Source: Leucoraja erinacea (lineage: Eukaryota). Taken from it: 64,000 nucleotides of DNA. The DNA lies in contig NC_073405.1 of NCBI RefSeq assembly GCF_028641065.1, forward strand, positions 14,012,001 through 14,076,000, given 5' to 3'. Position 1 is the first letter of the stretch, and each line of letters begins with the position of its first letter. A model generated the notes under the pieces. That model was not told where the DNA came from. It worked only from the letters and a program-made list of their open reading frames with translations, and did not search any database. The translations under genes and the position numbers were made by a program. Of this stretch, positions 1 to 64,000 are shown one piece after another.

Positions 1-181
1 AGCTGCACCAATCCAGGCAATATTCCACCTCATTCCTGACACACCCTTGCAAGTGGTGAAGAACATTCGCTGTGGTGGATGGGCACTTGATCACTTACCG
101 AGAAGATAATAAATTGCCGTTGACTTCATGCGTTTGGTCTACTGTGCTGCTCCCGCTAACCACCTCAAGTTAGAAGAGTTA

Positions 182-408
182 TGCCCCTGTCCCACTTAGG
201 AAACCTGAACGGAAACCTCTGGAGACGTTGCGTCCCACCCAAGGTTTCCGTGCGGTTCCCGGAGGTTGCAGGTGGTTGCTTGGAGGTTGCAGGTAGTGGA
301 AGCAGGTAGGGAGACTGACAAACACCTCCGGGAACCACACGGAAATCTTGGGTGGGGCGCAAAGTCTCCAGAGGTTTCCGTTCAGGTTTCCTAATTGGGA
401 CAGGGGCA
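182..408. mobile_element. MITE with ~45-bp terminal inverted repeats, PIF/Harbinger-like
   Basis: TGCCCCTGTCCCACTTAGGAAACCTGAACGGAAACCTCTGGAGAC (182-226) is the reverse complement of 364-408 with one mismatch; flanked by TTA (179-181) and TAA (409-411), the TWA target typical of Harbinger. Confidence 0.8.
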
Positions 409-412
409 TAAG

Positions 413-692
413 GGGCGAGACAGTGGCGCAGTGGGTAAAGTTGCTGCCTTGCAGTGCCCGAGACCTGGGTTCAATCTTGACTATAAGTGCCCTCTGTACC
501 GAATTTGCAAGTTGTGTCTGCGACCGTGTGGGTTTTCTCCAGGTGCTCCAGTTTCCTCCCACATAGCAAAGGCGTGCAGGTTTGAAGGTTTAATTGCTCT
601 GTAAACTGTCACTAGTGTGTCGGATAGAACTAGTGTACAGGGATCACTGTAGGTGTGGACATGGTGGGCCACACAGTGTCTCTAAAACTAAA
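413..692 (+). mobile_element. tRNA-derived V-SINE (HE1-like)
   Basis: A/B-box-like head (CAGTGGCGCAGTGG...GGTTCAATC), V-domain (GTGGGTTTTCTCCAGGTGCTCCAGTTTCCTCCCACA), CTAAAA tail; several other copies in the window. Confidence 0.75.
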
Positions 693-731
693 ACGAAGAC
701 ACAGGAGGCAATCTGCGTTTTCTGCTGGAAC

Positions 732-832
732 AGGTCAAAGGTCATATGGCAGGTATATGACTGACCCAGCCATTCACTTTAGGCAGGGCCAGACAAAGGC
801 TGACCTGATGCCCTTCACAGTTCAAAAGGCTA
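732..832. promoter_or_regulatory. Cluster of nuclear-receptor direct-repeat elements (perfect DR1 plus two DR2-like sites)
   Basis: AGGTCA-A-AGGTCA at 732-744; TGACCT-GA-TGCCCT at 801-814; AGTTCA-AA-AGGCTA at 819-832, in non-repeat sequence. Confidence 0.45.
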
Positions 833-1359
833 TCTTTGAAGATCAGAGTCGCAGAAAGGGGGGGGGGGGTGTGTGATGTACAGCAACAGGTGTATATTTG
901 CCCCCCTGGCAGCGTGTAGTTCCAGGAGCAGAGGGGGTAAACCACGAGAGGAGGAAATTCAATCATCAGGGAGATAAGAGCAGAGAGGAGAAGGGAAGAG
1001 ATAACAAACAGTCAGCTGTAGCTTTCAACATCTCACTGCCAGTGCCTAAATTAGATATGCAAATTACATAGTGTAGGGGCTTCAATCAAATCTAATTCGA
1101 GAGAGAAAAAAAATTCCAACAACCATTGTGTCACGGGGATGAACGGATTCTATACCGGTTTCGTTTCACTGACAAGGAGATGTTTCTTAATTCAATTCAA
1201 AGTACCCCTTCCCCACAATAGATATTTTAACATAGAACAATGCAACACACGAACAGGCTCTTCGGCCCACAAAATCTGTGCTGAACACGATGCTGTGTTC
1301 ACATTTCGTTTGGACCTCAACGGGGTCCAAATGACAAATAAATTGTATTGTATTGTATT

Positions 1360-1660
1360 GTGTTGCCAGGACTCGAGGGGCTAAGCTTTAGGGAGCGGTT
1401 GGGCAGGCTACAACTTTATTCCTTGCAATGCTGGAGGCTGAGAGGGGTGATCTGAGAGAGGTGTATAAAATCATGAGGGGAATAGATAGGGTGAATACGC
1501 AATCTTTTACCCAATGGTAGGTGAATCAAAAACAGGAGGACAAAGTTGAAGGGGGCAAAATTTAATACAAACCTAATGGGAAAGTTTTTCATTCAGAGGG
1601 TGGTATTTATATGGAACGAGCTGCCAGAGGTGGTAATTGAGGCAGATTCTATAACAGATT
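1360..1660 (+). mobile_element. CR1 LINE ORF2 3' fragment, decayed
   Basis: Residual GDL-EVYKIMRGIDRV and FFIQRVVFIWNELPEVV motifs. Confidence 0.7.
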
Positions 1661-4600
1661 CTATAACTGGTGATCTCGCTGAGAGATCCCAGGCTCCCGA
1701 TGTTAAAGTCAATGCTCCAAAGACCCGCAGCTCCGCAATGTTTTTATCGGCGGTCTCAGCTCACTGGAGTTCCAGCGCGGTGACCCGGGTACCATCGCCC
1801 GGCTAGGGCATAGCGCTCCAGCGCTGTGCCGCTCCGAAGCGAGGTTTCTGCTCCGACAGCGCCGCTGTGCCGCTGCCCGAAGCCGAGGTTCTGGGGTAGG
1901 TCCCCCTCACCCTCACCCTCGTCCCCCCACATCCCTCCAGCAAAAAACCCAACTAACTAAAAATAGTAAAAGAGAAGAAACGGACAGCTGCAGGCTGGGC
2001 AGCCAAACCATACAGGACGTATCCATCCCTTCAGCATGGATGAGTTAGGTTGAAAGTCCTGTTTCCATGCTGTATGAAAAGAAAAATAAATATATAGAGA
2101 AACCCACCACAACTCTTTAGACAGCACCATTCAAAGCCATGACCTCTGCCAGTGAGAAGGGCAAGGGCAACAAAAGCACAGGAACATCGCCAACAGGTAG
2201 TTGCGATCCAAGCCACACACCATCTTCATCTGGACATTTATTGCTGTTCCTGAGAAACCAGGATCATGGAAAATCTCTCCCCAGCAGCATTGTAGGTAGA
2301 CTGCAACACAAGGTTTCTATGTTAAGAGGGATAGGGGCCAAATGCGGGCAACTACAACTAGCTTAAATGGGCCATCTTGGTTCACATGGGTGAGTTGGGC
2401 TGCTTGTGTGCTGTATGACTCTATGACAAGAACTAATTTGGCTATGCGGCAAAAAGCCAAAACTGCAGGTGCTGAACATCTGAAATAAACAGCAATAGCT
2501 GGAAATGCTCAGCAGGTCGATCAGTGTCTGAGAACCAGTTACTGTTTCGGGTTGATGGTTCTTCAGTAGGACCAGTGGACAGTTCATCAGTCTGAAAGCT
2601 TAATTCTGCCCAGCAGTGCACATTTACTGCCAGAGATGTAGTGAATAACAATGCTTGGGACATGCAAATACTGTCACTGATCACCATGATGTCACTTGTC
2701 CACTGCTAAACAGCTAGGAAACTGTAACTCCCACCATCCAGGCCATGGAGTCTTGAGCAATAAGTAGAGATCTCTGGAGCCTGGTCACACTCCAGGGTCT
2801 CAGGACCAGGGCTGGCCAAGGTCCCATTCGGTGTGTGTTCTTCCTCGGCAGTCCCTTGGGATAGAAGGTGATGCTTCCACTCAGGCTTCATTGTTCTGAG
2901 GTGGTGGATGAGGCCATGAGGAACTGCAGACGCTGCCATGGAAGGAGTGGGAGGGGGTTGATGGTGTGGGTGGGTGGAGTGTGAGGTGGTGCACAAGGGA
3001 ATGCGATGGAGATCACCCTTGAACTGCCACCCCAACAGCACCAGAGGGCCAGGGATTGAAGAAGGCAGCTCACCCCCACTTTCTCAAGGGCAGTTATAGA
3101 TGGGCAGAATGGCCTTTGCCAGTGAGATACCAGGCCAGTCTGGACTGGTGACCAGCGGGTAGTAAGGTCAGTACCAAGGGCTGTAGGCTCCCTTGCTGCT
3201 GCAAAGCTTAGCATTCGAGGGTCAGGCTGAGGCCCCACTACTGGGTTTTATTGACAGCACTCACCTCACACGTACAACACTGTAGGGGTCCAAACCCCAT
3301 TCTAGAGAAAACGGACTGGATTCCTGGCTGGAAGTTCCCGGTGCGGTGTTGAGGAACAAATGCTCTGTTGGGGGTTCCCGTTTAGTGAATGTAAAGATCA
3401 GCAGTATTATTTATTAGAAGCGTCAAGAGATTCTCCAAAGTGGAAACGCAAGGAACTGCAGATGCTAGAATCTTGAGTAAAACGCAAACTGCTGGAGGGA
3501 CCCAGCGGGTCAGGCAGCATCTGTGGAGGGAATGGACAAATAATATTTTGGGTCATTACCCTTCTTCAGATTGATTGTAACAGGAGAGGAAAGCTGTAAA
3601 AGCGATGGGGCCAGGACAAAGCCTGGCAATTCATTCAGAGGGTGGTGAATCTGTGGAATTCATCGCCACAGACGGGTGTGGAGGCATTCAATGGACATTT
3701 GTACGGCGGAGATTGACAGATTTTTGATTAGTATAAGTATCAGGGGTTATGGGGAGAAGGCAGGAGAATGGGGTTGAGAGGAAAAGATAGGTCAACCATG
3801 ATTAAATGACAGAGTAAATTAGATGGGTTGAATGGCTTAATTCTGCTCCTAGAACTTACAAACTTACTGTATGGAGAGTCTCGGTCAATAGTTATGCCCC
3901 TGTCGGTATCCCCACAGTAAATTCTAACTGGTTGCTATATCACTGGTGTGTGTGTGTGTGTTGCGTTCCAAAATTCCAACGTGTCCACTTTCATCTTGTG
4001 TCCCTGAAGGGCAGGGAGTTGTACTGACCAACAACGAACAGCAGCAATTAACACCCCCAAACCACACCCCACTTTGACACTGCAACCTCTCTCCACCTAG
4101 CCTGATTGAGCAAAGCAGCGAGGTCCTCGCCCCCCCCCCCCCCAACAACATCTCTACAACTTCTTCTTTCTGCCGGTCTGCAGGCATTGTGGTGCTGTGC
4201 TAACCAACAGAAATAGCACCCCTGGCCTCGGTGCGGTGAACCCCAGCGCATCTCTTTTGAGGAAAGGGCTTATCGCTTGACACAGGTAAACCCACCCGAG
4301 CGAGATGACTCAGACCTCTCTGCACATTCGGCCGTTTGAGCAACAAGTCGTGCCGGATTGCAGTCTCAGGGCGCTGATCTATCTTCAGCCGCTGCAGCAG
4401 CAAGCTCCTATTAATAGAGTTCAGATGCAAACATTTATATCATCAACTGGACACCTTGCACACACATACATTCTGACATTTCCTTTCTCAGGCCTCCTTA
4501 GGGACTGAACTGCAAAAAGCAATAATATGCTGAAGAACAAAGGCAAGTCTATAAATCATTGAAGAGTCTTCAAAGACCTTTGGGTGATATACCCATCGCC

Positions 4601-5853
4601 CCACCCCAGCGCATCGACTCACTGGGGAATGGGGGGAATGGGAGGAATGGACAACCATCCTGTGCTCTGGGGGAAGATGGTGATACAACTGATGGTGTCT
4701 CTGGGTCACTTCAGGGCAGTGGTCTTGCATCCACTGGTGTCACAGAAAGGTTTCATACAATTGATAGATTCCCTTCTCGAAATTGGTGGATCTCACTAGT
4801 CTTCATAGTGTCCAATAGATTCACAAGGGCATCTGACCATTTTAATGACATTATCAACGTCTGGTCACAATGTGTGCAGTTTTCCTAACTAATCCCCTCA
4901 TGATCTTATACACCTCTATAAGATCACTCCTCCTGCTCGCCAAGGAATAAAGTCCTAGTCTGCTCAACCTCTCCCCAAAGCTCAGGCCTTTGATTCCTGG
5001 CATCATATCTTCCCCGCACCCTTTCCAACTTAACAACATATTTCCTATAACAGGATGACCAAAACAGAACACAGAACAAAACAGAAAGCGTTAAGACCCC
5101 TTTCCCAATAGTATCAATAAGCTTGGAGGAGTGGGGTGGGGTTGGATGGGGTGAGGGACTGAGGGAAACCTTTCCCCAGAGGGTGGTGGGGTCTGGAACT
5201 CACTGTCCTACAGGGTGGGAGAGGCAGAGACGTGCACAGCTTCACACGGTACCTGGATAAACCTGAGGACCAAAGACCGCGTATGGGGTAGTGGGAATGG
5301 GCTGAGAGTCTCTCAACTCTCAACTGGAATGGAGCTTCAGGTGAAGAGCCGTTCCCTTTGTTTAAATTGTCGCTGATTCTACAAGCAATGAACCACAGTC
5401 CATGTAACGTAGGCGCTGCCAATTTGTACGCAGTAAACCCTCTCAATCAGGGTGGAGGCCGGGTAATCTGATCAACCTCCCATGTGCTCCAAGATAAACT
5501 CCTTCACTGTTCCCTTTACCACCAATTGTGGAGCCATCCACAAACCTACTTCCAAATTGTTAATACAAATAGTGAAGAACGGTGGACCCAGCAACGATCT
5601 CTGTGGTGCACCACGTGCTACTGGCCTCCAGTCTGAAAAACAATTCACGACCACAAACCCTCTGCATTCCTGCATTCAAGCCCACTTTGTATCCAATTGG
5701 CTAGCTCACCCCGAATCCCATGTGATAGAATAATAGTCGTGCATTCATACAGCACGGGAACAGGCCCATTGGCCCACTTGCCCATGCTGACCAAGATGCC
5801 CCATCTACACTAGTTCCACGTGCCTGTGCTTGGCCCATATCCCTCTGAACCTT

Positions 5854-6066
5854 GTGTTTAAGAAGGAACTGCAGATGTTGGAAAATCGAAGGTACACAAA
5901 TATGCTGGAGAAACTCAGTGAGTGCAGCAGCATCTATGGAGCGAAGGAAATAGGCAACGTTGCGGGCCGAAACCCTTTGGGTTTCGGCCCGAAACGTTGC
6001 CTATTTCCTTCGCTCCATAGATGCTGCTGCACCCGCTGAGTTTCTTCAGCATTTTTGTGCCCCGCG
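5854..6066. mobile_element. Fold-back (palindromic) non-autonomous Penelope-terminus element inserted in a CR1 tail
   Basis: Two inverted copies of the terminus meet at GAAACCC-TTT-GGGTTTC; TSD GAACCTT at 5847-5853 and 6067-6073. Confidence 0.75.
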
Positions 6067-7896
6067 GAACCTTTCCTATCCAAATGTATTTTAAATGTCG
6101 CTATAGTACCTGCCTCAACTACATGTTCATTCCATGCACCTACCACGGTTTGTGCAAAGAGGTTGCCCCTCAGGTTCCTGTTAAATCTTTCCCCTCTCAC
6201 GTTAAACCGATATCTTCTGGTTTTTGATTCCGCTACTCTAGGTAAAAGACTAGACATGTGATCTAACCTTCCAGACCAGCATACAATGTGGAACCTTACT
6301 AAGTCCCTGTAGTCTGATATACTGTAAGGCATAGATAGAGTCGACAGTCAGAAGCTTTTTCACAGAGTGGAACTGTCAAAGTCCGGAGGGGCATAGCTTT
6401 AAGAGTACAAGGGGCAAAGTCTAAAGGAGATGTGCGGGGCAGGTTTTTTTTGCACAGAGGGTGGAGGGTGTCTGGAAAGTGCTGCCATGGGTGGTGTTGG
6501 AGCCCCTCAGCCTGAAGAAGGGTCCCCACCCGAAGCGTCACCCATTCCTTCTCTCCAGAGATGCTGCCTTCCCACTGAGTTACTCCAGCTTTTTGTGGCC
6601 ACCGCAGTCAAATAGTTGAGACACAATTTCCCATGCACTAAGCCTTGCTGACTTTCCTCATATATAACCTTAATCAGTCCGTACCTTTCCAAATGTACCT
6701 AGATCCAACCCCTCAGAAACTCTTCCAATAATTGACCCACAAACTAATGTCAGGCTCAACGACTTGTACGTATTTCCCAGGCTTTTCCTTTCAGTCTTTC
6801 TTAAACAGAGCTGGAATGTTAGACATCATCAAGTCTTGTAGCATCTCACTCATGGCTATCGATGTTACAAATATCTCTGCCAGAGGCCTGGTAATGTCTT
6901 CTGTAGCTTCGAACCAAGGGACCAAATGACCTCAGCGATGTGGAGTGATCTCACCTGAAGAAATGGCTCACCGTGGAACAGAGGCAGTTAAAGCAGTTCA
7001 TTTACTGCTGAGTCCAACACTATGGGTGTTTCAATGAAGAAGGGTGTGGTGAAGTGGCAGGAGGTTCAGTGACAGAGGACATGGATTGAAGATAATTGGC
7101 AAAGGGATCAAAGGAGACCTGAGAAATTGGTCCTAACGCAGCGAGTTGCTCGGATGTGGACCCCACTGCTTGCAAGTAGGTAGGTCGGAATTAGCAAAGG
7201 GGAAATGTCTGTGTGCCCTGCCACAGACATCCCAACGTTGATTGCATCTGCCCTTCACGCTGCCTCGGGAAAACAACCAACACAATCAAAGAGTTAGAAG
7301 TTATGAATTGCAGGTGCTGGTTCGCACAAAAGGACACAAAGTGCTGGAGTAACTCAACGGGTCAGGCAAAAGGTCTCGACTCAGAATGTCACCACAGGGT
7401 GCCGACCCGAAAGATCACCAGAAGGATCCCGACCATATTCTCCGGAGATTCTGAATGACCCGCTGAGTTTCTCCAGCACTTTGTGTCCTTTTCAATTGAA
7501 GACAGCCCACCTCAGACATTCCTTCTTCTCCCTACTCCCATCCAACTGAAGGTACAGAAGCTTGTAAGCGCGCACCACCAGACTCAGGAACAGCTGGTGC
7601 CCCATTGTTACCAGGCCTCTAAATGACCCTCCCTTAAGATAGGATACTGTCTGATTCTCCTCGACCCCATTGCAGACATTGGACTTTGTCTCTGGAACTG
7701 TTGTTCTACAATGATGAGAATTATATTCTGCACTCCCTATATTTGCTCTCCCTATTGTAATTTAGATTGATTTGATTGAATTTATGTATTTCTGACCTGT
7801 TTGTATAGCATACAAAACAGGGGTGGGAGGGTTTTACATAGACAGGGAGGGGTGCAGGTTCTGGAGGGGATTACAGAGATAGATGAGTGTGGAGGT

Positions 7897-9375
7897 TAGA
7901 AAATAGAAACATCGAAAATAGGTGCAGGAGTAGGCCATTCTACCCTTCGAGTCAGCACTGCCATTTAATAGGATTATGGCAGATCATCCAAAATCAGTAC
8001 CCCGTTCCGGCTTTTTCCCCATATCCCTTGATTCCCTTGGTCCTAAGTGCTAAATCAAACTCTCTCTTGAAAACATCCAGTGAATTCGCCTCCACTGCCT
8101 TCTGTGGCAGAGAATTCCACAGATTCATAACTCTCTGGGTGAAAAAGGTTTTTCCTCACCTCAGTCCCAAATGGCCTACCCCTTATTCTTAAACTGTGAC
8201 CTCTGGTTCTGAACTTCCTCAACATCAGGAACATTTTTCCTGCATCTATCCTGTCCAATCCTCTAAGAATTGTATATGTTTCTATATGATCCCCTCTCAT
8301 TCTTCTAAATTTGAGCAAATACAAGCCCAGTCGACCCATTCTTTCATCATATGTCAGTCTCACCATCCCGGGAATTAACCTGGTGAACCTATGCTGCACT
8401 CCCTCAATAGCAATAATGTCCTTCCCCAAATTAGGAGACTAAAATTGCACACAATGCTCCAGAGTCCTGTACGACTGCAGTAGTGCCCCCTTGCTCCTAA
8501 ACTCAAATCCTCTCGTAATGAAGGCCAACACGCCATTAACTTTCTTCACTGCCTGCTGTACCTGCATGCTTAATTTCAGTGACTGATGTACAAGCACACC
8601 CAGGTCTCATTGCACCTCCCCTTCTCCTAATCTGACACCATTCAGATAATAATCTCCCTTCCTGTTCTTGCCACCAAAGTGGATACCTCACATTTATCCA
8701 CATTATACTGCATCTGCCATGCTTCTGCCCACTCACCCAACCTATCGAAGTCACCCTGCAGCCTCATAGCATCCTCCTCGCAGCCTACATTACCACCCAG
8801 CTTTGTGTCATCAGCAAACTTAAGAGATGTTACATTTAATTCCCTCATCTAAATGATTAATATATTGTAAACAACTGGGGTCCCAGCACCGAGTCTTGCA
8901 GCACCCCACTAGTCACTGCCTGCCATTCTGAAAAGGACCCGTTAATTCCTACTCTTTGCTTCCTGTCTGCCAAACCGTTCTCTATCCATGTCAATTTCCT
9001 ACCCCCAATACCATGTGCTCTAATTTTGCACACTAATCTCTTGTGTGGGACTTTGTCAAAGGCTTTTTGAAAGTCCAGATACACCACATCCACTGGCTCT
9101 CCCTTATCCATTCTACTTGTTACATCCTCAAAAAATTCCAAAAGATTTGTCAAGCATGATTTCCCCTATATAAATCCAGGCTGACTTTGTCCAATCCCGT
9201 CACTGCTTTCCAAATGCGCTGCTATAACATCTTCAATAATCAACTCCAGCATCTTCCCCACTGCCGATGTAAGGCAAACTGGTCTACAATTCCCTGTTTT
9301 CTCTCTCCTTTCTTAAAAAGCGGAGTTACATTGGCTACCCTCCAGTCCACAGGAACTGATCCAGAGTAGAGAGAA
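7897..9375 (-). mobile_element. CR1 LINE, 5'-truncated RT region and 3' UTR
   Basis: ORFs 8857-9153 (TNLLEFFEDVT...VYLDFQKAFDKVPH...SVLGPQLFTIY), 8642-8848 (KFADDTKLGG) and 8055-8429; TAGAAA-type tail near 7897. Confidence 0.9.
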
Positions 9376-9462
9376 CATTGTAAAATGTTTTGAGGGGATT
9401 ACAGAGAGGAAGGAGTGTAGATGCTGGAGGGGATTACAGAGACAGGTAGGGGTGTTAGTGCT

Positions 9463-9515
<53 letters not shown>
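9463..9515 (+). repeat. Poly-G homopolymer (~53 nt)
   Basis: Uninterrupted G run; similar runs near 21070-21107, 28183-28224 and 61316-61368. Confidence 0.8.
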
Positions 9516-9516
<1 letters not shown>

Positions 9517-10599
9517 ACAGAGAGGAAGGGGTGTAGAGGCTGGAGGGGGGCACACACTATATTTACAATGGGCCATCACTATGCTGGTACCAATGGTCAG
9601 TCAGTCAGCACAGGGTAAATCTTTCTGAGCCGACCCGTATAATTATTATCTCATCTGGAGGTCATGGGAAAAGCAGTCTGAACACAGGCTCATGTAAACT
9701 CGTTATTCTATATATATTTCAGTAGAATGAGAAAAAGCAGAGATTGTGCTGTCACTGACTGGTTCAAGCTAGCTTCCAGTTTTACCACAAGGCTGTATGC
9801 AGTGGTTTAATGTCCCTGCTAATGGCAGCTTGCTGTCTTGGTGGCTGCTCCTGGTCATCAAGATGCTGTTATCTCCCTGTTTCTCTCCTTCTCTTTGTGT
9901 CTCTCACGCCCTCGATCAGAGAATGTGTCTTTTGTGATCTGTGTGTGTGTCACTCTTAGATTACATGCACCTCTCTCTCTCTCTCTGCTTCTCAGAATGT
10001 ACATTTCTCACTTATTCTGCGAAAGCCTGTGTTTCTCTGATTCTGTTTCACGGGGCCTGTTACTGTTCCTCTCTCTCTCTCTATCTCTCTCTAGAAACAT
10101 GTTATTGTCAATGTTTCTGCATATCTGTCCCTTTGAATGATGGTGTTTGGTTAGCATTAAGTAACAAGGGGCGTTGCGTTGGAGTGAGTACAGATAGATG
10201 CTGAATAACGGAAAGGGTTAGGATATAGAGTCACAGACTCACGGCATCAAGTCCTTTGGTCCAAATCGTCCACACCAACCAAGGAACCTTCATGAACTAG
10301 TTCCATTTGCTTGTATATAGCCCATAGTCAGCTAAACTATTCTTATCCATGTACCTGTCCAAGTGTCTTTTAAGCCATTGCAATTGTATTTGCCTTGACC
10401 ATTTCCTCTGGTAGCTCGTTCTACAAACCCACCACCCTCTGTGTGAAAAAACTTGGCTTTTAAATCTCATCCTTCTCATCGTAAATCTATGCTCTCTATT
10501 CCTCCCAAACCGTGGAAAAAGATTGTGACCATCCACCTTATGATTTTATATACCTCCATATGGTCACCCCCTCATTCTCCAAGATAATCTAACCTCTTG

Positions 10600-11560
10600 C
10601 AATTTGCAAACAAGGAAAATAGATCAATGGAGGACCCCATCTCTCTTACGCTATATTCAGCCCTGGATCACCTTTTCAAAAGCACACCAATGTCAGGATG
10701 CTATTCACTGACAACAGCTCAGCCTTCAACACCATTATACTAAATAAGATCATCCCTAATCTCCTTGAATTTGGCCTTTGGGTCTCTGTCTTCAACTGGC
10801 ACCACCCCACTCCCAACGCTGGTGCCCCTCAGCTTTGTGTGCTCAGTCCCTTGCTCAACGCCTTACACACCCATGACCATGTAGCCATGTACAATGCCAA
10901 CACAATCTTTAAATTTGGCAATGATAGCACAGTTGTTCGCCGGGTCGACGACAACAATGAGACAAAACACAGGAAAGAAACCAAGAACCTTGTGTCATGT
11001 TGTCAGGACAACAACCTAGCCATTAACGCCAGAAGAGTTGCTTGTTGACCAAAGGAAGTGAGGGGGTGTAAAGAATCCTATCAATATTAACAGAACTGCT
11101 TTAGAGATGGTCGAAAGCTTCACGTTCCCAGGCACCCATCTCACCAGCAAACTAACCTGGTCCCTTCTCACTGATACAGTAATGAAGAAAGTGTATCAAT
11201 GTATTTACTTGCTTGGCATCTGAGAAGATTTGGCATGTCCCTGAAGATTTTCTCAGAGTTCTACAGATGTGCTATAGAATGCATTCTGCCGGGATGCATC
11301 GCAGCCTAGTGAAGCAACAGCTCTGCTGTTGACCACTTGAACCTGCAGAGAGTGGTGAACGCAACCCAGTCCATCACAGGCTCGTCACTTCCTTCCATCC
11401 AGTCCATTTTCATGGTGCGGTGTCGCAGGAAGGATGGAGGTGTCGCCAAGGCTGCCCGACACCCTGGCAGTTCCTTTTTCTCTTCCACCTTCTGGGAGAG
11501 GAAAGCTTGAAAGCTTGGACGTTCAGACTTAAGAATAGCTTCTTCTTCACGGCATGGCTG
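10600..11560 (+). mobile_element. Rex1/Babar-type LINE RT fragment, decayed
   Basis: ORF 10698-11048: MLFTDNSSAFNTII...GAPQLCVLSPLLNALHTHD...FKFGNDSTVV. Confidence 0.8.
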
Positions 11561-11596
11561 CTGAACCCACCTCTTGCACACCACCTTCCCTGAGGT

Positions 11597-11824
11597 AGAC
11601 AAAAATGCTGGAGAAACTCAGCGGGTGCAGCAGCATCTATGGAGCGAAGGAAATAGGCAACGTTTCGGGCCAAAACCCTTCTTCAGACTAGCAACGTTTC
11701 GGGCCGAAACCCTTCTTCAGACCCCTCCCTACCTATGTTCAAGACACGTCAGACACTCTCCGTCGTCTCCGCGCATTACATTCTCTAGGCCCTCACCCCC
11801 CTCAAGAAAAAAAACGTTCTTAAA
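11597..11824 (-). mobile_element. Penelope-terminus element with two tandem hammerhead-like cores
   Basis: Minus strand reads CTGAAGAAGGGTTTCGGCCCGAAACGTTGC then TAGT-CTGAAGAAGGGTTTTGGCCCGAAACGTTGCC; 15-bp TSD CACCTTCCCTGAGGT at 11582-11596 and 11825-11839. Confidence 0.75.
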
Positions 11825-11899
11825 CACCTTCCCTGAGGTGCTGCCACATACTCTTACTCCGAACTATCTCATTTGGTTAATCCGTTGTTGTACTTACCG

Positions 11900-12100
11900 A
11901 ATCGACCAGCGATCAACCGTATACTAGTTCGATCCTACAGATCCAGGGACAATTTGGAGAAGCCAATTACAAACTTACAAACATGCAAACCTTCAGAATG
12001 TGGGGAGGAAACTGGAGCACAGTGAGAAAACCCGCACTGTCACAGGGTGAACATACAAACTCTGTTCAGAGAGCACCCATGGTCAGGCTCGAACCCTAAG
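11900..12100 (-). mobile_element. V-SINE copy
   Basis: Reverse complement of the V-domain (GTGGGGAGGAAACTGGAGCAC...GAAAACCC). Confidence 0.65.
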
Positions 12101-12299
12101 TCTCAGAATATCCTCTCTCAACCATTTCACCTCTCTCTCTTCCTTTAAAACCTAACTCTTTGACCAGCCTTAGCTCACTTCCCCTAACGTCTCCCTGACG
12201 CATTGATGGTCAAATATGGTGCGATGGTCCTCTTGTGGTGCACCTCAGGCATCTCACACTGTTGCCCTTCTTCCCTGATCGGGCCCTGCACGTGTGCTT

Positions 12300-12900
12300 A
12301 GTTTAGTTTAGTTCATTATTCTCACGTGTGCCGTGGTAGTGCTGCATGCTAACCAGTTCGCAGAAAGACAATGCATGGTTACAATCGAGCCATCCACATT
12401 GTACAGATACATGATAAAGGGTATGACGTGAATAACGTACAGTGCAAGATAAAGTCCAGTAAAGTCCAATCAAACATAGTCCAAGGGTCTCCAATGAGGT
12501 AGATAGCAGCTCAGGATTGCTCTCAAGTTGTTGGTAGGATGGGTCAGCTGCTTGATTACAGCAGGGAAGAAACTGCCCCTGAATCTGGAGGTGTGTGTTT
12601 TCACGCTTCTATACCTTTTGCTTGATGGAAGAGGGGAGAAGAGGGAGCCAGGGTGCGACTCGTCCTCGATTATGCTGGTGGGTTGCCGAGGCAGGGTGAG
12701 GTATAAATGGAGTTAATGGACGGGAGGTTGATTTGTGTGATGGTCTGGGCTGCGTCCACAATTCTCTGCAATTTCTTGCGGCCTTGGATGGAGCTTTTCC
12801 CAAACCATGCTGTGATGCAGCCCAATAAAATGCTTTCTGCGGCGCATCTGTAGAAGTCGGTGAGAGTTGTTAGGGACATGCTGAAGTCACGAAGCCTTGT
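12300..12900 (-). mobile_element. Rex1/Babar-type LINE 3' fragment
   Basis: ORF 12670-13038 contains FYRCAAESILLGCITAWFG...LQRIVDAAQTIT; CTAAA-type tail near 12300. Confidence 0.75.
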
Positions 12901-13659
12901 ATGGAAGTAGAGGAAGTTAAGTCCGATTAAAGATAGTTCAAAGGTCTGCAGTGAGGTAGGTGGGTCAGGACCACTCTCCAGCTGGTGAGAGGACAGTTCC
13001 GTTGCCTGATTCCAGCAGTGCCCTTTCCTCAAATCCACTCAGTCATTGCTCCTGAACGTTGATGCAGTCGGAGCTGTGTCTTGTCTTTGGTGTGAGCACT
13101 CGCTCCACAAGGAAAGGAACAAGGGATTTGCAAGATCTCGCAGACCACAAAACTGCAGCAGCTGCAGAGCTCGCGACACACCGCAACGTTTGCCTCTTGA
13201 AACCACAGATGTGCCTGAACTGGGTTTTACAAGCACAGGCCTGGATAACAGCAGAGAAAGGAACCTCTCGCCCCCACCTCCCCAACCCTAGCAGAGGGTC
13301 ACCAGGGGGGCTAACGCCGCTCCTACTTGGGTCAAGGCGGGTTGGAGAGGGCGGGGCGGGAGGTGTGGGATCAAGCTCACAGTTATCAGCGCTAGGCTCT
13401 GGTTTCAGCAGGATTCTCAGCCACTTCTGCTTTTTCACCGTGTCGCCTCCGTAAGCGGGAGAGGGATGTGCACAGAATGCTGAACCCACTCAGTCAAAAA
13501 TATACTGTGTGGTTTCTGCCGGTGAGACTCACTGAATGTTGGACAAGTACTGGAGCCAAGTACTGGAGCTCAGCTCTCTCTCCCCAGTGTATCTAACCTC
13601 AGCCAACCTGCCCGGTACAAATGGGCAGCTGCCCAGCCTTGCTCCAGTCAGATGTGACC

Positions 13660-15460
13660 GAGCTGTGACCCCCAAAACCCTGCCCAAAATATTCCATCTA
13701 CTCACAAAGTGTCTGGACCCTGATGGTGTATCTGGTCGAGTTGTCAAAATCCGCACAGACCAACTGGTTAGAGTCTTTGTGGACATCTTCAACCTATCCT
13801 TACTGAGGTTCCCACCTGGTACACTAATACCAAGAAGAGTAAGGTGACGTGCCTCAATGGCTGCCGACCAGTGACACTTATGTCTGTGGTGATGAAGTGC
13901 TTTGTGAGGTTGTTTATGGAAGTGGCTGACTGACCAGGGTGTTTGATTGATACAAATACATCGATAGATGCTCCTGAACACATCATCACTGATGTAACCT
14001 GGGGTCATTGGGTGTTTCGGGTCTTTCAACATCAGACACCCTCACCCAGGCGACCCAGCCGTGGTTGATCAGACCACGACTTGTGTTCAGGTGGCATTCG
14101 CTCCTCCCCATGGACCTCCTCTCCTGATCCAGAGCCATCTCGAGGCCTTCTCCGCTGCCTCTGTGGTGTTCTTGATGGCCCTTCTCCTCGCCACTCCGTT
14201 GATGCCCAGTGCACTCAAGGCTTTGTAGAGTGATTGCCCTGCAAAACCTCTGCAGCCAACCTCGATGGGCATACACCTTGCCTTCCAGCCCTGCTTGCGG
14301 CAGTCTATGACCAGCTCTTCATACTTGGCCAACTTCCTCTCGTGGGCCTCCTCCAGACGGTCCTCCCACGGCACTGTCAGTTCCAACAAGATGATGTTTT
14401 TGGTCGCCTCTGAGACCAGGAGGATATCTGTCGGCTTGCCTGATGGCAAGTGGGTCCCTGATGAAGTGGGCCCCCTTTGTCTCCTGGCAACCAATATTTT
14501 TAGACCCAGTCTGCCACTGGTTTATGGCACATATCAACTCCTACCTCAACAAGAACCTGGAGTCACCACCATTTGCTTATCACCACACAAGATCAACGGG
14601 AGATGTGATCTCACTGGCTCTCCACTCTGCACTTGTCCACTTGGACAATAAAATCACATACATCAGACTGTTATTCATAGACTACAATTCACCGTTCAAC
14701 ACCTTCAAACTTATTAGCAAGCTGAGGAAACAGAGTCTCCCTATGCAACTGGACCCTCGACTTCCTCATCAACAGAACACAATCAGTACAAATTCGCAAC
14801 AACACTTCCTCTTCAATAACCATCAGCACCTGAGCATCTCAAGGCTACGTGCTCAGCCTCCTGCTCTGAACACCCTATAGCCATGACTGTGCAGTTGGAC
14901 TGCCTGTTTACATTTACCAACAACACCACCATTGTTGGATAAATTACAGATAATGATGAGTCAGAGTATTGGAGAGAGATTGATCAATGGTGCCAGAACA
15001 ATCTTGCACTCAACATCAGTAAACCAAAGAACTGATTGTTGACTTTAGATGAGGAAGACCGAGGATACACAAACCTGGTTTCATCGACGGGACAGTGGTG
15101 GAGAGAGTCAAAAACTTCACGTACCTGGGTATGCACATCTCTGAAGATCTGCCCTAGACCCAGCACATTAATGCAATCACAAACAAAGTGCATCAATGCC
15201 GCAACCTCCTAAGAAGATTGAAGAGATCGTGTATGTCGATGAATACGAACTTCTATAGGTGTACAGTGGAGAATATATTGACTTCACATCACAGCCTGGT
15301 TCGGCAACTCGAACGCCCGCGAAGAAATGAGTTTGCAAAAAGTGCTGAACACTGCCCAGTCCACCACGGGTACTGACCGCTCCACCATCGAAGGGATCTA
15401 CAGAAGTCGCTGTCTCAAAGAGACAACCAGCATCATCAGAGACCCACACCTTCCTGACCA
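13660..15460 (+). mobile_element. Rex1/Babar-type LINE, decayed, interrupted by a HERO element
   Basis: PDGVSGRV...DQLVRVFVDIFNLSL, FAYHHTRSTGDVISLALHSALVHLDNK...LLFIDYNSPFNT, LQKVLNTAQSTTG. Confidence 0.8.
13970..14440 (-). mobile_element. R2-group (HERO/NeSL-like) non-LTR retrotransposon 3' end with restriction-like endonuclease domain
   Basis: ORF 14087-14494: DILLVSEATKNIILLELTVPWEDRLEEAHERKLAKYEEL...PIEVGCRGF...AEKASRWLWIRR, matching the (R)PD..E...K..KY RLE signature, followed by a short 3' UTR. Confidence 0.85.
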
Positions 15461-17024
15461 TGCTCTCTCTCTGTCCTCCTACCCTCCCTCTCTCTCCCCC
15501 TCTCTCACATTTCCCTCTCTCTCTCCCTCCCTCCCCCTCTCCCTCCCTCCCACGCAGCAATGCTCTGACTCCGCGCCCAGAGAAATGGGCACTCCTGCTC
15601 TCATTTCAACCCCTTACGTATAAGCTTCACAAGCTTAAGCTTAGGGCCTCGAAATCTAGGGGGGCCTCATCAGGGCCGGATTTACCTCTAGGCTTCGTAG
15701 GCTGAAGCCTAGGGCCTCAAAATCTAGGGTGTTTTTTTCCCCAGAGTAAAAAAATTCCCAAGAAAAATAAAATTGGAGCGCGATCAGCGTTTCCACTTTG
15801 GTGGAAATTACCCGAAATTCTGGTTCTGGCCCACTGGAAGTTTTGGGGACCATCCGCGCCTGCTCAGTTGGGGGAAGCCGGTGACGCAAAATGACGCTAT
15901 CTCACCGCGCGTGCGCAGTGGGCAGTGGGCCTGGGCGGGTTCAGAGCTCCATTTGCACTCCACACAATCACCTCGATGCCTCGTGTCTACCAAAGATCCC
16001 AGGTGTCTACTCCAGGTAAGTAATGGAATATTGTGTTGCGGGAGTGCTGCAGGTGATAATTTCATTGTTCCATTTCAGGTAAAACACTCTAGACCCTCCC
16101 TCCTCTTCCCCTTGCCTCTCTCCCTCCAGTCTCTGCACCTTGTATTACCCATTGCTCTCTCGGACCATAGCTCTTAGTACATTAGCCTTCGTCAGTCATG
16201 TTACAGTTGTATAAGACATGGGTGAGGCCACATTAAGAGTATTGTGTTCAGGTTTGGTCACCGTGTTATAGGAAAGATGTTGACAGGCTGGAAAGGGTGT
16301 AGAGAAGACTTACGGGGATGTGCCAGGACTCGAGAGTCTCAGCTATAGGGAGAGGTTGACCGGACTCTATTCCTTGGAGCGCAGGAGGATAAGGGGTGAT
16401 CTTATAGAGGTGTACAAAATTAGGAAAGGAAGGGATCGGGTAAGTGCACGGAATCCTTTGCCTAGAGTAGGGAAATCGAGAACCAGTCAACAGAAGTTTA
16501 AGGTGAGGGGGGAAAGATTTACTAGGAACCTGAGGAGGAACTTTTTTTACACAAAGGGTGGTGGGTGTATGGAACCATGTTGGTTGACATGGGGAAGTTG
16601 GGCCGAAGGGCCTGTTTCCACGCCGTATGACTCTATAACCGTACCCACCGAATCTCTCAGTTCTCTCTGCCTCGGTGCACACTCAGACCTCAACAGGAAG
16701 CCCGGGGCTTTGACCTTGTTGCAGCTGCCGTCCGCCGGAGCTGAGCGATGGTGGTGGCAGCTGTGCACGGAGACTGTACAGACCGGGGAGGGGGAGGGGG
16801 AGGAACGTGTGGCACAGAGAGCACTGCGATGAGCATCCTGAGCCAGCCCTGCCACTGCGGGTGGAGTTCCCTCCGCCAGGGGGCAGAGCGATGGGTGAAG
16901 GGCGGAGGGCAGACCCAACCAGACCCTGCCCCACCCCTCCCCAAACTAGCTTATGCAACCTCTCTCTATAGCTCACGCACTAGTCCCAGTAAAATCCTCA
17001 TATATCTTTTCTGAACCATTTCTA

Positions 17025-18250
17025 AACTCATCCTTCTAAACTCCAGATTGTACCAGCCCAGCTGCTCCATTCTCCCTGCATATGACAGTCCAGCCATCCC
17101 GGGAAGTCACCTTGTAAACCTACGCTGCCCTCCCTCAGTAGAAGGAATGTCCTTCCTCAAATTAGGGGGCCAAAACTGCACACATTACTCCAGGTGTGGT
17201 CTCACTAGGGCTCTGTACAACTGCAGAAGGACCTCTTTGCTTCTATATTCGATTCCTCTTGTTATAAAGGCCAACATGCCATTTGCTTTCTCCACTGCCT
17301 GCTGTACCTGCATTCTTACTTTCATAGACTGATGTACAAGGACCCCAGATCCCGTTGTACTTCCCCTTTTCCCAACATTTAACCGCATTAAACTTCATCT
17401 GCCATGCATCTGCCCACTCCCCCAACCTGTCCAAGTCACCCTGCATTCTCATAGCATCCTCCTCACAGTTCACACTGCCACCCAGCTTTGTGCCATCTGC
17501 AAATTTGCTAATATTACTTTGAATCCCTTCATCCAAATCATTGATGTATATTGTAAATAGCTGCTGTCCCAGCACCGAGCCTTGCTGCCTAGTCACTGCC
17601 TGCCATTCTGAAAAGGACCCGTTAATCCTACTCTTTGTTTCCTGTCTGCCAACCACTTCTCTATCCATGTCAGCACTCTACCCCCAATACCATGTGCCCT
17701 AATTTTGCCCACTAATCTCCTATGTGAGACCTTATCAAATGCTTTCTGAAAGTCCATGTACACTCCACTGGCTCGCCCTTGTCAATTTTCCTAGTTACAT
17801 CTTCAAAGAAATTCCAGAAGATTAGTCAAGCATGATTTCCCCTTCGTAAATCCATGCTGACTCGGACTGATCCTGTTACTGCTATCCAAAATGTTCGGCT
17901 ATCTCATCTTTTATAATTGACTCCAGCATCTTCCCCACCACCGATGTCAGGCTAACTGGTCTATAATTCCCTGTTTTCTCTCTCTCGCCTTTCTTAAAAA
18001 GTGGGATAACATTAGCTACCCTCCAATCAACAGGAACTGATCCTGAGTCTATAGAACATTGGAAAATTATCACCACTACAACGAAGATTTCTAGAGCCAC
18101 TTCCTTAAGTACCCTAGGATGCAGACCATCAGGCCCTGGAGATTTATCAGCCTTCAGTCCCATCAGTCTATCCGACACCATTTCCTGCCTAATGTGGATT
18201 TCCTTCAGTTCCTCCGTCACCCCAGATCCTCTGGCCACTACCATATCAGG
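17025..18250 (-). mobile_element. CR1 LINE ORF2 fragment
   Basis: KSPGPDGLHPRVLKE...DWRVANVIPLFKKG...NYRPVSLTSVVGKMLE and YINDLDEG...SKFADGTKLGG. Confidence 0.9.
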
Positions 18251-18894
18251 AAGAGTGCAGCTGTCGCCAGGGACAGTGTTCCTGGCCAAAACTTACCTCC
18301 CTCCCACTCGCTGGTCCGGGAGGGAAGGAAGGTGAGAAGATTGGGGAAGTGTCCACCAACACAAACCGTAAGCTGCCTTGTGATGTTCCCACTGTGTGTG
18401 CAGCTGACTGTCAAAGGGTTGAATCTCAGCCCCTAAGTTTAACATTAGCAATCCCAAGCCCCAGAATGGATGGCATCTCTACAATACATTCAGCACAGCA
18501 ACAGATCCTGGAGCGCTTAACGTCAATTTGACCCAGTCCCTTGAAGGCCGGTACCAGAAGATCAAAGGTATCCTCAATGCCGAGGGAAAGTCGCACATCA
18601 ATGATGTTAAGGGTCTTTCCATTAACTACATACTTTTCCCTTACAATATTCTTTCCCTTGCATTTGAGCTCCCAATTGCAACACCTCGCACTTGTACAAG
18701 AGTCAGGGTGATGTTAATGAAGGGGAGATGGAGATTAAATAATTTTGAATGTGCGATCACCACTGGGGCAGTGATGATATTCAGGGGTTCGTGCGATCTC
18801 AAAAGACAAGAGTGTTTATGCACTGATAAATGGAACAATGAAATTCTTACTTGCAGCAGTTTAACGGGCATGCAAACACAAGACATGCAGATAA

Positions 18895-20250
18895 CGCAAT
18901 GCTAGCATTTATTTCAAGAGGGCTTGTATACAAAAACAAGAATGTAATGCTGAGGCTCTATAAGGTGCTGGTAAGGCCACATTTGGAATATTTTGAACAA
19001 TTTTGGGCACAATATCTGAGGAAGGATGTGCTGGCTCAGGAGAGGGTCCAGAGGAGGTTTACAAGAATAATCCCAGGAATGAGTAGGTGAACCTATGATG
19101 AGCGCTTGTCGGCACTGGGCCTGTACTCGCTGGAGTTTAGAAGAATGAGGGGGACCTCTTTGAAACATACAGAATTGAGAAGGGCTTGGATAGAGTGGAT
19201 ATGGAGAGGATGTTTCCACTAGTGGGAGAGTCTAGGACTAGAGGTCATAGCCTCAGAATTAAAGGACGTTCTTTTAGGAAGGAGATGAGGAGAAATTTAT
19301 TTTGTCAGAGGGTGGTGAAGTTGTGGAATTATTTGCCACAGAAAGGCTGCAGAGGTCAACTCAGTGAATATTTCTAAGGCAGAGATGGATAGATTTTTTT
19401 TTTTTTTTTATTTTATTTTTTTTAAATTTTATTTTTATTAGAAGTACGGTAAATTACAATACTACACAACACATATATCTTAATACATTTTTTGTACCGC
19501 TTCATTTTTTTTTTGAGCTTTAAGAAAAAGATAGAAGTAAGGAAAGTAAAGAAAGTGCGCAAGAGTCGTGAAGTGCAAGAGTGTTGGGAAAAGAAAGCCC
19601 TTAGAAAAGAAGTTAGAGAAGGAAGTAAAGTGAGAAAATAGACCCTAGAAAAGAAAGAAAAAGAAAATAGGAACAATCGCTCTATTATAACATTAAACTC
19701 CGCAGAAAGGGGACTACCAACCAAGTCTGATTTTGTTGTTTTACCTCCCGTTACCAGGTCCTGATACCATTAATTTAGTTATTACTATTGCACCTCATAC
19801 TTGTAATAGGTCCAGAAACATAGACCACGTCTTTTGGAATTGGTTGCTTTACCCTGCTAAGAGGAATCTCATCTCTTCCAGAGTATGGATATCCACATTT
19901 TTATTGTTGGTGTGGGCGCATTTTTCCAGAATTTAAGTATAAGCTTTTTTCCCATTATTAGCCCGTAATGAAATAAATTCTTCTGAAACACGTTTAGTTC
20001 AGGGTTACCTTCCGATATTCCAAAGATAATCCATTCTGGTTTTGGTACCAGTTTTATTTTGATTAATTTTGAAAAAATATCAAATATTTCATACCAGATT
20101 AGATTTTTGATTAGTACAGGTGTCAGAGGTTATGGGGAGAAGGCAGGAGAATGGGGTTAGGAGGGAGAGATAGATCAGCCATGATTGAATGGTGGAGTAG
20201 ACTTGATGGGTCCAATGGCCTAATTCTATTCCTATCACTTATGACCTTAT
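18895..20250 (+). mobile_element. CR1 LINE 3' part, split by an L1-like insertion
   Basis: LAFISRG...LYKVLVRPHLEY...[13 protein letters not shown]; CR1 sequence resumes at ~20100 after the insertion. Confidence 0.85.
19399..20099 (-). mobile_element. 5'-truncated L1/Tx1-like LINE with poly(A) tail
   Basis: Poly-T on + strand at ~19394-19440; minus-strand translation WYEIFDIFSKLIKIKLVPKPEWIIFG...LIMGKKLILKFWKNAPTPTIKMW resembles fish L1 ORF2 C-terminus; TSD TAGATTTTT at 19390-19398 and 20100-20108. Confidence 0.7.
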
Positions 20251-20689
20251 AACATATAATAAACAAATATTCAATAAACTAATCGCGCCAATGAATGATT
20301 CTAATGCTGGGTGTCTTGTGCAATGATTGGGCTAAATGTGGAAGATGCATAGTGTTCTATATTGGTTGCTCGCTGCGTCCTCAGATCTGACCACCAGGGA
20401 TCCGCTCACCGGGTTCATATCCCTTTAAGGAGCCGCTCACCGGGTGTTTGTCCCTTTAAGGGAACACCGACCCCCGGTGGCGACAGTGGGCGCTCCTCCT
20501 CTGGTTGCTTGGTGACCTGATGCCCCCTGGTGTTGCTCGCTGGTATTTCACCCCATTCACTATTCTGCCAGCGGCGGAACAGAAGGAGGGAGCCCCAAAC
20601 ACCAGGGCAGAATGAACACAACCTGGGGTTAACTTTACCCTGCGGTCAACGGCCAAACCTTCCCAGATATATGGGCACAACAGAGGCTG

Positions 20690-23150
20690 CAGATCACAGA
20701 GAGCTGGGGAAACTCTGTGGAGGGTAGCACAGGTCAGGCAGCATCTGTGCAAGAAGAAGAATGTAAAAACAAAGAACGGTAGATGATGTTTAATACACAA
20801 AAGGACATAAAGTGTTGGAGTAATTCAGCAGTTCAGGCAGCATCTGGAGAACATGAACAGCATCACTGGAGACTGATTGTAGAGGGCAGAACAAAGGTGG
20901 AAAAGGGGAGAGACAGGAGAGAGCGTACAGGTAATAGGAACAGAGGCAATGGATAAGAACAGAGGTGCGAGGCAGGATTGAAGAGGGGTGGATTGTGGAG
21001 CCGGGGTGGTAAGTAGCATGAGGAGAAGGGAGGTGTGGAGTCCAGATGGGGCACAGGGGAGAGCAGGAGGGGGGGGGGAGAGGGGGGGGGGGGGGGGGGG
21101 GGGGGGGCGTTTGAGGGAAAGAGCTTACCCAAAATTGGAGAATTCAATGTTTCGTAGGGTTACCTGTGGATGGAATATGATGTACAGTGCCACGGGTTTG
21201 CTTGCATCCTCACTCTGGCAATGGACGAGTCAAATCAAGTCTGCAATTTATCCCATCAGGTAAAGCATAAAAAGAAGTTTAATTTGACACCTAATTCACT
21301 TTTATATCTTCAGTCTTAAAAAAGTTATGGCCATTTTCATACTCGGAAATTAGCATCTTGTTCCCTGTTGCTTTTCCATTGACTTAATACAAAGGTTGTG
21401 ATCGAGGACAGTCAAAAGCCTGTAAGTTTTTGCTCTTCAAACCACGCATGACATGCCTTTCTGCCCATTACTTTCCCATTAAGAATGTCCTGTAGATCAT
21501 CATATTTGGAGTAGTCCAAATTCGGATAATCTCTGCAAATGCTGTCTAAATCAGTCTCTTTTGCTGGGCATTTGGATGGACAATTTTGCATTACTTCTTC
21601 GGAAACATCTGTTTAAAATGTAAAGGGGAAAAAAACACTGAACAGCATTAACAGAAACAAGTTATTATTTGCAGTTTTAGAAAAAAGGTAGAAATGATAA
21701 AGTTAAACGCTAAAACAAATAGTAAATACCCAACAAAAAATTCATATTCATCAGTTTCATCAAATCAATTAAATTAATCTAATCAATTAAATTAATCTAA
21801 ATTCTAGGTCTAAACATCTATCCATTTCTTTAAAAAATGTTTTTTTTTAATAGCCTAAGTTTCCAAATAACAAACTAATCCCATTCACACAAGAATTTAC
21901 AATATAACATGATTTTTAAATCTCACTGTCATTAACTTATATGCCAGACGGAAGAAATTTAATGTTTAATTCCCATAAATTAATCTAGAAACATCCACTC
22001 TCAATATAATCAAAATTATTGTTTTTTTGCACAATACATGTTGCTAAAACTGTTGTGGATATTTAGTATAAAAATATTGACTATGGATAGACAGTTACAA
22101 AAAATATAGACGATTTAGATGGTCTTATGACATGATTGTGGAAAAAAAAGAGGATTTAAATCACCTTGCGAGTGGGTGTTTCTGGAATGTGATCGATTGG
22201 AACGTTGCCGTTGCTGTGAATTTTAACCCCATATTTTGTGGCAGCAATGCAACATTGTGGATGCCGGCTGCCGTAAAACTCCAAAGAAGAAGAACCCCAT
22301 ATTAGCAGGCAAAGACACTGCCGGTTCGCATGGGGCCCAAATAACATTTTCGCGTTGTAAAATTAGATTAAAGCCACCCCAAGAAGCAAGATTATATGTG
22401 AAATATACGACATACCTTTTGTTTTGTCCTGATATTACGATCCGTCACGTTGTAGGCGTTGAGGGCGTTCGAAGTCACTTTTTACTTTAATCTAACTATT
22501 AAATTGTCCAGCGATTTTTTAATTAAAAAAACCGGGAACGGAAGTCAGATCGATTTTTCTTCACTGACTAGCAGCCCGAGAAAATCCCTCTCTGACAAGT
22601 GATACAAACCTGCATTTTAATCCCCCCCCCCCACCCCCCCACCCCCTCTCATAGGCGCCAAAGTCACGCACACAGCCAGTGGCAGAACTGCAGCGCCGTT
22701 GAAGTTAGGTTTTGTAACATCGCTACAGTAGGCCTTGGCGGACCGAGCACATGTTCAACGAAACAGTCGCCGAGTGCACGCTTTATCCCGACAATGTAAC
22801 AAGGGGGCAGTAGATGAGGTTGGAGGAGGTGCATGTGAACCTCTGCCTCACGTGGAAGGGCTGCTGGGGTCCATGGATTGAGGTGAGGGAGGAGTATAGA
22901 GACAGGTGATACATCTCCTGCGGTTGCAGTGAAAAGTACCTGGGGAGGAGGTGGTTTGGAATGGAAGGGGTGAGCGAAGTGAGTGGTCTTAGCGGAAGGC
23001 AGAAAGGGGTGGAGCCATGAATCATGGTGGGATCCCGTTGGGGGTGACTGAACGGTCGGAGGATGATGTGTTGAGTGTGAGGCTGGTGGGGTGAAAGGTG
23101 AAGACCAGGGGAACTCTATCCTTGTTCTGTCTAGGGCGAGGAGGGGCGAG
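20690..23150 (-). mobile_element. Decayed Penelope-like element split by a 1.5-kb AT-rich insertion
   Basis: ORF 22783-23025 contains SIHGPQQPFHVRQRFTCTSSNLIYC (GIY-YIG N-terminus); C-terminal EN remnant at 21120-21228; terminus motif near 20700-20860. Confidence 0.7.
21230..22722. mobile_element. Unclassified non-coding AT-rich insertion (probable non-autonomous DNA element)
   Basis: Sharp compositional shift; interrupts collinear Penelope halves; no recognisable ORF or TIR pair. Confidence 0.5.
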
Positions 23151-23219
23151 ATGGGGAAGGTTTAGAGGAATATGGACCAGACACGGGAAAATATGACTAA
23201 CTTAGATGCGATATATATT

Positions 23220-24150
23220 GGTCCTCGATTCCCCTATTCTGGGCAAGAGATTTTGTGCATCTACCCGATATATTCCTCTCATGATTTTATACACCTCTAT
23301 AAGATCACCCTTTATCCTCCTGCGCTCCAAGGAATAGAGACCCAGCCTACTCAACCTCTCCCTATAGCAACAGCCTCGTAAATCTTCTCTGAACCCTTTC
23401 AGGCTTGACAATATCTTTCGTATAACATCGTGCCCAAAACTGAACACAATACTCTAAATGCATTCTCACCAACGTCTTATACAACTGCAACATGACCTCC
23501 CGACTTCTATGTGTAGGAAAGAACTGCAGATGCTGGTTTAAATCAAAGGTAGACACAAAATGCCGGAGTAACTCAACAGGACAAGCATCATCTCTGGAGA
23601 TGCTGCCCGCCCCACTGAGTTACTCCAGCATTTTATGTCTACCTCCCAACTTCTATACTCAATACTTTGGCTGATGAAGGCCAATGTGCCAAAAACCTTT
23701 TTGACCACCTTATCTACCTGTGACTCAACCTTCAAGGAACCATGCACCTGCACTCCTAGATTTCTCTGCACTACAACACTCCCCAGAGGCCTACCATTTA
23801 CTATGTAGGTCCTACCCTTGTTAGACGTCCCAAAATGCAACACCTCGCATTTCTCTGTATTAAATTCCATCAACCATTCCTCAGCCCACGTGGCCAATCG
23901 ATCAAGATCCTGCTGCAATCTTTCACCACCATCTTCACTATCTGCCAAACCACCCACTTTTGTATCATCAGCAAACTTGCTAATCTTGCCCTGTATGTTC
24001 TCATCCAAATCATTGATGTAGATGACAAACAGTAACGGGCCCAGCACCGAACCCTGAGGCCCACCACTAGTCCCAGGCTTGCAGTCCGAGAAGCAACCTT
24101 CCACCATCACCCTCTGCTTCCTTCCATTAAGCCAATTTGCTATCCATTCA
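23220..24150 (-). mobile_element. CR1 LINE RT fragment
   Basis: ORF 23538-24110: GPQGSVLGPLLFVIYINDLD...SKFADDTKVGG...LQQDLDRL. Confidence 0.9.
23511..23640. mobile_element. Short fold-back Penelope-terminus element nested in CR1
   Basis: TSD ACCTCCC(G/A)ACTTCTAT at 23495-23510 and 23641-23656; inverted arms. Confidence 0.75.
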
Positions 24151-24637
24151 GCTATCTTTCCTTGGAGAGATATCGAGGGGGGAGGTAAAGCAACAAGTGT
24201 AGCATCTCCTGCGGTTGCAAGGGAAAGTGCCCGGGGAGGGGCTGGTTCGTGCGGAAAGGGAAGAATTGACCTTTCCTTGAAGGGTTGATCTTTCCTTGGA
24301 TCCTGGTAAATCTTTTCTGAAGTCTTTCAAACGACATCTTTCCTAAAACATTGTGACCAAAACTGAACACAATACTCTAAATGTGGCGTCACCAACGCCT
24401 TATATAACAGTAAAATGGCCTGCCATCTTCTATACTCAATACTCTGACTGATGAAGGCCAATGTGTCGGAAAGCCTTCTTAACCAGTTCCCTGAAAGTGG
24501 TATCACATGTGGATAAGATGCCGATTCTGAGCCGGATCCCCAGATGAATCTCCATCTGCCTTGTGCGTGGACACAGCACTAGTTGCTCAGAATGTGTTCA
24601 TTTCTCAGCCAACAAACGTTGTTCCCTCTGTGAAAGT

Positions 24638-24782
24638 NNNNNNNNNNNNNNNNNNNNNNNNNNNNNNNNNNNNNNNNNNNNNNNNNNNNNNNNNNNNNNN
24701 NNNNNNNNNNNNNNNNNNNNNNNNNNNNNNNNNNNNNNNNNNNNNNNNNNNNNNNNNNNNNNNNNNNNNNNNNNNNNNNNNN
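24638..24782. other. Assembly gap
   Basis: Run of N. Confidence 1.
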
Positions 24783-24945
24783 CACCTTGTCTTGTTCGGA
24801 GCTCGATCGGGCTTTGGTTCGGCTCCGTTTGCAATAATATTGTGTGCATTTCTAGTCGCTCCTTTACATCACCGGGATGTGAAGGTTTTGGGAGAGGGCG
24901 CAGTAGAGGTCCCCCTGAATAAAGCCGGAATAGCGGGTATTAGAG

Positions 24946-25042
24946 GGTCTGAAGAAGGGTTTCGGCCCGAAACGTTGCCTATTTCCTTCGCTCCATAGAT
25001 GCTGCTGCACCCGCTGAGTTTCTCCACATTTTCGTGTACCTC
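24946..25042 (+). mobile_element. Penelope-terminus element beginning at an intact hammerhead-like core
   Basis: GTCTGAAGAAGGGTTTCGGCCCGAAACGTTGCCTATTTCC...; AGAGGGT repeated on both sides. Confidence 0.7.
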
Positions 25043-25559
25043 AGAGGGTATTAACGACAGGAAGAGGTTGAAAAAAATTTGTCCTCCCCCCCCCCCCTCC
25101 CCCTCTGTGGCGTCGGAGGTTGAGGAGGGATCTGGTAGAAGTTTATAAAAATGATGCGAGGCATAGATAGGGTAGACAGTCAGAACCTTTCGCCCAGGGT
25201 GGAAATGTCAAAGCCTAGAGGACATAACTTTAAAGCGAGAGTGAAAGTTTAAAGGGAGTTGTGCGAAGCAAGTTTTTTTTACACAGAGGGTGGTGAGAGG
25301 AAAAGAATTGTATGTTTGAATGATTGAATGGCAGGGCCGATTGAATGGGCCGAATGGCCCAATTCTGCTCCTACGACCTATGAACGTATGTAACTCAGTG
25401 AGTTGGGCAGCATCACTGGAGAACATGCATGGGTGATGTTTAGGGTCGGGACCCTTTTTCACACTATATCTGGAGAACCTGTAATCATGTGTGACCTGTG
25501 ATCACCTATCCCACTCATTCCCAAGCTGGGATTTCCCCCCGTAGCTCTGTATCACACCT

Positions 25560-26120
25560 GTGCACGCTGGGCGGTAGGATCCACTGCTCGGAGCTGCGGT
25601 GTTATTCGGGCTACGGCATGGCACCATCGCCACTTGTGTCTGGTCGGGGGTCACCCGGCGAAGCGTTGCCTGAGTTTAGGTGAAGAACGGCTGCAAGAGA
25701 GAGGGGTAAACGGGCCAGCGTGGCCCCGAGCCCAGCGCTGGGCTCACACTCACACACAGGCACTATCGCTGGTTCTCTGCCAGCCCCCGGCAGCCTAGGG
25801 AACGCGGCACTCAGGCCGGGGCCCTGGGGGAGTTGAAGTATTTGAGAGGTCAGCACACGAATCCCAACGCGCCCTGTCTACAGTTCATGCAAATCATTGA
25901 ACACTGAGTTCCCACCATTTGCAGATACTTTCCACGTCGCCATGGAGACTCTGGGAAAGTGAGACGATGCAAATGAGGCAAGAATGGAAAGTGGATCGGA
26001 GAGACTGGCTCCGTTACCATCGCGGACCGCTCAGCGCAGCCCCGCGCCGCGGCCGGTCCCTGGCCTCCCAAGCGCTCTATATATAAAGTGGCAGTGTTTT
26101 AAAATGTAATCTAATCACGA
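25560..26120 (-). promoter_or_regulatory. CpG-rich putative promoter/first exon of a minus-strand gene
   Basis: TATA-like CTATATATAAAG at ~26076-26087 next to a GC-rich stretch; two ATGCAAAT octamers (~25887, ~25966); no recognisable protein. Confidence 0.4.
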
Positions 26121-26273
26121 GTAGACACAGCAAACCTCACTATTATTTAACCAGGAAATTACAAAACACTCCGTGCAGACTGTTATTTCGGTCTTCGGCA
26201 CCATTTCACGGGTTAACTCAAACCACTGCGGTCCACGCAGCATCTCTGGAGAACTGGAGATTGATAGATTCTT

Positions 26274-26439
26274 GTGTTTAAGAAGGAACTGCAGATGCTG
26301 GAAAATCGAAGGTACACAAAAAAGCTGGAGGAACTCAGCGGGTGCAGCAGCATCTATGGAGCGAAGGAAATAGGCAACGTTTCGGGCCGAAACCCTTGGG
26401 TGCTGCACCCGCTGAGTTTCTCCAGCTTTTTTGTGTACC
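26274..26439. mobile_element. Asymmetric fold-back Penelope-terminus element
   Basis: 14-bp TSD ATTGATAGATTCTT at 26260-26273 and 26440-26453. Confidence 0.8.
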
Positions 26440-27439
26440 ATTGATAGATTCTTAATTAGTAGGGGTGTCGGGTTGTGGGGGGAATGCACGAGAAATGGGT
26501 TGAGAGGGAAAGACAGGTCAACCACGGAGTAGACGATGGGCCGAATGGTCTAATCCTGTTCCTAGAACTTATGAAAAAGGATGGGCGACGTCTGAGCAAG
26601 GGCCCCGATCTGAAACGTCGCCTCTCCATTTTCTCAGGCGATGCTGCCTGGCCCACTGTTACTCCAGCACCGTGTGTCTATCTATCCACAGTGACTGTTC
26701 CTCGCTGGTAAATCAAATGTAAAGCCCAAGGTAAACGCTCTGCGCACTCTCTTCATCAGTCACGATGGGGGTAACATGGAATGACGCACCTTATGCACAG
26801 CCCAAAGGCCATTCGGCCCATCAGACGGGGACATGCCGTAGGGTCAGTTCTCTCCTTAGTCCCATCACGTTATTCGTCCAGCTCGCCCACCCATCACTCC
26901 CATGACCGACTACCCTTCCCTTACAGATTTCTCAACGTTATTGGAAATACGAACATTTGTCTTTAACCCGTCCCCACCGACATACACACACATAACCCAG
27001 TTTAGTTTATTGTCACGTGTGCCGAGGTACAGTGAACAGCTTTTGTTTCGTGCTATTCAGGCAACAGAAAGACAATATGTGATTCCAATCGAGCCGTTTA
27101 CAGTGAAAAGATACATGATGAGGGAATGATATTTAGTACAAGGTGAAGCCAGCGGAGTCCGATCAAGGGTAGCCCGGGGGCCATCAAAGAGGTAGATAGT
27201 AGTTCAGTTCTGCTCTCTGGTTGTGGGAGGATGATTCAGGTACCTGATTACAGCTGGGAAGAAACTGTCCGTGAATCCCCGTTCCCCACCACGTCGATAT
27301 CACTCCTTGTTTTTGAGACCATCCACCCCATCTCTGGCACCGGGGCTTTGGAGCCGGAGCGCAGAAACCTCTCTCTCCCCCTTCAAAGGTGTTGGCCGGA
27401 CTGGGAGACAGTCCCTGTCCCTGCGCTCCGCTCTCCCAC

Positions 27440-27619
27440 CCACTGAAGGTTATTTGGGACGGTCTAACCCCCGGCTCCGTGAACCTCATCTCTGGGCTGA
27501 CCCGAGTTGTCTCGGACTTGTCGAGTGCCCCAGGTGAGTGAGAGAGGCAGTGATTGGCCCGCCGGAAGTGAGAGTGGGGCAAAGTCTGGAGCGTCGGCGG
27601 AGCGTCTGGCAGCGTAGAC
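27440..27619 (+). promoter_or_regulatory. TMEM221 CpG-island promoter
   Basis: Inverted CCAAT (27553-27557), GC-rich element and ETS/GABP site CCGGAAGTG (27562-27570) just upstream of the ATG. Confidence 0.6.
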
Positions 27620-27918
27620 ATGCAGAGGGCTGGCGGGAGGGCGGCGGGGACTCGGGGCGCCGCGTCCCGCTGCCTGGCCGCGCTGCTCTCGCTGGCCGCC
27701 CTGGCTGCTCTCATGACGCTGCCGCCGGCCGCTCTGCTGCTGCAGGAGCCGGGACCGCACTTGTCCCCAGTGCCCGTGGCGCCCGCCCGGCTGCTGCGCT
27801 GTGTGGTCCGCGGGCTCGCCTCACTCTCCGTATCGCTGCACCTGTGCTGCCTGCTACTCGCTCTCCTCCTCGGGCACCTGGCGGCGCAGCCCGGCGGCGC
27901 CCACACACACCCCGACAG
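27620..27918 (+). CDS. TMEM221: Transmembrane protein 221 (Jiraiya family), coding exon 1
   Basis: Two hydrophobic segments ending LCCLLLALLLGHLAAQ (human TCLLLAALCGHLGAE); donor CAG|GTAAAC, phase 2. Confidence 0.85.
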
Positions 27919-29899
27919 GTAAACGCAGCGGTGGCGCCCCGTGGCTGGACTGGTCCCGTCCCCTCTCCACACCCGGTGATGGACGGGGAAACGGGATGGG
28001 GGGAGTAACACTCCCGCGGTCAGGCTGCAAGATTCACCTGCCGGCGGAACACCGAGGGAGCGCCGAGGCGGGGGGGTTAGGAGCGGTGCCGAGGGAGCGG
28101 TGTGATGGGGTAGATGGTGCCGAGAGAGCGCCGCGCTCCCGTGAGATGCCGAGGAGGGAGGTGCGGTGCCGGGCGTGGAGGTGGGGGGGGGGTGGGGGTG
28201 GGGGGGGGGGGGGGGGGGGGGGGCGGCTCCGCAGCAGGGGTGGGGATTTAATGTTCCAGCTGTGGCGGGATTTTACTGGAGCGCACGGTCCGCCCTCCCC
28301 GAGGTGACTCTCTGTCCGACCGCTGTCCCGCATCCCCGGTCCCTCACCACCGCCGTGGCCGCGCCTCAGAGGCGCCTGGGGTTTCTTGAGACCCCGATGC
28401 ATTAGGCGCTACAGCAATGCAAGTCTTTGGGAATCAGTGCACCTCTACACGGGTGCTGGGCGGATCTAATGACGGCAGGGATAAGATTGCAGCCCAAGTA
28501 AATGATGGTAGCAAGGTACGGAGGACCGGGGGACCGTCGGCCCATTATGTCTATGCTAGCCCTTGTTGGAAAGGGCTGAATGTGTGCAGAGGGTGATCCC
28601 ACATGAGAAATGAGATAATGACTAGATGATCACTCCCACCCACAGCCGGCTTGTCTTTAGGGCCCCTGGGTGCGGGGAGTGTGGGGTTCTACTCGTCTCC
28701 CGGCATCAAGTGGTGGAAGGTGCCGCTTTGTGACTGTTCCAGAGGGGACACGATTATATCATCACCGCGATGTGGGTGAAAGCTCTCGGTTGCGTGAGTT
28801 GGGAATTGAATGAGCTGCCGTCTTTGTGTGAGCGTTTCTTCTCTCAACCACTCCCCGGCACGGAGTGAACATGTCGACCCCCAGCTGCCTGGCCGGGGCC
28901 GCCACCCGCCTGAATGGCTCTTTCACACAAAAGAGTGGCGGCGATCTGTGAGAGTTTGCTGCCTCGGTCCCTTCACGGCCGTGGCTGCCTTCCCGCAGGC
29001 TTGTGTTCAGAAAAGAATTCAATTGGAATCGCTGGATCAGCAGAGTGAGGAGAGGGGAGGCGAGTTTCTACCGGGGATCGGAAGGGACAGTGTAAAGAAT
29101 TGATGCAATGGGTTATTGTTACCGCAGCGCAGACTGTCTGGCAAGGTTCTGCTTCTGTGGCCAAATAAACACTCCATAGCCATGCCCTCCACAGGGCAAT
29201 CGGCAAACAAGGGCATAGAAAAGAAACAGGAGAACAGGTTAACTCTTCAAATCCCTCTCCGTCGACACAGAGCCCGAGTGGAGGAATCTGGAGCATATAT
29301 GGTTGACTCTTCCCAATAATCCCCAGTTCGTGGACCTCCGGGTGTAGGGCTGGCTGTGGGAGGATATAGATAGAGGATGGTTGGGAGAGACGAGACGACC
29401 GGCAGTGGGAGGATTTAGAGAATGGGTTATTCTCACCCCATTCCGAACGACCACATTCTCGATATTGCGATTGGGTTCTTTTCTGGAATTCAGGGCAGTG
29501 AAGTGTGTGCTCTTTCGCATATGTTTACTATGGAACTCCACAGATCAGCCTCCCTGTCACAGGCACCCCTACCCATCCACTACCCACTGCTTCCTGCCTC
29601 TAAGCCACCTCGCCTCTTCCTGCTCTGCCATCCCACCCCCATCCTCACCTCTCTGTATGTGGCTTCTTGCACCGCCCCACCACAGCTGGAGGAACACACA
29701 TCGCCTTCTGTCTCAGCAGGTTACAGCTCACATTGAATTATCCAACTTTAGATCATGTCTGGATCACGACCGTCTGTTTCTGCCAATCCTCTATTTGTGA
29801 TTTTTGGTTCCGTTTTTCTCTTCCCAATTTTAGTGCATGGCCTGCCATAGGTTAGGTCCTGCATCAGCACTGGGAAGTATAATGCCCGCCAACGGAGAA

Positions 29900-30180
29900 G
29901 CACAGTGGCGCAGCGGTAGAGTTGCTGCCTTACAGCGCCAAAAGCCCGGGTTCCGCCCTGATTCTGCACGGAGTTTGTAGGTTCTCCCCGTGAACTGCGT
30001 GAGTTTTCTCCGGGATCTCCGGTTTCCTCCCACACGTAGAGATTTGTAGGTTAATTGGCTTGGTAAAATTGTAACTTGGACCTCGAGTGTGTAGTGTGCT
30101 AAAGAACGGGGATCATTGGTCGGCGTGGACTCAATGGGTCGAAGGGCCTGTTTCCGCTTTGTCTCTAAACTAAACTAAAC
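29900..30180 (+). mobile_element. V-SINE copy (TMEM221 intron 1)
   Basis: CACAGTGGCGCAGCGGTAGAGTTGCTGCC head, V-domain, (CTAAA)n tail. Confidence 0.75.
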
Positions 30181-31303
30181 CTATTTGGTCCACGTCCTAT
30201 CCGCGATGTTGCCTTCAGTCTGTCCATCTCTCTCTCTCTCTCACCTTCACTAATTCTCTGTCTCTCAACTTTGACAGCGTCTTGGACCTGAAGCATTAAC
30301 CGCGGGTCTCTCTCCACCAAAGCTCTCCACAGATGCTGCCCCATCTGTTCAGTCTTTTCTGCTGTTTTTAGATTTCCAGAAACTGCAGGATAATTTGACT
30401 TTCCTTTACTTTTGTTTTCGACCAAAGGTAAGTCTTGAAGAATTCCTTGAGACAGAGGGATGGAGAGGTTCAGGAGGAGGATTCCAAGTGGAGCCCGGCA
30501 GCGCTGCCATTGACAGAACAGTTATAGAGAGAGGCACACCACCAGTCACAGATCTCCAGTCCAAAAGGCAACTTTCCGCCATCACCCTCGGTTACCGACC
30601 ATTAAACCAAGTCCATTCAGCTCTCTTCCCTGGATCCCTTGGGATCTAAACTTTCAGAGCAGCGGAACCTAGTCGGATGCCTTGCTGGAATCCATATACA
30701 CGTCTTCAGCTCTGCATTCTTTCATCGACTTTTTTGGCCACATCATCAAAGAACTCAATCAGATTCGTGAAAAAACTGTCAAAACCATGCTGACTATCCC
30801 TAATCAGCCCTTGTCCATCTGAATGCATGTATATCCTATCCCTCTAGTAACTTTCCAACCACAGATGTTAAGTTCACTGGCCTGTAGTTCCCAACCTTTA
30901 CCCTGCAGCTCCTCTTGAATAAAGGCACATTTGCCATCCTCCAGCCACCCGCCTGTATTTAATGACGAAAAGTAAATCTCAGCCAGGGCTCCTAAAATGT
31001 ATTTAGCTTCCCAGTGTCCTCGGACGTATCAGTTAAAGTGGTTTGAAGGGCTGAGGAGATTGCAACATTGACGTGAGGCTACAGAATAACGTTATAAGGT
31101 CAGGAACCTATGTAGCTCACTCATGTGAAAAGAAAAGATTATGGAATGAAAACTCAGGAGTTCCTGGATTTCCCCCTTTTTACAGGGTCTGACGACCCTC
31201 TAGTTAAATCAGTGACTCTCCACAGCTGTAGCCTGGTCCAACAACTTCTCCAGCATCGTTGGTCTTTAGATTTTGACTGTTTCCATTTTCTCCTCCACTC
31301 CAG

Positions 31304-31389
31304 GGCTGGTTGGCTTCTCCTCAACAGCCGATCCTCTCGACATCTGGCTCTCACTGCATTCTGCCTGGGCGTCATCGTGTACCTGGCAG
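31304..31389 (+). CDS. TMEM221: TMEM221 coding exon 2
   Basis: RAGWLLLNSRSSRHLALTAFCLGVIVYLA (human [29 protein letters not shown]); pyrimidine tract-CAG acceptor and CAG|GTAAGT donor; phases fit. Confidence 0.93.
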
Positions 31390-33212
31390 GTAAGTACAGA
31401 GATGTGGAGCACCAGTTCCTTCTCCTGCAGACACTGGCTGTACTGTTGGCCATGGCTCGGAACTCGGGCTTGTGCCCCTAATCCGTGGGGGGGTGGGGGG
31501 TGTTTAGATATGAGGTGAGAGGAGATTCAAAAGTTACCTGAAGGCTAACTTTTTCCACACAGAGGGTGGTGCTTACATGGGATGAGCTGCCAGAAGAATT
31601 GGTAAAGGCAGGTACAATGACATATTCAGAAGTCATTTGAGCACGTAGATGGACAGGAAAGGTTTGCAAGGATATGAGCCAGGTGCAGGCAAGTGGGACT
31701 AGCTTGTTTTGGCAACTTGGTTGGAACAGACAGAATGGCCAATTTCTGTGCAATTTGACAAGACGCTAATCAATATCAAATCCAATGAAAATTTCCTTGT
31801 GCCTTTTGTGTGGGATGCTGCTGTGTGGTCTGCCTGCCATCTGGCAATGGAATGCTGGCATGAGGCTCTCAGGTTAAACTCCCAGTGAGAAGCTGGGCTG
31901 TGCTTCTGTCCTGGACCTTCTCGTTAACCATTATGGGGTGTGCAGCAGATCACTCTCACTCGTAGGGCGTGAGTGTCACAGATGTTGATGTTAGTAACGC
32001 CTCCAACTGCCCTGGATACCAAATGGGTCACTGGGCATGAGAGGTCAGATGAAGATAAACCAGACTGTTCATGGGCTCAGACAGATGGGGTTGGGATGAA
32101 GTGGTTCACTGACCATGGTCTGAACTTGTTCCATGATCACCGGACCAGTTTGGCAACATTACCATCACATTTGTACATCCTCCCCATGAACATTTTCCGG
32201 GTGCGCCAATATCTACCCACACTCCAAAGACGTATAGGTTTTGTAGGCTAATCAGATTAAGTAAAAATTGTAAATTTTCGCTAGTGTAAAGGATAGTGTT
32301 AAGTGTACAGGGATAACTGGTCGGTGCGAACTCAGTGGGCCAAAGGGCCTGTATCTTTAATTTAAAACTAAATTACTTAATCCCCAACGCCCCATGCGTC
32401 ACCCGCAAAGGCAGTGAAACTTGCCAAACCAGCTCACTACTTTCTATCCATTTATTTACCACAGTTAATGCATGCCCACCAAAACCACACAGAGTTCTCA
32501 GGCACTGGCCAGATCGAGCCCTCGTCACAGAATGGCCCAAACCGCATCCCGAGGCAGGAGGAGTTTCAAGCAGTGCAGCCGTGAGATCACACACCGAGGC
32601 TAGAGTCTTTTTTTACTGTGCTTTCAGTTATCGTGAGGAGGGTCTTGATGGAAACTGGGACCAAATGTCCTCTGTGCACAATCTTCTTTATCACAGATAA
32701 CAGCGGGCAGGCGAGCTCTCGCCCCGTCAGTGTGCAACATGTCTTGGATAGAGAACCAAGGAACAGCTTGAGTGCAGGAGTGGTACAGCTTTAGTGGAAT
32801 AAACTCTTCAGCATTGTCACAAAGTGCTGATGAAACAAGTTCTACCAGGGGCAGCTCCGAGTGCCCGTGTGGGAACGCACATGCATACGCAAGTACACAA
32901 ATGCATGTGTACACATATGCAAATGCGTACACACACACACAACCAGCTCTGTCACCTCTCCGATCTCCTCAGAACCTCGCAGTGTCTGATGCGGTTGGTT
33001 CGCATGGGCTGGGGTGAGCTTGACGGCCATTGTTCACTGAATACACCATCCAACACTGTGGAGAAACCAAAGCAGACGTCAGCCTTGCTGGGTTAGAGTG
33101 TTGCCCCCACTCACCGTCAGTGGGGCAACATCCTGCCAGGTCAGCCACTGACCCCGAAAGGCCAGAGGTCCCTGGTTTGCTTCCTGCTCCCTACCAACAG
33201 GTGCAACATGAC

Positions 33213-33610
33213 ATTGAGGGGGGATCTTATAGAAACCTACAAAATTCTTAAGGGGTTGGACAGGCTAGATGCAGGAAGATTGTTCCCGATGTTGGGGAAG
33301 TCCAGGACAAGGGGTCACAGCTTAAGGATAGAGGGGAAATTCTTTAGGACTGAGATGAGAAAAACATTTTTCACACAGAGAGTGGTGAATCTCTGGAACT
33401 CTGTGCCACAGAAGATAGTTGAGGCCAGTTCATTGGCTATATTTAAGAGGGAGTTAGATGTGGCCCTTGTGGATAAAGGGATCAGGGGGTATGGAGAGAA
33501 GGCAGGTACGGGATACTGAGTTGGATGATCAGCCATGATCATATTGAATGGCGGTGCAGGCTTGAAGGGCCGAATTGCCTACTCCTGCACCTATTTTCTA
33601 TGTATCTATG
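33213..33610 (+). mobile_element. CR1 LINE 3' end, well preserved
   Basis: ORF 33208-33519 LRGDLIETYKILKGLDRLDAGRLFP...FFTQRVVNLWNS; TTTCTATG tail. Confidence 0.9.
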
Positions 33611-34479
33611 ACATGAGGCCTCAATGCCATCGAGCTGGGTGGGGGAAGATGGACTCGGCAAGTGTGCACGGCTCTGGGGGAAAAAGCATGTCTAGGGAAC
33701 CATTAGAGAGCTTCACCAGACCATTCAGAACCCATGGCTGAATGTTCTGCTGCATGTATCGTTCTAAATGTTGGTGATGGGGCAATGCCTGGCCAACTTA
33801 ATGTCACGAGGGGCCACAGTGGGTGTGGGAGGTAGGAGGAAGTTGGAACATTGCTGCTCCTTTTACTCAGCCCCGTCACAGTAGTATTCAACTGTGCATT
33901 GGACTGGGTTGATCTAACCAGATGCCAAGAGTAAGGCAGGCTTGACAAGGGCACCGGTCTATTCTCCTTTGGAAGGGGACTGACCTTGAATTTGTGTTCT
34001 TCAGATCGTTGGGAATTAATGTACAAATCAAAACTTGCTTCCACAAGTTGGAAGCTCTCTCTCCAGTGCTTCTGAAGATGGAAACACTGGCCAAGGAACC
34101 GGAGGGGGGTTGGGGAGACCAGCGTGCGATGGAACACGCTGCCTGTGAGGGCAGTGGAAGCAGATTGAATGGAAGCTTGCAATAAGGAATGGATAAATGC
34201 TTGAACGACAGAGCGGATGGAAAGCCTGGGTCCACAATCAGCTCCAGAAGAGCGTGGACTGATGGTCATTGTCAGCATGATCCCATTCCAATCCATCAAT
34301 ACGCAGGAATTGCTACAGTTCTGAGGTGCCCATGCAGGTGGTAGATTACACCAGTGTGTAGTGAGACCATGATCTGCCTATCCCCTCACTGACTCTGTGT
34401 AACAGACAGCAAGGCTGCTCTGAACTACAATATACCATGGAAACAAACCCGTGTGTCAGGGAGGAAGCTGCAGTTTGCA

Positions 34480-35400
34480 GTTCAGTGGCTCTGCTGCCTG
34501 TTAGCTACAAGACACAAGTCCATAATCCGGGCGAGGGATGTATGCAGACGCAGCTCTTGATGGATTGCACGGAGCGATGGGAGCTGCCGATGGACTGCAT
34601 GTGGAGCAGTCGGGATATGGAAAGTGTAGTGGACGGGACGTTTAGTGAGCTGGTCACCCCGCAGGTGCAGAGAGAGCGGGGATATCGGTGTCCACCAGGA
34701 AGGGCTGTCAGGGCAAGTAGTGCAGATGTTTGGTTGGGTCCCCTAACAGATACACCATGTTCGGGACTGTTTGAGACGGGGAAGGGAGTGGTCTCCCGCC
34801 CTCCCAGACACACAGCTTGTGGCACTGCAGTGGGTGTTGCTGTACGGAGGGAAGGGGAACAGGACTGGGAGAACGAGAGTGGTTGGGAGTCTATCAAAGG
34901 GCAGGCAGATAGAAGACTCTGGTTTGGTGCATTGCTTCCCTGGTGCTGGGGTCAAGGATGTCTCAGAGTGGCTGCAAGATGTTTTGATGGGGTAGGGCGA
35001 ATAGTCAGCAGTTGTGGTCCATAGTGGTACCAGCGACATGTGTAGGGGAAGGCATGAGGCCCTGCACCATGTGTTTGGGCAGCCAGGTAGCCATTTTTAC
35101 CAGCAGGACCTCAAAGCCTGTAATCTGTGGATTGCTTCCACTGCAACACTATAGATTTCAGGGTAGAGAGCAGTGAATCCTGAAGCATTTCGACATTATG
35201 AAGGATAGGTGCTGGCAGTCTTTAATGCATTAAGGTGGATGGAACCCAATGTCTGACCAGGTATATCCTAGGATGATGTGAGAAGCAGGGAGATTGCTGA
35301 GACCCTGGCAGATATTGTTGTACCTTTGTTAGACAGAGGTGAGGTACTGGGAGGGTGGCGAATATTCTTATTTTAAGAAAGGCAGCAACAAGCCACTGGG
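34480..35400 (+). mobile_element. Old CR1 relic including ORF1 SGNH-esterase region
   Basis: VHCFPGAGVKDVSEWLQDVL followed by VVVHSGTSD-like block; upstream ESVVDGTFSELVTPQV. Confidence 0.6.
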
Positions 35401-36519
35401 CACAAGTTGGATCAGTGGCCTGTTTCCAAGCTGTAGAGTTATTTGAACATCATCTCAATGGATCCAGGAGTGAAATCCTCCATTTCAAGCACAGACAATG
35501 TAACTTTTGCTAGAGAAATGATATAAAACGCTGTGTGTGGCCCAATGATTCTTCTGCCTGGCATCTGCACAGGAATAGACCACTCAGTCCTTCAAGCCAG
35601 ATCTGCTAAACCGTTAGATCACACAAGATCTGCACTTTAACTTCAGCCACCCATGTTGTTCCCATAATCCTCAATCCCACCCCCCAACATTGATCAGTCG
35701 TGGCTGAAATCTTACTTGGATCTCCAGGTTCATCAGCACCTTGGAATAGCACAGGATATCATATTTCCACATCTTGACATCACCCCCTTAATAATAAAAC
35801 ATTGGGATGTGTAGGATCAGAGTAAATGGGTGGTTGATGGGCCAAGGGACTATGTCTCTATGACTGCGATTCGCCTCTTTGTTCTAGATGCCTCTTCTTC
35901 CTCCTCCAAAAGAGCAAGCAGTTTGCCTTTCCACTCATTAAATACCTTCAACCACCTTCATCGGAAAACACCGATAATGCTAAATAACAAGGGTCTGATG
36001 GGCATAAGGGTTGTGCAACAAACCCGTCAGCTCCTATTGCATGCTGGAGGCTCCTTCCCTCACATCACTCGGCCCCTCACCTCCAACCCCTCTCTTCCAG
36101 GCGCACAGCCCTAAATTGCGTCTGCCACAAAACAACCCCACCCTCGATTGTTGTTACCAGAGACCTGTCTTGCATTGCAAGACCCATCCTCATCGGGGAA
36201 GTGGATGGCCAGTACAGAACGTCAGGTTGGCCCTGCCACGTATCTTGAGTCAGACAGCATCCCACCCCCAATGCTCCTCTTCTACCCACAAAGATAGAGC
36301 TCTTGGGTCACCAACAAAGTGCCAGCATTTCCCATCATCTGTGGGCATTCTCAGACTTGACATCAACTCCAAAATATAACACCAGCTCCAGGAATTGTTT
36401 TTGTCAGGGGGAACTTGGCATCACAATATACGCTGACAACAAATACGCCACAGCTTACCCATTATTTGTGAATATTATGTTGCAGATGGAGAGGGCTTCA
36501 TTTTCCGTGAGGGAGATTG

Positions 36520-36835
36520 CTGTGACATGCAAAAGGAGTTTTACTCCGACTAATCCCTGTGTTTTGCCTGGGAGCGTGTGATGGGACAGAGTGGGGGAGC
36601 TTTACTGTGTACCTGCCCTGGACGTGATGGGACTTAGAGGAAGCTTTACTCTTATGTCTAACCCATGCTCTCCTTGCCCTGGAGAGTCCCCTATACTGGA
36701 GCCAAACTGTCCCCCTGCCCTGGGAGTGTGCGATGGGACAGTGCAGAGGGAGCTTTACTCCATGTCCATCCTATTCTGTCCCTGACCTGGGAGTGTGCAA
36801 TGGGATAATATAAGGGGAGCTTTATTGGGAGTGTT
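36520..36835 (+). repeat. Degenerate minisatellite (CTGGGAGTGTGYGATGGGACAGTGYAGAGGGAGCTTTACTC unit)
   Basis: Several imperfect copies; same family at 62860-63090. Confidence 0.7.
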
Positions 36836-36982
36836 GGACAGGATCGTTTATTCTCAAGTGTTGATGAATGAACCCGGGAAAGTTTAACACGTGTCAAATG
36901 TGAACTCCAGTGCTAGTGTGTCGTGCTGTGTTTCCTTTGCCTCTGTGCACTACATGTGGAGATTGTTTGCTTCCCCCGTCAG

Positions 36983-37467
36983 CTCTCTGCATCCACGTGC
37001 TGCTGGAGTTTGAGAAGGAGAGTGCGATAGCAAGTGCCAGTGTCCTTGGTGCTGGAGCGCTGGCAGCAGCCACCATTGTGGTGCATGCGCTGGTGAAGGC
37101 TTGCCGAGTGGACGGGCAGGGTGGTCCCGAGCATGCTGCCACCCTCTTCGAGAACAGCTGCCCCTCTCGAGGCAGGTACCTGGATCCCGAGCGTTTGGAC
37201 CAGGCAGAGGAAGAGGACTCATCGCGCATGCCTGCCTTCCACAAGGAGACAGCCTACGAGCGATACCGGGAGCAAAAGGCCTTCTACGTGGCTACTTCGG
37301 CCAGCCGCAATGGGTATGGGCGATCCCGGGCTCAGCATGCTGCCCGCACTCTCCCCGCTGCCCGCACCTTGCCCCCCGCCGGATCCTGGGACGGAGTCTC
37401 CCACGAAATGAGGCGGGTGCTGGCACGCAAGGGGACTGTTTGCAGGAGGGACTCGACGCTGGTCTGA
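36983..37467 (+). CDS. TMEM221: TMEM221 coding exon 3 (terminal)
   Basis: ALCIHVLLEFEKESAIASASVLGAG...WDGVSHEMRRVL...RDSTLV* matches the human C-terminus WDGVTHEMRRML...KDSTLV. Confidence 0.95.
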
Positions 37468-37734
37468 GCCCTATATCGTCAGCACAATGGAAGCAACATT
37501 GACACCGATCCTGCCCCCAGCACAGGCTCACTCTCGCTTCCTGACCTCTTGCCCACCAATACTTCAACCGGGAGAATTAATTTTGTCTGCATCAAAGCTA
37601 GACCATAACCAAAAGCCGCCTTTACCCTAGGACTGAGGAAGAAACAGCGAGTGGCGAAGAGGGATGTGAGATGAATTGGGGTCAGTCGTGATCAGGAGGA
37701 GAAGGAAGACAAAGACAGCAAAGGGAAGCCAGGA

Positions 37735-37910
37735 AATAAATAGAAAAAAAAATAACCAACATTTCTAACATTTTCTACCTTTAGGAAAGAGTTCTGTTTT
37801 AAATTGTGCCTTTACTACACTGTAAAGGTTGTGTGCCTTTGAATACAATCTTTCTCATTAAAAGTTACTTACAATGTTGTGTTAAACTGCGAGCTTGATT
37901 CACAAATAAA
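37735..37910 (+). terminator. Candidate TMEM221 polyadenylation signals
   Basis: AATAAA at ~37735 and ~37905, ATTAAA at ~37857, in an AT-rich 3' UTR. Confidence 0.55.
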
Positions 37911-40606
37911 TGAATGTTAAGAAGAAGGTCCAGGGATGATTTCACCCAGGCCTCAGTCCATCCCTCAGTTGCTGAGACCAACCAACCAAACACCCCAGCA
38001 CCAGTTCACTAAAAATAGGTTTGGAGTCAAAGCAACAAGCAAGCCATCATATAAAGAAACACAGGAGGAAGCCATTCAGCCCCTCTTGCCTCCTCTGTCA
38101 TTCAATGAGACCATGGCTACTCCGTCCTCCAGGCATATCTTTGTATCCCTTGATTCTCTCAACATCCTAAACACGTTTGCTCTCTCTCTCTCTCTTTTGC
38201 TCGGATACAGTTAGTGAGGGAACTTCCACAGTAAAAGCCACAAATATGGAATTGGGTCCTTTCAGTTGATATTTATCTGCGTGGTTGTCTGGGTTCAAGC
38301 ATTGCTGCCCAGCCTCAGCCCAGTCACATATCATTTGAATAGTACAGGTGTCAGAGGTTATGGTTAGAAGGCAGGAGAATAGGATTGGGTGGGGGGGGCA
38401 AGATAGATCGGCCATGATTGAATGGCAGACTTGATGGGCCGAATGGCCTAATTCTGCACCTATCACTTATGAATCATGGCACTCCTATAGGTGTACATGT
38501 TGAGAGGTGGTTCGGGTATGAGCTCAATATTTTATCGAATATCTGCACATCCTCCATCACCACAATATGCTTTCAATTTTTCCCTGCTTTTCTGTGAAAT
38601 ATCCTGGGTCAGGTATGGAAAACGATTTGTGTCGGAAAGAATTGCAGATGCTGGTTTACACCAAAGATAGACACAAAATGTGGGAGTAACTCAGCGGGTC
38701 AGGCAGCATCTCTGGAGAAAAGGAATAGGTGACATTTTTGGTTGAGACCCTTTCGTCAGACTGAGAGTCATGGGAGAGGGAAACTAGAGGTATGAAAGGG
38801 TACAGCTCCTATGGAAAAAGATATAATTATTCTCACTGGGTCAAGTTGAGGTTGGAATTTAACACTTTAGTTGAACAGAAGTCTACCCTCGGCACCCCTA
38901 GAGTAGATGAGGGGAAGGATTATGTAAGGGATGCTCTCCACAGTGACAGTGATTGGATAATGGTCGGCTGAGTGGGACATTGCAACTCAGTGAGGGACAC
39001 AAAGCCGCGATCCTGCTCACTGACGGGAAGGGGTGTTGGAGACTGAAGGAGAACAGTACACCGCCTCTCGCTCACCTGGCCCTTGAAGACAAGCCTGATG
39101 CTCGTGCGACTTATTCTCCAACCCAAGCTCAGGACATTCTTTGCATCACTTCCTGTGGTGATCAAAAGAAACACCAAGGTAACTAATGCCCGATCAAAAA
39201 ATTATGCACATACACAATTTAACTTTCTGCTCCTCGCATCCCACTTCCCCGCCATTATTCTTTGTTCTGTATAGGACTGGTGGGCACTGTGGGCGTCGGT
39301 GATGGCTCCCAATGTGTATTAAAATGCTTTGGGATAAGGATATCAGGTAATATATATTTAAGAATGCTAATGATACTGTTCCTATCCATTACCCAGAAGT
39401 AACTCCACACTGCACATCTCCAACGTTATTTAATAATCTCTTGTGTGGGAGGCGAGACCGATGTAGAAAGGCTTCGGGGAGATATGTCAGGCTGTCTGAA
39501 TGGGCAAGGATGTGACCTGAACTGCACACAATACTCCAAGTGTGGTTTCAGCATCATCTTGTGCACTTTTAACATGATGTCCCAACTTTTGTCTCAGTGC
39601 CCTTGTTGATGAAGGAAAGCATATTAAACACTTTCCTCACAACTCTGTCTACCTTTGACTGATGTATCAGTATCACAAAGTCTCTCTGTTTTATGACACA
39701 CACAAGGGGCCTGTATTTACTGTGCAAGTCATGCCCTGGTTTAATTTCCCAAAATGCAACACTTCACACTTGTCTACTAGGTTAAATTCCATCTGCCATT
39801 CCTTGGCCCACTTTCCCAGTTGATCTCAGTTGCGGTAATCTTAGACAAACTTCCTCATGGTACACTACCACTAATTGTGGTATTATCCACAAACTTGAAC
39901 AGGGCAACTACAATCTGATCCAAATCGTTAAATTAGATGACAAACACCACCGTTGTAGGTAGACAAGCACCACTGCACACTGATCCCTGAAGCACACCAC
40001 TGGTCACAGGCATCAAATTTGAAATACAACCCAACAAATACCACCCTCTGCCTCCTACCACAAGACCAATTTTGTATCCAACTGGGTAACTCATCCTGGA
40101 TGCCATTTGATCCAACCTTGCAGACCAGCCTACCATGCAAATCCTTGTCAAAGGTCTTGCTAAAGTCCGTGAAGACAATGTCTATCGCCCGACCCTCATC
40201 AATGCCCTTGGCCATGTTTTCCCATATGTAAAGCCGTGGAGACTATCCCAAATCTGTCCTTGCCTTTCCAAATGAAGATAGATCCTGCCTCTAAGAATCT
40301 CTTCAAGGAACTTGTCCACCACTTATGTTAGGCTCAGCAGCCTTTAGTTCCCTGACTTTTTTCACAACTATTCTTTAATAAAGGCACAATATTAGCCACC
40401 CAGTACCTCATTCGTGGCTCATGATGACACAAATCTCTCTTACAGAGATGCAGCACATTTGTCCCTGGTTTCCCACAACACCCTGTGACAACCTTTATGT
40501 TTCACTCTTCCTTCCCTCTCATGCCGAGATTCTCAGCACTTCGCCACAGCTCTTCAGTGGAGATTAGCAGAGACCTGGCCTCTCCATTGCTCGGAGGACC
40601 TGCTTG

Positions 40607-40646
40607 TCACCCAAACCCCACACTCTTGCTGCTCCAACTGAACGGC
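40607..40646 (-). CDS. BORCS8: BORCS8 probable terminal coding exon
   Basis: Acceptor TCTTTCTCCTTTTACAG|G; phase 2 gives RPFSWSSKSVGFG*; total length about 120 aa as in human, but the tail is not conserved. Confidence 0.6.
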
Positions 40647-42867
40647 CTGTAAAAGGAGAAAGATGTATTGCTTGGCACACATGCAGACCGTCCCATCTCA
40701 AGGTCAATTTCACTGGCTGCTTTAGGCTCACAGAAGCTACTAATTCGCAATTTTATCAATTTCAATTCGATATATGTCATTAAAGTAATATATGACCTGC
40801 ACCCACAGTAATTGAAATAATTTAAGAGATTGTTCAAGATAGGCGGTAAGGTGGGAGATCTGCATGAGTCAAAGTATTATTCATGACTTAGCAGCGATCA
40901 AGGCTGCTTTGGCACCAGGCCAGCTTGTGCTCCTGGTATCAGCAATACTAACCTGGAAAGGGAGGGGTGCACGCTTGGCTCTGCACTCAGGAAGAAGAGA
41001 AGGAGGGAAGTTCAGGAACTGCCTGTGTAACAACGGAACTGTAACAGACACGCACATCACTAAAGCTGCATGCAGCGATGGGTGAAGAAAAATATAAGAT
41101 GGAAAAATGCAACGTAAACTGTGGAGTACTGAGGGTTCATAACAACAGTGGAGCAAGGGATTGACTCTGCAATATGTGTCCAACGAGTCGGCCTGAGAAC
41201 AGGCAATGGACATGCAGCAAGACCATAACCATTGGCATTGAATAATTTCCCTTGGATCCCACCACTCGAGATCCAGTGTACCAGTTGTGCAAGACCTAAC
41301 ATATGGCATGTGTGGTTTTCAACATGTAAAGGTGGCTTTGGGGAAGAGTTTCCTAGAGCTGCCAAACAGAGGAGTTTCCATCATGCACAGAATGGGAAGG
41401 CTTTCAGCAAAAAAAAACAATGTACTGGAGAAAGTCAGTATCTGTGGAGGGAATGGACAGATGATATTTCAGGTCATGAACCTTCTTCAGATCAGCCTGA
41501 AGGAAGGACCCCACACAAAATATCACCTACTCATTTTCTCTACAGATGCTACCTGACCTGCTGAGTTCCTCCAGCCTCTGCAGTCTTGTCTCTTTAAGAG
41601 TGAGCTTTCAGCTGGTGTCCCGACTGACAGCTGGCCCTCAACTTCATGCCCTTCCGCCTGAGCCCTAGCTTCATTTATTCAGAGTCCCAGCGTAGCTATA
41701 TAGCTTGAATAGCTTGTTTTGTTTTCTTGAATTTTTTTTAATGTTTGTTTATTATATTATCAGTACTGCGTTAACAAACCTAGTTTGCTGTTGCAATTAA
41801 GAATTTCTTGTTCCGTTTTGGTTCATATGACGATAAAATACTCTTCACTATTTTGATTCTTGATGGAGGTAGGTGGTGCCGTGGTCACCAAAACATGAGA
41901 GGCTGCAGATCAAATGCTAGTCAATGGGATTAGTGTGGTTGGGTACGATGGTCAGCATGGGTGTAATGGGCTGAACGGCCTGTTTCCGTGCTGTATGACT
42001 GTGCTCAAGCAGTTGTGTGGATATGGGGTAGAGGAAGATGATGTCATGGAGAATGCAGATGTCAACACACACATGAAAAGACTGCCAAATTCTGTTGCAA
42101 TGGACACTCAGTACTCAACAGAACTAGAACACAGGTACAAGAAAAATACCAAAATTCAAATATCAAACTAAACACTCCCCCCGGGGGTTTCATTAAATCA
42201 GCACATCACCATTCATTATATTTGAATCTGGCATTTCTTTATCCCTCATTGAAAATCAAATGAATTCTCCACCCCTCCTGAGAAGTACATTCACGTCTGG
42301 AACTCACTCATTTTTAGTCGATATTGATAGGAAGGCGCAGCTAGAGCAAATCGCCACGGCAACACCCTTCCCATTACGTTTGGGCAAAATGTAGCAGCCC
42401 GACAGATGGGTGGGAATGCCATCCTGCGACCACTCATGGCGGGGAAACAGCAGCAGGAGGCGCTGAATGTGGGAGGACTTATGGGGGCCATACGCTCTCC
42501 ATCCAGCATCAACCACCCATCCATACCCCGTGCCAAGTCTCACAAAGGACTTTGGCCACAACAGAACCAAATGAATTGCAGTGAACGTATCCATTCGATT
42601 TTCCTATTTCCACCGTTAAGTTGCAATAAGACCAGCTAGCACCATGAACTGAATTTCTGAGACAAAGTGGTCATGTTCACAGGCGGGCATTTCCAATGGC
42701 AAGTCTAACCTCCCTGCAAGGACGGGACAGGCCTGATGTGCTGTTTTTAATGGCTCCCCCAACATCACCCGAGCACAATGAGTGAACTCAAACCACAGGA
42801 ATGGGGTGAGGCGGGGCGGGGAAGGGAGGGTGGGCACACCAAGCAGAACCTAAGGCCCTCGCAGTAC

Positions 42868-42975
42868 CTGCGGCTCTGCAAAGAGCTCATCTGGTCCTTG
42901 ATGCTGATGGCTTGTCGGAGCAACCCCTCGATGTTTTTGAAGTAGGCTGCACTGTTAGACATGCTCTTCACCGCA
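42868..42975 (-). CDS. BORCS8: BORCS8 coding exon 4
   Basis: SAVKSMSNSAAYFKNIEGLLRQAISIKDQM (human SAVKNLVDSSVYFRSVEGLLKQAISIRDHM); AG/GT boundaries. Confidence 0.93.
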
Positions 42976-44084
42976 CTGCACGAGGCGAAAGGATTACAAG
43001 TTAAGGGTAAAAGTTAAGATCACATCGCAAGGAAGAATATCCAGCACAAGCAACAGTGACTGAGGCAAGTCTCCTGTCCTCCACATAAAAGAATGTAAAA
43101 CATGGAGGCCGTTACAGGTTCAGGAAGCACAACACACAGCATCGATTATCGCTGACAAATAGAAAGGGTGACATGGAACCCCGTACAGCTGGTGGCAACA
43201 TGGAATTGTGACACACTAGTCTGTTGCCAATTTTGTAACATGCATTGAGGGTTTAACCGTGCGTCTAACCAGTGGCACCCACTCCAGGGAGTGTGGATGG
43301 GGCAATGTAGGGCTTGGCTCAATATCCAACCCCATTTGCTTTGGGCATTCATCCTGAGGCCTGATCATTGTATGCCTTCCTTCTTTGTTGTATGTAGAGT
43401 ATACATCCAGCATCTTTTCTTAAATGAGGAAACCAAGACGGTAAGCAACACTCCAAACCTCACTTTATCTTGTATCACTGGAGCATTATCTCACTATCTT
43501 CCCATTGTATTCACCTGACAATAAACATTAACATGTCATTGGACTTGCTAAATACATGACACACCAGTCTACCAGCCTTCTGCAAGTCAAGGAGTCCCAC
43601 ATCCCTCTACATATTCAAACTCTGCCGTCTCACCATTTGGAAATAATGCTTTGGAAATAATGCTTTTGTTAATCTATATTTCCTGCTAGAATGAACAATT
43701 TCACATTTTTTCATTAAATACTCCATTTGCCAGATCTGAGATAATGGATCTGCATCCGTTTGAACCCTCATTGTGTGCCCTTCACAAAGATTCACCTTGA
43801 ATGGGCAATCTGTTATTTTTAAGCAGTGACCACACTCGATCAAAATCCCTCAAGAATTTTTGTTTCAAACAACCTCTCATTCTAAACTCCCAACAGATGG
43901 CGACCCAGTACTTGCAACCATTCCTCGTTTCTCTTGTCTTTCGAGAAGGAGCCAAGATTATATCTTCTCTTCCAAACGCACCTCCTGCATTCATTTGTGT
44001 GATGCACACAGACCTTGCTCCAGAGGGTGCCTGGCATACAGCATGTTTACAATACCGTATACCCTCCCTCCCTCCAGGCCTCAC

Positions 44085-44149
44085 CTGCAGGCATACTCCA
44101 CAGTATATATCGCTCCTTGGCATTGTTCTTCCACGCCTTGCATGTCTGT
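44085..44149 (-). CDS. BORCS8: BORCS8 coding exon 3
   Basis: TDMQGVEEQCQGAIYTVEYAC (human ADMQRWEEQSQGAIYTVEYAC); TTTCCTCTGCAG acceptor, CAG|GTGAGG donor. Confidence 0.95.
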
Positions 44150-44312
44150 CTGCAGAGGAAACAAAATACAAGGTCGCAAAACACTGATTAACTGGACAGC
44201 TTTCACTTCAGGGCCAAGAAATCCTTCCTTTGGTCTGACTGGTCAGTAACGGACTGAGGTTCCTCATGCCCATAAATCAGGTCCTTCTTCTTTGTGTATG
44301 CCAGTACATGCA

Positions 44313-44380
44313 TGCATGCACACTGGGGTGTGTCCATGCACACACTCTTGCTTGCATGGACACACCCCAGTGTGCATGCA
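44313..44380. repeat. Perfect 28-bp inverted repeat with 12-nt loop
   Basis: TGCATGCACACTGGGGTGTGTCCATGCA (44313-44340) and its exact reverse complement (44353-44380). Confidence 0.9.
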
Positions 44381-45466
44381 AGCAAGTCAATGTGTTCATT
44401 TGGTTGCAGGCAATTAGTCATAATGTCACAGATGGGAGACAGGCCCTTTGGCTCAAGTTATCCATGCTGACCAAGATGCCTTATCTCAGCTTGTCCCATT
44501 TGTTCATTTTAAGCTCATACCTCACTCCACATTTCCAAATACATTTTAAATGTTGTTCATGTACTTGCCTCAACTATTTCCTCTGGCAGCTCAATACATA
44601 TACCCACCACCCTCTGTGCAAAGAAGTTGCCCCAGGTTCCTTTTAAATCATTCTCCAATCACAAACCTATGACATGTCTTTTTTGATATCCCTTCCCTGG
44701 AAGAAGACTGCATTCAACTTACCTTTGTCCCTCATGAGTTTATACACGTCTCTAAGAATACCCCGAGGTCTCCGATGCTCCAAGGAATAAAAAGTTAGTC
44801 TGACCAACCTCTTCCTGTAGTTCAAGCCCACGAGTCCTGGCAACATGCTTGTAAATCTTCCCTGCACATTTTCTTCTAACAATATGACATATTTTTCAGT
44901 GCCCAAAACTGTACACAATATTCCAAGCATGACCTCACTAGCGTGTTGTACAAATGTGACATGACGCCCTAAAGTTTATACTCAATCCCCTTAATGATAA
45001 TACCAGTATGCCAAAGGCCTCCTTCACTACCCTGTCAATCTGAGGTGGCATTTTCAGGGAGCTATATGCTTGTTCCCCAAGATCCCTCTGCTCCACAACG
45101 CTCCTCAGGGCCCTGCCATTCAGTGCGAGGTCCTGACCTCATTTGACTTCCCAAAATGCAAGACCTGAGACATTTAAATTAAACTGCATTTGCCATCCCT
45201 CAGCCCACTTGCCCAGCCTGCCAGGTTTGGTTTGGGTTCATCCTCCACAGTGGGTGTATAAATAGTTGAAGGCCTGTGTAGATCTGGAACGAGGAAGTGG
45301 TAATGAGGAAGAGAAATGAAGACGAGAAATAGAGGTAATCAGGAGTGAGGTGGGGGTGGCATTGGCAAGGAAGGGTGGAGAGGAGCGGGTGTGGTCGTTT
45401 CTGACAGGATCGGCAAAAGTAAGGTTACACTGAAGCCAAGGATTCGGCAGCGCTCAGTCCCCTCAC

Positions 45467-45579
45467 CTTGTGCTGCACCAGCTCGGGGAGGGATCGCCGG
45501 ACGTGCTCCTGGAGACGGTAAAGAGCCACCGATGGTTCGTTGGCCAGAAAGTACATGCTCTCCGTGAACTTATCTGTAA
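45467..45579 (-). CDS. BORCS8: BORCS8 coding exon 2
   Basis: VTDKFTESMYFLANEPSVALYRLQEHVRRSLPELVQHK, near-identical to human; AAG|GTGAGG donor. Confidence 0.97.
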
Positions 45580-45698
45580 CTGATAATAACAGGGATTTAG
45601 ACCCGGGGTGGTTCGGGGGGTGGGTGGGGAGAATGACAGCGGTTGGAAGAGGAGGAGGCCTCGGCGGGGAGAGAGACGAAGGGGGGGGGGTTCTCCTG

Positions 45699-46175
45699 NN
45701 NNNNNNNNNNNNNNNNNNNNNNNNNNNNNNNNNNNNNNNNNNNNNNNNNNNNNNNNNNNNNNNNNNNNNNNNNNNNNNNNNNNNNNNNNNNNNNNNNNNN
45801 NNNNNNNNNNNNNNNNNNNNNNNNNNNNNNNNNNNNNNNNNNNNNNNNNNNNNNNNNNNNNNNNNNNNNNNNNNNNNNNNNNNNNNNNNNNNNNNNNNNN
45901 NNNNNNNNNNNNNNNNNNNNNNNNNNNNNNNNNNNNNNNNNNNNNNNNNNNNNNNNNNNNNNNNNNNNNNNNNNNNNNNNNNNNNNNNNNNNNNNNNNNN
46001 NNNNNNNNNNNNNNNNNNNNNNNNNNNNNNNNNNNNNNNNNNNNNNNNNNNNNNNNNNNNNNNNNNNNNNNNNNNNNNNNNNNNNNNNNNNNNNNNNNNN
46101 NNNNNNNNNNNNNNNNNNNNNNNNNNNNNNNNNNNNNNNNNNNNNNNNNNNNNNNNNNNNNNNNNNNNNNNNNNN
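45699..46175. other. Assembly gap covering the end of BORCS8 exon 1 and most of intron 1
   Basis: Run of N. Confidence 1.
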
Positions 46176-46200
46176 GCAGCTGCAGCTCCGGCTCCTCCAT
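46176..46200 (-). CDS. BORCS8: BORCS8 (BLOC-1-related complex subunit 8, MEF2BNB) coding exon 1, truncated by gap
   Basis: GGCGACATGG Kozak then MEEPELQL (human MEEPEMQL); CpG-rich upstream region. Confidence 0.9.
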
Positions 46201-46539
46201 GTCGCCAACAAAGATCTTTGGTCGCCGCCGCCTGAAGTGTCCGCCGCTCCACATCCCCCGAAGTCACGGAGCCGAGATGCGGGTTCCGATCTTTGGTTCC
46301 GCCGCAGTCGGAAGGTTGGAAGCAAAGAAGGGTGTTTGGTGGGATGTGGGCGGCACCAGTACTCAAGCAAAGATTACAGAGGAGCTCCTCTAGGATCCAA
46401 GTGTCGCCCGGCGGGTGTGCAGCCTCCGAAGCCCCCGATCCGGCAGCAACGGCGAGAACACAGAACTGTGCAGCAGAGCTTCAGCCCACAATGTCTGTGC
46501 CGCACATAATGTCAACTATTATCTGTCAACACATAACCT

Positions 46540-47855
46540 ACCTATTCTTTAGGGAACGGAGGTTCCCCTCTTCGACTATAGATGAGGCTCTCACCAGGGT
46601 CTCCTCTATATTCCGTAGCTCCGCTCTCACTCCCCATCCCCCCACTGGCAACAAGGACAGAGTCCCCCTTGTCCTCACCTTCCACCCAACCAGCCGTCAC
46701 ATACAACAAATAATCCTCCAACATTTTCGCCTCCTCCAACGGGATCCCACCACTGGCCACATCTTCCCATCTTCTCCCCTTTCGGCTTTCCGCGGAAACT
46801 CCCGGGTCAATTCGTCCCTTTCCACCCAAACCATCCTCTCCCCTGGTACTTTCCCTTGCAACCGCAGGAAATGCGACACTTGTCGCTTTACCTCCCCCCT
46901 CGACTCCGTCCAAGGAGCCAGCAGTCTTTCCAGATGAGGCAGAGGTCAGGGCCGGCCTTAAACCAATTGGACCAATTGCTCCCAATTGGGACCCGCGCTA
47001 AATTTCCGTATTTCATACGGAAATGCAATACAAATACGGAAATACGAATTAGCGTTGTTAAATACGGATTTTCTTTTTAAAACATTGTGTTGTTAAATAC
47101 GAAGTTTTTAAAAAACAACCATGGATAATCGTTAAGTGTCACCCGCTGCACTGGCCATGAGATGAAAACGATTTGTTAACTACCACTGTTAGCACTTGTT
47201 AACAGCCAGTAGTTAACATGTGGTTATACAATGTGTCATCAGTACATCGATCCACATTCCTCAGAAAATGTAATTGTGTTCTTACTAAGTATTAATGATG
47301 CCCGCGTTCCTTTGAATAAAATTCACTGGAGTCCCAACCTCATCTATTGCATCTGCTGTTGTAGGTGTCAACTGCTCTACATCGGTGAGACCAAGCACAT
47401 GCTTGCAATAGCTTCGCCCAATATCTCCACTCAGTTTGCATTATCCAATCTGATCTCCTGGTGGCTCAGCACTTCAACTCCCCCTCCCATTTCGAATCTG
47501 ACCTTTCTGGCCTGGGCTTCTTCCATGGCCAGAGTGAGTCCCACCGGAAATTGGAGGAGCGACACCTCATATTTCGCTTGGATAGTTTTCACCTTAGTGG
47601 TATGAACATTGACTTCTCCAATTTCAGATAGTCCTTGATTTCTCCCTCCTTCCCAGCTCTCCCACAGCCTACTGTCTCCGCCTCTTCCTTTCTTCTTCCC
47701 ACCCCACCCCACCCCCCCACATCAGTCTGAAGAAGGGTCTCGACCTGAAAAGTCACCTATTCCTTCGCTCCATAGACACTGCCTCACCTGCTGAGTTTCT
47801 CCAGCATTTTTGTCTACCTTCGATTTTACCAGCATCTACAGTTCTTTCTTAAACA
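46540..47855 (+). mobile_element. 5'-truncated Penelope-like retroelement (linker, Cys-rich finger, GIY-YIG endonuclease, 3' terminus with hammerhead-like motif)
   Basis: FFRERRFPSSTIDEAL...RVPLVLTFHP...GTFPCNRRKCDTC and NLIYCICCCRCQLLYIGETK; 3' end CTGAAGAAGGGTCTCGACCTGAAAAGTCACC...CTTAAAC. Confidence 0.88.
46947..47330. mobile_element. hAT-like DNA transposon fragment nested in Penelope
   Basis: Starts CAGGGCCGGCCTTA (hAT-type terminus; similar CAGGGCCGGATTTA at ~15671); interrupts Penelope just before NLIYC; second TIR not seen. Confidence 0.5.
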
Positions 47856-49404
47856 TAACCTACCTATATCCCTCCATTCCCTGCACTTCCATGTGCCTAT
47901 CAAAAACCCTCTTGTAACACCACTATCGCATCTGCCTCCACCACCATCCATAGCAGCGCTTTCCAGCCTCTATGAAAAGAAAGTTGCCTTGCACAAATCC
48001 TTTAAACTTTACCCCTCTCATCTTGTATGAATGCTCTCTAGACTTTGACATTTCCACCATGGGGAAAGGGTTCTGATTGTCTAGCCTACCTAAGCCTTTC
48101 ATAATTTTATATACTATCACGTTTTTAGTGTCAGCTGCTTACTTGCGAATCAAATTTTAAAGCCACACTAAAGTAGGACATTTTGTAGACAGTGAAGATG
48201 ATTATGAAAAATTACAGCCGGATCTTGAGGCAAGTGCATTGAGGAAGGGTGAATGGAGTAAAATGCAGATAAGTGCATAAAACGTTCACAGTGATGGCAG
48301 GGACCTGGAGAGTGTGGTGGAGAGGGATCTAGGAGTGCAGGTACATAGTTCCTTGAATGTGGTGTCACAGGCAGATGGCATGATGGGACTGATCACATGT
48401 CGTGACAACGAAGGTGGTGGGATTTCTAGAAATGCAAGAAAAAGAGGAACAATATTTAATTAGAACAGGCAACTGAACCATCCTCTCACCAGCTGGAGAG
48501 CAGTCCTGACTTCCCATCTACCTCATTGGAGACCTTTGAACTATTTTAAATTGGATTTTATTGGACTTTATCTTGCACTAAATGTTATATCCTTTATCCT
48601 GTATCTACATTGTGGATGTGCAGGAAGGAACTGCAGATGCTGGTTTAAACCGAAGATAAACACAAAATGCTGGAGTAACTCAGCGATCCAGGCAGCATCT
48701 CTGGAGAGAAGGAAAGGGTGATGTTTTGGGTCGAGACCCTTCTTCAGGAGATGACTTGATTGTAAACATGTATAGTCTCTTCACTGACTGGATCGCACGC
48801 AACAAAATGCTTGACAACAATAAACTACGTGGCAATAATAATAAACTAAACTAAGCCTATATATACACACACTGAACTTTTTTTCCTCATTATTGTACTG
48901 TTTACATATGTATACATATTCTGTTGTGCTGCTGCAAGTAAGAATTTTGTTCTTCTAACTGGGACATATGACAATAAAACACTCTTGCATCTTGACTATT
49001 TATCATTACAGTATGTACACTGTTTATTTTGTGAGCCTTTGTGTGAACAAGAAATGTAATTGCTTTTCGGTGTAGGTGACAATAATCTAATCAGAATCTG
49101 AGGAGTGAAATCAGAAAAAAGGAATAACCAGATCTGGAAATAAACTGTGCAGTTGGGGTGGACTAGGGTTTTTTGGGTTTGAGTATCGAGGATTTTTAAG
49201 CAAAGGCATGATAATCATGTTGGTCACATTTCAGACAGGTTGTTTTCTCTGGAACGTTGGAGGTTGCGAGTGGACCTGATAGAGGTATATAAAATTATGA
49301 AAGGCATAGGGTAGATAGTCATAACCTTTTACCCAGGAAGGAAATATCAAACACTAGAGGGCATAGTGTTAACATAAGGCAAGAAAGGCAAAGTATAAAG
49401 GAGA

Positions 49405-49750
49405 CTAGACCAAGTGCAGACCTGTTGGGTCTGCTCCCCTACGCACCCGTCCCCTACCCGTAGCCCCCATGGTCCTCCAACTCAACCCATTGCCAAAGGT
49501 AAGATTCGGGCATTCCTCAACAAAGATCATAGCTCGTGAGCCTCCCCCAACACTGGAGTTGGAATAAAAAATCCCAATAGCATCTTCCCAATTGCAATAC
49601 CAATTGACCCTCTCCATGATGGCAACATTGTCGCAAATGTGCACTTGCTGTGAGATGCCATTGAGCTGAAAAGTTCAGTGTTGCTGCCAGTGTTCCTGTC
49701 TTCCAACTTTGAGGTGGGGTGCGCAGCTGATGACCTCAGTGAGGCAGCGC
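49405..49750 (-). mobile_element. Helitron-like 3' terminus
   Basis: Minus strand: hairpin GCAGACC-caaca-GGTCTGC, 7 nt, then CTAG followed by T; interrupts a CR1 fragment; other end uncertain. Confidence 0.5.
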
Positions 49751-50029
49751 ACTGTCAGTGTTGAGGTGGGGTTCACGATCCTCCAGCACCTTTGTCATTA
49801 CTGACCTGACACGGCAGACAGATCACTCACGGCGCCACCGAGTCAGGAACTGCTGCACCAGCGGTGGTCTGTCAATCAGGGGGAACCAGCACCTTCATCA
49901 GGGGCAGATGCTTTACAGACACTTGGTACATGGACAGGAAAGGTTCATAGGGAAATGGGCCAATCCCGGGCAAATAGGACTAGTTGAGATGGGGCATCTT
50001 GGTCAGCACAGAGGAGATGGGCAGAAGGG

Positions 50030-50605
50030 ATGTTTGTATTGTATTGTATTGTATATCTTTATTGTCATTTCCTGAGTATTCGCATACCCAGAGGAAACAA
50101 AAAAACGTTGCTCAACCAGTGTCCATTCAGTTTGCATTAAAAAATAAATAGAAATGAAAATAAAAAATACATGTCATGAACAAATTTAACACTCTACTAA
50201 ACATTCAACAGCCGTTCCGACCGGCAGCGGCACAACAGTGGCTCTGCTGCAGTGTGGGGGTTTGTGCGCGATACTTGGCAGGGGGCAAAGTCCATTTAAC
50301 AGTCTTATAGCCTGTGGGAAGAAGCTGAGGAGCATCCTGCTGGTTTTGCAGCTAATGCTCCTGTACCTCTTCCCAGATGGGAGGATGGAGAAAATGTCAT
50401 GCGATGGGTGGTAAGGGTCTTTGATGATGGAGATGGCTCTGTTGATACATCTCTTCCTGTATATGTCCAGCAGGAAGGGGAGTGGAGCACCAATAATCCT
50501 GCTTGCGATCTTCACTATCCTGTCCAGTTGGTGCCGTTCGTACGCCTTGCAGCTCCCGAACCAGGAAGTGATGCCGTATGTCAGTGTGCTCTCGACAGTC
50601 CCCCT
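50030..50605 (-). mobile_element. Rex1/Babar-type LINE 3' end with (ATACA)n tail
   Basis: ORF 50186-50515 ASRIIGAPLP...IIKDPYHPSHDIFSILPSGKRYRSI...SFFPQAIRLLN. Confidence 0.85.
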
Positions 50606-50859
50606 ATAAAAAGTCCGTAGGTGTGTGGTAGGTTTCTGTACCGTGTGACTCCATGACTAAAGCAGGAGGATGGAGGTACTGAAATAAATGGGATGATCCA
50701 TTCTCCACACCCCAACCACAAACTGTGACCTTAAAATGGCTGGTGAATTGATGGCTTGTTTTACTAATGCAGCTCCCAGAGTGCAGTGGATTGAGTGAGC
50801 CCTGTGCTGGAGTGCTGGAGTGGCCTGCTCTCTGAAACAGTCGCCAGCTGAGTACTGAT

Positions 50860-51090
50860 GGCACGATGCCAGCCTGTCACGGTGTATGCATGCTCAGTGT
50901 CAGCCTTCCACGGTGTGTGGCATGGGGCCGTCCTGCTGTGGTGTGTGTAAGCATGATGCCAGCCTGACATGGTGTGTGTGAGCAAGGTGGCAGCATGCCA
51001 TGGTGTATCCGTACACGATGTCAGCCTGCCATGGTATAAGTGTGCACAGTGCCAGACTGACACTGTGTGTGTGTGTGTGTGTGTTGTGTG
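50860..51090 (+). repeat. Degenerate ~30-bp tandem repeat ending in (GT)n
   Basis: Recurrent GCAYGATGYCAGCCTGHCAYGGTGTRTG units. Confidence 0.65.
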
Positions 51091-51424
51091 TTCATGGTTA
51101 GATGAAAGGATAGGTGACATTTTGGGTCGAAAGAGAAGAAGGGTCCTGACCCGGAACATTACCTTTCTTTTTTCTCCAGTGATGCTGTCTGACCAGCTGA
51201 GTTACTCCAGCACTTTCTTTTGTCTATCTTTTGTTCTGCAGTTCTTTGTTTGATACAGGGGATAGTTATTTGATACCGCTGCGATCAACCTCCTGAACCA
51301 ATCACCTCTCGCCCACCCCCTTTCTGGAGGTGACATTGCGCACTCTTTCTTTTAACTCTATCTTGTTTGGTTATTGTACTTCAATATACTTTTGCTGTAC
51401 TTCGGATGGCGTAAGCACTTTGCA

Positions 51425-51642
51425 GCTTCTTCTTCTTGCAAATGAAACATAAACCAAAGGAATAGTTAGATCTCAAGCCGGGTGTTGAGCAGCCAGGTTG
51501 TTGTCTCTGCGTCAATGTCTGCCAGGCCCTGAGCTCCATTTGGTGGGTGGCAGAGTGGGCACCCAGAAATGACATCTGTTGTTCTGCTCCACATTCACAG
51601 ACTGGGCTCTGGCGGAGCCCCCATCTCCACATGCTGGCATTG
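51425..51642 (-). mobile_element. Vingi/Ingi-like LINE 3' fragment with (GAA)n tail
   Basis: NASMWRWGLRQSPVCECGAEQQ...ISGCP zinc-knuckle region (frameshifted), then short UTR and AAGAAGAAG. Confidence 0.6.
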
Positions 51643-52805
51643 CAGCAAATACACACAATGCTGGAGTAACTCAGTGGGTCAGGCAGCATCTGTGGAGGGA
51701 ATGGATAGATGAGGTTTTGGGTCAGGTCCCTTCTGACCTGACCCGCTGAGTCTCTCCCGCACTTTTGGGTTTTGAGCAAATTTCCAGCATCTGTGGTTTC
51801 TTGTGACTGCAGTCTTTGCACCATTCTGCTGATTTGCATTTATCATTGTATGTATTGTTGCATTCATCATTACCATTTGCATTGTTTGCTCTGTGAGCTT
51901 CGTGTGAACAAGGAATTTCATTGCACCCTGGTGTATGTGAGAATCAACTAATCTGAATCTGAATCTGTGACTGTCACAGGATTATAAGGCAGAGCGATGT
52001 TTTTTTTTAGCATTCAGCCAGGACTGTCTCTGCATGAGAGGGTGATGGAGACAGAAATGCTTGCAACGTTTCAAAGGCAGGTGGATGAGACCTGGAAGAG
52101 CCATACTCCGCAGGCTACAGACCACGGGAAGTGGGATTAATTCCAGTGCCACTTTATTCAGCCGATGAATGAGTGGCCCCGAGGCTGCAAATGATTCAAT
52201 CGCCACATTCCCTTCTAAATAATCTCAATAAATCTACTTCCAGCTTTTCAGGCAGAACCTTCCAGATCACAGTTCCTTCATTAAGAAATAAATGTCCTAG
52301 CCTGACCTCTGGTATCAATGGCAATGTGAAAACAAATTAAAGGCAACGGGGATTTAATAACTGCGGCTCCTTCTCTCTGTCTCTCCGACCCAGCAAAGGA
52401 CAGTCACACACATTGCATAATCATCGCAACCCTGAGGCACTGCTGGCTTGAAAAACAACTTCAGAACTAGGTCAGCTTGCATGCTGTCTCTACGTTTCTC
52501 ACAGACCCTTCCGAAGCAGTTCCATTTGCCAAGCCCTTGTGCTTTTGTTGAATCTATGCAATCTGTTCTGACATCCAAAATAACATTATCTAGTTCGGAT
52601 TGATTTAAAAGAGGCATAATCATTAAGCTCTTCGTTTTATTCCAATATATGGATCTTTGTCTTACAAGGGCAAACAAAGATGCAACTCAAAAATTATGCT
52701 CAAATTGGGTTGGGTTTTTCTAAAGTGCGAGAGATAATAAAATTCCATTTTGGGTCTTTTCACAACATTTCAAAATGACTTAGAGGTAATGAAATATATT
52801 ACAGG

Positions 52806-53455
52806 GCGGCACAGTGGTGAAGCTAGTAGATCTGCTGCCACACACGCCCGAGACCTGGCTTTGATCATGACATGAAGTTCTGCCTGTGTGGGGTTTGCAC
52901 GTTCTCGATGTGGCGTCGCGGGTTTCCTCCAACATCCTAAAGACGTGCAGTTAAGACGTAGGTTAATTTGCCTCAGTAAATTGCCCCTAGTGTATAGGGA
53001 GTGAATGAGAAAGTGCAATAACATAGAACTAGTGTGAACGGGTGATCAAGGGTCGGTTAGATTCCCTGGGCTGAAGGGCTTGTTTCTATGCTGTAGATTT
53101 CAATCCACCATTGTAAGATCATCAGTTATGTTCCACCTGTTTTCTCTAGAATCATGGAGGTTGAGGGGAAATCTGATAGTTTATAAAATTATGTCAGAAA
53201 CTGTCTATTCAACGCTAACCTTTGACCATACCAAAGCCAATCAACCTACAAACCTGTATATATTTGGAGTGTGGGAGGAAACTGGAGCACCCAGAGAAAA
53301 CCTACGTGGTAACAGAGAGAACGTGCTAACAGGCATATACACAAGGGTGCACTGAAATTTCTATTTCACATGAAGCTCAGCACCCGTAGTCACCCGAACC
53401 CTATTCTCGGTTGCTGGAAGGCAGCAACTCTACCGCTGCGCTACTGTGCCGCCCA
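52806..53455. mobile_element. Two V-SINE copies in opposite orientation
   Basis: Plus copy ~52806-53090; minus copy ~53230-53455. Confidence 0.7.
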
Positions 53456-55879
53456 TATGCACTGAGGGATTCATGAAAACAGAGAGCAGAGAGATACAGT
53501 TCTCTCTCCACTTGCAGCCTGACTGAGGGCTCCATTGCCAAGCTGCTGTCGCCAGGTTTACTGCACTGTCTGCCAAGGAGTCACTCAAGAGCTGGACTCC
53601 ATCCAACACCCAGCGTCACCGCAGCACCGGCCCATCAAGCCTGCAGATCCATTGCAACCCAGAATGCTGGCTGCTGTTTCAATGTGAAAACACTTTGTCC
53701 ACAGAAAACCTCCACACGGGCCATTAAAGCCCCTTCATAAACATTCTGTTCCTGGTATTAGGTTTAGGTCAGTGTTATTACGTTAGAATTAGGTTTAGTA
53801 TTATTGTCATGTGGGCTGAGGTACAGTGAAAAGCTTCGTTTTGCATGCTATCCAAACAACTAGGATATACCATACATAAATCATGCATAAAATCATGAGA
53901 GGAATAGATCGGATAGTCTCTTGTCCAGAGTAAGTGAATCAAGGACCAGAGGACATCAGTTTAAGGTGAAGGGGAAAAGATTTAATAGGAACCTGAGGGG
54001 TAACTTTTCCACACAAAGGGTGGTGGGTGTACATAACAAGCTGCCAGAAAACATGGCTGAGGCAGGGATTGTTCCAACATTTAAGAAACAGTTAGACAGG
54101 TACATGGGTAGGGCAGGTTTGGAGGCATATGGACCAAACGCCGGCAGCTGGGACTAGTGTAGCTGGGACATGTTGGCCGGTGTGGGCAAGTTGGGCTGAA
54201 GGGCCTGTTTCCACACATTATCGCTCTATCACTCTATGACTATTACTCTACATGGAAATTAATTTCTGTTGGCCTCTGTTAACTGCAGACACGCAGAGAA
54301 GGCCCCTCCACATCCTTCTGTGGACTGTGACTCTAAACACAATGATCAAACTCAAATAAAATAGAGCAAAGTGGAAAATACAGAGTGCAGAATATAATGT
54401 TCAGCATTGTAGCATATCATAACATAGCAATATGAACAGATAGTAAATATACTATGTCAGCGCCATGGAGAGAGACATGTGTGGGCAGTTTGCATTGGTG
54501 TATTGGTCCAGGTGATTAATAAAATGTTTTCCAAAACAAAAGCAAAATGGGAATCTTTCTCACTCACAGCCCAGTCTATTCTCCTGGCTCGATCAACACT
54601 GTATTGTGTGGTACTTCAGTGTGAGTGCTCTTCGTGTCAGAGTGAGTGAAGGTTGGAATCCCATCCCAGGGTACCATGTGATCGAGAGTTGTTGCTCGCA
54701 TGCAGTGGGGTTGATATTTTTTCTTTGTCCAAAGTTAAAAGAAGTCAGTGCTGTGAGTGCAGGCTTGCTGTGTGTAAAATGATTGCCGACACATCCTTTA
54801 TCCACCAGACTACAATGACTAAATTACCTCATAAATTGCTGTGGGATGATTGAGAGAGGTGCTGTACGATACCAGGTGATCCTTAATGTTGTTGCTATGT
54901 TGCTGGATCACCAGGTCTCAGTGGGGACAACCGTTCAACGTAAGATCTGTCCCACTCGGGAGCTCCACTGGTAGATAGAAAGGAACGAAGCAGTGGGGCA
55001 GACAGTGATCCCTTACCAGAACAGTGGATGGTAAATGGCAAATAAGATGGCAGAGGAATTAAACAATTAATTTGCATCTTGCCTCAAGGAACACATAAAA
55101 ATCCTGCCAGAGATGTTAGAGAACCAAGGGTCGGGTGACAATGAAGAAATGAAGGCAATGTATGTGTCAAAAATTACTAACTGAGAACTGGTGAGCATGA
55201 GAGTCAATAAATCCCAAAGACCTGATGGTCTTCGTGCCAGAGACCTGAAAGCGAATGCTTCAGAGTGAGTGCATGTGTCATCATTTTCCAAAGTTCTGGA
55301 TTTGGGACTGATTCCTGTGGTGTGGAGGGCAGCAAATGAGTCCCCCACTAGGTAAGAGCAGAGGGGAACCTTTTCATCTTGTTGCCTAACATTAGTAGAG
55401 AAGATACAAATGTATGATGAAAATTAAACTGTGGGAGCATGTAGACACTAAGGGCAGGAATGATCACAGTCAGCATGGGTTAGCAAAACCCAAAGCACGT
55501 TTGACTGATCTGCTGCAGCATCTCACCGATGGAGGATGGTTCGGTTGCTCACCTTGCACACTCTGGCCATTACCACCTACTAATATCAGGCCACCTGCTC
55601 TGTGGATCCTCTCACTCTCCAGCCCAGAGAAGCTCACCCTGCTCAAGAAGTCAGCATTGTTTACTGGATGTAAATTAGTTGCTTGGGACAACCATTACTG
55701 AGGCAGTCCCGAAATCATGTGTCTGGCTCACTCAACAGCATTTAACTGATGTGTTCTGATCAGCTCAAATAACAATTTAAAAGCAAGCATTGAAAAAGCT
55801 CTCCACAATCCACATTCATCTCTAGTACCCATGTGAACCTATGGAATTCCAAATTATAGAATTTTTAAACATGCTGAAT

Positions 55880-56070
55880 ACTTGCACTCAGTCCTCCAAG
55901 CTCCTGGTTACTAACCATTTTAACTACTCTTCCCATTCCCGTACTGACCTAGTCCCCCTCCATTGCCAGAGTGAGGCCACATGCAGACTGGAGGAACAGC
56001 ACCTCATATTCTGCTTGGGTAGTTTACAACCCAACAGTATGAATTTTGAATTCTCTAGTTTTAGGTAACT
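55880..56070 (+). mobile_element. Penelope GIY-YIG C-terminal fragment
   Basis: LHCQSEATCRLEEQHLIFCLGSLQPNSMNFEFSSFR*; similar relics at ~29400-29750 and ~58840-59360. Confidence 0.7.
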
Positions 56071-56911
56071 TACCAAAACACCACACCCACTTTCTTCCCT
56101 GTGCCCCATCTGGACCTCCAGCTTGCAAAAGCATGGAGCGACGGAGCCGCAGTAAAGGACATGGACACATTGCCTGGCCAAGACAACCCCTACAACTCCA
56201 AACCAGCACTGCCACCAGGACAACGGTCCTCTATGGCCACGTTGAGACATTAAAAAAAAATTGGACCTGAAGGGTACAAGATGGTGTCTTAAACGTGGTG
56301 ACTCTTGACTACTCACTTAGTGGGGTCTACTGTTTTACACTCTTGTTCTTAGAATGATTGTGCCTAATGTAATGTAGGATTGTCACCGAGCTGTATGCAA
56401 AAACAGAATTTCACCGTACTTAGTTGTTCGTGACAACAAACTACCATTGAACCTCCAGAACAAGCAGGTGAATCCTCACCATAATAAACATCGTGCCCTC
56501 AACCCCCCATCACTTGTTAGCATTTGTTGACCAATTTCTGTGAATTAGACGGGGAATAGTTTCTACTGCTGGGACACAACCCTGCAAGAGTTAAAATTCT
56601 TCCACATGTGTAGAATATGTAGAAATCTTCCTTTTCACTTCTCCCATTTTGCTCTTAATCCAATCTTCCCTCTTTTTCTGCACTGATGAGACTGGTCCCA
56701 CTGCTGCTCTTCTCCCATTCTTCAGCTATCCTGCTCTTTACCTGGTTCCCAGATGCCCTCTTGTCCTCCTGTGTGCAAGAAATGCATGTAGCAACAGCGC
56801 AAGTGCCCCTGCCCCCTCCCGGCGAAATCAACAGGCTCACAATTCAGGCCAAGAATTTTATACAATATATACAAGGCAGACAGAGAGCAGCAGGTCACAG
56901 GCCGTCTGTGG

Positions 56912-57233
56912 TCAGTGGGTCAGCGATTTCCGACCTTTCAGCATCCTGCGCAAGATCAGCTCGATGCCGGCACGGGTGCTGATGCGCCTCTGCCAGCCGT
57001 GTGTCCGCAGTCGCTTGATGAACTTCGGCTGGTACTCGGTGCCCCGCTTCTTCGTGCGGACCTGCTGCCGGCTCCAGGGGAAGCTCCAGGGGGCAAAGCC
57101 ACCAGCCATGACCGTTCGTTGCCCTGCGGGAGGGTACAGGAGGCCAGATGGCTGGCATAGAGCGGAGCTACACACTGTCCGGTGGCTGGGGTTCGGTGAA
57201 ATGGTGGGAACCAAGCACTGTGCTGGCTGCCAT
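56912..57233 (-). CDS. MRPL34: Mitochondrial ribosomal protein L34 (bL34m), coding exon 2
   Basis: [51 protein letters not shown] is the L34 domain; acceptor TTGCTCTCTGCAG. Confidence 0.96.
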
Positions 57234-57618
57234 CTGCAGAGAGCAACAAAGACAGCACCACATCAGCAACAAGCACCTGCTCCAGGCACAACACAGCCCA
57301 TCGTGTCCACGATCAGCAAAAAGGCACTATTGGGAACTTGTCAGGACTCGACATGGCCCTGTGGGTTACACTGCTTCCTGTTCTCATCCAGATACTTTTA
57401 AATGGGACAAGTATCTGTTTCCTCACCACTTCAGGCAGCGTCCACTGATGCTTACCCCCGTCCAATTCTGCTATCAAATGCCTGAGTTCCAGGGCCTGAG
57501 TTTTTCTACTTTCACAGAGTCCCCTGTAGCTCCTAACATCAACCGAAATGAAGAGATTTGAACGATTGTTAACAGGCTACATTAGCATGAGTCTTTGAGC
57601 AGTCTAGATCAATTGCAA

Positions 57619-57717
57619 CCCGTCTGAAGAAGGGTTTCGGCCCGAAACGTTGCCTATTTCCTTCGCTCCATAGATGCTGCTGCACCCGCTGAGTTTCTCC
57701 AGCTTTTCTGTGTAACC
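57619..57717 (+). mobile_element. 99-bp Penelope-terminus element with intact hammerhead-like core in the MRPL34 intron
   Basis: Perfect 15-bp TSD CTAGATCAATTGCAA at 57604-57618 and 57718-57732. Confidence 0.85.
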
Positions 57718-59681
57718 CTAGATCAATTGCAATATGTTTAGTTTAGCGATTACTGCATGGAAACTGATCCTCGGTCCACCGAGTCATCGTTAACCATCAA
57801 TCACCTCTGTACACTAGTTCTATGTCATCCCACTTCCACATCCGACACACCAAGGGCAATTAACCTTAACCTACAAAACTGCATGTCTTTGAAATGTGAG
57901 AGGAAACTAGAACACCCAGAAAAAAATCACAGGGAGAATGTACAAACTCCACACATACAGCATCCATCGTCAGGTCGAACCCGCGTCTCCGGTGCTGTGA
58001 GCTCTACCATTATGCCACTCTGCTGCCCTAATTTGTATACAGGAAAAAAAGGTCTCTGGAGGAGGCCATCCCTCTTGCATGACATTCACACCATATCATC
58101 TTTGCAATTAGATTAACAATGTCATGATACTATTCATTGACTACAGATCCGCCTTCAATACAATCATACCAAATAAGCTCATCTAAGTTTAGATTTATTA
58201 TTGTCATGTGTACGGAGGTACGATGAAAAGCTTTGTTTTGTATGCTATCCAATCAGATCAGATAATACTATATACTCATTAGTACAATCAAGCCAAACTC
58301 AAGTACAATAGGTAGAGCAAAGGGGAAGTGTGCAGAATATAGTTCTTAGCATTGTAGTGCAACAGGTTTAGACAAAGTCCAATGTCTGGAATGGGTGGTG
58401 GTGAATTGTAAAGTACCATAGTTTATTGAATGACTATTCAGAAGCTCGATAACTGGGGGGTAGATGTTGTTCCAGTGTTCTTGAATCCAGTGGTATGTGC
58501 TTTCAAGCTTCTGTACCATTTGACTGACAGAAGCGGAGAGAAGGAATAACCGGGATGGGATAAATCATTCATTATGCTGGATGCTCTTCTGAGGTGTGAA
58601 GTGTAGATGGAAACCTCTGTTTACCCAGTAAGCTTAATGTGAAATATGAAATTCATTGCACACTTGTGTAAATGATAATGAAGTAATCAGATTGTAATCC
58701 GAGTACCCTTACAACTATGCTGACCTTCACCCTACACTGGGCCTTGCTGAACAACTGCTGGATGCCACTGACAGAACTGTCCATTCACTGTAACCTACCC
58801 CTTCTGAACAGCTGCTGTTCCATTCACTAAGCAGCCTGAACATTCAACAATTTCCACCAGCATCAGTACCAGTCCACCACCACACACATCCTCCCCTTAC
58901 TGATCCCCATTCTGAAGGAACTGTTCCCTTCACATCTCCCTGCGCATGGTTCCATGTTCACCGACCCTTTCTCATGCATGGTTGCATGAGGTGCGAAACG
59001 TCATACAGCAGGGAATCAGGCCCTTCAGCCCAACCCATCGATGCCAGCACAACCATGTCCTTTTATATCTTCCCACCCACCACCCAGGAAAGCAGACTGT
59101 CTGTTCTTCCAGTGAAGCAGCAATTCACTTGCACTTCGTACACTCTAAAGTACTGCATTCAGTAGTCACCGTGTGGTCTTCTCCACACTGGGGAAATCAA
59201 ACACAGGTTGGGTGACTACCATGTGTCCACAGTGACTTTCCAATCACCCGTCATTTTATACCCATCCCACTACTTCAAGACCTCTCTGGGGCTTCGTGCA
59301 TGTCAAAACAGGGCCCAGTGCAAGCTCCATGAAGAGCATCTCATCATCCGCCCGGGCTAATTGAGGCAGGTACAATAACAACTTTTAAAAGACATTTGGA
59401 CAGGTACGTGGATAGGAAAGGCTTAGAAGGATCTGGGCCAAACACAGCCAGGTGTGACGAGTGTAGATGGGGCATCTTGGTCAGCACGGGCAAGTTGGGC
59501 CGAAGGGCCAGTTCCCGTGCAGTATGACTTTATGACCGCGGCAGTGCGGCACTCCGCGGCCGGAGCTAAATGTCCCTCGGCTGGAGCTTTATGTTCCCCG
59601 ACCGGAGCGCTGCTCGAGTCGCGGCCCCAGGGACCGGGACCGGGCCCCGTGGAGATGGCGATGGACCAAGCGCCCGCCTAC

Positions 59682-59716
59682 CTGCATCTCCCCGCCAGCG
59701 CCCGCAGAGAGCTCAT
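59682..59716 (-). CDS. MRPL34: MRPL34 coding exon 1 (start of mitochondrial presequence)
   Basis: GCCATG-MSSLRALAGRC, donor CAG|GTAGGC phase 2, joins exon 2 in frame as R-W-Q. Confidence 0.85.
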
Positions 59717-59759
59717 GGCCAGCCTCAGGCCTCAGGCTTCACCCGGTGCATGATGGCCT

Positions 59760-59870
59760 GCCCCAATCAACATCCACCCTCCAACATCCCGCAGCCTCAT
59801 TGGTCGCCTCGCTCCGGGCGCAGCTCCAATGGCGCGCGTGTCGCTGAGCATCCCGGTAGTTGTAGTTCGA
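59760..59870 (-). promoter_or_regulatory. MRPL34 promoter: CCAAT boxes and ZNF143/THAP11-type motif
   Basis: Minus-strand GAACTACAACTACCGGGATGC (59848-59868) resembles ACTACAANTCCCAG; CCAAT at ~59763 and ~59826. Confidence 0.55.
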
Positions 59871-59908
59871 TGCATCCTCCAAACTCAGAACATGCCGAAG
59901 AATTAATG

Positions 59909-60385
59909 ACAAAGACTGCTGGAGTACCTCAGTCAGGCAGCACCTCTGGAGAGCATGGATAGACCACGTTTCGGATCTGGACCCTGCTTCAGACTGAATG
60001 GAAGGAAGCTGGAAGAGAGAGGGCGGGACAAAGCCATAGGTGGATGACAGACAAAGTGCTGGAGTACCTCAGTGGGTCAGGCAGCATCTCTGGAGAGCAT
60101 GGATAGACCACGTTTCGGATCTGGACCCTGCTTCAGACTGAATGGAAGGAAGCTGGAAGAGAGAGGGCGGGACAAAGCCATAGGTGGATGACAGACAAAG
60201 TGCTGGAGTAACTCAGTGGGTCAGGCAGCATCTCTGGAGAAAAATTACTTTTCGGTCGCGACCCTTTTTCAAGGTCTCAACCGAAAAGTCACCCATCCTT
60301 TTTCTTCGGAGATGCTGCCTGACCCCCTGCGTTACTCCAGCACTACGTGTCTATCTTTGGTATTAATCAGCATCTGCAGATATTT
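59909..60385. repeat. Tandem ~143-bp repeats of the Penelope terminus ending in a fold-back copy
   Basis: Units start at ~59909, 60051 and 60195; first two nearly identical. Confidence 0.8.
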
Positions 60386-61049
60386 GTGTCTACAAGTGGG
60401 AAGACAGGCCAGTTTGAAGTTGCAGAGAGGGTTGGGGTGGGCCGGAGGTGGATAGGATGAAGGAACATCCCGGGTAGAGTAAGCCAGGGTTGCTGAGGTG
60501 ATTCCAGCGTATAGCAGCTGTTTTGTTGGTACATAATGAGGCCAGTTGGAGAGGAACAACCCATGGTACATGTGAAGCTGTGAAGTAAGTGCAGGTCCGA
60601 GCGTGGATTGCAGACCCCGGGCAAAGACATAAAAAAGTGCAGCACACTACAATGCTGAGAATCTGGAAAAAAATGGAGTTGCTGATTATCTAAACAGTCC
60701 TAGCTAGTCATAGTGTTTAAGAAGGAACTGCAGATGCTGGAAAATTGAAGATAGACAAAAATGCTGGAGAAACTCAGCGGGTGAGGCAGATTCTATGAAG
60801 CGAAGGAAATAGGCGACGTTTCGGTCGAGACCCTTCTCTAGTCTTAGAGTCTATATCATACAGCACAGAAACCGACGCTTCGGCCGAACTCGTCCATGCT
60901 GACCAAGATGCCCCATCTACACTAGTCCCACCTGCCTGCGTTTGCCCCATATACCCGTCCAACTGTTTTTTTAATGTTGCTGTAGTACGTGCCTCAACTA
61001 CCTCATATGGCAGCTCGTTCCATACACCCACCACCATATATGTGCTAAA

Positions 61050-61700
61050 GGACCAGTTTGCCCGGTGCCAGTGTCCCTGAAGATTGGTGAGTGGCTGGCC
61101 GGAGGGGTGGGCCGGGCTGGGTCGGGTGCAAGCCGATCAGAGCCGGCTGGAGAGGAGGGGGAGGCCGGAGTGGGAATGTGAGCAGAACCGGCCGGAGGTA
61201 AGGCCGGGCCGGAGGAGCGGTTAGGTTCAGGCGAGCAGAGCTGGCCAGCGGACAGTGCGAAGCAAAGATACTGGAGCAAGAGGTGCGAATTGCCGCATTT
61301 CCATCGCCCGCCGCCGGGGGGGGGGGGGGGGGGGGGGGTGGGGGGGGGGGGGGGGGGGGGGGGGGGGGTGCTAATTGGCCACATTCCTCTTGTTGACAGG
61401 ATTGTCCCGGGGTCTGTGAGATTATTGGCCAGCAGCGACGCCAGTCACCTACGTGAGGTGAGAATTGGCTGCTGTCTCTGCAGCGGCCAAGGACGAAGGG
61501 AGAGATGATCCGGATACGCGGGAGCGCGGAGACGCGAGAGCGCGCAAACACGGGGCGCGGAGGCACGGGAGCGCGGAGACACGGGCAGCAGTTTTCGCTT
61601 CATACCTGTAGCGAGGATTGCAAGCCCAACCGGCGCAATGTAAACCACGAGCGGAAAATCATCGAGCTACCACCTTGCCCGTAACCTCGGTTCCATTTAA
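61050..61700. promoter_or_regulatory. CpG island, probable promoter/non-coding first exon of the next gene
   Basis: High CpG density, three ATTGG boxes (~61374, 61424, 61464), no recognisable ORF. Confidence 0.45.
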
Positions 61701-62859
61701 CGTTTGCAATAATTAATCTCGTCCACTGGAATCCGTGCGGTGGTTGCAATTTCATGCACATCCCGTGGAGTTTGCTTTTATGAATGAGGTGAGAGCAATG
61801 TTATATGTTGCAGTTTATTTCAGCGCCATTCTATTCATTGATTGCATTTCTCAAATTTACAATCGGTTTATGGCGTTGAGCCGTCTCCAACCTCGGGAAC
61901 CGTGGTGCGTCGTCCTGCATCGATCGTTGCTATTTTTTTTAACCAATAACGCAGATCTTCAATATACCCTTCGTGTGCATTGTTAAAAAAAAAACAACGA
62001 ATGTTATAATTCCAGAATGCACGCGTATTTCTATCTCTGCAACACAACCACAGGGGATTTTATACCTTTGTGCAAAGTGTGAAGCTATTGCAGTTTACAT
62101 AATAAATACAAATTGTGGATTTATTTTGAGATTTTATATATATTTGTGGGTTATGCAGCGCCGCCTGTTTCTGGCGCTCGGAAACAAACGCCATCGAGTT
62201 AATCTCTCGGGATTAGGCAGGTGGCTGCAATGTGAAAATCAGGAACGGGGCGAATCGGCCTGGAACCGAACCGCTTGATATTTTACCAAGAGCCAGCCGT
62301 TCGACGAAAAATGAAATCTGTCAGAGATGGTCAGACAGGGTTGGCAGGGATGCCCCGGGAATGGGTTGTGCGTGTGTGGCAGGTCGTCGCATGCCTGAAA
62401 TCGGGAGAAAATCGCAGAGCAGTCGCGCTCCACAGATGTGCAAAACTCCCGGGCAATGCAGGGACAGGTGCCCCAAGACCGGGTAAACCTCCCCACCGAT
62501 CGGCCGCCCCCGGGCCGTGCCGGGACAGATGCCCCATGTCTGTGCAAACCTCCCCACCGACCGGCCGTTCCGGCCATCATCAGCTTGACATAGCGTGTGG
62601 GACGTGACCCTCGCCGAACATCTGTAGAACCATCTATGTGTAGCATGACCACGTACAGAAATCAAAAGACAGATTGCGCCGAATATCAAATTGACAGACC
62701 CCCTCATTGAGACCGTCAGCATTTGAAATGGCTGCAACTGTCGAACACAGTGATGGGGCCGGGCTCACGGCCACCCCGTGCAGAGGAGAATTAACCCTGT
62801 CTGACCCGTGCTGCCCCTGCACAAAGACTGTGATCGAGCGGTGTGGAGGCTGTCTGGTC

Positions 62860-63090
62860 CCGGGTGTGTGTGTGACAGGACGATGCAGGCGGAGCTTCGC
62901 CCTGTATCTGACCCTGGCAGGGTGTGCTGGGACTGTGTGGGATGAGCTTTATCCCGTGTCTGACGCTGGGATTGTGCGATGGGACAGTGTATGGGCTGCT
63001 TCACTCTGTGTCTGACCCAGGGAGTGAGATCGGATGGTGTAGATGAAGCTTCACTCGGAGTCTGATCCCTGGAGTGTCTGATGGGAGAGT
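62860..63090 (+). repeat. Degenerate ~51-bp minisatellite
   Basis: Repeated GGGACAGTGT...GAGCTTYACTCTGTGTCTGACC units. Confidence 0.7.
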
Positions 63091-63398
63091 TAGAAACATA
63101 GAAACATAGAAACATAGAAAATAGGTGCAGGAGTAGGCCATTCGGCCCTTCGAGCCTGCACCGCCATTCAATATGATCATGGCTGATCACCCAACTCAGT
63201 ATCCTGTACCTGCCTTCTCTCCATACCCCCTGATCCCTTTAGCCACAAGGGCCACATCTAACTCCCTCTTACATATAGCCAATCAACTGGCCTCAACTAC
63301 CTTCTGCGGCAGAGAATTCCAGAGATTCACCACTCTCTGTGTGAAAAACGTTTTCCTCATCTCGGTCCTAAAAGATTTCCCCCTTATCCTTAAACTAT
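63091..63398 (-). mobile_element. CR1 LINE 3' end with (TTTCTATG)n octamer tail
   Basis: TAGAAACATAGAAACATAGAAACATAGAAA followed by reverse complement of the CR1 3' UTR seen at 33330-33600. Confidence 0.9.
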
Positions 63399-64000
63399 GA
63401 AAGGAGGGGAAAGAAGATTTACAAGGATGTTGCCAAGACTCGAGGAGCGGGACATTGTAAAGCAGGCCGTCCTCAATGCACAGATAAAGGATAAATCGTA
63501 TAACATTAGTGCAAGATATAACATTGAAGTCCGATTAAAGGTAGTTCAGAGGTCCCCAATGAGATAGGAGGTCAGGACTGCCCACTAGCTGATGAGAGGG
63601 CCGTTCGGTTGTCTGGGTGCCGTAGAGGAAACTTCACTGTGTGTCTGACTCCAGGAATATGTGATGGGGCAACAAGGGTGTGATGGGACAGTATACAGAC
63701 GTGGGTAAATTGTGTAAGTTACACAAACTGCCATCTCAATATCGTTTTTATCATTTTGGGTAAAATGTGGTTTCTGATTGAATATCAAGTGAAGCTTCCT
63801 CTGATGTGTTCAGCTCAGTGAGGGTGGACTGTGCAGAATTTTGGCCTGAAGAGTCAGCGGGAGGCTACCTGTAAGGGTCTCTGGTGTTGGGGAAGATACG
63901 TGAACCTCAGCTGAAGCTGCTCGTTGATCATCAGAGTTTGTCTCCACACCCGATGGACACAGAGGAGGGCTCAGTGTAAGAATATCACAAGGGGGGGGGG

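Follow-up and report, generated by a model that had tools for sequence, protein, structure and literature searches.

A doubled minimal hammerhead core in a Penelope-like insertion, probably of Neptune type and garbled by template switching

Penelope-like elements (PLEs) leave insertions of a recognizable form. The typical insertion contains an inverted copy and carries a tail of 30–40 bp at one end (PMC8557442, PMC3846280). In the Poseidon element of Anolis, according to the available part of PMC11167929, the tail spans the interval that separates two RT start sites; cutting and extension take place on both target strands. Overlap with the target at the priming sites is dispensable in vitro in that system. 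The function of the hammerhead that PLEs carry is called unclear (PMC8557442). Hammerhead cleavage was dispensable in vitro for the Anolis element, and no RNA ends were found at the cleavage site (PMC11167929).

The hammerheads of metazoan PLEs are minimal ones (min-HHRs), and the locus described here has much in common with them as they appear in the available part of PMC4209133. Both contain the CUGANGA and GAAA boxes and an NUH triplet, which is GUU here. Both have an extra base between positions 9 and 10.1, the pair G10.1–C11.1 and a palindromic 15.2–16.2, and both lack loop 3. Both also lie in the PLE pLTR and are mass-dispersed as truncated singles.

The locus is part of a 64-kb stretch of DNA, the whole of which was analysed (the window). 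An initial annotation had reported two hammerhead cores 34 nt apart on the minus strand, each with the palindromic AACGUU, had taken them for Penelope-type minimal hammerheads, and had placed them inside an insertion bounded by a 15-bp TSD. Each of these observations was reproduced. The cores, CUGAAGA...GAAA, begin at 11720 (core 1) and 11686 (core 2); the two copies, 11691–11722 and 11657–11688, comprise 32 nt each, are 97% alike and have a spacing of 34, and both contain AACGUU. The core boxes, the extra 9/10.1 base and the position in the pLTR fit the Penelope type. TRF reports the doubled core as a repeat of period 34 with 1.9 copies, and Rfam at gathering thresholds has no match in the window.

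The insertion is real but ordinary, and it is dead; minimal hammerheads, tails and inverted arms of PLEs have already been published. We think it rather probable that all of the sequence between the TSDs comes from the Neptune-type PLE family, as one garbled insertion in which both strands were primed and several jumps took place. It seems equally probable that the insertion is a non-coding fragment whose doubled core arose by accident and has no selected function.

The insertion and its relatives in the window

The direct repeat that encloses the insertion is exact over 15 bp and extends no further. No third copy with two or fewer mismatches occurs on either strand of the whole 64-kb window. 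Exact 15-mer pairs 100–400 apart were seen in one of 20 shuffled windows. The 15-bp TSD is real and goes beyond chance. Between its two copies the locus has the textbook Penelope layout, in which a tail-less arm is inverted with respect to a tail-bearing arm (Table 1).

Table 1. Features of the insertion, its target site and the longest related element in the window
Feature	Position	Strand	Remarks
Old, disrupted LINE-type ORF, 3' end (host site, outside the insertion)	10623..11581	+	RVT_1 E=5e-4, under the Pfam cut-off
Left TSD copy	11582..11596	+	15 bp; last 4 nt (11593-11596) are also the element's internal start site
Arm 1: 3' part of the pLTR, without tail, from an abundant Neptune-type PLE; includes core 2	11593..11688	-
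Core 2	C3 at 11686	-	cleavage predicted at 11659/11658
Inter-core junction	11689..11690	.	2 nt; not explained by perfect slippage
Core 1, second 32-nt core copy	11691..11722	-	C3 at 11720
Filler: putative RT coding fragment of a Neptune-type PLE	11723..11803	+	in frame from 11725
Probable collapsed third core, arm 2	11801..11818	+	halves 7/8 and 7/7; post hoc
3' terminus of the element, where the 36-nt tail ends	11817..11827	+	last 3 nt common with TSD, first 2 with collapsed core
Right TSD copy	11825..11839	+	exact repeat
5'-truncated Neptune-type PLE: linker, CxxC, GIY-YIG, older pLTR, hammerhead, tail	46530..47856	+	tblastn E=3e-25

The pLTR gives 28 alignments within the 64 kb, and a 751-nt stretch is matched by 58,075–96,727 contigs in each of the four runs. 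The 3' ends of the copies in the window fall into two classes, internal and tail-end, 36 nt apart. The two classes match the two RT start sites and the extension of both target strands reported for Anolis Poseidon (PMC11167929). The layout of the locus is that of two other insertions. At 26260–26453 the order is TSD, tail-less antisense arm, tail-bearing sense arm, TSD, with an exact TSD of 14 bp; at 5852–6058 it is the same, with a degenerate TSD of 14 bp. From the locus it can be seen how an RT with two start sites, acting on two target strands, would yield both the inverted layout and the one-sided tail. The insertions at 26260–26453 and 5852–6058 are both young, and the arms of the latter meet at 5978 as a near-perfect palindrome. 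Older inverted pLTR pairs lie at about 7333–7487, 23509–23644, 41433–41575 and 51657–51802.

Arm 1 is 93–96% identical to four young copies (92/96, 90/96, 84/88 and 82/88) and 86% identical (83/96) to an older one. To the left of 11593, about 900–1000 contigs per run diverge from the stretch. Core 1 has the majority form at the sole position at which the two core copies differ (contig row 11672) and is 100% identical to the copies at 24947 and 57622; in loop II the other core copy carries a CpG-type transition relative to that form. The remnant terminus that the initial annotation had pointed out, TTCTTAAAC, is indeed derived from the element. It proves to be the genuine 3' end of family members; four tail-bearing copies terminate in it (5864, 26284, 60723 and 47846). 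At the locus it stands on the plus strand, opposite to the minus-strand cores, and belongs to arm 2, the tail-bearing arm, of which colinear scraps, about 105 nt in all, are left here.

One contig of run X1 crosses the junction 11749–11857 with no differences, so this junction is not an assembly artefact. Among the contigs listed, none spans the core–core or the core–filler junction. Contigs of X1 and X17, which carry two organism labels, reach from the left flank 18–20 nt beyond the TSD into the element, an overrun that falls short of the 31-nt bridging standard, and the right-flank contigs of all four runs are 0–2 letters off the window. Taken together, these flanks indicate that the insertion is probably common to close relatives. 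No empty or uncollapsed site appears among the 15 listed of 235 joints, a count that carries no evidential weight. No host exon was identified near the insertion. Elsewhere in the window, host exons match Jiraiya (31116–37467, plus strand), BORCS8 (45428–45697, minus strand) and ribosomal L34 (56915–57199, minus strand).

The pLTR family of arm 1 can be tied to a coding element in the window, since an older copy at 47727 closes a CxxC–GIY-YIG remnant. The translation of this element (46530–47856) matches the Neptune1_Ap row of the available PMC8557442 supplement by eye. It is broken by an unrelated insert at about 46945–47325, and further PLE body fragments occur at 22807–23126, 24159–24271, 55901–56067 and 59112–59357. 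The only protein relative of the PLE remnant, one of five candidates in a search with the EN end, is the little-skate protein P0006, which is 65% identical and has no RT. Together with the host exons, which mark the window as vertebrate DNA, this relative points to a skate or ray. P0006 is an annotated protein in which a DUF4518 N-terminus is fused to a Neptune CxxC–GIY-YIG C-terminus; it is probably an exonised or mis-annotated PLE piece. A protein search with the linker region returned 338 candidates, none of which scored. Family pattern scans gave no match in metagenome, viral or prokaryote genome contigs, related-locus scans with P0006 yielded 2 and 55 candidates of which not one was confirmed, and plasmid blastn found no match.

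As for the 5' limits of the copies, 20 of the 28 pLTR alignments start between −8 and +10 from the first C of the core, and none starts at the predicted cut (+29). It is at the 5' edge of the hammerhead, not at its cleavage point, that the pLTR copies end, a clustering that is partly an effect of alignment ends. The window also contains a tandem array of an older pLTR at 59908–60385 (144-nt unit, 2.3 copies, 95% alike) together with an inverted tail-bearing copy. Its units have a degenerate core, with C at position 9 and GUG at the triplet, and are predicted to be inactive. This array is nearer to a retrozyme-like array than the doubled core at 11657–11722 is.

Identity of the filler

The initial annotation had described the sequence between core 1 and the terminus as unrelated to the element, and this view has to be given up. 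The filler comprises 94 nt (11723–11816), with a high-copy repeat within it at 11740–11791; its right boundary is approximate, the contig cover fading in the bin 11792–11817. In run X1 its depth is 420,607 and 260,548, compared with 14–35 in single-copy flank bins, and in each of the four public runs its cover is 10^3–10^4 times that of the flanks. These values are summed contig depths, which are not copy numbers, and were taken from four of 24 runs (X1, X3, X15 and X17), the runs of small share being left out. The filler very probably belongs to the element family, though not to the pLTR that adjoins the core; in a broad sense this is the outcome that the initial annotation had named as refuting its view. 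Between X17 and the runs X1, X3 and X15 the cover of flanks and pLTR is similar, but the RT-fragment subfamily of the filler (11763–11771) is about 7–9 times shallower in X17, a hint of lineage-specific bursts in the recent past.

The plus-strand frame that opens at 11725 translates as LPTYVQDT.... Thirteen X17 contigs run past 11723 with one common sequence (agreement 0.9), which is not hammerhead and which, translated by hand in the filler frame, reads DSKISPLVK. In the available supplement of PMC8557442, the zebrafish Neptune row (DreriNep1) has DYFIKPIVKD and then LPSYIQDT, right before the first RT catalytic motif, DxxSLYT. Matched by eye, 7 of 18 residues are identical between the filler and this row, and the Poseidon and Penelope rows fit less well. 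The pattern LP[ST]Y[IV][QR]DT occurs once in the six frames of the 64 kb, at 11725; the chance of its falling inside the filler is about 1e-7 for a motif picked post hoc. From this likeness, the filler is very probably a piece of a Neptune-type RT from just before the first catalytic motif.

No database search assigned the filler. The filler has no significant match in the rest of the window, no Pfam match, no usable match in the Atlas and none in the PDB. A protein search with its frame returned two candidates, neither of which scored. Phmmer found no RT relative, and its only four matches, all to unrelated, internally repetitive proteins, were rejected. That no search tool confirmed the RT assignment is attributed to the length of 26 residues and to the lack of such proteins in reach. 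Two other origins were considered and set aside. Untemplated synthesis is ruled out by the contig cover. A native sequence upstream of the core is contradicted by the older subfamily, which continues differently, and by the X17 contigs, which extend into the RT-like frame.

Origin of the doubled core and of the scrambled arm

Perfect DNA slippage is ruled out for the doubled core, because the two junction nucleotides neither precede the first copy nor follow the last. Both core copies share their stop with the copies at 24947 and 57622, down to the base, which points to re-priming after the usual stop of the RT. The 34-nt repeat is most likely a re-priming accident of reverse transcription. 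Re-priming at the native overlap requires the loss of 1 nt. In contigs of the other runs there are joints from the core end back into 11646–11654 with 1–2 extra letters, which are a hint only and may run on the same strand or be inverted.

A third core, collapsed, is probably present in arm 2. The segment 11801–11818, noticed post hoc, aligns to the left half (7/8) and the right half (7/7) of the core, helix II being replaced by three A; it ends at the cleavage-site U and has 2 nt in common with the terminus. Among 858 rearrangements of the 13-nt spacer, nine match the right side as well as the actual one and one matches both sides; for uniform random spacers the values are 4.7% and 0.27%. The spacer is A-rich, and its best match to a nearby template is a 7-mer, at chance level. 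Its first 5 nt are the reverse complement of the terminus, for which a snap-back origin is possible. The four pieces of arm 2 stand in the order of the parent; the stretches missing between them measure about 90 nt, 13 nt and roughly 1.3 kb, the last estimated from a published alignment. If the collapsed core is real, four scraps in parent order are better accounted for by serial jumps on one RNA than by a single later deletion.

Based on these junctions, the following path is proposed. The top strand would prime at the internal site, with an overlap of 4 nt with the target, and synthesis would copy the pLTR to the usual stop of the family just 5' of the core. The RT would then re-prime 2–5 nt beyond the cleavage site and copy the core again, giving the 34-nt repeat. 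The bottom strand would prime at the tail end with a 3-nt overlap and copy 8 nt, after which the RT may have jumped to the region of the cleavage site on a 2-nt overlap, then stuttered along the run of A and left out helix II. A further jump of roughly 1.3 kb upstream would bring it into the RT region, where about 80 nt would be copied. The arms would then be joined, possibly through a 2-nt overlap. Template switching, one of the two causes suggested initially, is thus the likely cause of the garbled insertion; the other, transduction, does not agree with a filler that appears to be an RT piece.

The initial annotation had further suggested that the two cores could pair with each other, as in a dimeric fold. 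In the swapped min-HHR dimer, each ribozyme requires helix I (PMC4209133). A linker of only 6 nt separates U17 of core 1 from C3 of core 2, and from it the second ribozyme can form a helix I of 1 bp plus a 4-nt loop, so a dimer with two active sites is excluded geometrically. A fold with one site can still be drawn on paper, by combining core 1 with site 2 through 4-bp helices I, II and III, the 5' strand of helix I being supplied by accidental antisense RT sequence. In a crude model the one-site fold lies 11–14 kcal/mol and the two-site fold 21 kcal/mol above a 14–15-bp hairpin between the cores. The ordinary monomer trans-dimer lies 15.5 kcal/mol above its own MFE in the same model, so the folding penalty does not discriminate. 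Since a trans-dimer is penalised to this extent and the Anolis ribozyme needs protein, weak cleavage at one site may still occur. The probability of helix II is 0.000 in the tandem compared with 0.02–0.06 in monomers, and the fold of the tandem is not unusual among shuffles (z=−1.6). The doubled core is predicted to be cut poorly or not at all, and at most at the downstream site. We consider it very improbable that the tandem works as a cis-dimer ribozyme and was selected as such, with a retrozyme-like unit of 34 nt. Both cores retain every core base and AACGUU, one combination can be drawn with three 4-bp helices, and min-HHR dimers cut weakly in vitro (PMC4209133), but a second ribozyme held to a 1-bp helix I, the energies and helix II probabilities given above, and the accidental origin of the helix I strand all speak against selection. 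Moreover, only one such tandem is found among the 28 pLTR alignments in the window, and its unit is shorter than the 51-bp minimum of non-LTR retrozymes in the available text of bioRxiv 10.64898/2026.07.22.740005.

Three other explanations bear on the filler and on arm 2. PLEs can take up host DNA (PMC3846280), and the filler is without a match in the window; a transduced or captured host sequence is nevertheless hardly credible, being effectively refuted by the high copy number of the filler in all four runs and by its RT-like frame. It is also unlikely, though less so, that the locus began as a canonical inverted insertion whose sense arm spanned about 1.6 kb, from the RT to the tail, and that a deletion between the inverted pLTRs collapsed it later; in this case repair would have left filler at the joint, and the core repeat would be a separate event. 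Microhomology-mediated deletions disable many Penelope copies (PMC3846280), arm 2 starts and ends as expected of a 5'-truncated copy, and the A-rich spacer opens with the 5-nt inverse of the terminus. A single deletion leaves a single junction, however, and arm 2 has three colinear ones if the collapsed core is real; the perfect TSD and arms 93–96% like young copies also allow little time. A quite doubtful reading, finally, takes the 3' end of the 5' product of hammerhead cleavage as the acceptor of the jumps, so that the junctions would be a fossil of self-cleavage in vivo. The arm-2 jump lands, with a 2-nt overlap, at core position 28, where the 5' product has its last base, arm 1 re-enters 2 nt from the cleavage site, and the skipped helix II suggests a folded core. 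Against this, random spacers contain a 7-nt pLTR match in 1% of cases when the composition is kept and in 4.7% when it is uniform, no pLTR alignment of the 28 begins at the cut, and six young arms read through it. In vitro the substrate is mainly uncleaved RNA, and none of the Anolis reads ends at the site (PMC11167929). Folding of a pLTR domain is another way in which the terminus could come close, though the signal for it is weak (z=−0.57).

Serial template switching is the reading that we retain. The landing at the cleavage site could be meaningful, as a single case recognized post hoc in sequence. No published description of such cleavage-site junctions was found in a search that covered mostly the literature outside subscription journals. 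Junction positions in garbled insertions offer a genome-only test of hammerhead cutting by PLEs in vivo. If the fossil reading is true, the junctions over hundreds of thousands of copies would tell whether the hammerheads cut during transposition.

Comparison with described systems

The locus departs from described min-HHRs in its spacing and perhaps in the length of its helices. As given in the available part of PMC4209133, min-HHRs usually have a helix I of 4–5 bp and often a helix II of 7–8 bp; the corresponding helices are 2–3 bp (native) and 4 bp at the locus. A variant in D. virilis also has a helix I of 2 bp (PMC4209133). Unlike described min-HHRs, the locus has a 4-bp helix II closed by a UUCG loop, with which a self-palindrome of equal energy competes, and its GUU triplet is a further difference. 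Its cores are 34 nt apart, whereas min-HHR pairs are separated by 100 bp to 3 kb (PMC4209133).

Non-LTR retrozymes (PMC7229834; bioRxiv 10.64898/2026.07.22.740005), in the text available, resemble the locus in their adjacent type I hammerheads and PLE origin. Their units measure 51–972 bp and each contains a complete hammerhead, while the unit here is 34 nt in 1.9 copies (bioRxiv 10.64898/2026.07.22.740005). In contrast to retrozymes, the locus has no payload between its cores and no room for helix I, and it occurs once in the window. The sequence captured in Adineta Pen1/Pen3a is unique host sequence, whereas the filler is high-copy and RT-like.

With the Neptune clade of EN+ PLEs (PMC8557442 supplement, available part) the locus shares the RT block before the first catalytic motif, and the copy at 46.5–47.9 kb, of the older subfamily, shares the CxxC linker followed by GIY-YIG. 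The locus differs from Neptune elements in having no full-length ORF, and its clade was set by eye.

Compared with the two other inverted copies in the window, which have no target overlap at the tail end, the locus has short target overlaps at both priming sites. Its tail-bearing arm, unlike that of typical inverted PLE insertions, consists of about 105 nt of scraps that include the RT piece. With the inverted-repeat PLE insertions described in the available parts of PMC8557442 (Figure 2) and PMC3846280 it has in common the TSD, the inverted tail-less arm, the tail, which is 36 nt here, and the 5' truncation.

Follow-up and report, generated by a model that had tools for sequence, protein, structure and literature searches.

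A dead Penelope-like element with a predicted hammerhead terminus in Leucoraja erinacea, and short copies that may stem from run-off of reverse transcription

The insertion at positions 46546 to 47852 of the analyzed stretch of Leucoraja erinacea DNA (64 kb, referred to as the window) is almost certainly a truncated Penelope-like element (PLE) carrying a minimal hammerhead ribozyme motif (min-HHR). In full, it is probably a dead, 5′-truncated PLE insertion whose hammerhead is predicted to need a dimer for cleavage, surrounded by short copies that represent termini of several related subfamilies and were likely left by run-off of the reverse transcriptase (RT). Taken by itself, the origin of the short copies by run-off of reverse transcription at the RNA 5′ end has an even chance of being correct.

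A 15-mer directly before the focal insertion is repeated exactly after it (Table 1). Among 2,931 random flank pairs that were scored, the longest common word was 12 nt, and none had one of ≥13 nt. The exact duplication indicates a single insertion, and the coding part and the terminus therefore belong together. The open reading frame (ORF) remnant has 1,012 relatives at an E value of ≤0.001 (phmmer; best, 1.7e-30) and aligns with residues 683 to 809 of a 924-amino-acid RT+GIY-YIG protein, downstream of the RT core of the relatives. The Cys finger is followed by a gap and then by GIY-YIG in two further frames, and the latter remnant matches the GIY-YIG region of relatives with tblastn E values down to 1e-12. 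The coding region with a Cys finger and GIY-YIG endonuclease named in the original prediction is thus confirmed by matches to RT+GIY-YIG proteins. The GIY-YIG remnant by itself has no Pfam GIY-YIG match, the 131-amino-acid frame at 46542 to 46934 gave no match in Pfam or in a word-index protein search, and an ESM Atlas search with the focal coding part returned only uninformative scores of <0.8. Six of the 12 relatives scanned exceed 750 amino acids; all six have a Pfam GIY-YIG match and five of them RVT_1 as well, several of these matches lying below curated cutoffs. In full-length relatives, a single ORF encodes RT and, at the C terminus, GIY-YIG, whereas the focal copy keeps only remnants of thumb, linker, and endonuclease (EN).

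The 387-bp repeat that interrupts the coding region is likely a DNA transposon fragment, with imperfect inverted subterminal arms (46986 to 47005 and 47318 to 47337) and a right end that is apparently lost. We take its first bases to resemble hAT-type transposon ends; it also contains repeated CCAATTG words, and each of its halves is multicopy in related organisms. In related organisms, 14 RNA reads as well as contigs contain the joint between 46946 and 47334, which skips the insertion. With its frameshifts, this interruption, and no RT core, the focal copy lacks a full-length intact ORF and is unable to encode RT. Five coding remnants lie in the window, of which only the focal one has kept a terminus, and a full-length element was not encountered. 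Its 3′ untranslated part shows no similarity to the untranslated region (UTR) of relatives.

Table 1 Features of the focal insertion, of related copies, and of neighboring genes, in window positions
Feature	Position	Strand	Basis or remark
Focal insertion	46546-47852	+	One unit between 15-bp direct repeats
Left target site duplication, 15 bp	46531-46545	+	Exact match to right copy
Right target site duplication	47853-47867	+	First three bases are last bases of element
ORF remnant, 5′-truncated: end of RT thumb and linker, without RT core	46546-46946	+	phmmer, tblastn
Cys finger CX4CX2C of RT-EN linker (Neptune/Nematis type)	46857-46883	+	Motif in translation
Secondary insertion of another repeat, 387 bp	46947-47333	.	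Empty site in sibling; read joints
GIY-YIG endonuclease remnant, at least two frames, stop TAG 47629-47631	47334-47631	+	tblastn
3′ untranslated part of pLTR, pyrimidine rich	47632-47721	+	Sequence
TCAGT directly before core, initiator-like; also YAG acceptor	47722-47726	+	Loose ends, 5′ ends of copies
Minimal type I hammerhead motif	47725-47756	+	Model trained on relatives; fixed-register scan; relatives' alignment
Terminus as far as short 3′ end (~+93 from C3)	47757-47820	+	End positions of copies
Optional ~35-nt PLE "tail" to long 3′ end (~+128)	47821-47855	+	End positions; PMC8557442, PMC11167929
Second coding remnant of same family, no terminus, uninterrupted site	22745-23165	-	tblastn; sibling alignment
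Short solo copy with complete core (young UUCG-loop subfamily)	57619-57717	+	15-bp duplication
Short solo copy with complete core (young subfamily)	24947-25041	+	Register scan; ends
Short copy after partial tandem of 34 nt; two complete cores at 34-nt spacing	11593-11722	-	Register scan
Head-to-head inverted pair, young subfamily, one arm tailed	5855-6059	.	End positions
Head-to-head inverted pair, young subfamily, one arm tailed	26273-26445	.	14-bp duplication
144-bp tandem, 2.3 units, A9 and H17 mutated, plus inverted pair	59908-60387	.	Register scan
Short tailed copy, nearest to focal element (91%)	60713-60837	-	Identity; ends
BORCS8 first coding exons	45428-46215	-	Pfam; ~330 bp from focal element, across assembly gap
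Jiraiya/TMEM221-like and mitochondrial-type L34 exons	27572-27919, 36904-37464, 56915-57262		Pfam

The focal element likely falls in the Neptune clade, an assignment based on one linker motif rather than a tree. CX2-5CxxC in the RT-EN linker is a Neptune/Nematis motif (PMC8557442), and Neptune and Poseidon are given as the only vertebrate PLE clades (bioRxiv 10.64898/2026.07.22.740005). The EN+ PLEs of the Neptune clade share the order of RT, CX2-5CxxC linker, and C-terminal GIY-YIG, as well as 5′ truncation, an inverted 5′ copy, a hammerhead in the pLTR, and a tail of 30 to 40 nt on one arm (PMC8557442), whereas in the focal copy RT is gone and the coding region is split by an insertion. The pLTR, the optional tail of 30 to 40 nt, the inverted 5′-truncated copy, and the target duplication are all present in the window, with duplications of 14 to 15 bp versus the shorter ones of 8 to 10 bp in rotifer examples (PMC3846280). 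The closest named relatives of the element protein are from stingray and whale shark, which makes an elasmobranch host likely. The related-element loci compared below (93; 13 plus the best 80 of 426) were drawn from genome and metagenome collections and represent few families; their host DNA is evidently animal. For those designated L001 to L013, the contigs belong to three bacterial MAG assemblies, an indication of animal host DNA in those bins. A scan of viral contigs confirmed no related locus, and tail pattern scans of viral and metagenome contigs gave no matches.

The focal motif, CUGAAGA-A-GGGU-CUCG-ACCU-GAAA-AGUC at 47727 to 47754, starts 95 nt past the stop codon and consists of the core (47727 to 47733), an extra A (47734), a helix II of four pairs (47735 to 47746), and GAAA. 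Helix I has two pairs, helix III has no loop, every core letter is present, and the predicted cut site follows 47754. Cleavage is predicted to occur only in dimers. The hammerhead-type 3′ end with an extra A exists as claimed and, given the 15-bp duplication, sits in the same insertion as the coding region. The extra A is a listed hallmark of the PLE min-HHR (PMC4209133) rather than a peculiarity. The family has G10.1-C11.1 and the extra base between positions 9 and 10.1, with G.U at 10.1-11.1 in the focal copy. The palindrome at 15.2-16.2 is kept in four of the five complete copies (the young ones), the exception being the focal copy, where AG replaces CG.

A fixed-register scan of the window recovered five copies, the focal one included, with a complete core (CUGANGA/GAAA/UH) and a four-pair helix II, and no copy in any of 30 shuffles. 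A loose hammerhead pattern gave 11 matches versus 5.1 expected, a count reached in 3 of 100 shuffles, and is weak evidence when taken alone. The Rfam search proposed as a check yielded no hammerhead match at the focal locus at gathering and E-value thresholds, and minimum-energy folds of monomers mostly did not give the hammerhead. A chance-level Rfam match to RMST_8 was seen at 47739 to 47881 on the minus strand (18.9 bits; E = 0.37; gathering threshold, 80). Farther downstream, 48 nt past C3 (47755 to 47778 and copies), lies a second pyrimidine run that ends in YAG, with ATG next to it, and resembles a splice acceptor; the AG is absent there in relatives.

Evidence for the fold comes from distant relatives. 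In 65 loci the DNA extends ≥150 nt beyond the end of the ORF; 25 of these contain a strict hammerhead core, located in 24 cases 90 to 106 nt past the ORF end, compared with 95 nt in the focal copy; the strict core was found neither on the opposite strand of this downstream DNA nor in 1,300 shuffles. Many of the 40 loci without it depart from it by U4C or by just one or two substitutions, and U4C in an otherwise intact core characterizes an entire subfamily of relatives (L002, L008, L010, L012, and others; ~100 nt past the ORF). Between the focal terminus and eight relatives, in identical register, the 15 core positions are 92% identical and the flanks 17 to 35%; identity over helix II and its loop is 33% for the focal copy and 58% for a young copy. 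A covariance model built from the 25 relatives only ranked 11 window termini (modest E values, 0.006 to 0.95) above all other sites, the next window site having an E value of 2.5. The focal copy scored 15.4 bits with structure and 5.6 without, which placed it below an unrelated site.

Two pairs differ in a compensatory manner between lineages, 2.2-1.2 (C-G versus G-C) and 10.4-11.4 (C-G versus U-A), a level matched in none of 500 shuffles; these are two events between two lineages, relatedness inflates the count, and the filter favors helix II pairing. The alignment comprised the 12 of 22 window copies that span the core without gaps and 12 relatives, chosen after a filter that required either pairing or an intact core. 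The conserved register, core, and compensatory pairs of the relatives indicate that the hammerhead fold is under selection in the lineage and that it is older than fish. The original prediction had based a selected RNA structure on helix II covariation within the window, and that ground gives way, as no helix II pair is changed on both sides across the 22 copies; the selected structure is supported by distant relatives and not by the variants cited. What separates the latter is the letters of the loop and a single U-A/U.G change on one side of a pair; elsewhere, the window copies differ mostly at CpG sites in the alignment, and the whole-structure covariation score of the 22 copies was equaled or beaten by 66 of 500 shuffles. 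The U-A at 15.2-16.2 was considered as covariation and rejected, being best read as double CpG decay.

The terminus, said to recur more than 10 times, was found in 34 segments at 22 loci (two or three of them marginal), against five coding remnants, and the short repeats indeed represent the same terminus as the focal element. They fall into several subfamilies that are 67 to 97% alike. Five loci form a young subfamily with 95 to 97% mutual identity and 82 to 83% identity to the focal copy, none of which has an upstream UTR or ORF, and only 1 of 11 copies compared reaches 91% with the focal copy. The focal copy cannot be their parent, as had been proposed, given its missing RT core, frameshifts, insertion, decayed motif, and distance from the young short copies. 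Members of the young subfamily (24949, 57624, 11686, and 11720) have a UUCG loop, a GUU cut triplet, and a 6-nt palindrome across helix III, with U.G in place of U-A at the closing pair of helix II and the first pair of helix I. In one other copy (20768 to 20892, minus strand) the hammerhead is deleted and the UTR and tail are kept. In the doublet at 11657 to 11722 (minus strand), the upstream partial unit ends ≤2 nt from the predicted cut site; this single case could reflect a switch of template to the end of a cleaved RNA.

Relative to C3, 3′ ends of the copies lie at +84 to +99 in 14 segments and at +120 to +131 in 12, with three shorter, and exactly one arm is tailed in six of seven inverted pairs. 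All eight noninverted solo copies scored have their 5′ end at -6 to +4 from C3, two decayed or marginal loci being unscored and the references covering the upstream DNA of some subfamilies only, while inverted arms start at scattered positions from +3 to +55. Short copies in relatives have 5′ ends that scatter more widely (7 of 29 fall at -10 to +3), and their 3′ ends lie at similar distances. The combination of inverted pair and tail is published anatomy for truncated PLE insertions (PMC8557442, PMC3846280), and the short copies therefore do not call for a separate self-amplifying family.

The TCAGT that directly precedes the core is a likely transcription start. It adjoins C3 in three of the four compared window copies that keep the UTR and presumably fits the initiator consensus, its A being 47724. 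TATAWA starts 30 to 45 nt (mostly 37 to 39 nt) upstream of C3 in 40 of 57 relatives (background, 1.2%), and the usual spacing between TATA box and start puts the start just ahead of the core, by a few bases. The copies in the window itself show no TATA box. The TATA spacing of the relatives and the initiator-like TCAGT led to adoption of the run-off reading. TATA and an initiator in the pLTR were noted in a rotifer element (PMC3846280), and an internal, TATA-less promoter is described for Drosophila Penelope (PMC2377424). In three runs from related organisms, depth rises 7- to 17-fold at 47722, although contig depth does not equal copy number. At both 47724 and 47725, 787 to 881 records per run break off just before the position and have unrelated flanks, the listing having covered a minor part of these records. 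Part of the loose ends could reflect the upstream sequence of other subfamilies.

RNA over the terminus in a related organism is strand symmetric (~3,340 versus 3,070), and 94% of the reads continue into unlike sequence, both of which are expected for passengers in host transcripts. Poly(A) reads of a related organism (~6% of the run) showed no pileup of starts or ends at the predicted cut or anywhere, and no back-joint of circular RNA occurred among the RNA matches listed from a poly(A) library. Head-to-tail joints of a 98-nt unit were found in 12 and 8 contigs of two related organisms. Regarding retrozyme-type tandems, the 144-bp example has changes at A9 and H17, the 34-nt doublet is a partial unit, and the 98-nt tandems were seen only in contigs of related organisms. 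Two other ideas were discarded. Cleavage does not account for the 5′ boundary, since the cut would lie 28 nt downstream of C3, not upstream; an ORF beginning inside the terminus, as in PAc (the Poseidon element of Anolis), is contradicted by a frame that differs between subfamilies and in relatives.

Under the run-off reading, the pLTR promoter would start the RNA a few bases upstream of the hammerhead core, and a tandem transcript would carry the terminus of ~130 nt at both ends. The RT-GIY-YIG protein would nick the target DNA and begin cDNA at an internal site ~93 or 128 nt past C3; two 3′ ends are observed, and RT initiation there is inferred from the anole element, in which the two ends of PAc are explained by two internal RT starts (PMC11167929). 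Starts in the downstream terminus would generate long truncated copies such as the focal one, and starts in the upstream terminus would generate copies of 95 to 135 nt with a sharp 5′ end. Two hammerheads may pair via the ACGU palindrome and cut after GUC or GUU. Inserted copies keep an intact cut site, so the RNA template was uncut or rejoined.

Several observations could also be accommodated by a self-amplifying, nonautonomous family (SINE-like, or "solo retrozyme") with a unit of 95 to 135 nt, an internal promoter, and PLE protein acting in trans, which we regard as possible but somewhat unlikely. The close identity of the five young loci and their lack of upstream UTR or ORF, the sharp 5′ boundary in short copies and related reads, the 98-nt joints, the excess of termini over coding remnants, and the existence of nonautonomous PLE derivatives (PMC8557442; bioRxiv 10.64898/2026.07.22.740005) favor such a family. 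However, 64 kb was examined, and the young subfamily may have a sister with an ORF outside it; the RNA shows the passenger pattern; and the promoter element of the relatives lies upstream of the unit, so that short copies would lose it. A broader proposal, held just as tentatively, is that in elasmobranch-type genomes this hammerhead-headed unit is a major dispersed repeat that copies itself via the Penelope protein, i.e., a ribozyme-headed SINE derived from "strong-stop" cDNA, with the hammerhead at the RNA 5′ end and a TATA/initiator spacing conserved from invertebrate-hosted relatives to fish. Plain 5′ truncation, in which RT coming from the downstream terminus drops off at or just after the folded hammerhead or the host tolerates short copies better and a start site plays no part, is unlikely. 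PLEs are typically heavily 5′ truncated (PMC8557442), and the scattered starts of inverted arms and the spread of starts in relatives fit this explanation, but the noninverted solos all start within a 10-nt window past the structure, at the initiator-like motif, and the relatives' TATA spacing indicates the same place.

The remaining alternatives are both very improbable. If the 5′ boundary were a splice acceptor (pyrimidine tract plus CAG), the short copies would derive from spliced RNAs; the tract and CAG do precede the core in three of the four UTR-keeping window copies compared, and the intron of Drosophila Penelope ends at helix I (PMC4209133). Nevertheless, relatives lack the AG at the corresponding place, no RNA-specific splice joint was found among the joints listed (357 more lay outside the listing), and the short copies have no upstream exon in common. 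The motif might instead be a conserved promoter or protein-binding sequence that merely resembles a hammerhead, as the lack of an Rfam match, the lack of covariation within the window, the common U4C variant, and an alternative fold that pairs the core with itself in relatives would allow. That fold is not conserved in the window family, and catalytic positions, extra base, G10.1-C11.1, and palindrome occur in register with compensatory pairs in helices I and II; furthermore, homologous motifs cleave in vitro (PMC4209133, PMC11167929).

Most of what distinguishes the focal locus has precedents. The PLE min-HHR was defined in PLE termini, its hallmarks including the extra base and a palindrome at 15.2-16.2 (PMC4209133, Cervera and de la Pena 2014); its activity is described as low and confined to dimers, and solo copies by the thousands in fish, coelacanth, and frog genomes were read as truncated PLEs (PMC4209133). 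The type I core, the unpaired base A9/10.1, G10.1-C11.1, the palindromic 15.2-16.2, and the absence of loop 3 are common to that motif and the present family; helices II and I are 4 and 2 bp here versus 7 to 8 and 4 to 5 bp in the schistosome consensus, and a Drosophila variant has a helix I of 2 bp, as here (PMC4209133). Cartilaginous fish are unnamed among hosts in the main text of that paper. PAc (PMC11167929) likewise has a hammerhead followed after ~100 to 150 nt by two ends that bracket a tail, and its template is reported to be uncut RNA, with no RNA-seq reads that start at the cut site; it differs in belonging to the Poseidon clade and in an ORF that starts in helix II, versus no conserved frame across the window termini. 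Non-LTR retrozymes (PMC7229834; bioRxiv 10.64898/2026.07.22.740005) are also noncoding, pLTR-derived units with type I hammerheads in monomers and tandems, whereas the window copies are mostly dispersed monomers or inverted pairs and the sole multiunit tandem has a mutated core. Retrozymes from PLE termini are reported in one chondrichthyan (bioRxiv 10.64898/2026.07.22.740005), an expansion of PLEs in the introns of the whale shark has been described (10.1101/443036), and PLEs are present in all vertebrate lineages (PMC4350176).

The extra A, the palindromic, stemless helix III, the solo copies, the inverted pairs, and the tail are thus all published PLE features. The least-described detail is that short copies begin a few bases from the hammerhead, at the likely start, which suggests RT run-off. 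We found no literature account of the hammerhead of this family in skates, rays, or sharks, although supplements, Repbase, or Dfam may list it, and no description of a run-off origin for short PLE copies; the accessible portions of PMC7229834, PMC6765202, and PMC6431247 describe neither. For the role of the hammerhead in PLEs, this family is a very abundant vertebrate test case, in which a sharp 5′ end and 3′ ends fixed at two positions could help to reveal the RNA start and whether uncut template is used in vivo. The focal locus, as a dead copy, changes nothing alone.

Pfam matches elsewhere in the window, which mark it as vertebrate DNA, are to exons of BORCS8, ribosomal protein L34, and a Jiraiya/TMEM221-like gene (Table 1), a combination that we take to recall one human chromosome 19p13 neighborhood. 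The focal element lies in the upstream region of BORCS8, on the opposite strand.
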